A stretch of 64,000 nucleotides of DNA, the filler included, from Basidiobolus ranarum (taxonomy: Eukaryota), in assembly GCA_040143965.1 (NCBI GenBank). It is 26 parts of 26 records of this genome, joined end to end, with 100 filler letters (N's around TTAATTAATTAA, not from the genome) between each part and the next. Parts side by side here need not be neighbours in the genome. Positions count along the whole stretch, not along the records: positions 49,366 to 51,725 come from JASJQH010010302.1; 25 more parts are not named here. One strand, 5' to 3'. The position numbers were made by a program, and so were the translations under genes. Below, in pieces: positions 1-64,000 of this stretch (position 1 is its first letter; each line of letters opens with the position of its first letter). The notes under the pieces were generated by a model, which saw nothing but the letters and a program-made list of their open reading frames with translations, ran no database searches and was not told the DNA's origin.

Positions 1-254
1 GAGATACCCACAGAGAGACAAAGGCTTTATAATGACATTTTTTCCCATTTTAGAGCATGGGTAGAACATAGCTTTGGTTTCCTAATGAGATATAGCATTG
101 TAGCAGGAAAGTATAGAGGAAAATCATTTTGTGGCCTCAATCAAAGTTAGGCAAAGTAGTCACAATCTTGATTAATTCTCAATACATTCATACTCAAAGA
201 TGTCCATTGAGAGCTCTAGACTTAAGACACTATGAATAAATCCTTCATCATCTT

Positions 255-425
255 TTGACTGTGCAATAATGTCTAAAGGTACTTTTCTTAACTATACCAC
301 ATAAGTAAAGTAGACTGTTTCCAAAATGGTAAATAACATCATGCCTGATAGTGTCCAATCATGCCAATTTGGGCTGGCACACTTTTTAGCTGGCCTGATC
401 TGGCTCAATAAAATGGAACAAGTCT
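255..425. mobile_element. Terminus of an unclassified DNA transposon ending ...AATAAAATGGAACAAGTC
   Basis: Similar ~170-bp segment at 19785-19958 ends at the same point with different flanking DNA. GTGCC/GGCAC subterminal motifs; the terminal 10 nt match the MITE TIR. Confidence 0.6.
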
Positions 426-429
426 TTTA

Positions 430-974
430 CAGAAATTGCCACAATCCAAGAGCTTATTCTCATTGTGAACAGTAACAACAGTCAGCTATTTGCTAAGTGT
501 AAGTGCTATTCAAAATTGCAGATGTTTAGCAATTTTTCCACCGTTAGTTTGCTGATAAAGCATATTGATGTTGTTGACTTATGTCTAATCAGTAAAGTAT
601 GTGCATATGTAGAGACTAAACACAATGAGATTCTTCTATTCTTTGATTCTCATTAAGGCTGGAATACAAAGCCTAAAATATCTAAATAAAGACATGCATA
701 TTAATTTGAATTCCTACAGCAGTAAACCCAGTGATTTGTCAGTCAAAAACTATTTTTTGAAATAATTGCCAGAAATTGAATAATACATGCCAAATTTGAG
801 GATCAATATTTTAACATGGATGACTACCATTAAGAAACCATCCAGAAACCACCATCACACCATGAAAAACCCTGGCAAAATGCCAGCCACCAATATTGTG
901 ACAGTTCTCTGATGGTTTTGCTATTTTGGAGGGTGGATCCAATTTGGATCAAATCAATTTTATTTTTGTCAGGG
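430..974 (+). mobile_element. CMC/EnSpm-like transposon: transposase C-terminus and right end
   Basis: ORF 465-656 matches the transposase tails at 40508-40771 and 61091-61546. Ends ATTTTTGTCAGGG, the same terminus as at 15173, 40045 and 60820. Confidence 0.8.
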
Positions 975-2377
975 AAACTATTATATAATATTCCAGAATC
1001 AAATAGCTATATAAGTAGTGAACCATTAGGGAGCACTGGAAATGCACCAGTTTATACTAGAAAACCTGATAATTACTCTGAGGATACTGATAAGTTGGAA
1101 CCAGTATCTGGAAATCAGCATATTATTGCTACCAACAAAAAATATGGTAATCAGAAAAGGATATCTTTCCAGCCAATGAGAATTCCAAAAATTGGGCTCA
1201 GAAACAAGGCAATAACTTTCTGAACAATTGTATACCTAAGATATATCCTACTCTCAATTTGGCTGATTTTGGATGCAATCAATTATTGGAAGCATGCAAA
1301 CAATATCCACTAGTATTCAATCAATCCCAAAATTCAGGCAATCCGGTCTCAGAAATCCTATCAAATGGAAATCAGAAATATCCTATAAGTGAGACATCTA
1401 ACTATTCCACCCAGGACTTTGGATATCTCAATTCAGAGCATGAAATCAACAGATTCAAATCAGAAAAAGGGTGGAATATATCTGCACATCTAGCATTTTC
1501 TTAACCAGAAAATCTAACACAAGCTCTGAAATCTGATGAAGCAACAGAATGGAGAAAAGCCATTGATGATGAAATTCACTCCCTAATTAAGATTAACACA
1601 TTGATCCTTGTGGACTTACCTACATGAAGAAAAACTATTGACAATAGATGGGTGCTGATACTGAAACTTAACTCAGATGTATCTATCAACTAGTACAAAG
1701 CAACATTAGTAGGAAAAGGCTATGATCAGAAACATGGCATTGACTATGATGAAACATTTTCTCCCATTGCTAAGTTTACCACAATCATAGTAATCCTAGC
1801 CATTGCTAACCACCAAGGAATGGTGATTGAACAAATGGATATCAAGACAGCTTGTTTTAATGGAGAAATTGATGAAGATTTATACATGGATCAGCCAGAG
1901 GGATATATTGCAAAAGAAAAAGAATATCAAGTATGCAAGCTACAGAGAAGTCTACATAGTCTGAAACAGGCTCCTTGTGAATGGAATACCAACTGGGCTA
2001 ACAACGCAGAAGACCATCAGTCCAGAACTGGAGATGTGTTTAAGCTAGCAGGTGGGCCAATAAGCTGGACTAGTAAGAAAAAACAAACTATCGCATTATC
2101 AACTACACCAGCAGAATATATGACAAGCTCTATGGCTGTTCAAGAAGCTATATGACTAAGGAGTCTTCTCAAGGAACTAGGATCAGATCAAGTTGGTCCT
2201 ATCCCAATTTAACAAGATAATATTAGGTGTATTTAGATCACCAAAAATCCTGAGTGTCACTCAAGGATAAAACATATTGACAAAGGACATCATTTCATAC
2301 AAGGGAAAGTTCAAGACAAAGAAGTGAGCTGTATTTATTGTAATACTGAAAACATGCTTGCAGACATACTAACAAAA
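975..2377 (+). mobile_element. Degenerate Ty1/copia pol (RT and RNase H, internal deletion near 1990)
   Basis: Motifs GIDYDETFSPIAK, QMDIKTA, LKQAP, ISWTSKKKQTIALST. Multiple stops. Confidence 0.92.
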
Positions 2378-2477
2378 NNNNNNNNNNNNNNNNNNNNNNN
2401 NNNNNNNNNNNNNNNNNNNNNTTAATTAATTAANNNNNNNNNNNNNNNNNNNNNNNNNNNNNNNNNNNNNNNNNNNN

Positions 2478-2826
2478 GTTATCTTATAATTCACTAAGAT
2501 ATTATCAATTATTCTCAATTGGAATTTACTTGGAATATTTTTACCAACTTAGAAGTTCTCAGATATATAGATTTTTCAAACTTGTGCTTGAAGCCCCAAA
2601 CTTTGCACACATGTTGCTGGGACCTTCCTTAACATATTCTATATGTTAGTTTGTTTACATCTTGACAAAACTATAAATGTTAACTTTCTACTCAATAAAT
2701 CAATAAGTGAAAACCACCAATTCCTCGAATTCTCCAAACCACTTCCAACAGGCTCCCAAATACTTTAACACTAAGTACTAAGCTATATAGGACTATATAG
2801 GTGTTTAGGCAATGCTAATTTCAACA
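2478..2826. mobile_element. Copia LTR family A (+, 2478-2770) abutting the end of an inverted LTR-A (2771-2826)
   Basis: Ends ...CCCAAATACTTTAACA and ...GCTAATTTCAACA match the full 348-bp LTR-A copies at 25481-25828 and 55870-56217. Confidence 0.85.
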
Positions 2827-3052
2827 GGAAACAGGATAACAATGGGCATGCTTTGCAGGGTAGAAAACTTGAATCATTATGGTATGCTTTTGTGAATCTG
2901 GTGCATATGGATCAACTTGATTATGATCAGTTAGCATAATCTCAACTGTCCCAACCTTGAACTTTCCTGATGGATCTGGCAGAGAGAATTGTGAGGACAC
3001 ACCCTCCAGGTTATGACAACAGTAAGCAAGGTTACTGCGGTAAAAGCTTTAT
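2827..3052 (-). pseudogene. 5' remnant of a PAF-acetylhydrolase-like (alpha/beta hydrolase) gene, truncated by an LTR
   Basis: Minus strand reads FSLPDPSGKFKVGTVEIMLTDHNQVDPYAPDSQKHTIMIQVFYPAK, resembling the family N-terminus LPxPtGxxxVG...DxxRxDP...RxxmvxxxYPA. A signal-peptide-like segment (KAFTAVTLLTVVITW) lies upstream in a shifted frame. Confidence 0.7.
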
Positions 3053-3481
3053 TTTTCAGTGAAAATAACCTTAGTGTTACTTGGCTTTCTAGTACCATTT
3101 ATGTATTTGGATTTGGTGTTTACAAAGACTAGTGATAGACAATGAAATTTCCACATGTGTGAAAGTAGTATTTGCACATAAGCAAACACTCTAAAACAAG
3201 AAATTGAATGCTATAGCATGATAATGATTTAGGACTTTGTGAATGGAGCACAATTCACATTTAATCACTTAATATAGACAAGCTCTACAAGCATACATTC
3301 TTAATTATGAATTCAAAATGGGTTTCTTAAAGGAAATTTTTGGTTCAATAAAATACATGCTACAAATTCTCAAATATAGTATCATATATATGCACACATT
3401 CACCTCATTCTTGTAACCAAATGTAGTTGAATCTCTCATAAACAGATTTACAGGAGACTGTTCAAATTACATGTTAATAGC

Positions 3482-4682
3482 TTGTTGGTGTTGGATTCAA
3501 GTGAAAGCCAGAAATCTCCATATCAATCTATGGTTATTAGTTCCATGTGTATCATGGTTGGAATACAGCCAGATATTACACATTTTGTGAGAGTTATGTT
3601 AAAGTATTTGAGAGTCCGTTGGAAGTGGTTTGGAGAATTAGAGAAATTGGTTTTTTTTGCTTATTGATTGATTAAGTAGAAAGTTGACATTTATAGTTTT
3701 GTCAAGATATAAGCAAACTAACATGAAGAATGTGCTAAGGAAGGTCCCAGGAGCATGTATGCAAAGTTTGGGACATCTAGCACAAGTTTGAAAAATCTAT
3801 ATATCAGAGAACTTCTAAGTTGGTATCAATATTCTGAGTAAATTCCAATTGAGAATAATGGACAATATCTTGGTGAATTACAAGATAACTCAGTACTAAG
3901 CTATATATAACTATATAGGTGTTTAGGCAATGCAAATTTCAACAAGTTACATATGCTGTTATGGAGCTATTACATGGAATTCAAAGAAATAAACTACTGT
4001 AGCACTTTTGACAACACAAGCAGAATATATGACTGCATGTGAAGCAATAAAAGAAGCAATAGGGTTAACAAAGCTCTTAACAAATTTAGGCTGTTCTCAA
4101 AACTTACCAACTACAATATCTCAAGATAATCAAAGTTGCATCAAATCAACTAGAAAACCCATGTTTCATACCACAAGCAAAAATATATATATTGGACATC
4201 ATGTTATTAGAGAGACAATAAAGTATCAGCTTTGTGACTCAACATATTACTCCACTGAAAATATGATTGCTGAGATATCAACCAAACCATTAGCTAGGTG
4301 GAAATTCAAGAAATTTAGACCTTTCTGATAATGAGCTTATATGACTATTTATTTGAGGGAGAGTGTTGAGATTAGAGTTGCCTAAACATCTATATGGGCA
4401 TATATAGCTTAGTATTCATTTATCCTTTATTGAACCATGAAATTACTCTTTATTCAATATTGGAATTTGTATAGGATATTTTTAACAACTTAGAAGCTCT
4501 CAGATATATAGATATTTCAAAGGAGCCCCAAAATTTAAACACATATTCCTGGGAACTTCCTTAACACATTATACATGTTAGTTTCTGTATATCTCAATAA
4601 AACTATAAATGTCAACTTTTACTCAATAAATTAGTATGTAAAACTACTAATTTCTCTATTTCTCCCAACCACTCCCAACAGG
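3482..4682 (+). mobile_element. Copia family A 3' end: RT/RNase H remnant, PPT, truncated 3' LTR (from 4364)
   Basis: PYQSMV, QPDI, QAEYMTACEA, QDNQSCI and ISTKPL motifs. PPT TTGAGGGAGAG directly precedes TGTTGAG. Confidence 0.9.
3597..3944 (-). mobile_element. Solo LTR-A with 5-bp TSD AGTTA
   Basis: TG...CA termini, 348 bp, AGTTA at 3592-3596 and 3945-3949. Confidence 0.92.
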
Positions 4683-4952
4683 GTCACTAAATAACAGTTG
4701 TTGTCCTAACTGTCACTGTGTAAATTAGTTATTAAGCTAAATAAGGCGCTTGGGATCCCCCTCAATCAGTGATTTGATGTAGTGTGCTCAAGTGATATAG
4801 CATGCTCTAGTCTACTTATCCACTATCTTGCTCTACTTGATATAATCAGCTCNNNNNNNNNNNNNNNNNNNNNNNNNNNNNNNNNNNNNNNNNNNNTTAA
4901 TTAATTAANNNNNNNNNNNNNNNNNNNNNNNNNNNNNNNNNNNNNNNNNNNN

Positions 4953-5126
4953 CAATCATTTGCAACTATTTTGCAAGATCTTGAAATTTCACTCCTGAAA
5001 CTGAAAAAATTGATTAAAATCAAATCTAACTTGACAATTTTATGACGGTAAGTAAATGGTCAATCCCAAATGGATTAAAATTGTGAAGGTTTTCCCACAA
5101 TAACAATCCTCAAATTTCTGTTAGGG
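4953..5126 (-). mobile_element. CMC-like transposon left end
   Basis: Ends ...AAATTTCTGTTAGGG, the reverse complement of CCCTAACAGAAATTT at 23318 and 34337. Confidence 0.85.
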
Positions 5127-5149
5127 ACTTGCGACGTTGCTAAATGGGC

Positions 5150-6270
5150 TTCACACATGTTCCAGGCTCCTTTCTTAAAGTATTCTACATGTTAGTTTGC
5201 TTATATCTTAACAAAACCATAAAAGTCAATTTCTACTCAGTAAATATATTGTGAAGACCAACAACTTCTCTAATTCTTGTAATTGCTTCCAGCAGGCTCA
5301 CAAAAGACTTTACCATGTTATGAGCACCAAGCTTGCACTCTCTGTAATGTTGACTTCTTAAATCTCTGGGGCTTCTCCCTCTTCTAAAATATCAGATGGA
5401 ACCAATGATCATGTTTAAAAAACTAAGATAAATATGATGCTACAGGAAAAAGAACTTTGGGACATTGTTGTGGCAGAAGAAACCAATGCAAAACTTTCTG
5501 AAACCAAAATTCATCCCAGGCTAACAAAGAACAAAATGCCCTTAATACCATTTGTCTCAATATGAATGACCAAGTGATGATTGAATGTCCAAGAGCCAAG
5601 GCTGCTAAGAAGGTGTGGACAGCTTTGGAAGGAACCTACCAAACATGTTCTGCTGCCAACAAGATGTCTCTAAGAAGGGAGTTCCTAAATTAGAAGATGA
5701 AGCCTGGGGATGACATTAAATTACTAACTAATGTAATCTAACATTAAATCACTAATTAATAGAGTCACTATTTTAGTAGATGAAATGGAATGCATTGGAA
5801 TTCCTACTGCTGCTCAGGATATTATAATTAGAGTTCTAAATAGCCAGCCACACAAGTTTCAGAGCTTAGTAAAGGCTCTAGATTCTAGAACAAAAATTTG
5901 ATCTTTAACATTATATTTGGCAGACTCCTGGATGAAGATTTTAGTAAATTAGGTTCCAGCCAGAATAGTGCAGAAAATACTTTCATAGGTTATAGGACCT
6001 TCCCACAAAGTTGAAAGGCACTTTAAGAAGAAAAGTACTATATTGTGTGCTTACAGTAAAAAGACTGGCTATTCAAGCAAAGATTATGTTAAAAGAATTG
6101 CCAAAAAAGAAAGACATACTGAATCTGTAACTGTGGTTTCAACAGAAGATAACTTGTTTGTATCTTCTCTATCTATGAATACTAACAAGGATTCTCAGAC
6201 ATAGTATATTATTCTGGAGCTTTCTATGATTTAACCAATGAAAAGCATTGGCTGTGTATTTTCAAGAAAT
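5150..6270 (+). mobile_element. Copia A partial 5' LTR, degenerate PBS, gag/protease remnant
   Basis: LTR-A 3' part, TGTTATGAGCACC PBS-like site, LQEKELWDIV gag motif, decayed zinc knuckle. Confidence 0.85.
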
Positions 6271-6474
6271 CCAAATTCCCTAAAAAAATAAACTAATCTG
6301 ATCTATAGTAGACAATCTATAGTAGACTTACCTCTCTGTAGCACAATACCATTAGAGAATCTTCACAATATTGATGGCTTGTATTCTGCCAGAGATCTTG
6401 ATAATATGATGGTGGCTTCTTATTGGTATTGTGACAGGAATCACATGCACTGAAATTTTCATTCTCAGTATTGG

Positions 6475-6999
6475 TGTCATGATTCTGATCTTGGCATGCT
6501 GATCCAGTGCAAATAGAACTCTTCTATTGTTAGATTATGACATCATATCTGCTGTGCCATCCCTTTTTGGCAATCTTGTGTTAATTCATCCAGGTTACCT
6601 TATATGGAAGTCATGTTCTTTGGAACATTCCATGCAACCTAATCAATCATGTCATCTTACACATGGTGTATTTCTGCCAAGACCTTCCATGGAAGGTCAC
6701 CTGATCATCCTTACATCATCCCTCTTTGTATAGGTCCTTGTAGTCTCCAACACCCCAACTCTTGAACTTGCCACAGTATATTCCCTATTCAGTATATTAT
6801 GTTTCACCTTAAAATATCTATATAAGCCCCATGTATTCCTTGATCAGACTGAGGTCCAATCAATGCCAGTTATCAATAATGGTTCTTGCCAAAGTATCTT
6901 CCTTGTCCAGTCTTGTCTTGTGGTCTACACCCAAGTACTCTCCTGCCTTCTAGCCTCTTGTCATTGTTCCCAGTCCTTGTCCAGTTCCTTATTGTGACA
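6475..6999 (+). mobile_element. Solo LTR family C (chromoviral gypsy), 5-bp TSD ATTGG
   Basis: TGTCA...TGACA termini, ATTGG on both sides. Same LTR at 32131-32674, 44129, 58950 (-) and 63942. Confidence 0.92.
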
Positions 7000-7029
7000 A
7001 TTGGGGAGCATTACTCAATCTCCTTATAT

Positions 7030-7326
7030 ATACTTAATTCACCCATATCAGTCATCTGGAATTGGTTTGATAAGCTGCTTTTTGTCTGATTGATTGCTTC
7101 TAGATCATTTGTGGCTATGACTAAGTCATCCACATATAGTGCTAAGATAAGGATCCTATTTCCAGTTGTTTTGATGTAAATACTGTGAGCTGCTGTGCAT
7201 TTTTGGAATTCTAGAGATTCAAAATAGGTATCTATCTTGTTGTACTATGCCCTGGGTGCTTGGTTGAGTCCATATTGCAATTTTTGCAGTTTACAGACCA
7301 TAACAGGATGTTTTGGGTCAACACAT
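7030..7326 (-). mobile_element. Copia RT fragment
   Basis: Minus strand VCKLQK..YGLNQAPRA and ILALYVDDL. Confidence 0.85.
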
Positions 7327-7426
7327 NNNNNNNNNNNNNNNNNNNNNNNNNNNNNNNNNNNNNNNNNNNNTTAATTAATTAANNNNNNNNNNNNNNNNNN
7401 NNNNNNNNNNNNNNNNNNNNNNNNNN

Positions 7427-9799
7427 AATGTTAAACCACTCATCATCAGAGCAAGTGATGGCAGCTTGGATGTTGAGAGTCTTTTGGTTTGCAGGTTTTC
7501 TTATGAGATTTCTACTCTGATATGCCCAAGCAATTTTGGGTAGTTGTTTTGGCTCAATGGTCCAACACATTTTTTACTCTGCTAGAATGTCATAGTGACA
7601 TTCATAAGTATGGTGTGGGATTGATTGAAATCCCATATGAGAATGGATGGAGGGAGCAGCATGTTGCTGTAGCTCAAGTACAGCATTCTCAAGATCTTCT
7701 ATCATTGTTGAATGACTCTCTGACTGTTAACTAGTTGCTTCAGAATGCTGCATTAATTCCCATATTGCGCTATTATTGCTTGTCATGGCCAGTAAAGCAA
7801 CTTTGTATCATCACCAAAATCTCAAAAGGCAAGTTTTCTTTGTCAAAGTACTTTATCAGGCATTTGCATTAGCTCTAGATAATTTTGCACTTAATAGAGA
7901 TATCATTGGAATGGCTGGCTGCCAATCATTTTAATTAAGTGAAATCTCCCTCCTTCTGGGTAATACAGGAGTTTAAATATTTTGAAACCAATCATCATAT
8001 TTAGACATAAGTGACAGGTGCTTATAAATAGCTTCTTGGTTGCTTTAATTGATGAATATGAATTGTGAACCAATGGGATTGAGATCGGTGAATATTTTTT
8101 TCAAGCTAATATCATTGTATGCATTGGTGACACTCCTGCCATCAGTAAACTGGGAGGTTTTGGAGGGCACAATGCACCATCTTGCTGTAGATTTTGTCAA
8201 ATCAATGAAGTTTACTCTACCATTCATATGCATTACTACTATCTAAATACAATACTAAATGACACAATGTTACCATCATGAGCCCAGTCAGATTTTCACA
8301 TGATCACTGATATCAATTCACCAAATAGTTAGTCTAAAATCAAACTTGGTATTAGCCATAAGCCTAAATTATATTACTAAAGTGGATCAGCTGGGGGCCA
8401 AGCTTGTCATTAGGCATTATGGATTTACTATTCAACAATATTGCAATAGTACTTACTCAGCTATATAATGGAAAATTTAATATGAATGAGACATTTGAGA
8501 TAGGATCAAAGTTTAAATCAATTTGGAAATTTCTATATCATTGTATACATTGGTGTTACTCCGGACATTAGTAAACTGGGAGGTTTGTAAAGGTGCAATG
8601 TACTATTTTTCCATCAATTCTGTCAGGTTAAAGGAGTATGCACTACAATGCATATATGTTTCTACTGTCCAAGACCAATACTTAACTACATGAGTTTAGT
8701 ATCATGAGCACAGTTAGAAAGTAACTATATTTGCTCATATGGATTCACAAATTTGTCAGTCTAATATCACATTTGAGATTGGCCATCATCCTAAAATTTT
8801 ATTTTTAAAGGGGATCAGCTAGAGCAGAGCTTCACATTAGGCACTATGGACTAACTATTCCACAACATTCCAGTACCACTTACTAAGCTATAAAGTGGAA
8901 TATATATGCGAACAATTCATACAAGATAATATCAAAATTTTGATTGATTAGCAAAATGATTGAAAACATCAAGCTACAATTTTATTTTACCTGGACTCCC
9001 ATGAATATCCACTTATCTGGGCATTTATGTAGGTGCAAAGCCTGGAAATACTGGATTTGGGTATGTTTTGGTGGAATCTGGAATGATTTCTAGATGATTG
9101 ATGCTGGTAACACTGGGAGTTGTTTGTAGGTATTGTTAATTCACTCTTATGGTATTACCTCATAACATCAGATCTTGGGTGGATACAGCAACTGTGCAAA
9201 GATCTTGTTGTTAGATATGAGAAGCATAACTACATGTTTGAAGGAGAACAACTGAATCTATGCCTGTTATCAATATATATCACTTGCCACATCTTTCACA
9301 ATGCTTAGAGGTCATAAGTCCTTTCCTACATTCTGTGACTACCCAATGGAGCATACCTGCAGTTCAATGATGCTCAATGCAAAATCAGCAGTATTACAAA
9401 GGCTAATCTGAATAACAGTGTATTAGCAAACATAGTGATAGCTAAAATGGGTTGGGTTAAGGAGACTCCAGATTTTATCCACTTTCCCACTGGGGGCTCT
9501 TTCCAATGTGCTTATGGGTTTTGCCATTTATTCAGCACAATAACAGCAACAAAACCCAATCCATGAACATTGAGTAAATATCTCTATATTTGGACTAATT
9601 TGCTTATGTGATAATCTGATAGTATTTTTAGGAAAGCTGCAAGACAGACTACTTGGTGAGATAGATGGAGATACACAGTATTATTGTGTTAGCCATGGGG
9701 TAATCTGTTCAAGCAATGACACATGTACTTGTAACAGGACATTTGTTGACTGCAAGTTGGTGATATTTTGGATGAATTCTCTATGGAAATTTGCCAAAA
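7427..9799 (+). mobile_element. CMC-like transposon: second gene fragment (-, 7427-7800) and degenerate transposase (+, ~7810-9799)
   Basis: IGDTPAISKLGG, CRFC and YPME-type motifs on +. The minus ORF matches 29657-29915. Confidence 0.85.
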
Positions 9800-9899
9800 N
9801 NNNNNNNNNNNNNNNNNNNNNNNNNNNNNNNNNNNNNNNNNNNTTAATTAATTAANNNNNNNNNNNNNNNNNNNNNNNNNNNNNNNNNNNNNNNNNNNN

Positions 9900-12097
9900 T
9901 GACTTCAGAAGAAGCTTCTCTAATTGTGATGGAATACGACATAGACCCTGTGATTGACTCCGTAGCCTCCTTAGATCTATACCCGCGTCCCAAGCCCGAG
10001 AATGCATCGATTTATCCACATAGACCACCTATAGTTACTATTATGGGTCATGTTGACCATGGAAAAACCACTCTTTTGGACTCTTTGCGAAATGCTTCAG
10101 TTGCTGCTCAAGAGGCTGGCGGTATTAGTCAACATATTGGAGCTATCTCGGGTATATTTTCAATTGGCAAAGCTATAATCTCCTCGTTGTTCTTATTTAA
10201 CACATTGTGTAGTAAACTTCCCATCCAAAAAGAAGATTACCTTTATTGATACCCCTGGTCATGCTGCTTTCAATGCAATGCGCGCTCGTGGTGCGAATGC
10301 TACAGATATCGTAGTATTAGTGGTGGCTGCCGACGATGGTGTAATGCCACAAACTATTGAAGCCATTAATCATGCCACTGCTGCTGGAGGTACGTATTGA
10401 TTCATTTTGCATATTACGTTGACTAACAACAAGATTCTTTACAGTTGCCATCATCGTGGCCATAAACAAGTGTGACAAACATAATGTCAACACGGTAAGA
10501 GTCAACTTGAGTTTTCTAAATAGAAATAGCCTTGTTAACTGATTCACTTTATTTACAGCAAAAGATCAGAGAAGAACTACTCAGATATAACGTTCAACTA
10601 GAGGAATTTGGCGGTGATACTCGAGCTGTACCTATCTGCGGCTTAACTGTAAGTAGAAAGAAAATCACTCGGGAATCTTTCGAAATTCTAACCTAGAAAT
10701 GAATTAATAGGGTATGGGACTCATTGAACTCAAAGAAAATATCTCCACGTTAGCTGAAGTTCTCGATCTACGCGCTGAGGTAGATGGCACCTCGGAAGGA
10801 GTGGTTTTAGAGTGACGGGTTGAAAAGGGACTTGGGTAACTATTAATAAATATGCCACTTTAAAATATACTCGCGGTTTATTCATTGGCGATTCATCAAA
10901 CTAAGAAACGTCTCTACTGTATTGGTACATCGTGGCACTCTAAAGAGCGGCTCAATCGTAGTGGCAGGTACCTCTTGGGGCAAAATTCGCCGTAGGATTG
11001 ATGATAAAGGAAAAATTGTAAATGCGGCCGGCCCTGGAACTCCTGTAAGAATAATAAGATGCAAGGATCTTCCCAAAGCTGGCGATGAGATGTTAGAGGC
11101 TGAAGATGAAGTAAGTTCTACATGATTTGAACAATTTTCAAAGAAAACTATTCCTGAACCAAAACAATGGATAGCTTTAACCAGGGTAGTCGTTGAAAAC
11201 CGTAGAATCCGCGCAACACGTGAGGTTGAGATGAAAGATATTGAAGTAATTCGTGAGAGACGACAAAAAGAATGTGAGGAACAGTTTGAAGAACGCCTAA
11301 AGGAAAAGAAATTTAAAAGAGAAGTTTGGGAGTAATATCACGGCTTAAGATCTGTATATCCTACGTTGGAACGAAGTGAAACCAAACCGGTAGACCACGA
11401 AGTAGATAAAATTACAATTATTGAGTTACCTGTTATTGTAAAAGGGGATGTGAGTGGAACAGTTGAAGCAGTCGTAGCCTCTTTGGACGGGCTTCCTTCA
11501 AAAGAAGTTCGGTTGAAAGCGATTCACTCAAATGTTGGAGCTATTACTGAAGCCGACGTAGATATGGCAGCTGCCTGTGATGGATTCGTTCTCGGCTTTA
11601 ATGTCAAGGGAGGTAAACAAACTATGGCAAAAGCAAAACTCAAGAAAGTAGGAGTTAAAGATCACACCATCATCTATAAGCTGCTAGAGGATGCAAAATC
11701 AATCCTAGCTAGATTACTTCCACCTGAATACACCACCAGAGTGACAGGTGAAGCGAAAATTCAACAAGTTTTCCAAATCAATGTCAAAGGTAGAGTTACC
11801 TCACCCGTCGCAGGTTGTAGAGTGACCAATGGATCCATTTTGAAAAACAACAAGATTAGAATTATCAGAAAAGAGAGAACCGTTTTTGAAGGTAAAGTGC
11901 TTCTTCTATATTCAATAGTCGAGTTTATTAATATTAACTCAGGCGTTCATATTAGTTCTTTGAAACAGGTCAAAACTGATGTTACAGAGGCTAAAAAGGG
12001 CATCGAATGTGGTTTATCGTTCGAAGAGTTTAATGATTTTCAGGAAGGTGATATCATTCAAAGTATTGAAACCATTGAAGTACCACGACAACTTTAA
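9900..12097 (+). pseudogene. IFM1: Mitochondrial translation initiation factor IF2, intron-containing, disrupted (5' partial)
   Basis: [48 protein letters not shown] and GIECG motifs. Introns 10152-10212, 10390-10444, 10495-10558, 10649-10710, 10836-10905, 11111-~11174 and probably 11892-11942. In-frame TGA at 10813-10815, TAA at 11333-11335, and an acceptor 1 nt out of frame at 11174. Confidence 0.88.
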
Positions 12098-12371
12098 ACC
12101 CGCAATTTGAATCAAAATAAACTAGTCTCTCCACAGAGAGTTATGCTGAGCATATATTCAGCCATGACCTTTATTATTGGCCGTTCACTTGTGTCTATTT
12201 TACAATTATGACCAATACGTGACATTCAAGCATTGGCATTCATTCATCCTCTCCTCCCTCATCGAGCATAGNNNNNNNNNNNNNNNNNNNNNNNNNNNNN
12301 NNNNNNNNNNNNNNNTTAATTAATTAANNNNNNNNNNNNNNNNNNNNNNNNNNNNNNNNNNNNNNNNNNNN

Positions 12372-14743
12372 AGGAAGGTACAGGCGTTCGAATTATCTTA
12401 TCTGGAGCTCTTGAGGGTGGAAATCCAGCGCTTTCTTACAAGGCTGATCTATTCGATACCGAGATTTCGGCTGTTCGCTACGCCCAAGACTGGGCAAAGG
12501 ACTTCCAGCCTCGTCTAGTCAAAACCTCTTCAGATGGTCGTATTTATGTAGATACTAGAATGAGTCGATTCCTCGGTAAGCCCCCGATCATGGTTCCTGG
12601 TATGACTCCTGCAACTGTAAGCGAGAAATTTGTGGGCGCTACCATCAATGCTGGTTACCACATTGAGTTGGCTGGAGGAGGTCATTTCAGTCCTGAGCAT
12701 CTTCGCCAGAAAGTTCAGAGCATCATGGAAATGACTAAGCCTGGTGAAGGTATCACCATCAACATGCTCTTTTTGAATCCTTTCCAATGGGGATTCCAAT
12801 ATCCCGCTGTGCAAGCTATGCGTCGTGAGGGTTTGCCTATTGAGGGTATTTGTTGCGCTGCTGGTGTTCCTTCCTTGGATAACGCCAATGAGATCATTGC
12901 TAACCTTAAAGGAGCTGGACTTCGTCATATCTCCTTCAAACCAGGAGCCGTCGCTGCTATCAGGGAAGTCATTGCTATCGCTGCTGCCAATCCTGACATG
13001 CCAATCATCATGCAATGGACTGGTGGCCGTGCTGGTGGCCATCACAGTTTCGAAGATGCCCATCAACCTATGTTGGAAGCATACTCTGCAGTTCGCCAAC
13101 AATCTAATATCATTTTGATTGCCGGTTCCGGTTTTGGCGGAGCTGATGATACTTTGCCTTATATTACAGGTGAATGGAGTACAGAATTCGGTTATCCTCC
13201 TATGCCATTTGATGGTGTTCTTCTAGGTTCTAGAGTAATGGTTGCCGCTGAAGGCCAAGCAGCTCTTGACGTTAAGCAAGCTATTGTTGATGCTCCTGGC
13301 GTCGAAGATCATGAATGGGAACAAACATACAAAGGGGAAGCTGGTGGAATCATGACAGTTCGTTCAGAATTGGGTGAACCCATCCATAAAGTTTCAACTC
13401 GTGCCGTTCGTTTCTGGAAGGAAATGGATGATAAGATTTTCAGTCTTGCTAAGGAGAAGCGTGTCGATGCTCTCCTTGCTAAGAAGGATTACTACATTCG
13501 TCGTCTCAATGCTGATTTCCAAAAGCCTTGGTTCGGTAAGAAGGCAGATGGTTCTACTTGCGACCTTGTAGAGATGACTTATTCTGAAGTTGTTAATCGT
13601 TTGGTTGAGCTTCTTTATGTCAAGCATGAGTCTAGATGGTTAGATAACAGTTTGATTGCTATTGTTGGTGATTTCTTACGTAGACTTGAAGAAAGATTCA
13701 TCACTAAGGAACAACCATCAAAATTACAATCTTTCAAAGAACTCTCTACTCCTTTGGAAACCGTTGAAAAGTTCCTCGAATCCTATCCAGACGCTTTTAC
13801 CCAACAGTTGACTACCGAAGATTCTCAATATTTCCTCAATCTTTGTCTTCGTCTTGGTCAGAAGCCTGTCCCATTCATTCCAGTGTTTGATAGCAATATT
13901 GAATTCTGGTTCAAAAAGGATTCTCTTTGGCAAACTGAAGATTTGAGTGCTGTATTGGACCAAGATGTTCAGCGTACTTGTATTCTCCAAGGTCCCGTTG
14001 CTGTTCGTTATTCTACCAAGGTTAACGAACCTATCAAGGAAATGTTGGATAACATCCATGAGGGGCATATTCAAGCTTTGAAGGAACGTTATTATGATAA
14101 CGACGATTCATTGATCCCTGAAATAGAGTACCTCGGTGGTGGACCAATCATTCCCCAACCTACTCTTAAAGACATCAAGGTCACCGTTAAAGAGAATAGC
14201 AAGATCTTCGAAACTTCCGAAAATGGAGCTCTTCCTCCAGTTAACGAATGGTTGGAGCTTATTGCAGGCCCCTCATACGGTTGGGCTAGAGCTTTACTAA
14301 CATCTTCGTTCATCATTCAAGACAAGCTTTTCGTAGACAATTTGGTGAGAAATGTGTTCCGTCCTCGTCCATCACAAAAGGTGGAGGTTAAATATGATAC
14401 TGAGGATAGAGTTAAAAGCATCACTGTCTCAGATAAGCGCTCTTGGAGTCAGTCTTCTCATCTTGATAGCACTTCTTCCGTTTCCATCGAGGCTAAAATC
14501 AATGGCAACACCATTGATGTTACTCTCTATGAAAAGAAAGATGAATCTACTGTACCTTTCGAATTGAAGTACATCTACAATCCTACTCAAGGATATGCTA
14601 CTATTCATGAAGTTATGGAAGGTCGTAATGACCGTATTAAGCAATTTTACTGGACTTTATGGTTTGGTGAAGGCTCTCCTTCTGATATCTCAAGCGATCC
14701 TCACGAGAAGTTTGTTTCCAAGGATTATCCAGTTCTTGGCCAC
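12372..14743 (+). CDS. FAS1: Fungal type I fatty acid synthase, beta-type domains (end of AT, enoyl reductase, start of dehydratase region); internal fragment
   Basis: Frame open across the whole contig. Motifs EGTGVRII, GMTPATV, NAGYHIELAGGG, FKPG, QWTGGRAGGHHSFED, TVRSELGEPIHK, FKKDSLWQ, CILQGPVA. Cannot tell whether it is part of a single-chain FAS. Confidence 0.96.
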
Positions 14744-14843
14744 NNNNNNNNNNNNNNNNNNNNNNNNNNNNNNNNNNNNNNNNNNNNTTAATTAATTAAN
14801 NNNNNNNNNNNNNNNNNNNNNNNNNNNNNNNNNNNNNNNNNNN

Positions 14844-15173
14844 ATTCTCATTATGGCTGGAATACAAAGCCTAAAATATCTAAATAAAGGCATGCATATT
14901 AATTCAAATTCCTACAGCAGTAAACCCAGTAATTTGCCATTCAAAAATTATATTCTTGCAAAAATTGCTGGATATTGAATAACACATGCCAAATTTGAGG
15001 ATCAATATTTAAACATGTATGAATACCACCAAGATACTGTCAAGAAACTGCCATCACATCATCAAAATCCCTGGCAGAATGCAAGCCAACAATATTGTGA
15101 CGGTTCTCTGACAGTTTTGCTATTTCAGAGGGTGGATCTGATCCGGATTAAATCAATTTTATTTTTGTTAGGG
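14844..15173 (+). mobile_element. CMC-like transposon right end
   Basis: End of transposase (RHAY*), CCGTCA/TGACGG-derived subterminal motifs, terminus TTTTTGTTAGGG. Confidence 0.85.
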
Positions 15174-16423
15174 TATTGTTTGTGCACATGAAAGTAGAAA
15201 TCTCATAGGAAAAGTAGCAAACCAACAGACTCTGAATGTTAGAGCTGCTGTCACTTACTCTGATGATGAGTGGTTCAACATTTTGGAAACTTGGCAGAAT
15301 CTTGCCTGAAATCACCTGGATTTCAGCCAATCATGGAAAAACCAATACCAGGTGTTAGTCTGTAGATTCTTGCTTATCTCATGTGACTTATCCTTGGTTC
15401 TTGCATGCAAATGGCAATTGGGCTAGCATAGCCCTATTCATGAAATTCCTAAAGAATGTATGCAATTATTGAATTGGAAAAGAAAGAAAAGCAGCAAAAG
15501 AAGTACTCAAGGAGCAGGAAGATAATAAACCCAAGGGAAAAGCAAGGGAGCCAGTGAGCTTAAGCTCCACTGTCCCACTTAGCATATTCTCTGGACCATT
15601 ACAATGATCTGTATTTCCAGAGTCAGATATACTGGCAAAAAATCTTGATTTCAGCATGAAACCAGGTACACCATTTGGAAGAGTGCTAAATTTGGAAGTT
15701 TATCCAACACCTGGCAGCTCTCAACTAGCCAAAATACCAGCAAATAAAACTCATGCCTCTCCAACCTCAACTGGTACCTTGCAAAGTGTTTAAATTAGCC
15801 CCAAAGTAAAAGGCAAGCAAAAAGCTAGACAAACACTGCAAAGCACCCTCAGTAGTGTCACACTACAAGGATGTACAAAAATAGTCAAAGTTCTTGAGGA
15901 GTATTTTCAAAAGTATGAAGGTAAAAATGCAGTGCAAGTATGTGGAAAGTGGCTTCAGAAGAAGAACATTCAACTTGATATTCAGTCTGGTGTTGACCAT
16001 GCAGATATCTGGAAAGAACTTAATACAGAGTGGCACAATGTTGCAGGGTATCTGCCAGATAGCTGGAAGAATGTTGATTCAGCAATATTAATACAATGGT
16101 GGGCTTTGATGGAGATATTGATACAAATGCATGATGATGATGAGTTAAGTCTTGGGTATGAAGAGCTCTATAAAAATATTCAGGAGAATATATCAAAGAA
16201 ACTTGGGATTTCAAAGGTGACAAATTAGCATTCAAGTGGTAAGGGTGTAAAATTTGAGTTACATTTTTTGCACATGTGCTCATCCATAGTTCTCTGAGAT
16301 TGTAGCCAATCATGTACAACTATTTTGTGAGATCTTGAAGGTTCACTCCTGAAACAGAGAAAATTGATTAAAATCAAATCTAGTGGTTTTCCTACAATAA
16401 CAATCTTCAAATTTCTGTTGGGG
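15174..16423 (+). mobile_element. CMC-like transposon: 3' part of the unknown second gene and left end
   Basis: KKNIQLDIQSGVDHADIWKELNTEW... reads toward the terminus TTTCTGTTGGGG. Homologous to 22254-23178, 23318-24622 and 33248-34066. Confidence 0.85.
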
Positions 16424-16881
16424 TGGGCCACACAGATCTGAGTTTATCAGGCCCAATTTTTGATCAATTTTGCTTGTTCCAGAGCCTGCAAATGGCTGTC
16501 TGTGTTGCTACCATATAGGCAACCTTCACATAGCTCCAGATTCAGTGGAATTATGAAATTTAGTCTCAAAACCTTCTTGTTTTTGATCAAATTTCTTATA
16601 TTTTCAGCTCCTAGATGAACAAACCTCTTACGCCAGATTTTCCAATCTATCTCTTCAGCTGTGGCAGAATTAACTTGTTCATATATTGGCCTAATAAAAT
16701 GAAGTTTGTGCAAGTTATTTAGCTTAGCTCCAGAAGCTATATAATTCCCTGTTTGATCCCTGATTGTAGAGCCATTTTGGTCAAAATTAATGCAATATCC
16801 CTCTGATTTAGCCTTACTCACTGATAACAACTTTTTTGCTATCCCAGGCACATATAGCACATTTTTCAGCATCAAGTACAT
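16424..16881 (-). mobile_element. Copia protease / GAG-pre-integrase fragment
   Basis: LKNVLYVPGIAKKLLSVSK, WRKRFVHLG, CEGCLYG. Confidence 0.88.
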
Positions 16882-16915
16882 GTCCCAGAAATGCCCCCAA
16901 GATCCAGTTCAATTT

Positions 16916-17214
16916 TGTTGAAGTTTATTGTCTTTATCATATTTGTTATCTTTATCTTTATACACCTAACTATTTCATATATCACATATAAGATAGTTAA
17001 CATTACTTAGTCAAATATCACTTAGCTGAAAATTGGAACATATATTATTTATATATGTGAATGATGTGAGAATTAGCAATTCCATATTGGAAATTTCAAA
17101 CTCGTCCAAATTGCCCCAAAGATAGCTCATTTTACTCCCACAGATGTTCTGAACACAACACCAGTGTTAGTTTTCTGTATTTCCACCAAAATGTATAAAT
17201 GCTTAATTTCTGGT
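16916..17214 (+). mobile_element. Copia LTR family D (partial)
   Basis: Starts TGTTGAAGTTTATTG. Homologous to 42184-42559 (-), which adjoins a PBS and gag, and to 24828-24963 (-). Confidence 0.8.
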
Positions 17215-17314
17215 NNNNNNNNNNNNNNNNNNNNNNNNNNNNNNNNNNNNNNNNNNNNTTAATTAATTAANNNNNNNNNNNNNNNNNNNNNNNNNNNNNN
17301 NNNNNNNNNNNNNN

Positions 17315-19684
17315 CTCTCCATTGAGGCACATGGAATAAGCCAAAACATCAAAAATGGTTGGGAAACACTTGAGGGACTAAATGGGGCTAATAGTCAGGC
17401 TACTGGGCTAAATTGTAGGCATAAATATTCTCAATTCAGATTTATTCTGATGCTTCCATGCTGAGCCATATAAATTGGATAAAAACCCTGGCAGATCAGC
17501 TCTCATCCATTGGAGCACCTCTAAATAAAGATGACTTAGTCTTTACACTACTTGGGAGCCCATCAAACAAATTTGGGAACCTCATGATTGCCCTAGAATC
17601 AAGAGCAGAGTCTTTAACAATGGAATAAGTTGGTGCTAGGCTTCCAAATGTGAATATAAGGAGATCTAATTGTCAGCAAAATAATACAGAACAGGAATTT
17701 TTTGAAACAGCAAAAGATCCAACAGGCTTCATGATGGTGCCCCATATAGGAAATTGATCATCTTAAGGTATTGCAAGAAACTGGGTCAGTTAATCAAAGA
17801 TTGCAGAAGAAGGAACTTTGCTAAAAAGCTAAACTTGGGACAAGCAAATCAAGTAAGCACTGATAGGGATCATCTATTTGTGTCTGCCCAATGAGTAACT
17901 ACTAAATATGACTCAGACTCATGGTACATTCATTCAGGAGCTTCCCAACATATTGTTGCAATGAGATAAATAGCAACTCATTATTTAGTAGTTAGTTTAC
18001 TGATATTCTGATTATTTAGCACTCAATTCTGTCATTCAAAAATGTGTGTTTATTGCTCTAATTGATAGAATTATTAATTGGATCACTTTTACCACTTTTC
18101 ACTATTTTCTCAACACTTCTTCATATCATCTCATTTTCTCACCCATGCTTAACAGGCATGTTAGTTATGATCTAAGCATGTCCAATAGTCCTATTTCATA
18201 GTAAACTATATATAGGACATATTCAATTCAAAAAGATTTAAGTGTCTAATTCACAAAACCAAATCTTGTCCAAAACACTTCCAAATCCTCTAAACACTTT
18301 TATCAGGTTATGAGCCCTGAGCTAGCTGATAAAGGAATGTCTACCAGTACTATTACTAACATTTTTGCATCCACATAGAGGTTTGATGATAAAGACTTTC
18401 ACATTTGGAAGTTCAAGATTCAAATGGTGCTAGAAGAAAAGGACCTTTACGGATTTGTTACAGGAGAAGAAATAGAGCCAAAGGGATCACCAGAAGCTAT
18501 CCTTGCCTTTCACAAGAAGCAGAGGAAAGCACTCTCTAAACTTTGTCTACATCTCAGAGATTCTCAATTGAGGCATATACAATCAGACAAAAACGTCCAA
18601 GATGCTTGGGAAGCATGTGAGGGACTATACAAGACTAAAAGTCTGGCTAATAAGCTATAGCTTAGGTGAAAATTAATCTCAATTCAGATGAATCCTGACG
18701 ATTTGATGCTTAATGATATAAATTGGATAAACACTGTGGCAGATCAGCTCTGCTCCATTAGAGCACTGCTAAATGAAGACAACTTAGTCATGATACTACT
18801 TGGGAGCCTTCCGGAGAAGTTTGGAACCTCATAATTGCCCTAGAATAAAGATCAGAGTGATTAACCATGGAATATGTTGGTGCTAGCCTTTTGTATGGAG
18901 AATTAAGGAGATCTATTTCTCAGCAAAATAATACAGAACAGGCATTTTTTGGAGCTGTAAAATGTCAAACAGGCTTCAATAATGGTGCCCCTATTAGGAA
19001 ATTATTCATCTGCAAGTATTGCAAGAAACCAGGCCATTTGATCAAAGATTGCTATGAAAAGGATTTTTGCCAAAAAGCTAAAATTGGAACAAGCAAATTA
19101 AGTAAGCACTGATACAGATCATCTACTTGAGTCTGCCTTATCAGTAACCACTAAAGAAGACACAGAAATATGGGACATTGATTCAAGAGCTTCCCAGCAT
19201 ATGTCAAGCAGGAAAGAAGGGTTTTGCATCTTGAAACCAATCCAAACAAGGAAAGTCTACTTAGGTGAGGACTTTGCACTAAATGCAGTTGGTATGGGCA
19301 CAGTTGTACCCATATTTAGACCAAAACTAAGCTACACCATCTGCAAAATTAGACAATGTACTCTATGAACTAAATAAAATTAAGAATCTAATCTCAGTAA
19401 GCCAAGCAACATCTCAGGGATTAAGTTCTGTGTTCAGCAAGGCTGGATGCACTACAACAGATCAGAATTATACCAAATTAGCTGCTAGGATCTAAACTCA
19501 AATCTTATACAAGCTAGATATCAACAAATGTATTCTGAGCATGCAAACTTGTCCAAAACTGGTGAAATAAGTTGTCAAACATGGCATAGAAGTTTAGGCC
19601 ATATTGGGGAACTAAAACTGATGCATATGACCCAAAATCAGCTTGTTTCAGGCTTGGGAATTGGAAATAGCACTAAATTAAATC
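17315..19684 (+). mobile_element. Copia family B (LTR 17954-18305, PBS 18306-18317, gag-pol) inserted into another family B copy
   Basis: PBS GGTTATGAGCCC, CKYCKKPGHLIKDC zinc knuckle, DSRASQHM protease motif, WHRSLGH. The host copy is cut just after SGASQH. Confidence 0.92.
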
Positions 19685-19784
19685 NNNNNNNNNNNNNNNN
19701 NNNNNNNNNNNNNNNNNNNNNNNNNNNNTTAATTAATTAANNNNNNNNNNNNNNNNNNNNNNNNNNNNNNNNNNNNNNNNNNNN

Positions 19785-19958
19785 TTGAATGTGTAATAAT
19801 GTCTAAAAGTACTTTTCTTAAACATACCACATGAGCAAAATATACTGTTTCCAAAATGGTAAATAACATCGTGCCGGATAGTGCCCAATCATGCCTATTT
19901 GTGCTGGCACACTTTTTAGCTGGCCTGATCTGGCTCAATAAAATGGAACAAGTCTATT
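19785..19958. mobile_element. Second copy of the ...GGAACAAGTC DNA transposon end
   Basis: Matches 255-425. Confidence 0.6.
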
Positions 19959-20035
19959 AGTGAAATTAATCAAATATTCATCTGATGTGGCCCAAAATAC
20001 CTCAAATCCAAGCCAGGAGTTCCCTTAAAATCTAT

Positions 20036-22153
20036 GCGATGAAATTTGGTAAATGCAACTCATTATAAAATAGTTAGCTTATTCATATTCTTATTATTTA
20101 GCACTCAATTTTGCCAATCCAAATTTTGTTTTTTGCTCTAAACAACAGATATATCAAATAGATCACTTTTATCAATTTTGACTATTTTCTTGAATTGTCT
20201 CTAAATCATCTCAAATTTTTGCCCATGAATAAACAAGCATGGTTGTTATGTTCTAAGCATGTCCAGTATTTCTATTTCATAGTAAACTCTAAACAGTACC
20301 TGTTCAATTCAATAAAACTTAAGTGTCCATTTAACAAATCCAAATCTTTTCTAAAATACTTCCAAATGACCTATGCACTTTTATCAGCTTATGAGCCCCA
20401 AGCTAGCTGCTAAACAAATCTTCACCAGAACTATAACCAAAGTTATTACATCCACAGAGTAGCTTGATGGTGATGATTTTCACCTCTGGAAGTTCAAGAA
20501 GCAAATGGTGATAGAAAACAAAGACCTTTGGGGATTTGTTACAGAAGAAGAAAGAGTGTTACAGGGACCACCAAAGCTATCCTTGCTTTTGAAATAAGCA
20601 GAGAAAAGAACTCTAAACACTTTGTCCACATCTCAGAGACTTTCAATTGAGGCACATACACTCAGCCAAAAACATCCACTCTCCTTGGGAAACACTTGAA
20701 GGAAGATATGGGACTAAAAGTCTGGCTACTAGGCCATATTGTAGACCATAATTATTCTCAATTTGGATGTTTTTGGATGATTCTACAGATAAGCATGTAA
20801 GTTAGATTAAAGCTATGGCAGATCAGCTCTCATCAAATGGAGCACCTCTAGATGAAGATAATTTGGGCATGATGCAACTAGGGAGCCTGCCAGATGGGTT
20901 TGCTACTTTAATATTCCCCTGAATTCAAGATCAGGCCCATTAACATTAGATTATGTTGGTGCTGAGCTTTTGAATGAGGAATTAAAGAGATTGAATTCTT
21001 GGAAAATTAATGCAGATCAGGTATTTTTTGCAGCTATAAAATGTCCACTGACAATGATGGTGCCCCTAATAGGAAAACTATGATCTGCCAGTATTGCATG
21101 AAACCAGCCCATTTAATCAAAAATTGGAGAAAAAGGATTTTTGCCAAAAAGCTAAAATCAGAACATGCAAATCAAGTAAGCACTGATTGGGATCAAATAT
21201 CTGTGTTGGTCTTATCAGTAACAACTAAAGAAGACTTGGAAATATGATACGTTGATTCAGGAGCTTCCTAGTATATGTCAAAGAAGAAAGATTGGTTTCT
21301 GCAAAATTGGGTGATGTGCTCTATGTACCACATATAGCCAAGAATCTACTCTCAGTAAGCCAAGCAACAGCTCAAGGACTAAATTTTGGTCTGGCATGGT
21401 TGGATGCACTATTGCAGATCAGAATATTCCCAATTAGCTGTTGTGATGAAAACTCAAAACTTATACAAGCCAAAATTCAACAAATTGCATTAAGTGTCAA
21501 CTGTGGCATGGACAGTGAGGCCACATTTAGGAACAGACACACACTTAAATGATACATTCTCAGCTTGCTTCAGGCTTGTAAACTGAAAATATCACCAAAA
21601 TGGATCTGTGTGAAGGTTACATATATGGAAAAAATCACAGACAGCTGTTTTGAAGCTCTGGAGAGATCAGATCCACTCGGAATTTTGTTCTGATTCATTC
21701 TTAGCTATATGGGCCCATGTGAATGTCTCACTAGGTGGCAAATGGTACTCTATGACCTTTATGGATGACAAAACAAGATCTACTTGGGTATTTTTTCTCA
21801 AATCAAATGTGACGCCTAGGCACATTCAGGCACTACATAGCAATGGTAGAGAAAGGATCAGTGCAGAAAATAAGAGTAGTAAGAAGGGATAATGGTGGAT
21901 AATATGCTCTAAAGACTTTGCTAGTTTTTGTTCTAAACATGGACTTAAGCAACAAACTACTGGACCTTATACTCCACAGCAAAATGGAGTTGCAGACCAT
22001 GCTATTAGTACCATAGTGGAGATGGAAAGATGATTGTTACATGATAAAATTGAGATTCCCATTATTGGGCTTGATCTGTCACCACTGCAGCCTATATCAA
22101 AAACAGCAGCCTAAAAACAATCCTACAAAACTCTTCTACATTTGAAGACCTCT
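20036..22153 (+). mobile_element. Copia B 5' LTR, PBS, degenerate gag-protease-integrase
   Basis: LTR-B to 20386, GCTTATGAGCCC, CQYCMKPAH, FMDDKTRSTWV, DNGG, PYTPQQNGVA. Confidence 0.92.
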
Positions 22154-22253
22154 NNNNNNNNNNNNNNNNNNNNNNNNNNNNNNNNNNNNNNNNNNNNTTA
22201 ATTAATTAANNNNNNNNNNNNNNNNNNNNNNNNNNNNNNNNNNNNNNNNNNNN

Positions 22254-23178
22254 GTGGGCTTAGGCACTATTGCCCCATATACCAAATACTTAACATTGTT
22301 ACAAAGATCTGCATATCCAGAGTCAGATATACCTGCAAAAAAGCTTAATTTCACCATGGAACCAGGCAAACCAGTTGGAAGAGTGCAAGATTGGGAAGTT
22401 TATCCAAAACCTGGCATCTCTCAAAAAGTCAAAACACCAGTAAATAAAATTTACAGCTCTCCAACCTCAACTGGTACTTTTCAAAGTGTTGAAATTAGCC
22501 CCAAGCTTAAAGGTAAGCAAAAAGCCACACAAACACTGCAAAGCACCCTCAATACTAACATACTACAAGGATGTATAAAATTAGTCAAAGTGCTGGAGGA
22601 GTATTTTCAAAAGTATGAAGGGAAAAACATAGCACAAGTATGCACAAAGTGGCTTTGGAAGAAGAACATTCAACTTGACATTCAGTCTGGTGTTGACCAT
22701 GCAGATATCTGGGAAAAACTTAATACAGAGTGACACAATATCAAGTGTATCTGCCAGAGAGCTTGAAGAATGTTGATTCAGCAACATTTATACAATAATG
22801 AGCTTTGTTGGAGATATTGATACAAACTCTTGTGGGGTATGAGCTAAACCTTGGTTATGAAGAACTCTATAAAAATATTAAGGAGAATATATCAAAGAAA
22901 CCAGGGATTTTCAAGATGACTAATTAGCATTCATGTGTTAAATGTGTCAAATCTGAGTCAAGTTTTCTATACATGTGTTGATTCATTGTTCTCTGAGATT
23001 GTAGCCAATCATGTGCAACTACTTTGCAAGACCTTGAAACTTTATTCCTGAAACTGAAAAAATTGATTTAAATCAAATCCAGCTTGACAATATATGACAG
23101 TAAGTAAATGGTCAATCCCTAATAGATTAAAATTGTGATGGTTCTTCTACAATAACAATCCCCAAATTTCTGTTACGG
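22254..23178 (+). mobile_element. CMC-like second gene 3' part and left end
   Basis: ORF 22254-22733; terminus TTTCTGTTACGG. Confidence 0.85.
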
Positions 23179-23317
23179 TATGGTCAACATCTAACAGCAT
23201 GCCCTCAAAGTTCTCTGGACTTAATGGTTTGATCAAAGTTGCATTTCCACCTGCATCATTCTGGTTGTAAAACTGTGCTAACTCCATGGTATCTTGACTT
23301 TCAGCAGTGTCACCAAA

Positions 23318-24622
23318 CCCTAACAGAAATTTGAGATTTGTTATTATAGGAAAAGCATCTCAAATTGAATACATTTTGGATTGACTATTTACTTGACATC
23401 AAAAAATTGTCAAGTTAGATTTGATATTTATCAATTTTTTCAGTTTCAGGAGTGAAATTTCAAGATCTCACAATGTAGATGCACATGATTGTCTACACTC
23501 TCAGAGAACTATGGAGCAACACATGTCCAAAAAATATAACTCAAATTTTACACATTTAGCACTTGAATATTAATTTGTCACCTTTGCAATTCTGAATTTT
23601 TTTTAATGTAATTGCCTGAATTTTTATAGAGGACTTGTTCCATTGTGCCAGGATTTATCAGACCTTGGATCAATATATTAGAGTAAACATGATTGAAATT
23701 GATCATGCCAGAGAGTGCTGGATAGTGCCAAATTGTGCCGCATCAATTTTAGAATGCTTTATCCAATATGATATATAAAGCACAATCTGGCACTATCACA
23801 GGGAACAAGTCCAAGGTTTAGCTCATATCCAACACAAGTTTGCATCAATATATCTATCAAGGCTCACTATTGTATTAATGCTGTGGAATCAACATTCTTC
23901 CAGCTATCTGGTGGATACCCTGCAACATTGTGCCACTCTATATTAAGTCCTTCCCAGACATCTGCATGGTCAATGCCAGACTGGATGTCAACTTGAATGT
24001 TCTTCTACTGGAGCCACTTTTGCACACTTGCACTGCATTTTTCCCTTTGTATCCTTTGAAAACACTTCTCAAGCACAGTGAGTATTTTTATATGACGTTG
24101 TAGTGTGACACTACTGAGGGTCCTTTGTAGTGTTTGTGTGGCTTTTTGCTTGCCTTTGAGTTTGGGATAATTTCAGCACTTTGAAAAGTACCTGTTGAGG
24201 TTGGAGGGCCATGAGTTTTATTTGCCAGAGTTTTGGCTTCTTGAGAGATGCCAGGGGTTGGATTAACTTTCAAGTTTAGCACTCTTGCAACCAGTGTACC
24301 TGGTTGCATGGTGAAATTAAGCCTTTTTGCCAGTAAATCTGACTCTGGTAATAAAGATCTTTGTAATGGTATGAAGAATTTTGTAAGTGGCACAGTAGAA
24401 CTTAAGCACACTGGCTCTTTGCTTTTTCCTTGGGTTTACTATTTTCCTGCAACTGTTATACTTCTTTAGCTTCTTTTCTTTCTTTTCCAAGTTGATAGTT
24501 GCATACATTTTTGAGATGTTTCATGACTAGGCCTATACTAGCACAATTGCCATTTGCTTGCAAAAACCCAGGATAAGCCATGTGAAATAAGTCAAGAACC
24601 TTCAGAGTAATGCCTGGTTTTG
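23318..24622 (-). mobile_element. CMC-like left end and second gene (inverted copy)
   Basis: Starts CCCTAACAGAAATTTG. ORF 24088-24411 is homologous to 22254-22733. Confidence 0.85.
23631..23812. mobile_element. 182-bp MITE, TIR GGACTTGTTCC...GGAACAAGTCC
   Basis: Perfect 11-bp TIR. Absent from other copies of the host element. Inverted second copy at 54984-55165. Confidence 0.88.
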
Positions 24623-24722
24623 NNNNNNNNNNNNNNNNNNNNNNNNNNNNNNNNNNNNNNNNNNNNTTAATTAATTAANNNNNNNNNNNNNNNNNNNNNN
24701 NNNNNNNNNNNNNNNNNNNNNN

Positions 24723-25828
24723 CAAAACTATAAATGTCAACTTTCTACTCAATAAATCAACAAGTGAAAACCACCAATTCCTCTAATTCTCCAAACCACT
24801 TCCAACAGGCTCCCAAATACTTTAACATATATAATATATGTTCTGATTTTCAGCTAAGTAATATTTGACTAAGTAATGTTTACTAACTTATATGTGATAT
24901 ATGAAATAGTTAGGTGTATAAAGATAGAGATAATTAATATGATAAAGACAATAAACTTCAACATATAATACACATATCCTGGATCAAACTTTGATCTGAT
25001 AAGATATTTGGATGTAAATTGGGGAAAAGATATTGAAGACAGGAGATCTACAATATGACACTTATTTCTTCTCTGTAATGTAGCTATTTCTTTGAATTCT
25101 AGGAAACAACCTACCTTGGCACTTTCAACAACAGAAGCAGAGTACATGGCTGCCTGTGAAGAAACAAAAGAAGCAATACGGTAAAGAAAACTTCAAATAG
25201 ATTTAGGTTATTCTCAACATTTGCCAACCACTATATTTCAAGATAATCAAAGTTGTATCTAATTAGCTAAAAATCCCACTTCACATGATAGAAGCAATCA
25301 TATAGATGTTAGACATCACTTCATTAAAGAGACTATAGACAATAAGTTTATTGACTTAATATATTGCTCTACAAAAGACATAATTGCTGCTATATTAACC
25401 AAAACATTAGCTAGATAGAAATTTGGGAAATTTAAACCTTCCTTAGGATTACTTTATATGACTATTTAGTTGAGGGAGAGTGTTGAAATTAGCATTGCCT
25501 AAGCACCTATATAGTCATATATAGCTTGGTACTTAGTTATCTTATATTTGACAAAGATATTGTCCATTATTCTCAATCAGAATTTACTTCAAATGTTTTT
25601 AGCAACTTGGAAGCTCTTAGATATATAGAATTTACAGACTTATGCTAAAAGCCCTAAACTTTGCACACATGTTCCTGGGGCCTTCCTTAAAATATTCTAC
25701 ATGTTAGTTTGCTTACATCTTGGCAAAACTAAAAGTGTAAACTCTCTACTCAAATAATCAGCAAGTGAAGGCCACCAATTTCTCTCATTCTCCAAAGCAC
25801 TTCCAGCAGGCTCCCAAATACTTTGACA
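24723..25828 (+). mobile_element. LTR-A end, inverted LTR-D end, copia RNase H, PPT and full LTR-A (25481-25828)
   Basis: ALSTTEAEYMAACE, FQDNQSCI, HIDVRHHFI; PPT TTGAGGGAGAG. Confidence 0.9.
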
Positions 25829-26564
25829 TTACAGACATGCCATTCTTGGTGCCTTTGGATTACTTCCATATAGTCTTGGAGTATTCTGCCTCAAGACTAG
25901 ACTGTCCATCAGGATTTGCAAGAGTCAGAACCCTCCGATTATGTCCTGGAGAGGTTCCCACTTTACTGATCCTTTTTCTTGCTAGAGAATACTGCTAGGA
26001 GATCCTGAAGTTAGAAAGTTTGCTTTCTTTAAAGAACAAGCTGTGAAGCCCTCCCTTGCCTAGAAGGAATACTTGGTGGACCTTTGGCAGGAATATCTTC
26101 AGAAACATGATCTCTTTATGCTTTATGTTAATACTAGTCTCATTCCACTAATTTCTATTGTTGATAATTCATTTTTGCACTTGTTACTCCCTCCCACTCC
26201 ACTTAATAGTGTCTTAGACCCTACTGACTTAAATTTGTACTCTGCAACATTCATACCAATACTCCAGAGCTTCACCCTTTATTTTAAAAATATATAACAG
26301 TAGTTATGGCTTCTTTGTTTTGTTTGAAATAACAATTTCACCTGTTGGTGACTGGCTCTCCCCATTTCCTGCACTGCTTGCACTGCCACTCTTTCCAGAA
26401 TTATAAGTGCCAGCTTCATTATTGCTGTTACCATGCAATTATCTCCTTAATTACCTTTGTCACTTTTACCATTGCCATTTCCACTACTACCCTTACCAGC
26501 ATCATCTGCACCAGCTCCAGTGCGGCTATTTCCAATGCGATTGTCTCGTCCATATCCAATTAAA

Positions 26565-26825
26565 TGGTCCGATTTTGCACTCTTGCGGAAATAGTGAGAG
26601 GGCTAATAGGTAGGAAGAGTGCCCTAACCCTAAGCACTCTTACCAGAATGGCTTTAACTCTAACCCATTTTGACCAATCAAGTGCTCTGATTTTGCACTC
26701 TTACCGGAAAAGCATCCCGATATTAGCAGTAGGAAAAGTGTGCCTTACTGGAAAGATCATAACCTTAAATCGATTTTGACCAGTCAAATCGTTAAGATTC
26801 TGCACTCTTACGAAAAAGCAACACG
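26565..26825. repeat. Cluster of GCACTCTTRC motifs with direct and inverted copies
   Basis: GCACTCTT at about 26577, 26634, 26695 and 26802, with an inverted AAGAGTGC at about 26615. Direct repeat 26667-26714 vs 26773-26820. Confidence 0.7.
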
Positions 26826-26952
26826 GCCATAAGTGGTAGCTTGTGATTAATATTATTTCAAATATATTTTAATATTAAAGTTATAGAATAATCTGGAGTG
26901 TGTTTTGACTTGATCGATTTCATAGACTTTCAGTAATTGTTAGATATACAGC

Positions 26953-27078
26953 AGTAGCACACCCACAAAAACCGCAGTATGCATGAATTATGGTAGTGAC
27001 ACAAACACATTTACCGCAGCATGTATGAATTCCGCCAGTAGCACAAACACATATACTGCAGCAGGTATGAATCACCGC
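26953..27078. repeat. Minisatellite, three degenerate 42-bp units
   Basis: Units start at 26953, 26995 and 27037. Core AGTAGCACAAACACATWTACCGCAGCATGTATGAAT. Confidence 0.85.
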
Positions 27079-27190
27079 AATAATGGGATTNNNNNNNNNN
27101 NNNNNNNNNNNNNNNNNNNNNNNNNNNNNNNNNNTTAATTAATTAANNNNNNNNNNNNNNNNNNNNNNNNNNNNNNNNNNNNNNNNNNNN

Positions 27191-27704
27191 TCCCTGGTAA
27201 CAAATCCCCAAAGGTCTTTGTCTTCTGTCATCATTTGTATCTTGATCTTTCAAAGGTGAAAGTCTTCACCATCAAACTTCTCTGTGGATGCAAGAATGTT
27301 GGTAATAGTACTGGTAGACATTTCTGTAACAGCTAGCTTAGGGCTCATAGCCTGATAAAAGTGTTTAGGGGATTTGGAAGTGTTTTTGATATGATTTGGA
27401 TTTGTGAACTAGACACTTAAGCATTAGTGAATTGAACAGGTCCTACTTATAGTTTACTATGAAATAGGACTATTGGACTTGCTTAGATCATCAAAAGCAT
27501 GCCTGCTAAGCATGGGTGCAAATTTGAGATGATTTGGAGAAGATTTGAGAAAATAGTGTAAATTGGTAAAAGTGATCTAATTGATATTTCTATCTGTGCG
27601 AGCATTAAACTCATTTTTTTGAATGGCCGAATTGAGTGCTAAACAATCATAATATGAATAAACTAACTACAAAATAATGAGTTGCTATTTATCTAATTTC
27701 AACA
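27191..27704 (-). mobile_element. Copia B 5' LTR (27353-27704), PBS and gag start
   Basis: GGGCTCATAGCC on + at 27341-27352; EKFDGEDFHL gag start on the minus strand. Confidence 0.9.
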
Positions 27705-29556
27705 AGAAATGCTTGGTTAATGCTTCATGCACTAAAAGAGTTTAATAGTCTGGCTAATAAGCCATACCTCAGATGAATATCATTCTTAATTCAGATGAAA
27801 TTTGACAATTTTATTGCTAATTAAATAATAGGATAAAAGCTATGGCAGATCAAATCTCATCCATTAGAGCACCTCTAAATGAAGATGACTTAGTCATGAC
27901 ACTATTTGAGAGCCTGCCAAACAAGTTTGGGAACTTCATGATTGCCCTAGAATCAAGATTAGTGCCAGTAATAGTGGAAAATGTTGTTGCTAGTCTTCAG
28001 AATGAGGAATTAAGGAGATCTAATTTGCAGCAAAATAATGCAGATCAGACCTTTTTTGGAGGCTGTAAAACATCTGACAGGCTTCAATAACAGTTCCCCT
28101 GATATGAAATCAATCATCTGCAAGTATTGCAAGAAACCAGGCCATTTGAACAATGATTGTAGAAAAAGGATTTTTGCTAAACAGCCAAAATTGGATCATG
28201 AGAGTCTAGTATAAACTGACGGAGATCATCAAATGATGTCTGCCCAATTAGTAACTGCTAAGCACAACTCCAAAATATGTTACATTGATTCCTGAGTTTT
28301 CTGGCATTTCCAGAACTAAAAAAATTGAATATCTAATTTGACACCAATCCAGAAAATACAGGTAAGATTAGGAGATGATAGGGCTCTAGATGCAGTTGGT
28401 ATAGGCACAGCTGTGCTCAATTTAGACTAAAATTCAGCTACACCTTCTCCAAATATTGAATGATGTACTCTATGTACAAATATAGCCAAGAATCTGCTGA
28501 AATCAGCATTGCTCAAGCACCTATATGGTCATATATAGCTTAGCACTTAGTTAATTTATAGTTCACTAGGATATTATCCAGAATTATCAACTGGAATTCA
28601 CTTAGAATATTTTTACCAACTTACAAGCTCTCAGATATATGGATTCTTCAAACTTGTGCTAGAAGCCTCAAACTTTGCACACATGTTCCTGCAACCTTCC
28701 TTAACACATTATACATTTTAGTTTGCTTACATCTTGACAAAGCTATCAATGGCAACTCTGTACTCAATAAGTCAATAAGTGAAAACCACCAATTTTCCTA
28801 ATTCTCCAAACTACTTCCAACAGGCTGCCAAACACTTTACCAGGTTATAAGCCCCAAGCTTGCACTCTCTGCAATGTCAGCTTCTCCAACTAATGGAACT
28901 TTTTGCTCTTCTGAAAAATTGGATGGATTTAATAAACAAGTTTGGACAATTGAAATACAAATCCTGCTGCAGGAAAAAGAACTTTGGGACACAGTTGTAG
29001 GAGAAGAAAACCATGAAAAACTGTCTGAAGTGGACAACAATCCTTCAACTTACAGATGAAGGCATGAGAAGACATTAAGGCACTAATTCACAGAGTCATT
29101 ATACTGGTGGATGAAAAGGAATGCATTGAAGTACCAACTACTGATCAAGATATTGTAGCTACAGTCCTGAATAGCCCACCACATAAGTTTCAGAGCCTAG
29201 TTATGGCCCTAGAATCAAGAACTGAAAATTTGAGCTTAAATTCTGTATTTGGCAGACTTGTGGATAAAGATAGATGCAAATCAGAATTCAACCAAAAGAA
29301 TAGAGAAAATGCTTTACTAGGCCATGGGAAACCTTCCTGCGAAGGTCAAAGGCACTTTAGGAAAAAAGTAACACATTCTGTGATTACTATACAAGAACTG
29401 GCCATTTAAGCAAAGATTGCTTTCAGAGAATTGCACAAGAAGAAAAACATACTGAATCTGGAAGTGTGGTTACAACAGAAGATTACTTGTTCATTTCTGC
29501 TCTATCCATGACTATCAACAAGGATTCTCAGACATGATATATTGATTCTGGAGCAT
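27705..29556 (+). mobile_element. Copia B gag remnant interrupted by copia A (LTR 28495-28842, PBS, gag)
   Basis: CKYCKKPGHLNNDC; GGTTATAAGCCC at 28843; EKLDGFN...QEKELWD; IDSGA. Confidence 0.9.
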
Positions 29557-29656
29557 NNNNNNNNNNNNNNNNNNNNNNNNNNNNNNNNNNNNNNNNNNNN
29601 TTAATTAATTAANNNNNNNNNNNNNNNNNNNNNNNNNNNNNNNNNNNNNNNNNNNN

Positions 29657-32022
29657 AAGCAATTTGGGGTTGTTGTGCAGGCTCAACTGTCCAACACATT
29701 TTCTGCTCTGCTAGATTGTCATGGTACCATTCATATGTATGGCATGGGATATATTGAGATCCCATATGAGAATGAACAGAGGGAGCTGCATGTTGCTGTA
29801 GCTCAAGGACAGCATTCTGAACATCTTGTATTATTGTTGAGTAACTCTCTAACTGCTGACTAGTGGCTTCCAAATGATGCATTAATTGCTGTATTGCAGC
29901 ATTTTTGCTGGTCATGGCTTATATAGCAACTTTGTAGATTTTACTTATGATTGCATATAAATCATTATAGAGTTCCACCTGTGATTCCCTTATTGTAATG
30001 ATTCTATCCATGATTTCTATGGAAGGTTTTTATACAGTTAGCAAAGTAGTCATTTTGGAAGTTGAAGGCCTTGATGGTGTTTGTATTGAACTTTGTTCAA
30101 CTGCTGATTTACTACTTAATTGGGATATTAGATTCTCTTCACTTGCATTATTGCTGGAAAAGAGCACATCTAGTAAGTTAGTCAATGCTTCATCATTACT
30201 TGAGTTAATTTCCAGCATGTTAATGACTTCCAAAGTGGATAGTGAATTGCTAGACTGCTCATAAATTAGGTCCTCTGTTCTTGCTTAATTCTTTCCTTTC
30301 ATACTAGCAGGCTTTTTCTTGGAAACCAATTATAATTTGGATTTTGAATGCTTTTCAAATGGCATTGAAATTTCCTGATAGTAGACTTGGTGTTATGAAA
30401 TTGGTTAGAAACAGTTGATAATAAACCAAAATTGCCATCCTTTATCAGAAATGTCTTGTAAATCTGTTGATGTTTCATTTGTGATACCATCTCAGAATCA
30501 GCTGAAAATATTGCTGGGCTATATCTAAAATACTACCATTACATCGGAGATATTCTTTTTTTGACAATATCCCTCTCATCCCACAACACAGTTGTTTAAA
30601 GAAGCACTGCTATTATTGCCACAGATTCTAGTGCTATGAAAGCAGGAGTCTTTGTAGAAAAAATAATCTCAAGCACAGTCAATCTACAAAGCCACTAGCT
30701 ACACAAAACCTGGTGAACATCAACTGTAATAAGTGCCCAAAGTCAACTTTAGTTTGCCCACTGAGTCCACTGGCTGTACTTTGCCTCAAAGTTTTAGTAA
30801 CACTGCCAATAATCAAGATACCATGGAGTTCCCACAGTTGTATGACCACAATGATGTAGATAGAAATGTAATTTTGGTTGAACCTGTAAGTCCATAAAAT
30901 GTTGAGAACTTGCTACTAAATGTTGACCTTGATTATTCCAGTACTAATGGTAGTATGTCAGAAGTTGAAGAAGAAGTCGGCAGTTTTGTTATGGACTCTT
31001 TGTGATCCACAAACATTAGTCCACTACTATATACCAGAACTGAAGAAGAAGATTACAGCTTTGTCATGGACTTTTTGTATTGGCAAGCATCCAGCACCAA
31101 AGTACTCACCATAAAGCTGATGGTATTACTAATATACTTGATTGCTATCACTGCTTAAATCTGAAAAATCAAGGTTTCTTTGAGAACTTGTGCAATCTTG
31201 TATTTGCATTGGTTCTGGATGGTCTCATTAATGAAATATACTGTTGGAAATGCTTGCTGGCTAATAATTTAAATTAACTTAAGTTTTCTCCCTTCCGAAT
31301 GGTCTACAAGTCATAGTATTTTGATACTATCCATCATTTCCGGACCTAAATCACCAGTACTTATAGATAGCTTCTTGGAGCTTTTGATTACAGAATTCAA
31401 ATGGTTATCAAACAGAGTTTATTGAGTGAACTATGCACTATCTTGCTCTAAGATTTGTCAAATCAATGGAGTTTACTCAATCAGGCATACCTATGATTAC
31501 TGTCCAAGTACAAAACTAAAATTGATGCTTTTACCATACAGAGCCCACTCAGATTTCAATATGATCATTAATATCAATTTGCCAAATAGTCAGCCTAACA
31601 TCAAACTTACTATTAGCAATAAGCCCAAGATTATACTGCTAAAGGGGATATGCTGGAGCCAGAGCTTCCCTTTAGGCACAAAGCACTTACTGTTCAACAA
31701 CACTTCAATACTACTTTCTCAGTTATATAGTGGAGAATTAAATATGAATGAGCCATTCAAAACAGGGTCAAAGTTTAAATTGATTGGGAAAATGCTTGAA
31801 AACATCAGGATACCATCATGTTTTAGCAGAACCCCCACTAATATGCACTCATCTAGATGTCTATTCAAATACACACACTGGGAATTTTGGATTTGTGTAT
31901 ATTCAGGTAGAATATTGTCAAGATTTCTGCCAGATATGCATTAATATTGGGGGTTGTTTGTGGATACTGTTAATATGTTCTTAAGGCATCAACTCCCATT
32001 GGCAGATCTCAGGCTGATACAG
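29657..32022 (+). mobile_element. CMC-like transposon centre: 5' part of second gene (-, to ~30490) diverging from transposase (+, from ~30700)
   Basis: Minus ORFs 29601-29915, 30030-30233 and 30299-30490. Plus-strand NLVFALVLDG, GPKSP, CKIC and FKYTHWEFW. Confidence 0.85.
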
Positions 32023-32122
32023 NNNNNNNNNNNNNNNNNNNNNNNNNNNNNNNNNNNNNNNNNNNNTTAATTAATTAANNNNNNNNNNNNNNNNNNNNNN
32101 NNNNNNNNNNNNNNNNNNNNNN

Positions 32123-32674
32123 GGGGATACTGTTATGATTCTGATCTCGGCATACTGATCCACTACAAATAGAACTTCTCTATTGTTAGATTATGATATC
32201 ATATCTGCTGTGCCATCCCTTCTTGGCAATCTGGTGTCAGTTCATCCGGATTACCTTATAGGGAAATCATGATCTTTGCAACATTCCATGAAACCTAAGC
32301 AATCACGTCATCCCATACAGTGTATTTCCACCAAAAGATTCCATGGAAGGTCACCTGATCATCCTTACATCATCCATGCATCATTCCTCTTTGTATTGAT
32401 CCTTGTAGTCCCCAACATCCCAACTTTTGAACTTGCCACAATATATTCCCTATTCATTATATTATGTTTCACCTTGCAATATCTATATAAGCCCCATGTA
32501 TTCCTTGATCAGACCTGAGTCTGATCAACACCAGTTATCAATAAAGATTCTTGCCAAAGTATCTTCCTTGTCCAGTCTTGTCTTGTCTTGTCTTGTGGTC
32601 TACACTCAAGTACTCTCCTTCCTTCTAGCCTCTTGTCATTGTTTCCAGTCCTTGTCCAGTTCCTTATTGTGACA
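32123..32674 (+). mobile_element. Gypsy PPT and 3' LTR-C (32131-32674)
   Basis: GGGGATAC precedes TGTTATGATTCTG; ends TTGTGACA. Confidence 0.9.
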
Positions 32675-34487
32675 CCAATAGCATCTAATGTACAATCATC
32701 TCTCGTGAAAACCTTTCTAATTGTGATTTCTCCATAATCCATCAACCAATGTTTTTCATTTGTGAAATGTTGGGAGGCTCCAAAATCAATATACCACATC
32801 TGAGAATCCTTGATGATAGTCATTGATAGAGCAGATATGAATAAGTGATCTTCTGTTGTAACCACATATCCAGATTCAGTATGTTTTCCTTCTTTTGTAA
32901 TTCTTTGAAAGCAATCTTTGCTTAAATGCCCAGATTTTTACTCTAATCACACAATGTGTTATCTTTCTTCTTAAAGTCCTATTGTCCTTGATAGGAAGGT
33001 TTCCCATACTTTATTAATGCATTTTCTTCATTCTTTTAGTAGGATCCTGATTTGCATAAATCTTCATGCAGAAGTTGACCAAATACATAATTTGAGGTAA
33101 ATTTTTCAGTTCTTGATTCTAGAGCTATTACTAGGCTCTGCAATTTGTGTGGCAGGCTATTTGGGAATTTAACTGTGATATTTTGATCATCGGTAGGTAC
33201 TCTAATGCATTCAATTTCATTGACTAAAATAGTGACTTCATCAATTACCCTAAGAGAAATTTGGGGATTGTTGTTGTAGGACAACAATCACAATTTTAAT
33301 ACATTTTGGATTGCCCATTTACTTAACATCATAAAATTGTCAAGTTATATTTGATTTTAATTTTTTCAGTTTCCGGAGTGAAATTTTGAGTTCTTATAAA
33401 ATAGTTGCACATGATTGGCTACAATCTCAGAGAACTATGGATCAATACCTGTGCAAAAACATCACTCAAATTTCACACATTTACTACTTGAATGCTAATT
33501 GGTCACCTTTGAAATCTCTAGTCTGTTTGATATATTCTTTGGAATCTTTTTATAGAGTTCTTCATACCTAAGGTTTAACTCATATCCCACACATTTTTGT
33601 ATCAATATCTTTATCAAAGCACACCATTGTATTAATGTTACTGAATCAACATTCTTTCTGCTATCTTGCAGATACTCTGTGATATTGTCCCACTCTGTAT
33701 TAAGTTCTTCCTAGATATCTGCTTGGTCAAAACCCAGACTGAGCATTAAGTTGAATGTTCTTCTTCTTAAGCCACTTTCTGCAAACTTGTACTGCATTTT
33801 TCCCTTGATACTTTTGAAAATACTCCTCTAGCACTTTGACCACTTTAATATGTACTTGTAGTGTGACACTACTGAGGGTGCTTTGTGGTGTTTGTGTGGC
33901 TTTTTGCTTGCCACTAAGTTGGGGACTAATGTCAACACCTTGAAAAGTAGCAGTTGAGGTTGTAGAGCCATAAGTTTCATTTGCTGGTAGTTTGGTGCAT
34001 TGCAAGGTGCCAGGTGTTGGATAAACTTCCAAATTTGGCACTCTTCCAACTAGTGTACCTGGTTCTTGTTAAAGTATTTGGGAGCCTGTTGCAAGTGGTT
34101 TGAGAATTAGAGGAATTGGTGGTTCTAACTTATTAATTCATTAAGTAGAAAGTTGATATTTATAGTTTTGTCAAGATGTAAGCAAACTATTGTGTAAGAT
34201 ATGTTAAGGAAGGTCCCAGGAACATGTGTGCCAAGTTTGGGGCTTCTAGCATAAGTACAAATATTCTATATATCTGAGAACCTCTAAGTTTGTAAAAATA
34301 TTTGAAGTAAATTTCATTTGAGTATAATTCATAATACCCTAACAGAAATTTGAGGATTGTTATTGTAGGAAAACCATCACAATTTTAATCCATTTGGGAT
34401 TGACCGTTTACTTACCGTCATAAAATTGTCAAGTTAGATTTGATTTTAATCAATTTTTTCAGTTTCAGGAGTGAAATTTCAAGATCT
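32675..34487 (-). mobile_element. Nest: copia A gag/protease (32675-33247), CMC left end + second gene (33248-34066), LTR-A (34067-34336), CMC left end (34337-34487)
   Basis: WYIDFGASQHFT; two CCCTAA termini; LTR-A end TGTTAAAGTATTTGGG. Confidence 0.88.
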
Positions 34488-34587
34488 NNNNNNNNNNNNN
34501 NNNNNNNNNNNNNNNNNNNNNNNNNNNNNNNTTAATTAATTAANNNNNNNNNNNNNNNNNNNNNNNNNNNNNNNNNNNNNNNNNNNN

Positions 34588-35087
34588 GGCATGAACCAGA
34601 TTAGTTACATTCTAGTAGTCATAGTGGATGGAATCTGACAGATAATGTAACCTAGTGACGATGAATGTTAGAAAACCCGAAGAGTTAGGATTGTCAATCA
34701 TGAGAATCTTACCAACAAAAAACATGGTGACGATGTTGTGAAATTGTTTTCCATCGATACCTAAGTCTTCTTCAATGCCACCGAGACGAGCATTGCCAAT
34801 ATTGCCCTGAATGTACTAGTCAGTGTTGAACGAAAGATACGAAGCAACGGACATATGCTTACTCGAGTCAAGGAAGCAAATAAATACATGATGGAGACAA
34901 AGGGTAAAATGCTACAGAAGAAATATCAGTTATGGGAATGGCTGGGCCGAATAAGAAGATATTCACTTTACAATAGATCTTGCTTCCATACTAATCTACG
35001 CTCCAGTGCCTTCAGCTCGGGATCATCCATGGAAGAAACCACAGTACTGGTTTCGAGATCATCACTTACTACTGATTGAGGATTCAT
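34588..35087 (-). CDS. MFS transporter, anion:cation symporter (Dal5/Tna1-like) family; 5' exons only
   Basis: Spliced translation MNPQSVV...LERRLVWKQDL / ILPFVSIMYLFASLTR / GNIGNARLGGIEEDLGIDGKQFHNIVTMFFV / GYIICQIPSTM with GT-AG introns. TATA-like sequence at about 35121-35130. Confidence 0.88.
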
Positions 35088-36227
35088 GCTAGGGTTGTGA
35101 GCTAAGAGAAATACGCCTTTTATTTATATAGGCTTTGTCCATGTAATTTCTACAAACGCGAAAGCCACCAAGATGTATCGGAATTTGATCTTAGCCATTC
35201 TGCTTCTGAAACACACCAATCACATCTTGACCGATGCTCATTTACTTGACAGATTGAAACCTGGATAAATATTTAAGTGGAGTTCATTGTATGTTGAATA
35301 TTTTTGTCAGCCAGCCTTCTTCATCAGTCAGGAAGTGGTGCTTAGGTGTGAAGCATGAAGTTGGATTCAGCTTATCTTCAGTCCGACTCGTTTCCAGATC
35401 CACCTCTAGCACTATAAATAGTTAGGACCAACTCCAAGGACAGTAGGTCGGTCCAGGTATGCAACAGACCACTTTGACTGCTCCACAAACCGATTTTAAT
35501 GTCGACCCATATTTAGCGCATTCCCGAAATGGTACCATGGCATGTTGGGTTGATAGACCTTTCTCTACCCCTGCTCAAGCTATCAGAGCCTATTAGAGCC
35601 TTGATGCTTATCAAATTCAGCTCCATGACTGTGGAAATTAGGGCCCAGATATAGGATGTAGAGTAAGTTTACTGAAGACAAATGCCAATTAGCATACAGG
35701 TTCATACCAATCTGGGAATATATGGAACATTGTCCAGAAATTCCCAGGCTTCTTACTGCTGATTCTCAATGTTGTGACTGAGATACCGATCAGAAGGGTT
35801 GGCGAATTCTATATGTGGTGGCTTGTACTGTATCTCACGCGCCTATTGGTGGACTACGAATACCTACAAGCACGCTTAGCCCACGTAGAAAATCAACCAG
35901 TATACAGGATGGGCTTTAACTAGGTATTAGTGGAGATAGTTGCTTCTACCAAGGAAATATGTCTGTGCATTCTTCTGGTTTGGAGCACCTCTAGGATCAT
36001 CCACATGGCAACTGTTCAGCATAGCAATACTTGTTTGATAACAACGTTTGCTCCGACTTCAAATATTGTTTTTCACAGGGTCAGTGCAAGATATATAGGG
36101 ATTGAGTACCCCATAACCAACCATTTGATTTTGGATATTTTAGATAGTATATCATTCGGTAAGATGTACTGAAGGTGTAAACGGGAATAATACTAATAAA
36201 ATATTCTGTACAAATGTGAGAAGGTAG

Positions 36228-36436
36228 TGTTAAAGTATTTGGGAGCCTGTGTGTGAAGTTTGGGGCTTCTAGCACAAGTTTGAAAAAATTTATATATCTG
36301 AGAACTTCTAAGTTGGTGCAATATTCTAAGTAAATTCCTCATGAGAATAATGGGTAATATCTTAGTACAATATAAGATAACTAAGTACTAAGCTATATAT
36401 GACTATATAAGTGCTTAGGCAATGCTAATTTCAACA
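36228..36436 (-). mobile_element. Internally deleted solo LTR-A with TSD GGTAG
   Basis: GGTAG at 36223-36227 and 36437-36441; both LTR termini intact. Confidence 0.9.
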
Positions 36437-36736
36437 GGTAGTGATTTCATGGTTCTCATAAATTTCAATATTTCTGAAGTTCTGGAAATAAGTGGACTAT
36501 TGCATTTTGGGAATTCTGCCAGTATTGCTGAAATACTTGAATCAAATACCTATACATTTATATATTCAATACCTATTTATGGAATAGGTTGCTAGTCAAA
36601 ACCCTATATATTGAAATCATGGCAGGAATATTGAGGAATGTGAAAATGCTTGAACTTAATCAAAACTCCTCAAACTTCTATACTACTCCAAGGCTACCTC
36701 TCTATTGTGATTCTTTGTCACTCCTTATGTAGGTAC

Positions 36737-36951
36737 TGTTGGATAATTAATCTTTATTCAACATCATAGTTAACTTTAGTTATGATACATATATCAGAAA
36801 CAGAAAAGCAACGTATCTATAGCCCCTATATTCTAAATAAGAATATCTCTATATCTATATAACAAGTATGTCTTATTACCCCCACTTATCTATTATATCT
36901 TATTACACAAAACTCCTGAATATCTCAAACAATTGATTTACTTTTCTACTA
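36737..36951 (+). mobile_element. LTR-like repeat family E (partial)
   Basis: TGTTGGATAATTAATC start, near-identical at 58995. Full inverted copy at 62292-62555. Confidence 0.75.
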
Positions 36952-37532
36952 NNNNNNNNNNNNNNNNNNNNNNNNNNNNNNNNNNNNNNNNNNNNTTAAT
37001 TAATTAANNNNNNNNNNNNNNNNNNNNNNNNNNNNNNNNNNNNNNNNNNNNTGATTTTTTTTCATATTCGGTATGATGCAATTATGGCATTCCTATTTAC
37101 AATGTTTGAGGACCATCCGACTACTCGTCGTTCAGAAATTAATTCTTTTGTGATTCTTGAAATCACTACCCCCTGCCATCATGCTAGCATAGAGTACCCT
37201 TCCCCAGTCCCCCCGCTAAGATGACCACACCATGTTAAAGGCGGTGAAAATGACAAGTGTGCACTTGGCGTTCTTTGCAATATACTGTGTTGGTTTTTCT
37301 TTATCCCCCTAATTAGAAATACTAGTATCCACTCCCATGCCAAAGACTAGGGCTTAAAAAGCTTTTTCATGTTGACATTGTGCTCATGATTAGTTTTACG
37401 AACTTGACATTTGACAATTCACAACAGGAAAAGTGCAACAATATTCAAATAAACTATACATATAAAAGCTTTTAAGCTTCAATAATAAGAATCTCTTTAT
37501 TTAAATTTGAATAAATTATTCTAATCTAAAGA

Positions 37533-39415
37533 CTACGCTATCTCAGCCCAGTCACAAATAACTGATTTACCATTAGTTTTGCAAACGGTTCCTCTACCAC
37601 AATAATCTTCGAAATATTCTCCATTACTACATTGGAAGAAGACAGGTGAAACTCCAGATTCCAAACACCTGAATTCTCCATGTTCACAAATAGCATTGGA
37701 TGGACGTATTTGATTGTTTTTCGTGAGTGTGACAGCATCAGAAAATCTTTGAGTATGAGCAACCTTTCCTGTTACAAACACAGTTCGAACAACCTCTAAT
37801 TGCTCTGTCACTGTGGAGGTGGCACAACCAGGGGCACATCTATGAGAGTTACCCACAGTACGGTGATTCAGAGAATCGATTGAAAGGGTAGCCTAAGTAT
37901 TGGAGTTCGTTGGGAATGCTCGGTTTGATTCAACAACAGTGCCCTCGACGATAGTTTCGACTTGACCATTAGATCCTGTAACGGTGAAGGTGTGTAACCC
38001 AGTAGGGACCATGACGGTGATTGTACGTACACTGTTCTTCTCAGTAACAGTTTCAGTAACAGTTTCGGTAACAGTCTCATGTAAGGTTACAATATCACTA
38101 TAGTGGTCAGTGCGAACTTTAGTCTCGGTGACTGCTTGAGATACAAAAGTAGGCTGTACAACAATAGTTTCGACTACACCATTAGATCCTGTGGCGGTAA
38201 AGGTTTTTGCGCTGGTATAAACAGGGACGTTGTTCTTGACAGTAACAGTCTCATAGATGGTTCCATTGTCAACATTGGAGTCAGTGCGAACATTGGTCTT
38301 AGTTACCTTTTGAGGGGAAACAGTAGGTAGGACAACGACAGTACGTTCAACAATAGTCTCGACCTGACCATTAGATCCTGTAACGGTGAAAGTTCGCGTG
38401 CCAATAGATACAGTGGCGTTGTTCTTGATAGTAACAGTCTCATAGACGGTTCCAGTCTCAACATTGGTCTTAGTTACTTTTTGAGGAGTAAGGGTAGGTT
38501 GGACAACTACAGTACGTTCAATGACAGTTTCGACTTGACCATTAGATCCTGTGACAGTGAAAGTCTGCTAGCCAGTAGTTACAGCGGCTTTTTTTCTGAT
38601 AGTAATAGTCTCATAGACAGTTCCAGCGGCAACATTGGAGTCAGTACAAACACTGGTCTTGGTTACTTTTTGGGGAGCAACGGTAGGTTGAACAACAACA
38701 GTACGTTCAACGATAGTTTCGACTTGACCCTTAGATCCTGTGGCGGTGAATGTGCGTGCGCCAGTGTGTACCGGAACGTTATTCTTCTCAGTAACAGTCT
38801 CATAGATAGTTATAATGTCACCATTGGAGTCAGTACGGACATTAGTCTGGGTTACAGTTTGAGGAGCAACCGTAAGATGGACAACAACAGTACGTTCCAC
38901 AGTCTTAGTAACAATAGAAGGGCGATATTCGGTATGAATATGACCAGCGGTGTCAGTCTTTATGACGGTTCTCACAGTTGGATATAAAGTAACTGTGGGT
39001 TTGGTAACTGTAATAGTTGGTTCTGTAACAGTTATTTCACCAGTTGCTACCGTTCCACTATTGGAGTCACTCACAACTGATTCAGTGTTACTTTGATGTT
39101 GAATATTGTCAGTTACTATCACAGTACGAGTGTCGGTACGATTTCTTCCGACAGAGTCAGTCTTGATGATTGTTCTCACACTTGGATAAATCGTAACTGT
39201 CGGTTCAGTGACCGTAACTGTAGGTTCTGTGACAGTTCGGTTACTGGTTACTTCCTTATCACTTTGGGAGTGATCATTCCGATGATGATCAATGGTCTTG
39301 GTGACAGTAGAAGAGTGATATTCGGTATGAATATGGCCAGCGGTGTCAGTCTTGATGACGGTTCTCACCGTCGGATATAAAGTAACTGTGTGTTTGGTAA
39401 CTGTGATAGTTGGTT
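37533..39415 (-). pseudogene. Thr/Val-rich repeat cell-surface protein with C-terminal CBM19-like chitin-binding domain; two in-frame TAGs (5' partial)
   Basis: One continuous frame. Repeats TFTVTGSNGQVETIVERTVVVQPT and PTVRTVIKTDTAGHIHTEY. C-terminus CEHGEFRC...FFQCSNG...CGRGTVC...CDW. TAG at 38568-38570 and 37893-37895. Confidence 0.75.
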
Positions 39416-39515
39416 NNNNNNNNNNNNNNNNNNNNNNNNNNNNNNNNNNNNNNNNNNNNTTAATTAATTAANNNNNNNNNNNNNNNNNNNNNNNNNNNNN
39501 NNNNNNNNNNNNNNN

Positions 39516-40044
39516 GTAGCAATATCAGGCCTAGTACCAGTTGTTGCATATATGAGACTTCCAACTGCACAGCAGTAAGGAATATGTTTCATGATTTCAA
39601 CATCTTCAGAGATCTTTGGTTCCATATTCTTTGTGAGTTAGAGCATACATAGTGAATTTGAAGCTGTTTTACATTCTGACATATTGAATCTGTTTAAAAC
39701 ATCTCCAATATATTTTTCTTGTGTAACACAGAGTGTTCCAATAGTGGAATTTTGATGTATCTACATTCCAAGACAATATGCTAGTGATCCAAGATCTTGC
39801 ATTTCAAACTCAGTATATAGTCAGGTCTTAGTTTGTTTCATCAGATTTGGGCAATTACTAACTATTATGATATCATCAACATAAAGAGCAATTATCACTT
39901 TGGTGGCTTTGATAGTCTTGAAGTATATGGAGTGATCAGCTTTGCTACAATGGAAAAGATATTTCATGAAGATCAGATTGAATTTGGTATTCCATGTGCA
40001 AGGAGCCTGTTTCAGACCATATAGACTTCTCTGTAGTTTGCATA
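39516..40044 (-). mobile_element. Copia RT fragment
   Basis: VCKLQRSLYGLKQAP, ALYVDDIII, TRPDIA. Confidence 0.92.
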
Positions 40045-41879
40045 CCAATAACAAAAATAAAATTGATTTGATCAGGATTGGATCCACCCTCCAAAAGAGC
40101 AAAACCATCAGAGAACCATCACAATATGGGTAGCTTGCATTCTGCCAGGGATTTTGATGGTGTGACAGCGGTTTCTTGACAATATTTTGATGGTATTTAT
40201 ACATGTTAAAATATTGATCCCCAAATTGGCATGCGTTATTCAATATCTGGCAATTTTTGCAAAAACACAATTTTTGAATGGCAAATCACTGGGTTTACTG
40301 CAGCAGGAATTTGATTTAATATGCATGCCTTCAATTAGATATTTTAGGCTCTGTATTCCAGCCATAATGAGAATCAAAAAATACAAGAATCTCATTGTGT
40401 TTAGTCTCTACATATGCACTTACTTGACTGATTAGATATAACTCAACAACATCAATATGCTTTACCAGCAAACTAATGGTGGAAAAATTGCTAAACATCT
40501 GAAATTTTCAATAGCACTGACACTTGGCAAATAGCTGACTATTGTTACCATTCACAATGAGAACAAGCTCTTGGATTTTGGCAAATTTCCACAAAGAATT
40601 CAGCCAATATATCCCCAACTTGAAGTCAACAAATGTCCTGCCACAAGTAGATGTGTCATTACTGGAATAGATTACCCCATGGCTAAAGCAATAATACTGC
40701 ATACCTTGATCTATCTCACCAAGAAGTCTGTCTTGCAGCTTTCCTAAAAATACCTTCAGATTATCACACAAGCAAAGTAGTCAAAATTATAGAGGTACTT
40801 ACTCTGTGTCCATGAATTGGGCTTTGTTGCAGTTATTGTGCTCACACAATGCAAAAACCCGTGAGCAAATTGAACAGAGCCCTTTCTTGGCAGGTTAATA
40901 TACTCTGGAGTCTCCTTAACCCATTGCATTACATCCATCACTGATTTAGCTGATACATTGTTAATCAGATAACCATATGGTAATACTGAAAATTTCACAC
41001 AGAGCATCATTTAGCTGCAGGTGCGCTCCATTGGGAACTCCCAGAATGCATAGCAAGGGCCTATAATCTCTAAGCATTGTGAAATATGCAGCAGGGAATG
41101 TATTGCACACTGGCATAGATTCAGTCTATCTTCTTTAAACCTGTAATAAAGTTTTTCATATCCAATTACAAATTCTTTGCACAGTTGCTGTATCTGCCCA
41201 AGATCTGCCAATATAAGTTGATGCTGTCAGAATATATTAACAATATCCACAAACAACTCCCAATATTGCCAATACTTATCAGGCGGAAATCTTTTCAAAA
41301 TTCCACTTGAATATATACAAATCCAATACTTCCAGTCTCTGCATTTGAATAAACACCTAGATGAGTGGATATTTATAGGAGTCCTGGTAAAATATAATGG
41401 TATCTTGATGTTTTCAAGCATTTTCCCAATCAATTGAAACTTTGATCCTATCACAAATGGCTCATTCATATTGAATTTTGCACTATATAGCTGAGTAAGT
41501 AGTATTGGAATGTTGTTGAATAGTAAGTGCATATTGCCTAAGGGAAGCTCTGGCTCAAGCTGATCCCCTTTAGCAATATAATCTGAGGCTTACAGCTAAT
41601 ACCAAGTTTAATGTAAGACTAACTCTTTGGTGAATTGATATCAATATATCATGTAGAAATCTGACTGGGCTCTTGATGGTAAGATCATGGAGTTTAGTGT
41701 GGTATTTGGATTGTAGTAATGCGTATGCCTGACAGAGTAAACTCCAGTGATTTGACAAAATCTACAGCAAGATAGTGCATTGTGCCCATGAAAACCTCCA
41801 AGTTTACTGATGGCAGGAGTGTCACCAACACATACAATGATATTAGTTTTAATAAAATATTGCCCCATCTGAACCCTAT
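40045..41879 (-). mobile_element. CMC/EnSpm-like (Tnp2-type) transposase, best-preserved copy, with right end
   Basis: VGDTPAISKLGGFHGHNALSCCRFC, MHLLFNN, FKCRDW, HSLLH and WEFPMER match the CMC signature (D, CxxC, MH, H-x3-H, E). A few stops. Confidence 0.9.
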
Positions 41880-41979
41880 NNNNNNNNNNNNNNNNNNNNN
41901 NNNNNNNNNNNNNNNNNNNNNNNTTAATTAATTAANNNNNNNNNNNNNNNNNNNNNNNNNNNNNNNNNNNNNNNNNNNN

Positions 41980-42559
41980 AAGCTTCCAACAAAGAAGGGT
42001 CAGAAAGTTCCTCTTCTTCTCCAGAGACTGCATCCCAAAGCTCCTTGTCTTCCAGCATGATTAGCATTTTGAACTTCCAGAAATTGTAATTTTCTCCATC
42101 AAGCTTTTCAACAGTTGAGTTAGTAAAAATGGTAGTAGTAGTTTCTGTCATGCTGTAAAGGTTAGAACAATGGGCTCATAACTTATTTGGAAAATATGGG
42201 CTGTTTGAGGAACTTTAGAAAAGTGGAATTGTGAATAGCTTTGTGAGATAATTATTTATTGTCTAGGAATAAGGATTTATACATTTTGGTGGAAATACCA
42301 AGAACTAACACTAGGGTTGTGTTCAGAACATCTGTGGGAGCAAAATGAGCTATCTTTGGCACAATTTGGACAAGTTTCAAATTTCTAATATGGAATTGCT
42401 AATTCTCACATTATTCACATACATATATAATATAAGTTTTGATTTTCAGTTAAGTGATTTTTGAATAAGTAATATTGACTAGTTTATTTGTGATATATGA
42501 AATAGTTTGGTGTATAAAGATAGGATTAACAAATATGATAAAGGCAACAAACTTCAACA
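41980..42559 (-). mobile_element. Copia D 5' LTR (42184-42559), PBS and gag start
   Basis: TGGGCTCATAAC on + at 42171; EKLDGENYNFWKFKM...KELWD. Confidence 0.88.
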
Positions 42560-44342
42560 TAGTCTGGGTACAATAACCCTAAAATATGCATTTCTTACTT
42601 TTTGGATCAAATTTAGACCAATTTTTGGTCATAATTTTGACATAAGCAATGCATCCAAAGATCCTCAATTGTTTGACATCAGATTTAACTCTAAACCAAG
42701 CTTGATATAGTGTAGTGTTAGACAGACTCTAGTAAAACTCCTATTCTGCAGATATTTGGCTGTAGCAACAGATACCACCCAAAAGTTATGAGATAAAATT
42801 TGTGCATTTATGATAGATCTTGCCATTTCTGTTGTAGTCCTGTTAGCTCTTTCAGCAACTCTATTTTGTTTTGGTAAACAGGAGGAAGTAGTTTCTTACT
42901 TAATTCCATGAACTCTGCAAAAGTGCTTATATAGCGTTGAAGAATATTCTCCACCATTTTCAGTATGTATTTTCTTGATTTTAGTTCCAGTATGGGTCTC
43001 AACAAGTTTTTAAGATCTCTAAAGACAGAGAGTGCTTCTTCTTTTCATTGTATAAAGTAGACCCAAGTTTATCTTGTATAATCATAAATAAATGAGATTA
43101 AGTATCTCTTTCTGCCCAAGCATACATTTTGCTTAGGTCCACACAATTTGCAGTGAATGAGATCCATTTTTTGACAGATTTGATTAAGCCAGAGCTCTTG
43201 AATATTTGCCTGGCTTGTTTTCCATATATACAGCCCTCACAAATTTTCATTTTGGTTGGGAGGTTAATGAATTCCAGAAATTAGGTGATTTTTGATCATT
43301 TTGCTCAAGTTGTCAAATTCAATATGACCAAATCTCTTATGCCATGATTGAATAGTTTCTTTATTAGAGTAGCTTACATATACAAACAAACCTCTTGGAT
43401 TATATGTAAGTTTGTATAAGATTTGATCCTTTTTTACCAAAGCTAAATAATTCCCATTTTGATCAGTGATGGTGCATCCTTAATTGGTAAACTTGAATTT
43501 TAGCACTTGTGTGGTGGCCTTGCCTACAGATATTAAGTTCTTGGCAATATCTGGAACATGTAATACATCTTTAAAAGTATATACTTTCTCTTTAGAAGCT
43601 CCAATTAAATTGACTTGAATTTTTCCCATTCCAATAGCACCCAATGTGCAGTCATCTCACAGAAAACCTTTCTAATTGGGATTTCTTCATAATCCACAAA
43701 CCAATGTTTTTCATGTGTGAAATGTTGAGAGGCTCCAGAATCAATATACCACATCTGGGAATCCTTGTTGGTATTCATAGATAGAGCAGATACAAATAAG
43801 AGATCTTTTGTGGTAACCATATTTCCAGATTTAGTACATTTCTCTTCCTTAGCCATTCTTTTGAAGCAATCTTTGCTTAAATGGCCAGTTCTTTTACAGT
43901 AAATACAGAATGTGTTACTTTTCTTCTTAAAGTGCTTTTGAACTCTATAGGAAGGTTTCCCATAGCTTATTAAAGCATTTCCTTCATTCTTTTGGATGAA
44001 TCCAAATTTGCAAAAATCTTGATCCAGAAGTCTGCAAAATACATAATATAAGGGCAAATTTAGAGTTCTTGATTCTAGAGCCATTACTAGGCCCTGAAAC
44101 TTGTGTGCAGATCATTGAGGAATGTAAGTGTTATGATTCTGATCTTTGTACACTGATCCACTGCAAATAGAACTTTTTGTTATTAGATTATGACATCATA
44201 TCTGCTATGCCTCCCCTTCTTGGCAATCTTGTGTTAGTTCATCCAGGTTACCTTATATTGAAGTCATGTTCTTTGGAACATTCCATGAAAACTAACCAAT
44301 CATGTCAACCCACACATAGTGTATTTCTGCCAAGACCTTCCA
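42560..44342 (-). mobile_element. Copia A gag-protease-integrase remnant, with an LTR-C inserted at 44129 (+)
   Basis: CIYCKRTGHLSKDC, WYIDSGASQHFT, WHKRFGH. Confidence 0.9.
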
Positions 44343-44442
44343 NNNNNNNNNNNNNNNNNNNNNNNNNNNNNNNNNNNNNNNNNNNNTTAATTAATTAANN
44401 NNNNNNNNNNNNNNNNNNNNNNNNNNNNNNNNNNNNNNNNNN

Positions 44443-46681
44443 GATTGAAATATCAATTAGCTCACTTTTACCAATTATCACTATTTTCTTCAAACTACTC
44501 CATGTCACTTTAATTTTTCACCCATGCTTAACAGGCATGTTTGTTATGATCTAAGCATGTCCAATAGTTCTATTTCATAGTAAGCTATAAATAGGACATA
44601 TTCAATTCAATAACACTTGAGTGTCTGATTCACAAATATAAATCTTGTCCAAAACACTTCCAATTTCCCTAAACACTTTTATCAGGTTTTTGGTTCTTCA
44701 CAATTGGCACAAATTAAATTGGTTCTGGGCAAGATTTCACCAAGTTTCCAAACTTTAAGCCCTTGATCATCAGAGCAAGTGACAGCAGCTTTGACTTTCA
44801 GAGTCTTTTGGTTTGTTGGTTTTCCTATCTGATTTCTACTTTCATATGCCCAAGACATTTTGTGCTGTTGTGTAGGCTTGATGATTCAACACATATTCTG
44901 CACTGTTAGATTGTCATGGGGATGTTCTTTTAGCAGGTGTGGGATTGATTGAAATTCCATATGAGAATTGGTGGAGGGAGCAGCATGTTGCCATAGCTCA
45001 AGTACAGCATTCTGAAGGTTCTTTATTGTAGGTGAGTGACTCACTTACTGATGAGTAGTTGCTTTAAAATGCTACATTATTTGCAATATTGTGGCACTAT
45101 TGCTTTTCATGGCCTATATAGCAACTTTGTAGCTTTTACTTATAATTGCACACAAATCATGAAAGTGTTCTGCCTGAGATTCCCTTGTTGTAGTGATTCT
45201 AACCAAATTGTCTATGGAGGGGTGTTCAATACTTAGCATGGTAGGCAATTTGGAACCTGATGGTCTTGACAGTGTTTCTGTTAAACTTTAGTCAACTATT
45301 GATCTGCCATGTAATTGGGGGATGCTAATCCCTTCACTTGCACAATTGCTTGAAAGGAACACATCTGGTTAATTGATTAATGCTCTGTCACTATTTGAGT
45401 AAGTATCCAGCATGTTAATGCTTTCTAAAGTGGATAGTAGATTGCTAAATGGCTGATCAATTAGGTCCCCTGTTCTTGCTAGCCTTTTTCTTTTTGTGCC
45501 AGCTGGCTTTTCTTGGAAGTCATTTTGTTTTAAATTTTGAATGCTGTTTGAATAGTATTGAAATTTTCAGTTGGTAAGCTTGATGTAATGAGATTGCTTA
45601 GAAAAAGCTTATAATAAACCAAAATTGCCATACATTACTAGAAAAGTCTTGAAAATCCCCCAATGACTCATCTGTGACTTTATCTCATAATCTGGTGATG
45701 ATATTGATGGGATATATCTAAAATACCAGCCTAATGTAGTCCGTGTTCTTTTTCTCCAATATCCTTATCATGCTGCCACACATATGTTTAAAGGAGCCCT
45801 GTTATTGCTGCCACAAAATATTGTGCTATGAGAGCCAGAGGCTGCATGGAAAAAGTAATCACCAGCATGGTCACTTTAAAAGGCCACTAGCTGCACAAAG
45901 CCTGGTGAATATCAATAATATTAAGTGCACAAAATCAACTTTAGTGTTGCCCACTGAGTCCACTGGCTGTGCTTTACCTCAAAGTTTTGGCAACACTGCT
46001 GAAAGTCAAAATACTATGGAGTTTTAGTGTTACATGACCAGAATAATGTAGGTATAAATGCAACTTTGGTCAAACCAGAGAGTCCAGACAACTTTCAGCA
46101 TATGTTGCTAGATGTTTACCTTGGTTTTTCCAGTACTGATGATAGTACATCAAAAGATGAAGAAGATGACATTGATTTGGTTAAGGACTCTTTGTTGTTG
46201 ACCAGCATTAGTCTACCTATGATACTAGCAGTAAAGCAAGCAGCTTAGATTATTGAGGAGTTGAAAATGCAATTCAATCTTAGCAACCAGGTGTTTATTG
46301 GTTTTCTTACACTTTTACTACAGTTGATTGGCAACTGTTGCTTGCCACAGACCTGGTACAAGTGCAAAACACTTGTCAATTGTATGACTTATAGTCTTTC
46401 AGTACTTAAGCTACTTTCATATCCCCATGGTGTTTGGCTTTCACTGGTGATCTGAAATGCCTGAAGTCATGTACTGCTTGTACACCATTGGCAAACACCA
46501 AATCTGGTAAGTATTGCTCACATTTGACATATATACCATTGTGTGCCTTCTTAAATCTTGGATGAAATCCCCTTGATATTGATCATTGATCCTTTACTAA
46601 AGTACTCATCATAAAGCTGATGGTATTGCCAATATACTTGATGGATATCACCACCAGAATCTGAAAAGTCATGGTTGCTTT
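44443..46681 (+). mobile_element. LTR-B end (to 44684), then CMC centre: second gene (-) and transposase 5' part (+)
   Basis: Collinear with 29657-31180. Confidence 0.85.
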
Positions 46682-46707
46682 TGTTGAAATTATTTAGGGA
46701 GAAATAT

Positions 46708-46780
46708 TGGTCTGGCCAGGAATTGAACCTGGGACCTCCTTCACTCTAGCAAGGTGCTCTAACCACTGAGCTACCAGTCC
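46708..46780 (-). pseudogene. tRNA-derived sequence (apparent anticodon AGA) inside an insertion starting TGTTGAAAT at 46682
   Basis: GGACTGG TA GCTC AGTGGTTA GAGC A CCTTG CTAGAGT GAAGG AGGTC CCAGG TTCAATT CCTGG CCAGACC A. Cloverleaf with A and B boxes, but mismatches in the acceptor and anticodon stems and no long variable arm. Confidence 0.75.
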
Positions 46781-46904
46781 TTGTATGTTATGCCTATATT
46801 GCTANNNNNNNNNNNNNNNNNNNNNNNNNNNNNNNNNNNNNNNNNNNNTTAATTAATTAANNNNNNNNNNNNNNNNNNNNNNNNNNNNNNNNNNNNNNNN
46901 NNNN

Positions 46905-48437
46905 CAAGTGCAGAGATGTGATTTTTGATGAAAAAGCAAATTTTCACCTCAAATCACAGTTCTTGATCCAGAAAACACAATCAGCACTATTAAGGAAGTG
47001 TCTGACAAAATTCCAGCTATATTTGAGCCCTATTCAACCAGAACTTCAGTCCCAATTACTTCAAAGGATGATTCAGAACCCAGAAGATCATCCAGAGGGA
47101 GAAATAAGCCAAGAAACTGGTGGAACACTTCCAATGATAATGTATATGCTTTGGCAGCATTCTGTGACAAGCCACAGACTTTAGATCAAGCTCTGGAATG
47201 TCCAGAAGCAAAATTATGGGAAAAAGCAATGTTGGATGAGTTTTCTTCACTTTAGGACAATAAAACGTGGATTTCAAGTCCTCTTCCATCAGGGAGAAAG
47301 CCAATAGGTTGCAAAAGGGTCTACAAAGTCAAAAACCATGCTGATGGAACCATAGAAAGGTACAAAGCAAGATCAGTTGCAAAAGGCTATTCCCAGACTC
47401 CAGGAGTTGATGTTAGTGAAACTTTTGCTTCAGTGGCTAGGTTTAGCTCAAGTGGATCAATCCTGGCACTCTCAGCCATACATAAACTTGATGTTCATCA
47501 AATGGATGTAAAAACAGCCTTTCTAAATGGAAATCTAAAAGACAAGATCTACCACATGGATTTTTTGACCCATAACATCCTGATATGGTGTGTAAACTGC
47601 AAAAATTGCTCTATTAACTCAAGCAAGCACCCAGGGCATGGTACAACAAGATAGATATCTATTTGGAATCTCTGGAATTCCAAAAATGCGCAGCAGAATG
47701 CAGTATTAACATCAAAACAAATGTAAATAGGATCCTGATCTTGGCACCATATGTGGATGGCTTGATCTTGGCCACAAATACTTTAGAAGCACTTAATCAG
47801 ATGAAAAGCAGCTTCTCAAACCAATTTCAGTTGATGGATATGGGCAAATTTAGTTATTTTCTTGGAATCAAACCAAGAGAGATAAACCCAATCAGAAAAT
47901 TATGCTGAATCAATCAAGATTCATCCTAGACATTCTTAAATGCTTTAATATGGAGAATAGCAAGCCTGTATCAACACCCATGGATCCCAATGTGAAACTA
48001 ATCAAAGTTTCATCCAATTTGGCCAAAAATGACTCAAATCAAAGCCAGAAGTTCCCTTACCAATCCACAGTGGAGAGTTTAATGTATACAATGGTTGGAA
48101 CACAACCAGACATTGATGTGGCAGTGGCTACTATCAGCCATTATCTCAAAAATCCAGGATATGAGCACGAAACTGCAACAAAGCAAATATTCAGGTATAT
48201 GAGAGGAACTGTAGATCTAGTTCTGGAATACTCTGCCCCTCCTGCTGGGCAGATTTTGAATGCTACAGTGATGCAGACCGGGGAGAAAACCTTGATCATA
48301 GAAGATCAATAACTGGGTTTATTTTTATCTATGATAATGGAGCCAGAACTTAGAATAATAAGAAGCCACCAACTGTAGCACTTTCCACTGTAGAAGCATA
48401 GTATACGGCTGCCTCTGCTACTATACCAGAAGGTATG
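46905..48437 (+). mobile_element. Copia pol: integrase C-terminus, RT, RNase H start (degenerate)
   Basis: RDVIFDE, ERYKAR.VAKGYSQ, HQMDVKTAFLNG, PVSTPMD, TQPDI. Confidence 0.93.
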
Positions 48438-48571
48438 TTGTTAAGGAAGTTGTAAGTGAGGTGGTAGAGCCAAGAACCAAAGGTTTCCTTGCCTCTCCTT
48501 TGGTACTACTAACATCCATCTTATTGAGTACACCTTTAGCTGTTTTTCTTTCTTCTTCAAGGCAGTGATTT

Positions 48572-49265
48572 TGATAAAAGTGTTTAGGGGATTTGGAAGT
48601 GTTTTGGTCAAGATTTGGATTTGTGAATTAGACACTTAAGTTTTATTGAATTGAATATGTCCTATTTATAGTTTATTATGAAATAGGACTATTGGATGTG
48701 CTTAGATCATAACAAACATGCCTGTTAAGCATGGGTGAAAATTTGAGATGATTTGGAGAAGTTTTGAGAAAACAGTGAAAATTGGTAAAAGTGATCTAAT
48801 TGATTTTTCTATCAATTAGAGCAATAAACACACGTTTTTGAATGACAGAATTGAGTACTAAATAATTAGAATATGAATAAACTATCTACTAAATAATGAG
48901 TTGCTATTTACCTAATTTTCACATTCCCACTCAACTAATTATTTTGTGTTTCTTTTAAACCTAACTTATATCTTAATAATTCAAATTGTGTTTTAGCTAA
49001 TGGTTTGGTTAAGATATCAGCATTTATTTCTTTTGTAGGGCAATAGACAAGTTCAATTATATCATTCTCTATTGCTTCTCTAACAAAATGATGCCTAATA
49101 TCTATATGTTTTGTTCTAGCATGAAATGTAGGGTTTTAAGCTAATGAAATACGACTTTGATTATCTTCAAATACAGTAATAGCACATTTTTGCATGTATC
49201 CTAAGTCTGTAAATAACTTCCTTAACCACATAGCTTCTTGTGCAGTAGCAGAGGCAGCCATATAC
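48572..49265 (-). mobile_element. Copia B 3' end: RNase H, PPT and LTR-B (48572-48923)
   Basis: RTKHIDIRHHFVRE and DILTKPL on the minus strand; PPT TTGAGTGGGAA. Confidence 0.9.
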
Positions 49266-49365
49266 NNNNNNNNNNNNNNNNNNNNNNNNNNNNNNNNNNN
49301 NNNNNNNNNTTAATTAATTAANNNNNNNNNNNNNNNNNNNNNNNNNNNNNNNNNNNNNNNNNNNN

Positions 49366-51725
49366 TCCTTAAGAATCATGCCATTTCTCTGCTTTCTGAC
49401 TTCAGTGATGCACCCTTTGAAGAACTCTGGGAGTCAGCTGGCCACCTGATGAATGCTTCTTCTGAAGAAGCCTCTACCTCTGCTTGACTTCCTGAGATTA
49501 TGCTGTTAAACTGCAACAGCATTCAGCCATCAAGACAAACTCTGGAGAGACTTCTTTCAAGATTTGCAATTCTCTGTTTGATTGATGTTCAATTACCTTC
49601 TACACTTACAACTAACTTTTACTGCTTTACCTCTGCTAGAGCCAAGAATACTTCTAGCATCTGCTTTCTCTCTTCCTCTGTCAATGTCCATGAACTCTGT
49701 ATGCCAATCTGCCTACCCTACTGTGCTGCTCTCCAATTGCCTACATTGAGCTTAGTGCTCTGTTATCTTCCTCCCAAGCTCTGTCTCTCTGAGATTCAGG
49801 CTCTCTGCCACAAGATTCAGCAATACCAACTCTCTTCTTCTGCTCCCATGATACTGCTTGGAGACCTCAATATTCCTCATCCTGAAAACAACACTTCCAT
49901 ATCTTCAAGAGCTAAACCTAGAAATACATTCCTGCTGAAGTTCCTGAGACAATGTCACCTAATCTCACTTGGTGCTCAATCTGAGAAGAGGTGTGTAGAC
50001 TGGATCTGCCCCTCTGCTGCTGCTCTCTGCTTGGTCAATGAAGTCAAGCCATTCTCAGGTGCTCAACTAGGATCCTTTAGAGCTTCTGATCACTCAGCCT
50101 GGTCTCTCTCCTTGCAGCCCATAGTCAAGAGAAAGCTTCCCAAGCTTACTATTTTGACTCATAAGGCTACTCAGAAGCAAAGAAAAGACTTTGGGAACTA
50201 TCTCATGCTCACTAGCCTTCTTCTTTCTCTCCCTGATGATATAGACACTGCTTGGCTCTTTATGAAGCACTTGATCCTGATTTCTGCCAGTCTCTCTCTG
50301 CCTTGCAAAACCTCTACCTCCACTTCAAGAAAATGGGACACCATTGTTTCTGCCCTTCATCAGAGCTACCTGAGTTTTCCTAACCCAAAAACAGAACAAC
50401 TCCTCCTTGTTGCCATTCATCACTCTAAGGCCATTCAACACTCACTCCATACTCAGCTTTGGGATCATATCATGAGCTCTCTGCCACTCCAGTCAGCCAA
50501 TTCTACTACAAGAACTGTCTCTAGAATCTACAGGGCAATGAGGCCCACAACCAGGAAAGTGCCCTCCACTGACAAGCTTGCTAATATTTTCTTTTCTAAA
50601 GTACACCATAACACTGCAGTCTTCCATCCTGAGTTCAGGGACCTACCACTACCACTGTATCTGAACCAAGCAAGGATCTTTGATGTTCTCAAGAAGCTTC
50701 CTAACTCTACAGCTCCTGGTGTTGACACTATCTCCTATGAGCTCCTGAAAACCAACTGTTTGGCAATGTCAGCACTACTTCTACCTCTCTTCCAGCAATG
50801 CTCTTCCCAGCTCAGTACTCCCATGGAATGGTCCTTTGCTAATGTTTTGCCACTCTACAAAGGAAAAGGAAAACACCTGGATCCAAGCTCCTACAGACCT
50901 ATCTCCCTGCTCCCCACTTGTAGAAAGGTACTTGAGCTGTTGATAGCTCAGGAACTCTATACTGATTCTCTCAAGTTTCATCCAGCTCAATTTGGCTTTG
51001 TCCCAAAGCTCTCTCTAGAATATGCAGTAATACTCAGTCAAGATCACACTCTGCAGTGCAAGTATTCATCAGTTCTTTTTGATATTACTAAGGCCTTTGA
51101 TACTGTTGACAGGAATTTACTCTGGAAGAAACTTCAGCAATTCTCTTCCCCTTCTCTCACTCTCCTGGTTAGATCACTGTTCCTGGATCCACAGGCAAAA
51201 ATTCTTCATCCTTCTGAGCAGTCTGCTGTCTACTCTGTGCCTAATGGTGTAGTGCAAGGCTCTGTTCTTGGCCCTATTCTCTTTGCTATCTTTCTGAATG
51301 ACTTCCCCAGTCTCTCCCCAGGCTCTATGGTTACTCTCTTTGCTGATGATATCAGAGTCTCCTCCTCCAATATCCAACAAGACTCTGAGACTATCAGCAA
51401 TTATCTCCAGCAGAACAATCTCCAGCTCTCCTTAGCCAAGACTGTTCCTCTAGGCTGCTCACTCTCTTTGAATGGTTCAACTCTATCTGCTCAGAACTCA
51501 GCTACCTACCTTGGATTTCCTTTCCTTCCTGATGGCTTGGACTCTGCTGCTCATCTCAAGAAAAGAATGGTTTTGGCAAGGCAGGCTCTTCACAAGCTAC
51601 TGGCTGTTACTCCACCTACTACTTCTGCTCCCAGTTGCCTACTTCTCCTCAAACAGTTTGTTTTTCCAGTTCTAGAATTTGGCTTACCTCTTCTTTCTCT
51701 CACTTCCAGGGACTTCACCAAACTT
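49366..51725 (+). mobile_element. Non-LTR retrotransposon (LINE): end of an upstream ORF (stop 49485-49487) and uninterrupted APE-RT ORF from 49500, 3' truncated by the contig end
   Basis: APE motifs LLNCNS, YLPP, GDLN, VDWI, SDH. RT motifs APGVD, YRPISLL, QFGF, DITKAFDTV, GVVQGSVLGP, FADD, YLG. Confidence 0.95.
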
Positions 51726-52889
51726 NNNNNNNNNNNNNNNNNNNNNNNNNNNNNNNNNNNNNNNNNNNNTTAATTAATTAANNNNNNNNNNNNNNNNNNN
51801 NNNNNNNNNNNNNNNNNNNNNNNNNCCAGCAGCAATGGCTAGTAGACCCAATAAGTGAAGGCTCCACATCTGAAGAAGAGATTGTTGATACAAACTAACC
51901 ACAAACTAGACCAGACAAGGCAATGTACACCACAATGCATTGACCTTGAGCCACAACTCATGATGGCCAAGGTAGAGGAACTTCAGCAGGATCAAACCAA
52001 CCAACCTAGTGCAGAGGTTCATGCAAAGTTTCTTCTGTGGAAATATCAACAAGTTAACAAAAATAACAGAAGTAAATCAGCAAGTACAGCTTCAAACCTG
52101 GGCAACTGCTGAACACTCTTGTTAATACTTACATTGGCCTATCTTTACTGTTTAGCACATCATGCAAATTAACATATACTGCAGTTAAATATAGCATATA
52201 TTGCTTTAGTTTCATCACAATTGCTTATGTCTTTATGAAACACTAATAGTCTAAATTGTCATATATCAAAAAAATTAATTATAGCCTAAAAATATAAGCC
52301 ACTTCACTGCAACTAAATGAAAAATGTCTGGCAATAAAAAGCTTGTGCAGCTGTATTTGCCTGATATGGCTCAATCCGTTCACATTGTCACCCAATCAGA
52401 AGCTGACATGATTAAATGAATAATTTTCTGATCCAGAAATATTGAATCAAGCAATCCTGATGAATACTATGATACCAAAGATTGATCCATCATCATGTGC
52501 TGTAATTTGTCACTGGTGTTCCAAAACTACTGGTATTTCATAATACAGGAGCCAATGTGCCCTATTGAAGATCAGGATATTCTGTTAGTGAGAGAAATAT
52601 GATTGGCCTAAAAGTATGTGAATGTCTTGGGTATTTATTTGATTGGGTAAGTTACAGTAAAAATAGCTTATTGTTACACCATAAATAATTGGTAAGTTAT
52701 AAACTAGGGATGAACTTGCTTTTTCAGCTACCCAAAATCTTAATTTGGCAATACTAAATTAGGTCACTTGGTATGGACTGTCACAATATCTCCAAAAAGG
52801 TCATTGTGTCCAATTGTGGTGAGATAGTGCCATATTGTTCCTTAGAGTGTCCAATCAAGTATTACAGGACCTAGCCACAGATTGAAATC

Positions 52890-54185
52890 CTGAATGAGAA
52901 AGGATGGAGGTAGTAGCATGTTGCTGTAACTCAAGTACAGCACTCTGAATATCTTGTATCATAGTTAAGCATTTCTTGAACTGATGACCAGTGGTTTCAG
53001 ATCCCCCCATTAATTGCAATATTGCAGCGTTATTGCTTGCCTTGGCCTGTATAGCAACTTCATAGTTTTTACTTATGATTTCATAAAATCATTGGCACAT
53101 TCTGCCTAAGATTCCTCTTTGAGAATGATTTTATTCAGAAAGTCTCTGGAGGTTATTCAATGGTTGCCTAAGTATGCATCTTGGAAGATGATAGTCATAA
53201 GAGTGTTTCTTTTTAACTTTGCTACACTATAGATTTGGTACATGAGTGGGGGATTGCAACCTCTTCACTTGCACAATTGCCAGAAAGGAACATATCTGGT
53301 GAATGGATTAATGCTTCATTTTTAAATGAGTTAGTGTCCAGCATGTTAATTCCTTCCAAAGTGGATGGTGGATAGCTAGACTGCTCATGAATCAAGTCTT
53401 TTGATCTTGTTGCTTTTCTTCTATCCTGCCTATAGGCTTTGGCCTAGAAGCCAATTTTGATTTCAACTTTGAATGTTTTTGAAGGCATGGAAATGTTCAA
53501 ATGGTTAACTTGGTTTATAAAATTGCTTAAAACAACTTATAATAGAGCGAAAATGCTATCCAATATCATGAATATCTTTTAAAACACCTGCTGCCATATA
53601 TGTGAAACTATCTCCAAATCAGCTGATGATATCGATGATATATACCTAAAATGCACCCTTCAGCAGTTGGTGTCATGGCAAAATGTTGATTCTCATATTT
53701 GGCATGCGTTTTTTATTATCCAACAATTTTTGCAAAAAACTAATTATTGAATCACAAATTACTGGGTTTAGTGCCGTAGGAATTCAAATTAATACAAAAG
53801 ACTGTATGTATATGTTTCATGATTTGTATTCCAGCCATAATGAGAACCAAAAAAATACAGGTATCTTGTTGTGTTTAGTCCGTACATATGCACGTACTTG
53901 ATAGATTTGACATAACTCAACAACAGCAGTATGCTTTACCTGCAAACTAATGTTGGAAGAATTACTACACATCTGAAATTTCAAACAGCACTGACACTTT
54001 GTGAATAGCTGACTCTTATTACCATTGACAATGAGAATAAGCTCTTTGATTTTGGCAAATTTACATTAATAATTCAGCCAAAATAACACCTACTTGCAGT
54101 CAACAAATGTCCCACCACAAGTAGATAAGTCATTGTTTGAACAGATTATCCCATGGCTAAAACAATAATACTGCATATCTTGATC
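52890..54185 (-). mobile_element. CMC-like fragments: second gene (~52890-53660) and transposase tail (~53680-54185)
   Basis: Homologous to 29760-30540 and 40220-40710 respectively. Confidence 0.8.
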
Positions 54186-54983
54186 NNNNNNNNNNNNNNN
54201 NNNNNNNNNNNNNNNNNNNNNNNNNNNNNTTAATTAATTAANNNNNNNNNNNNNNNNNNNNNNNNNNNNNNNNNNNNNNNNNNNNTTTATTATCCTAATT
54301 ATTTCAATTATGTGTAATTGCATGGAAATTAAATAATAAACTGCATCAGCAAAGTTAATCATGGTTTGATCCAAATCAATTTATTTAGCGCATATATCAA
54401 AACGGCTCAAAGTGCAATGCATTATGCTTCATCACAATATAGGATATTAACTTTGACATTTTAACCAATAATATAAAAAGATCCCTAATTCTGATTGAAA
54501 CCAATAAAGTCTAACATCATAGATATATATGGTAGTTACATATAGGGAATAAGAGGAATTGGAGGTCTTCACTTATTGATTTGTGGTGTAGAAAGTTGAC
54601 ATTTATAGCTTTGTTAAGATGTAGACTAACAAACATGAAGAATATGTTAAGGAAGGTCCCAGGAACGTGTGTGCAAAGTTTGAGGCTTCTAGCACAAATA
54701 TGCAAAATCTATATATCTGAGAACTTCTAGGTTGGTAAAAGTCTTCTAAGAAAATTCTGATTGAGAAAAATGGATAATATCTTAGTGAAATATAAGGTAA
54801 CTAAGTACTAAGCTATATTTGACTATATAGATGCTTAGGCATTGATAAATTCAACACTGTCCCTCAACTAAACAGTTATATAAACTGATCCTAACAAAGG
54901 TCTAATTTTCTCAAATTTTTGTCTAGCTAATAGTTTGGTTAATATATCAGCAATCATGTCTTCTGTAGAGCAATGAGTTAAGT

Positions 54984-55165
54984 GGACTTGTTCTCTGTGA
55001 CAGTGCCAGATTGTGCTGTATATATCATATTGGATAAAATATTCTAAAATTTAGGTGGCACAATTTGGCACTATCCATCACCCTCTGGCATGATCAATTT
55101 CAATCACACTTACTCTAATATGTTGATCCAAGGTCCGATAAATCCTGGCACAATGGAATAAGTCC
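54984..55165. mobile_element. 182-bp MITE, second copy; apparent 3-bp TSD AGT
   Basis: Reverse complement of 23631-23812. Host TTAAGTCAA is split as ttaAGT[MITE]AGTcaa. Confidence 0.88.
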
Positions 55166-55869
55166 AGTCAATTAACTTATTCTCTATAGTCTCTCTAATG
55201 AAGTGATGCCTAATATCTATATGTTTGCTTCTATTATGAAACAAGGGATCTTTAGCTAATTTGATACTGATTTGATCAACTTGAAATATTGTTGTTTGTG
55301 AACTTTGAGAATAACCCGAATCTGTTAAGATTTTTCTTAACCATATTGCTTCTTTTGTTGCTTCACAGGTAGCCATATGTTCAGCTTCTGTTTTTGAATG
55401 TGCTATGACAGGCTGTTTCTTTGAATTTTCAAGAAATAGCACCATTACAGCAAAGAAACAAGTATCCTGTTGTAGATGTCTTGTCTTCACTATCTCTTCT
55501 CAATTTGCATCTGAGTATTCCATCAGATCAATATTTGATCCAGAAAATATGTATTCTAAGCATAGATCCACAGTATCTTTCAAATATCTGAAAATCTGCT
55601 TAACTGCTATGAATTATTTAGATCCAAAATTTGAAGATATTGGCACATAACTGCCGCAGAATATGCAATATCTGGCCATGCTCAACCATAATGTACATCA
55701 AACTACCCATCATAGATTGATAAGGAAATTTTTGGCTTTCATATGAATCAAAGAATATCAGATTTGAGCCATTTTTGGTCAAGTTACAATTTGTCTCCAT
55801 TCAGACAGATACTGGATTATATTCTTTCACTTTAAACTTCTTTAGTATATATCTAGGATATACTTAGAC

Positions 55870-56217
55870 TGTTGAAATTAGCTTTGCCCAAACATCTATA
55901 TAGTCCTATATAGCTTAGTACTTAGTTATCTTATAATACACTATGATTATATCCATTATTCTCAATTGGAATTCACTTTGAATATTTTTACCACCTTAGA
56001 TGTTCTCAGATATATAGATTATTGAAACTAGTGTTAGAAGCCCCAAACTTTGCACATATGCTCCAGGGACCTTCCTTAACACATTCTATATCTTTGTTTG
56101 TTTATATCTTGATAGAACAATAAATATCAACTTTATACTCAATATATCAATCAATAAAAACCACCAACTCCTCTAATTCTCCAAACCACTTCCAACAGGC
56201 TCCCAAATACTTTAACA
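55870..56217 (+). mobile_element. Solo LTR-A with TSD TAGAC
   Basis: TGTTGAAATT...TTTAACA, 348 bp, TAGAC on both sides. Confidence 0.93.
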
Positions 56218-56745
56218 TAGACTGGTTTAATGTTATTGTTTTGGTGGTTCTATCTATCTTAATTTGGATTCCAAGATAATACATCAGATCACTAAGATCA
56301 GTCATTTTGAATTTGGCTGATAAGCTAGATTTGGTTTTCTCCAAAGTCTTCAAGTCATTGGTTGCTATAATGGGGTCATCAATATATAAGGCTAATATAA
56401 CTGGGTTTGTCTTATATGGCCTCAAGTAGATACTATAGTCAGCATTACTCTTTTGGAATTTGGGTATTTCCAAAAATCATCTATCTTGCTGTTCCAAGCT
56501 CTTACATATTGTTTTAAGCATAGAGTGTTTTCCAGAGTCTGCAAACTTTTTTAGGGTTTTCTGGTTCCACAAATCCATCTGGCCAGTATATAGATCTCCT
56601 CGGCAAGCTCACCATTCCAAAAAGCTCTTTTAAATCCATTTGATGNNNNNNNNNNNNNNNNNNNNNNNNNNNNNNNNNNNNNNNNNNNNTTAATTAATTA
56701 ANNNNNNNNNNNNNNNNNNNNNNNNNNNNNNNNNNNNNNNNNNNN

Positions 56746-57055
56746 TGAAGTTCTCCAAGGCGAACTTGTTCTTTAGCTCATTTTTAAGGGAGTTGTTACC
56801 ACTGCGACCACGGTTGTATTGGTCAAGCTTTGTCTTTAAAAATTGATCCACTAAAATAAATGCACAAATGTGTTAATGCTGCATCTCATGCTGCCATTGT
56901 TACGACATCACACTTGTACCTTTGTTAGAGTCAGCTCCTTGTTTGATCTTGACAATGTAACGGTTGGAAACATCAACGATTTGAGCTTCAGAAATTGGTA
57001 TAGCCAAAAGCACAGCAATTAGTGAGCCGATTGTAAGAATGCGAATATTCACCAT
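56746..57055 (-). CDS. Secreted subtilisin-like (S8) protease: signal peptide and I9 propeptide; 5' part only
   Basis: MVNIRILTIGSLIAVLLAIPISEA QIVDVSNRYIVKIK...; intron 56919-56851; then ...NELKNKFALENF. TATAAAA at about 57121-57127. Catalytic domain is outside the contig. Confidence 0.7.
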
Positions 57056-58199
57056 TGTTTTTCAAAACCAAAGTAGTAGGACTGAAGCAGTTGATGAGAT
57101 ATTGTTCAACTTTCATCATATTTTATATGTTTTTGATACAACTGATGAATTTATTGTATAGATTACGAAAGTAGGTTTTCATTAATCTGCAGGTCATTTG
57201 ACTTGTTACAAACTTCCCTTCCCAGTTGGGCTCTATTCATGAAGAGTAACTGGGCATTATTCTCAGGCAAAAGCCAGTCACTATAACAACACTTCACACG
57301 CAGCTTGCGCCATTATTGTTACACAAAACTTCGTTATCCATTGCAGCTTCTTCTCAACAACCAACTGGTTTCTCCTGATGAAAAGCATCCGGGTACTCGA
57401 AATGTTTTATTGATAAAAATATTGTTAGTTCTAAATTAATCCCACATATTTCCCTTAAATCCTGATGTTCTGGCTAATCATTTCCATATTAGTCGTTTAC
57501 GATAGATGAAAATGAGACTGTTCCCGGCATTCAGTTGTCTTGGTATCTTCCCAGGTAAGTTTTAAGTTCATGTTTCGATGATATAGCGATGTGTTATATT
57601 TTTCTCATGATACAATCCAGCAATACGGTTATGTCATAAAATCAATCACATATTTTGGAAAATAATATTGAATTTTATCTACATGAGCATTGTTACCGAT
57701 ACACTTACCCGGTATAGTTTGAATACTAACTTTACCTGTTCGGTGAGCGTATTTTTCCTTTTGAGAGTTAAAAGTCATATCTCGTATCAAATACGGAGGC
57801 AAAAAGCACACATACCTCAGTATTTGTCCCACGAGTGACTAATAGCACATGAGTAAAACCGTCGGAACTGGATGTGTTGGAATTTACTATGAGTGACTGG
57901 TACTCGGAATTTCATGTGATGAGGTGTATTATCATTTGTACTTGATAATATTAGGATGTGCGTGGTACAACTACAACCTGAACCTAACTCATTTTTTTCT
58001 AAGATATATGGTTGTTCTAATCCTACATACCTGGCGATAATGATCTAATTAGCAACTTTGTGTACGAATACATATATGTATCTTTCGAAAGTATTGGACT
58101 TAGAATTAGAAATAGGATCTAACTAGAGCTCTTCCGTGGTAAATTCCTAATTGTCCTTGTAAAACTTTCGTGGAATTTGTCTACAGCAAAAGAGAATAT

Positions 58200-58271
58200 A
58201 GGCTCAACCAGGAATTGAACCCGGGACCTCCACGACCCGAACGAGGAATCATACTACTAGACCATTGAGCC
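58200..58271 (-). tRNA. tRNA-Pro(CGG)
   Basis: GGCTCAA TG GTCTAGTAGTATGAT T CCTCG TTCGGGT CGTGG AGGTC CCGGG TTCAATT CCTGG TTGAGCC. Perfect acceptor stem and typical tRNA-Pro sequence. D-loop has AG instead of GG and the anticodon stem has one T-T mismatch. Confidence 0.8.
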
Positions 58272-58949
58272 CTGGTTGTCAAATCGGAAGCAAACTTAAT
58301 TCTCGTTGTTGATATATTTTATAAGGTTAGTTCGGCTTAGATTGAAAAGCAAGCGTTTGTGAACTCCAGATATTACTTCTCATTTTTATAGTTATGCTGA
58401 TTGGTTGAATATATTTGCCGTTGAGTGCCCAAGGGTAAATAGGGTAAAATATGTTTTGTACTAAAACTGTTTAAAGTTATTTCCCACTTACACTAGTATT
58501 AATATTGGTAACGACCATTCAAAGCCGCTTTTAAGTCAACTGTAACTTAGGCTTTGCTGAGAAGCAATAATTTTATTGTAATTCACGATATTTCGTAGCG
58601 GGATCGCCAAAGTTACCATCCCTAAATAATTAGGCTAAATTGACAACAACTGAAATGAATACATTAACTGAGAGCAGGCCTGAACTTTTAGAGCTAAAGT
58701 AATATCACACATTCCATCATTTTACATTCCTGAGATGTCAAGTACAGGGAATACTTTGTAACTTGCTTAATGCTGAAAGTGTGAGAAATGCATCACAACT
58801 ATTTATTATAATACCAGTCATGAACACCTATTTTACCTTGTCTCATTGGTCTCATGAAGCACTGGACTATCCCAAGCATTGATTTCATCTTTATGAGGTA
58901 TTATTTTTATGACCTACAACATCCAGTAGTAAGAGTAAATTAGACCTGC

Positions 58950-59104
58950 TGTCACAATAAGGAACTGGACAAGGACTGGAAATAACAACAAGAGTGTTGG
59001 ATAATTAATCTTTATTCAACATCATAGTTAACTTTAGTTATGATACATATATCAGAAACAGAAAGCAACGTATCTATAGCCCCTATATTCTAAATAGGTA
59101 TATC
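58950..59104. mobile_element. Inverted LTR-C end interrupted by LTR-E (from 58995)
   Basis: TGTCACAATAAGGAAC... followed by TGTTGGATAATTAATC. Confidence 0.8.
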
Positions 59105-59204
59105 NNNNNNNNNNNNNNNNNNNNNNNNNNNNNNNNNNNNNNNNNNNNTTAATTAATTAANNNNNNNNNNNNNNNNNNNNNNNNNNNNNNNNNNNNNNNN
59201 NNNN

Positions 59205-60383
59205 AAACCAGTCTAAGTATATCCTAGGAATACTAAAGAAGCTTAAAGTAAAAGAATGTAATCCAGTATCTACCCCATTGGAGACAAATCTTGATTTGAC
59301 CAAAAATGGCTCAAATCAGATGTTTTTAGATTCAAATCAAAGCCCCAAATTTCCTTATCAATCTATGGTTGCTACTTTGATGTATATCATAGTTAGAACA
59401 TGGACAAATATTGCACATTCTGTGGGAGTTATATGTCAATATCTTCAAAATTATGGATCTGATCTAATCATAGCAGTTAAGTGGTTTTCAGATATTTGAA
59501 AGGTACTGTGGATCTATGCTTCAACTTCACACATTCTGGATCAAGCTTTGATATGATGGGATATTCAGATGAAATTGGGGAAGAGATATGGAAGACCAGA
59601 GATCTACAATAGGTTACTGATTTCTTTGCTGTAATGGAGCTATTTCTTGGAATTCAAAGAAACAACCTACTGTAGCACTTTCAACAACAGAAGCTGAATA
59701 CAAAGCTGCCTGTAAAGCAACCAAAGAAGCAGTATGCTTAAGAAAACTCTTAACAGATTTGGGTTATTCTCAAAATTCACCAACCACAATATTTCAAGAT
59801 AATCAAAGTTGTATCAAATTAGCTAAAAATCCCACATCTCAAAACAGAAGCAAACATATGGATATTAATCATCATTTTATTAGAGAGACTATAGAGAATA
59901 AGTTTATTGACTTAACTTATTGCTCTACTGAAGACATAATTGCTGATATATTAACCAAGCCATTAGCTAAATAGAAATTTGAGAAATTTTGACCTTTATT
60001 AGGATTAGTTTATATGACTGTTTAGACAAGGGAGAGTGTTAGAATTAGCATGGCCTAAACACCTGTATAGTCATATATAGCTTAGTACTTAGTTGCCTTA
60101 TAATTCACTATGATATTATCACTTATTCTCAATTGGAATTTACTTGGAATATTTATACTAACTTATAAGTAATCAGATATAACATTTTTCAAACTTGTGC
60201 TAGAAGCCCTAATCTTTGCACACATGTTCCTGGGACATTCCTTAACACATTCTACATGTTAGCATGCTTACATCTTGACAAAACTGTAAATGTCAACTTT
60301 CCACTCAATAAATAAGTAAGTGGAAACAACTAATTCCTCAACTTCTCCAAACTACTTTCAACAGGCTTGCAAATACTTCAACA
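59205..60383 (+). mobile_element. Copia A RT/RNase H, PPT and 3' LTR (60037-60383)
   Basis: KKQPTVALSTTEAEY, IADILTKPL; PPT AAGGGAGAG. Confidence 0.93.
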
Positions 60384-60599
60384 TTGATATCAGTTAGATA
60401 CAGCAAGCTCAGTACCATTGGTCTTATATCAATATAATCATATTATTACATTCCATCACCTGAAGACTTTAGCCATAGCCAAATTCATATATTTGCCAAA
60501 TAAAAAATGACTGATCTATTTTAACTAGCTTTGCCTAAGCACCTATAAAGTCATACCCAGGTTGGCATATAGCTATATTATATTGCTCAAAGATATTTC

Positions 60600-61563
60600 T
60601 TATTATCATATCATCAGATTCAAGTATTATATCTAGGTTGATATTATTGATGCAGAGAGCATTGATGATTTTAATTGTTGTGAAGGTCTTAAAGTATATG
60701 AGTTGAATTGCTTTTTTTGGATGGAAAAGATATTTCAAGAAGATTTGATTGCTTTTGAACCTGTATGCATGAGGAGCTTGTTTAAGACCATATATACATC
60801 TCTGTAGTTTACACACTTGCCCTAACAAAAATGAAATTAATTTGATCCAGATCAGATACACCCTCTGAAATAGCAAAACCATCAGAGAACCATCACAATA
60901 TTGGTGGCTTGCATTCTGCCAGGGATTCTGAAGATGTGATGGCAGTTTCTTGATGGTATTTTGACGGTATTTATACATGTTTAAATATTTATCCTTGAAC
61001 TTGGCATGCATTATTTAATATCTAGCAATTTTTGCAAAACTCTGATTTTCAAATGGCAAATTACTGGGTTTACTGCTGTAGAAATTCAAATTAATATGCA
61101 TGCCTTTGTTTGGATGTTTTAGGCTTTGTATTCCAGTCATAATGAGAATCAAAAAATACAAGAATCTTGTTGTGATTAGTCCCTACATATGTGCATACAT
61201 AACTGATTAGACATAACTCAACAACATCAATATGCTTAACCAACAAACTAATGGTGGACAAATTGCTAAACATCTGAGATTTTGAATAGCAATGAAACTT
61301 GGCAAATAGCTGACTCTTGTTACCATTCACAATGAGAATAAGTGCTTGGATTTTGGCAAATTTTGGTAAAGAATTTAGCCAATACATCCCCAACTTGCAG
61401 TCAACAAATGTCCAGCCACAAGTAGATGTGTCATTGTTTGAATAGAATACCCCATGGCTAAAACAATAATACTGCATATCTCCATCTATCTCACCAAGAA
61501 GTCTGTCTTGCAGCTTTCCTAAAAATACCGTCAGACTATCACACAAATAAATTAGTCCGATTA
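60600..61563 (-). mobile_element. CMC transposase tail and right end (60820) joined to a copia RT fragment
   Basis: ORF 61091-61546; CCCTAACAAAAA at 60820; then QVCKLQRCIYGLKQAP. Confidence 0.88.
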
Positions 61564-61663
61564 NNNNNNNNNNNNNNNNNNNNNNNNNNNNNNNNNNNNN
61601 NNNNNNNTTAATTAATTAANNNNNNNNNNNNNNNNNNNNNNNNNNNNNNNNNNNNNNNNNNNN

Positions 61664-62200
61664 AAATAAGTGACATGTTGTACTGCTTACTAAATTGAAT
61701 TCCATGATGTATTGTTCCTTTCAGATAGCATATTATCTGTTTCATAGCTATCCAATGTTCCATTGCAGGATTTTGCATATATTTGCGTACTATGCTTACT
61801 GCTGTAGCAATATCAGGCCTAGTACCAGTTGTTGCATATATATGACTTCCAAGTGCACTATGGTAAGGAATATGTTTCATGATTTCAATATCTTCAGAGG
61901 TCTTTGGTTCCATATTCTTAGTGAGTTTTGGCATACATATTGGATTTGAAGCTGTTTTACATTCTGACTTATTAAATCTGTTTAAAACATCTCCAATATA
62001 TTTTTCTTGTGTAATGCAGAGTGTTCCAATGGTGGAATTTTGATGTATCTGCATTCCAAGACAATATGCCAGTGATTCAAGATCTCGCATTTCAAACTTG
62101 GTAGATAGCCAGGTCTTAGTTTGTTTGATCAGATTTGGGCAGTTACTAACTATTCTGATATCATCAGAATAGAAAGCAATTATCACTTTGGTTGCTATGC
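61664..62200 (-). mobile_element. Copia RT fragment
   Basis: FEMRDLE, TRPDIATAVS, HWIAMKQIICYLKGT. Confidence 0.92.
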
Positions 62201-62291
62201 TTTTTGGAAGAAGACTCAAATTCACTTGCTGCTACCATGCAGGAGGATCTTGACATAGTGGGGGTAGACTTTGGGTATTAGAAGCACCCTA

Positions 62292-62555
62292 TGATAGCAT
62301 GTTTTTAGTTACTGTATTCTTAGGAGTATATATTTACTCATATAGTAGAAAAGTAACTTAATTGGTTGAGATATTCAGCAGTTTGTGAAATAAGATATAA
62401 TAGATAGGTGGGGGTAATAACACATACTTTTTACATAGATATAGAGATATTCCTATTTAGGATATAGGGGTAAAAGATATGTTGCTTTCACTTTCTGATA
62501 AATGTATCAAAAATAACATCAACTATATTGTTGAATAAGGATTAATTATCAAACA
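62292..62555 (-). mobile_element. LTR-like repeat family E, full length
   Basis: TG...CA termini; reverse complement of 36737-36951. Confidence 0.75.
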
Positions 62556-64000
62556 GCAACTTGACTTGGATGGAGCAAATCACACCATTACAGTCTTTTG
62601 TGATCAAAAGAATCTTCAGTACTTCGGTACACAAAAGTCTTCAACCATCATCAAGCAACATAGTCATTATTTCTGGTCAGTATTGAATTTGTGATTATAT
62701 ATTGAACTGATAGCCAGCAAGGAAAAACTTACAGCTTATTGTGTAGAGCTGAATAGCAGCCTAAAGAAGGGGATTAGGCCTTTAGCCAACAAAATACCCC
62801 CCTACTGAAGCCCCATCAACTGCCAACTGGTACAACTGCACTTTCTCTCCCTGGTTCAAGCACATTCCATGAAGTGATCCACAAATATCAATCAAAAGAC
62901 CCTTTGGTAATATCAATCAAGAAAGCCTAGGTTAAACCCAAAAGCTCTTGAAATTTGACATGTAACACCATTTCTCTATCATCCAAGATCTCTTGTTTTG
63001 TAAGAAGCATTCTTGTATCTTGCAGCCACTTCTAATCCCTGCTCAGCAGTGGAAATCTATATCCCTGGAATTCATCATTTACCCACCCTTGTCTGTCAAA
63101 TAAAATTCAATTCTGGTAATTGTTGACTGTCTAACAAGGAGAGCCCACATTTTGCCCTGCAACTAGTCAATTCACCAAAAACAAATAACACAATTATTAA
63201 CTAAAAATATCTTCCACCTATATGAATTCCCCAAAACTATCATATCTGACTAAGGCCCTCAGCTTCCTTCCAAGAGCAAAGTCCCTGCTTTGCAAGTTAT
63301 TGATTCCATCTTTGTTTCACTATTCACCAACTATCCAATCTACCTTGTCCTACTACCTCATATCTTCCCACTTTCCTCAAGGATATCCATAAACACATAA
63401 TATTTAAGGTGAAGCATGCTCAATCCCAATACAAGAACTTTATTAATCCAAAAAGAAAGCCAAGCCCAGATCACTAGCCAGGAGATTTTGTATTGCTAAA
63501 ACACAAAAACATCAAGATCACTATCCTTGTGAAAAACCTGATCATTCAAGACCAGGGCCTTTTACAATTATTAAGCCACTCAATTTGTAGTCTTGCATCT
63601 TGCACTCCCAGACTATTTCAAAGTTCACAACATACTTCATATGTCTCTCCTATAGCCACATTCCAAAAACACCATCTGTGGCCAATCCATTGACCCTCTC
63701 CCTCAGCAATTCAAGTACAAGAGCATTCTGAATATGAAGTCAGCAGAATTCTAGATTCCAGAATCTTTAAAAGTAAATTGCAATATTTAGTGGGCTGGAA
63801 GAGATACTTAACAAAGGATCAATCAAGGGAACCACCAACAAATAGCTCCAACTCTAAGCAATTTGGCTAGGATTTCGTGAAGCCTACCCAGAAAAACCTG
63901 GCCCTATGATGTCTCAAAGCCATCACTATTGGAGGGGATACTTTTATGATTCTGATCTTGGCATACTAATGCACTGCAAATGGAATACTTCTATTATTAG
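62556..64000 (+). mobile_element. Chromoviral Ty3/gypsy pol remnant (RNase H, integrase, chromodomain), PPT and start of LTR-C
   Basis: ITVFCDQKNLQYF, ILVIVDCLT, EYEVSRILDSRIFKSKLQYLVGWK. GGAGGGGATAC is followed by LTR-C sequence at about 63942. Confidence 0.9.

Follow-up and report, generated by a model that had tools for sequence, protein, structure and literature searches.

APE-type LINEs encode a protein with an N-terminal endonuclease of the APE fold, which carries the GDxN, D, and SDH motifs, and a central reverse transcriptase (RT) with a FADD motif. Their sense strands are usually A-rich. The LINE described here, from the fungus Basidiobolus ranarum, shares this arrangement and these motifs. 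Among solved proteins, its RT is closest to that of human L1 ORF2p and its endonuclease to those of TRAS1 and L1. In its relatives, one ORF2 of about 900 aa is present. It differs from these LINEs in that its sense strand is pyrimidine-rich, not A-rich, and contains no CpG whatever.

In ascomycete RIP, which is RID-dependent, CpA in repeats is mutated to TpA. Another, RIP-like process is found in the basidiomycete Microbotryum. There the hypermutation acts on TpCpG, and transposons depleted of this target site are reported (Hood et al. 2005, as described in Horns et al. 2012, PMC3318451). In the account of the latter paper, depletion at protein-changing positions is interpreted as a counter-adaptation. 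CpG is also depleted by deamination of methylated cytosine (5mC), in fungi and in vertebrates; a review puts human CpG roughly five-fold below expectation (PMC13297926).

As far as the Microbotryum system is described in PMC3318451, the case reported here is similar in that fungal transposon lineages are under repeat-targeted C-to-T hypermutation at CpG-containing sites and the target is missing where its mutation changes the protein. However, the present LINE has lost CpG in every context, synonymous positions included, and its host is a zoopagomycete in which the CpGs left in dead repeats have no TCG-specific pattern. With 5mC deamination, as outlined in PMC13297926, it shares a decrease of CpG and an increase of TpG and CpA that affect both strands of repeats and spare the genes. 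The depletion is far deeper here (CpG observed/expected, o/e, of 0 in the LINE and about 0.06 in the relics) than the roughly five-fold given there for humans, and the frame of the LINE is nevertheless intact and conserved. Target-site depletion of transposons is already published for Microbotryum. If its whole family is CpG-free and has stayed mobile, the LINE would be an extreme form of what was proposed there.

None of the papers searched deals with depletion of CpG or with 5mC in Basidiobolus, or with an active transposon that lacks CpG. A zinc-finger protein of the CDCA7 type is reported from Basidiobolus meristosporus (PMC10538959). DNA_methylase domains are found in all seven entomophthoralean proteomes analysed in another study, among which Basidiobolus is not listed (PMC11105155).

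The LINE fragment and its ORF2

The window, which is the whole stretch of 64,000 nucleotides analysed, consists of 26 short contigs of 2337-2377 bp each, with spacers of the form N44-TTAATTAATTAA-N44 in between. Positions 49366-51725 are one complete contig of 2360 bp with a spacer on either side. Since this is an entire contig, the contigs adjoining it in the window are not its neighbours in the genome. It starts 134 nt upstream of the ORF2 ATG, and its 3' end lies inside ORF2. From alignments and a structure model, we identify it as the first 742 codons of the ORF2 of a non-LTR retrotransposon, with a predicted APE endonuclease and an RT (Table 1).

One forward frame of 786 codons is interrupted by only one stop. 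From 49488 onward it stays open to the end of the contig, which gives 746 codons, or 742 when counted from the ATG at 49500, which bears out the APE-RT frame of about 740 codons given in the earlier note on this DNA. The remaining five frames have 33-65 stops, and the longest open run in them is 85 aa. Among the relatives, P0225 begins at the same Met, and P0001 begins one codon upstream (alignment A1). P0001, P0002, and P0005 are 890-923 aa long. The short open run that precedes ORF2 is possibly the 3' end of an ORF1.

The endonuclease matches Pfam Exo_endo_phos_2 and Exo_endo_phos weakly, under the curated cut-offs. Foldseek searches with its model find APE1, the TRAS1 endonuclease, and the L1 endonuclease (E 1.7e-8 to 2e-7). 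Apart from the two catalytic motifs in Table 1, D167 is also invariant in 17 of 17 aligned sequences. The RVT_1 score of the RT is above the Pfam cut-off, and the domain matches the reverse transcriptase region of human L1 ORF2p (E 1.6e-11).

Table 1. Predicted features of the LINE contig; positions are those of the window.
Feature	Position	Strand	Basis or remark
5' fragment of APE+RT non-LTR retrotransposon, 0 CpG	49366..51725	+	whole contig; both element ends cut by contig ends
In-frame 39-codon open run, ending in TGA (49485-49487), 12 nt before the ORF2 ATG	49368..49487	+	three-frame translation; too short for homology test
ORF2, codons 1-742 of about 890-923, stop-free, cut by contig end	49500..51725	+	
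APE-type endonuclease domain, about 240 aa	49500..50219	+	AlphaFold2 model pLDDT 81.7; Foldseek
Endonuclease GDLN catalytic motif (G121, D122, N124)	49860..49871	+	invariant, 17/17 aligned sequences
Endonuclease SDH catalytic motif (S196, D197, H198)	50085..50093	+	invariant, 17/17 aligned sequences
Reverse transcriptase domain, Pfam RVT_1	50883..51521	+	E 1.1e-26, 94.2 bits, profile positions 6-204 of 205
FADD RT active-site motif	51339..51350	+	A619, D620, D621 invariant in 6-sequence family alignment

CpG in the LINE and in other contigs

The base counts of the LINE contig are A 567, C 676, G 378, and T 739. The earlier note had claimed that no CG exists in its 2360 bp and had proposed a count of CpG o/e; the count gives 0 observed against 108.3 expected, an o/e of 0. 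In 5000 mononucleotide shuffles of the contig, the mean number of CpG is 108.3 (sd 8.1) and the minimum is 74. GpC is normal (123, o/e 1.05-1.14), indicating that the deficit is particular to CpG. The o/e of TG+CA is 1.22-1.26.

Nineteen other contigs of the window have 1-8 CpG each (o/e 0.01-0.12) and no open frame longer than 189 aa. Of the ten longest frames scanned in other contigs, five match Pfam domains of Ty1/copia. CpG o/e is 0.70 and 0.85 in the contigs that carry the host genes FAS and IF2, in line with the contrast drawn before between CpG-poor, stop-ridden transposons and CpG-rich genes. By its FAS fragment, which is 88% identical, the host is Basidiobolus-like. The LINE is the sole CpG-poor contig with a long frame (one in 20).

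CpG deficit, TpG/CpA excess, and normal GpC are found in the relics (o/e 0.06 for CpG, 1.36 for TG/CA, and 1.18 for GpC), not in the host genes (0.75, 1.13, and 0.85, respectively). Among the adjacent double mismatches in 121 alignments between the other repeat contigs, CA/TG leads with 342 occurrences, ahead of 79 for the next type. At sites where CG survives in one repeat copy, the other copy has CA 57 times and TG 34 times. The signature is clearly one of deamination on two strands, and the repeats that bear it are dead relics of Ty1/copia. By context, the CpGs left in them are CCG 54, ACG 52, TCG 32, and GCG 32, with no TCG-specific pattern.

The process resembles ascomycete RIP as a repeat-specific C-to-T mutation that would serve genome defence, but the dinucleotide signature is different. 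TpA shows no excess, with an o/e of 0.60 for the LINE and 0.78 for the relics, and CpA is not depleted but in excess (1.22 and 1.36). RIP of the ascomycete type was rejected on these values.

From the mean retention in the dead repeats, 6.6 CpG are predicted for the LINE contig and 0 are observed. The probability of this is 0.0013 with pooled retention and 0.027 with a mixture, for a contig that was picked post hoc. The dead-repeat contig at 4953-7326 also has a CpG-free run, of 2191 bp. Zero CpG in the LINE is only mildly below the other repeats and is not unique within the window. The unusual feature of the LINE is that CpG absence is combined with an intact, conserved frame.

Codon usage

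All 27 Arg codons in the LINE frame are AGA or AGG, just as the earlier note had stated. CGN is used for 28 of 37 Arg in the host FAS. In the RT segments of distant LINEs (22 of the 28 metagenome loci described below), 204 of 346 Arg codons (59%) are CGN, and in L001, the nearest of them, 15 of 16.

Codon choice in the LINE also depends on the next codon. The 80 pyrimidine-ending codons that precede a codon starting with G all have T as their last base and none has C, whereas before other codons C is used 200 times and T 196 times (Fisher P = 5e-22). NCG is found in 0 of 219 NCN codons, while codons of the other four-fold families end in G in 27 of 162 cases. When the same protein was recoded with FAS codon usage, 61 +/- 5.7 CpG were obtained, with a minimum of 45 in 2000 draws.

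At codon boundaries of the LINE, C followed by G occurs 0 times against 38.9 expected. T followed by G occurs 80 times (53.6 expected) and C followed by A 66 times (54.5 expected). The first of these surpluses is larger than the second, implying that the synonymous route was favoured at boundaries. Within codons (positions 2-3), a loss of NCG that favours the synonymous product is unsupported, the excess of non-synonymous TG being 10 and that of synonymous CA 5.5. Enrichment among the NCN codons is chiefly in NCT, not NCA. Since TG is not rarer than CA within codons and NCT is enriched, the footprint in the LINE does not match deamination alone. As in depletion of the Microbotryum type, the target is absent where its mutation is non-synonymous, and the protein is conserved (0/27 CGN, 0/219 NCG, and 197/198 residues; see below). 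This one contig of 2.36 kb holds strong internal evidence of recoding under selection.

Relatives of the LINE and purifying selection

Known relatives of the LINE in public data have 51-90% aa identity to it. Beyond this small family, identity of the LINE to other LINEs is no more than about 30-37%. Protein searches found no relatives above 90% aa identity, and a search for shorter protein fragments of young copies gave only P0225 (89%). A second copy was not found among the 26 contigs of the window by tblastn and blastn. The closest relative appears to be divided between two gene calls, P0225 and P0003, both reported on one 4636-bp ENA contig; the split suggests one break in that copy.

Scans of genome contigs and viral contigs for DNA of the relatives gave 0 matches. 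A scan of metagenome contigs gave 28 loci, most of which are 23-35% identical to the LINE, with six short or stop-ridden segments at 38-52%. None of the 28 is a member of the family, and they were used only as a baseline for CpG and Arg codons. CpG o/e of their RT-matching loci is 0.35-1.09, in no case near 0.

At 198 alignment columns the other five members of the family share one residue, and the window copy has it at 197 of these. Ten Arg are invariant in the family, and every one is kept in the window copy and coded AGA or AGG. Of the 204 conserved columns, 2 differ between the window copy and P0003; of the 284 variable ones, 45 do (Fisher P = 1.5e-9). The residue conservation, the recoding to AGR, and the context-bound codon choice imply that the lineage turned CpG-free under purifying selection. 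The earlier note had proposed that CpGs were lost while the lineage was selected for function, and this proposal is supported by the same three observations, by the avoidance of conserved columns, and by the CGN codons of distant relatives. The alignments support a CpG-free state that would be that of a lineage under purifying selection, not of a decayed copy. The CpG state of the family consensus and dN/dS are read here from one copy together with protein alignments. Protein conservation lends indirect support to a depletion that would belong to the family or master element and not to a single copy.

Origin of the CpG-free sequence

The best overall explanation is probably a mutation-selection ratchet under repeat-targeted CpG hypermutation, acting on a LINE in a Basidiobolus-like zoopagomycete. 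As the cause of the CpG loss, such a ratchet is the most likely one. Repeats of the host undergo intense mutation of CpG to TpG/CpA on both strands. The simplest cause may be deamination of symmetrically methylated CpG, or else a CpG-aimed, RIP-like process. This CpG-directed process has taken about 94% of the CpGs from the old Ty1/copia relics, and the LINE lineage would have kept replicating throughout. Synonymous CpG losses would then be fixed (NNC to NNT before G, and NCG to another NCN codon), and losses that damage the protein would be purged. Arg would have settled on AGA and AGG, CGN codons being permanently exposed to mutation. This would end in a wholly CpG-free coding sequence that looks functional and may still be active, and whose 2.36 kb presumably leave a CpG-specific methyltransferase, or CpG hypermutation, no site to act on.

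Should the whole family lack CpG and have remained mobile, it would be a clean example from nature of a transposon that lost all targets of a CpG-directed host defence and kept its function. Two questions would then arise in this little-studied fungal lineage. What silences repeats that hold no CpG? And does a CpG-directed defence select for its own evasion?

Such evasion would mean that the LINE was selected for fewer CpGs than the neutral equilibrium, that is, for none, and that it is invisible to CpG-specific methylation or hypermutation and persists where the Ty1/copia families were killed. It would also be the reason why the LINE alone among the sampled transposons keeps an intact gene, a dinucleotide-recoding counter-defence in an early-diverging fungus. 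We consider this unlikely, although the concept has a precedent in the Microbotryum transposons as presented in PMC3318451. The long frame in this one of 20 CpG-poor contigs, the Arg codons recoded away from the CGN of distant relatives, and a CpG count below the 6.6 predicted from mean retention (pooled P = 0.0013) are consistent with it. However, hypermutation and purifying selection predict the same pattern as a passive end-point, and the mixture probability of zero CpG is only 0.027, for a contig chosen for having none.

The ratchet also has to be weighed against an artefact or foreign DNA, which we judge improbable. The contig could be a collapsed consensus of several copies, as short-read contigs may be, in an assembly that is highly fragmented and where both contig ends lie within the element. 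Or it could come from a contaminant with strong CpG suppression; its GC content is 44.7% against about 35% in the other repeat contigs, and none of the other contigs of the window is similar to it. Yet an extreme depletion that is specific to CpG is common to 19 other repeat contigs of the assembly, and natural relatives of the LINE exist in public data at 51-90% aa identity. Even a collapsed consensus would remain a CpG-free family consensus.

Simple decay, in which the contig is a dead copy that came from a master with CpGs and lost them once inserted, is very improbable. Other repeats in the window did decay in this way, as their 342 CA/TG double mismatches indicate, and the TG+CA excess of the LINE (o/e 1.26) is similar to theirs. 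But losing about 60 CpGs would alter every CGN Arg and half of the remaining sites. The LINE has 746 codons without a stop and retains 197 of 198 family-invariant residues, the ten invariant Arg among them. Decay after insertion was rejected on these conserved residues and on the differences from P0003, which avoid conserved columns.

Selection or bias at the RNA or cDNA level, for example by a CpG-sensing RNA restriction factor (we know of none in fungi) or by an editing bias in the replication of the element, is hardly credible: the pyrimidine-rich sense strand (C+T 60%, GC skew -0.28, CT/AG o/e 1.67) hints at strand-specific pressures, but the distant relative L001 has the same strand bias at a CpG o/e of 0.65, so that the bias is not tied to CpG loss, and the dead host repeats, which do not replicate, show the same loss of CpG.

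CpG content and open frame of the LINE contig

The 64-kb window consists of 26 contigs sorted by length, from 2377 down to 2337 bp, and separated by spacers (N44-TTAATTAATTAA-N44). The CpG-free LINE is exactly one of them (49366-51725, 2360 bp). Because the contigs are concatenated, their order in the window does not reflect the genome, and the surroundings of the LINE are not readable from its neighbours. An earlier note had described this contig as lacking any CG, as having an uninterrupted ORF2 and as encoding every Arg by AGA or AGG, and counting bears out all three points. From its base counts (A 567, C 676, G 378, T 739), 108.3 CpGs are expected and none exists; in 5000 mononucleotide shuffles the mean is 108.3 (sd 8.1) and the minimum 74. 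GpC is normal (123; observed/expected [o/e] 1.14). One plus-strand frame is open for 746 codons to the contig end, with a single stop in 786 codons; the remaining five contain 33-65 stops each and stay open for at most 85 aa. All 27 Arg codons of ORF2 are AGA (18) or AGG (9).

Identity and relatives of the element

Pfam detects RVT_1 in ORF2 (E 1.1e-26), and Exo_endo_phos_2 and Exo_endo_phos weakly, under the cut-offs. When the first 250 residues were modelled (pLDDT 81.7), Foldseek matched this N-terminus to APE1 and to the TRAS1 and L1 endonucleases (E ~1e-8). An alignment of 17 sequences shows no variation at the endonuclease residues G121, D122, N124, D167, S196, D197 and H198. The reverse transcriptase has an FADD motif, with ADD invariant across the family alignment, and among solved proteins human L1 ORF2p is the closest (E 1.6e-11 across the reverse transcriptase). 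ORF2 starts with the ATG at 49500; in the alignment, the family relative P0225 starts at the matching Met and P0001 one codon upstream. The full-length relatives (P0001, P0002 and P0005) have 890-923 aa, so the contig carries about 80% of ORF2. The TGA of a short upstream frame (see table) lies 12 nt from this ATG. That frame may be the 3' tail of ORF1, with an in-frame stop separating ORF1 and ORF2.

Positions of the upstream frame of the LINE and of example Ty1/copia relics
Feature	Position	Strand	Remarks
Open frame, 39 codons	49368-49487	+	Runs in from contig start, ends TGA, same frame as ORF2
Ty1/copia relic	1-2377		Pfam domains
Ty1/copia relic	14844-17214		Pfam domains
Ty1/copia relic	39516-41879		Pfam domains
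Ty1/copia relic	59205-61563		Pfam domains

In protein searches, family members are identical to the LINE at 90% (P0003), 89% (P0225, N-terminal 251 aa), 83% (P0228), 66% (P0227), 65% (P0004), 62% (P0001 and P0002) and 51-53% (P0005); all other matches are at about 37% or lower. No relative in these databases exceeds 90% identity, so young near-identical copies are without evidence there. P0225 and P0003 are both listed on an ENA contig of 4636 bp and cover query positions 5-255 and 259-746 (ORF2 residues 1-251 and 255-742); they probably represent a single element interrupted once, by a stop or a frameshift. DNA of the family was not found in scans of genome contigs and viral contigs. A scan of metagenome contigs gave 28 LINE loci, none of them a family member; identity is 23-35% for most of them and reaches 38-52% in six segments that are short or riddled with stops. 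CpG o/e of these distant relatives is 0.35-1.09. In architecture the element is an ordinary APE+RT LINE; its sequence sets it apart as a new family of narrow distribution.

CpG in repeats and host genes of the window

Nearly all the other transposons had been said to be CpG-poor with broken frames and the host genes CpG-rich, and both statements hold. Nineteen contigs have 1-8 CpGs (o/e 0.012-0.115) and no frame longer than 189 aa; CpG o/e is 0.85 for the IF2 contig and 0.70 for the FAS contig. The FAS fragment is 88% identical to FAS of Basidiobolus ranarum and at most 63% identical to the runners-up, which are from Mucoromycota; this assigns the assembly to a Basidiobolus-like zoopagomycete. 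The 19 contigs are old Ty1/copia relics, mosaics of repeat families with 71-91% mutual identity and GC of about 35%; of the ten longest frames scanned, five have Ty1/copia domains (RVT_2, gag_pre-integrs, Pol_BBD). Across the 46,023 columns of 121 alignments between these repeat contigs, 342 adjacent double mismatches are CA/TG and the next commonest type reaches 79; overall ts/tv is 1.16. A CG retained in one copy is matched in its partner by CA 57 times and by TG 34 times. These patterns indicate that the repeat masters carried CpGs and that deamination on one strand or the other removed them once the copies had inserted. Residual CpGs show no TCG-specific pattern. RIP of the ascomycete type is ruled out, as TpA shows no increase and CpA is over-represented.

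From the retention rate in these dead repeats, about 6.6 CpGs are expected in the LINE. The probability of none is 0.0013 with the pooled rate and 0.027 with an empirical mixture, for a contig chosen for having none. Contig 4953-7326 has a CpG-free stretch of 2191 bp. Given the retention in dead repeats, zero CpG is less special than it first appears. An intact, conserved frame is found in only one of the 20 CpG-poor contigs, the LINE; the unusual feature is this combination and not zero CpG alone.

Evidence on selection and recoding

In a six-sequence family alignment, the LINE agrees with 197 of the 198 columns that are identical in the other five; the same measure is 197/197 for P0003, 197/204 for P0004, 197/206 for P0001, 197/210 for P0002 and 197/251 for P0005. 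The LINE and P0003 differ at 47 positions: 2 of the 204 columns that P0001, P0002, P0004 and P0005 conserve, and 45 of the 284 variable ones (Fisher P = 1.5e-9), so this divergence accrued under purifying selection.

All 10 family-invariant Arg residues are encoded by AGR in the LINE. Had the master used CGN, CpG loss would change such residues to Cys, Trp, His, Gln or stop. Arg codons are CGN in 28 of 37 cases in host FAS, in 15 versus one AGR in L001 (the nearest distant locus), and in 204 versus 142 AGR in the reverse transcriptase segments of 22 of the 28 distant loci. Codon choice in the LINE also depends on context: before a codon starting with G, all 80 pyrimidine-ending codons end in T and none in C, versus 200 C and 196 T elsewhere (Fisher P = 5e-22). 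NCG is absent from 219 NCN codons, and G ends 27 of 162 GTN, GGN and CTN codons. Recoding the protein by FAS codon usage gives 61 ± 5.7 CpGs (minimum 45 in 2000 draws); shuffling the LINE's own synonymous codons gives 37 ± 4.4, with zero never reached.

TG+CA o/e is 1.26. Across codon boundaries T|G, which is the synonymous product, is found 80 times (53.6 expected), and the non-synonymous C|A shows a smaller excess (66; 54.5 expected). At codon positions 2-3, TG (50; 39.8 expected) is not rarer than CA (48; 42.5 expected), and NCN codons are enriched chiefly in NCT, so codon usage is not merely frozen deamination products. The view that CpGs were lost under selection for function has indirect yet strong support from protein conservation, Arg codons and context-dependent codon choice.

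How the CpGs may have been lost

The LINE was fairly likely recoded by a ratchet of CpG hypermutation and purifying selection. The lineage would have replicated for long in a genome hypermutating CpG in repeats, with synonymous losses fixed and damaging ones purged. CGN codons would have given way to AGR, because a transition cannot remove the CpG of CGN without an amino-acid change and every daughter copy would be fragile. The end-point would be a functional coding sequence without CpG, and the lack of a CpG substrate a by-product. Methylation is the presumed cause of the loss, and the element may be active today.

Selection of CpG absence itself, as a form of stealth, is an unlikely account, and a contaminant or a collapsed consensus is more doubtful still. 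Simple decay of this copy is contradicted by its residue conservation, Arg codons and context-dependent codon choice and is most improbable. Equally hard to credit is a pressure on RNA or cDNA: the sense strand is biased (GC skew -0.28, CT/AG o/e 1.67; C 29%, T 31%, G 16%, A 24%), but this pyrimidine bias is common to L001, which retains CpGs. L001, at 35% amino acid identity, has the same base skew and a CpG o/e of 0.65. Leu makes up 17% and Ser 12% of the LINE protein.

Loss of CpG through 5mC deamination is textbook knowledge (review PMC13297926). In Microbotryum, transposons under hypermutation of CpG-containing sites are described as losing the target where mutation is non-synonymous (Hood et al. 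2005, via Horns et al. 2012, PMC3318451). A CDCA7-type protein is reported for Basidiobolus meristosporus (PMC10538959). DNA_methylase-domain genes are reported in seven entomophthoralean proteomes, Basidiobolus not among them, and RIP-index signals in genomes of entomophthoralean fungi, with Zoophthora radicans giving the strongest, in an account that does not mention CpG (PMC11105155). The literature searched describes neither 5mC nor CpG depletion for Basidiobolus, and no wholly CpG-free intact transposon. The LINE takes a known phenomenon to an extreme, in a fungal lineage that has been little studied.

Other contigs of the window

Contig 37052-39415 is gene-like (CpG o/e 0.75), with an unusually low GpC o/e of 0.56 and open frames of 281, 224 and 218 aa; those of 281 and 224 aa are on the minus strand and have no Pfam match. 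Contigs 24723-27090 (CpG o/e 0.24) and 34588-36951 (0.46) have no long frame and may be repeat/unique junctions or younger repeats. At 9900-12271, an IF2-like gene extends across several frames (plus strand, 133 and 253 aa), which is consistent with introns.
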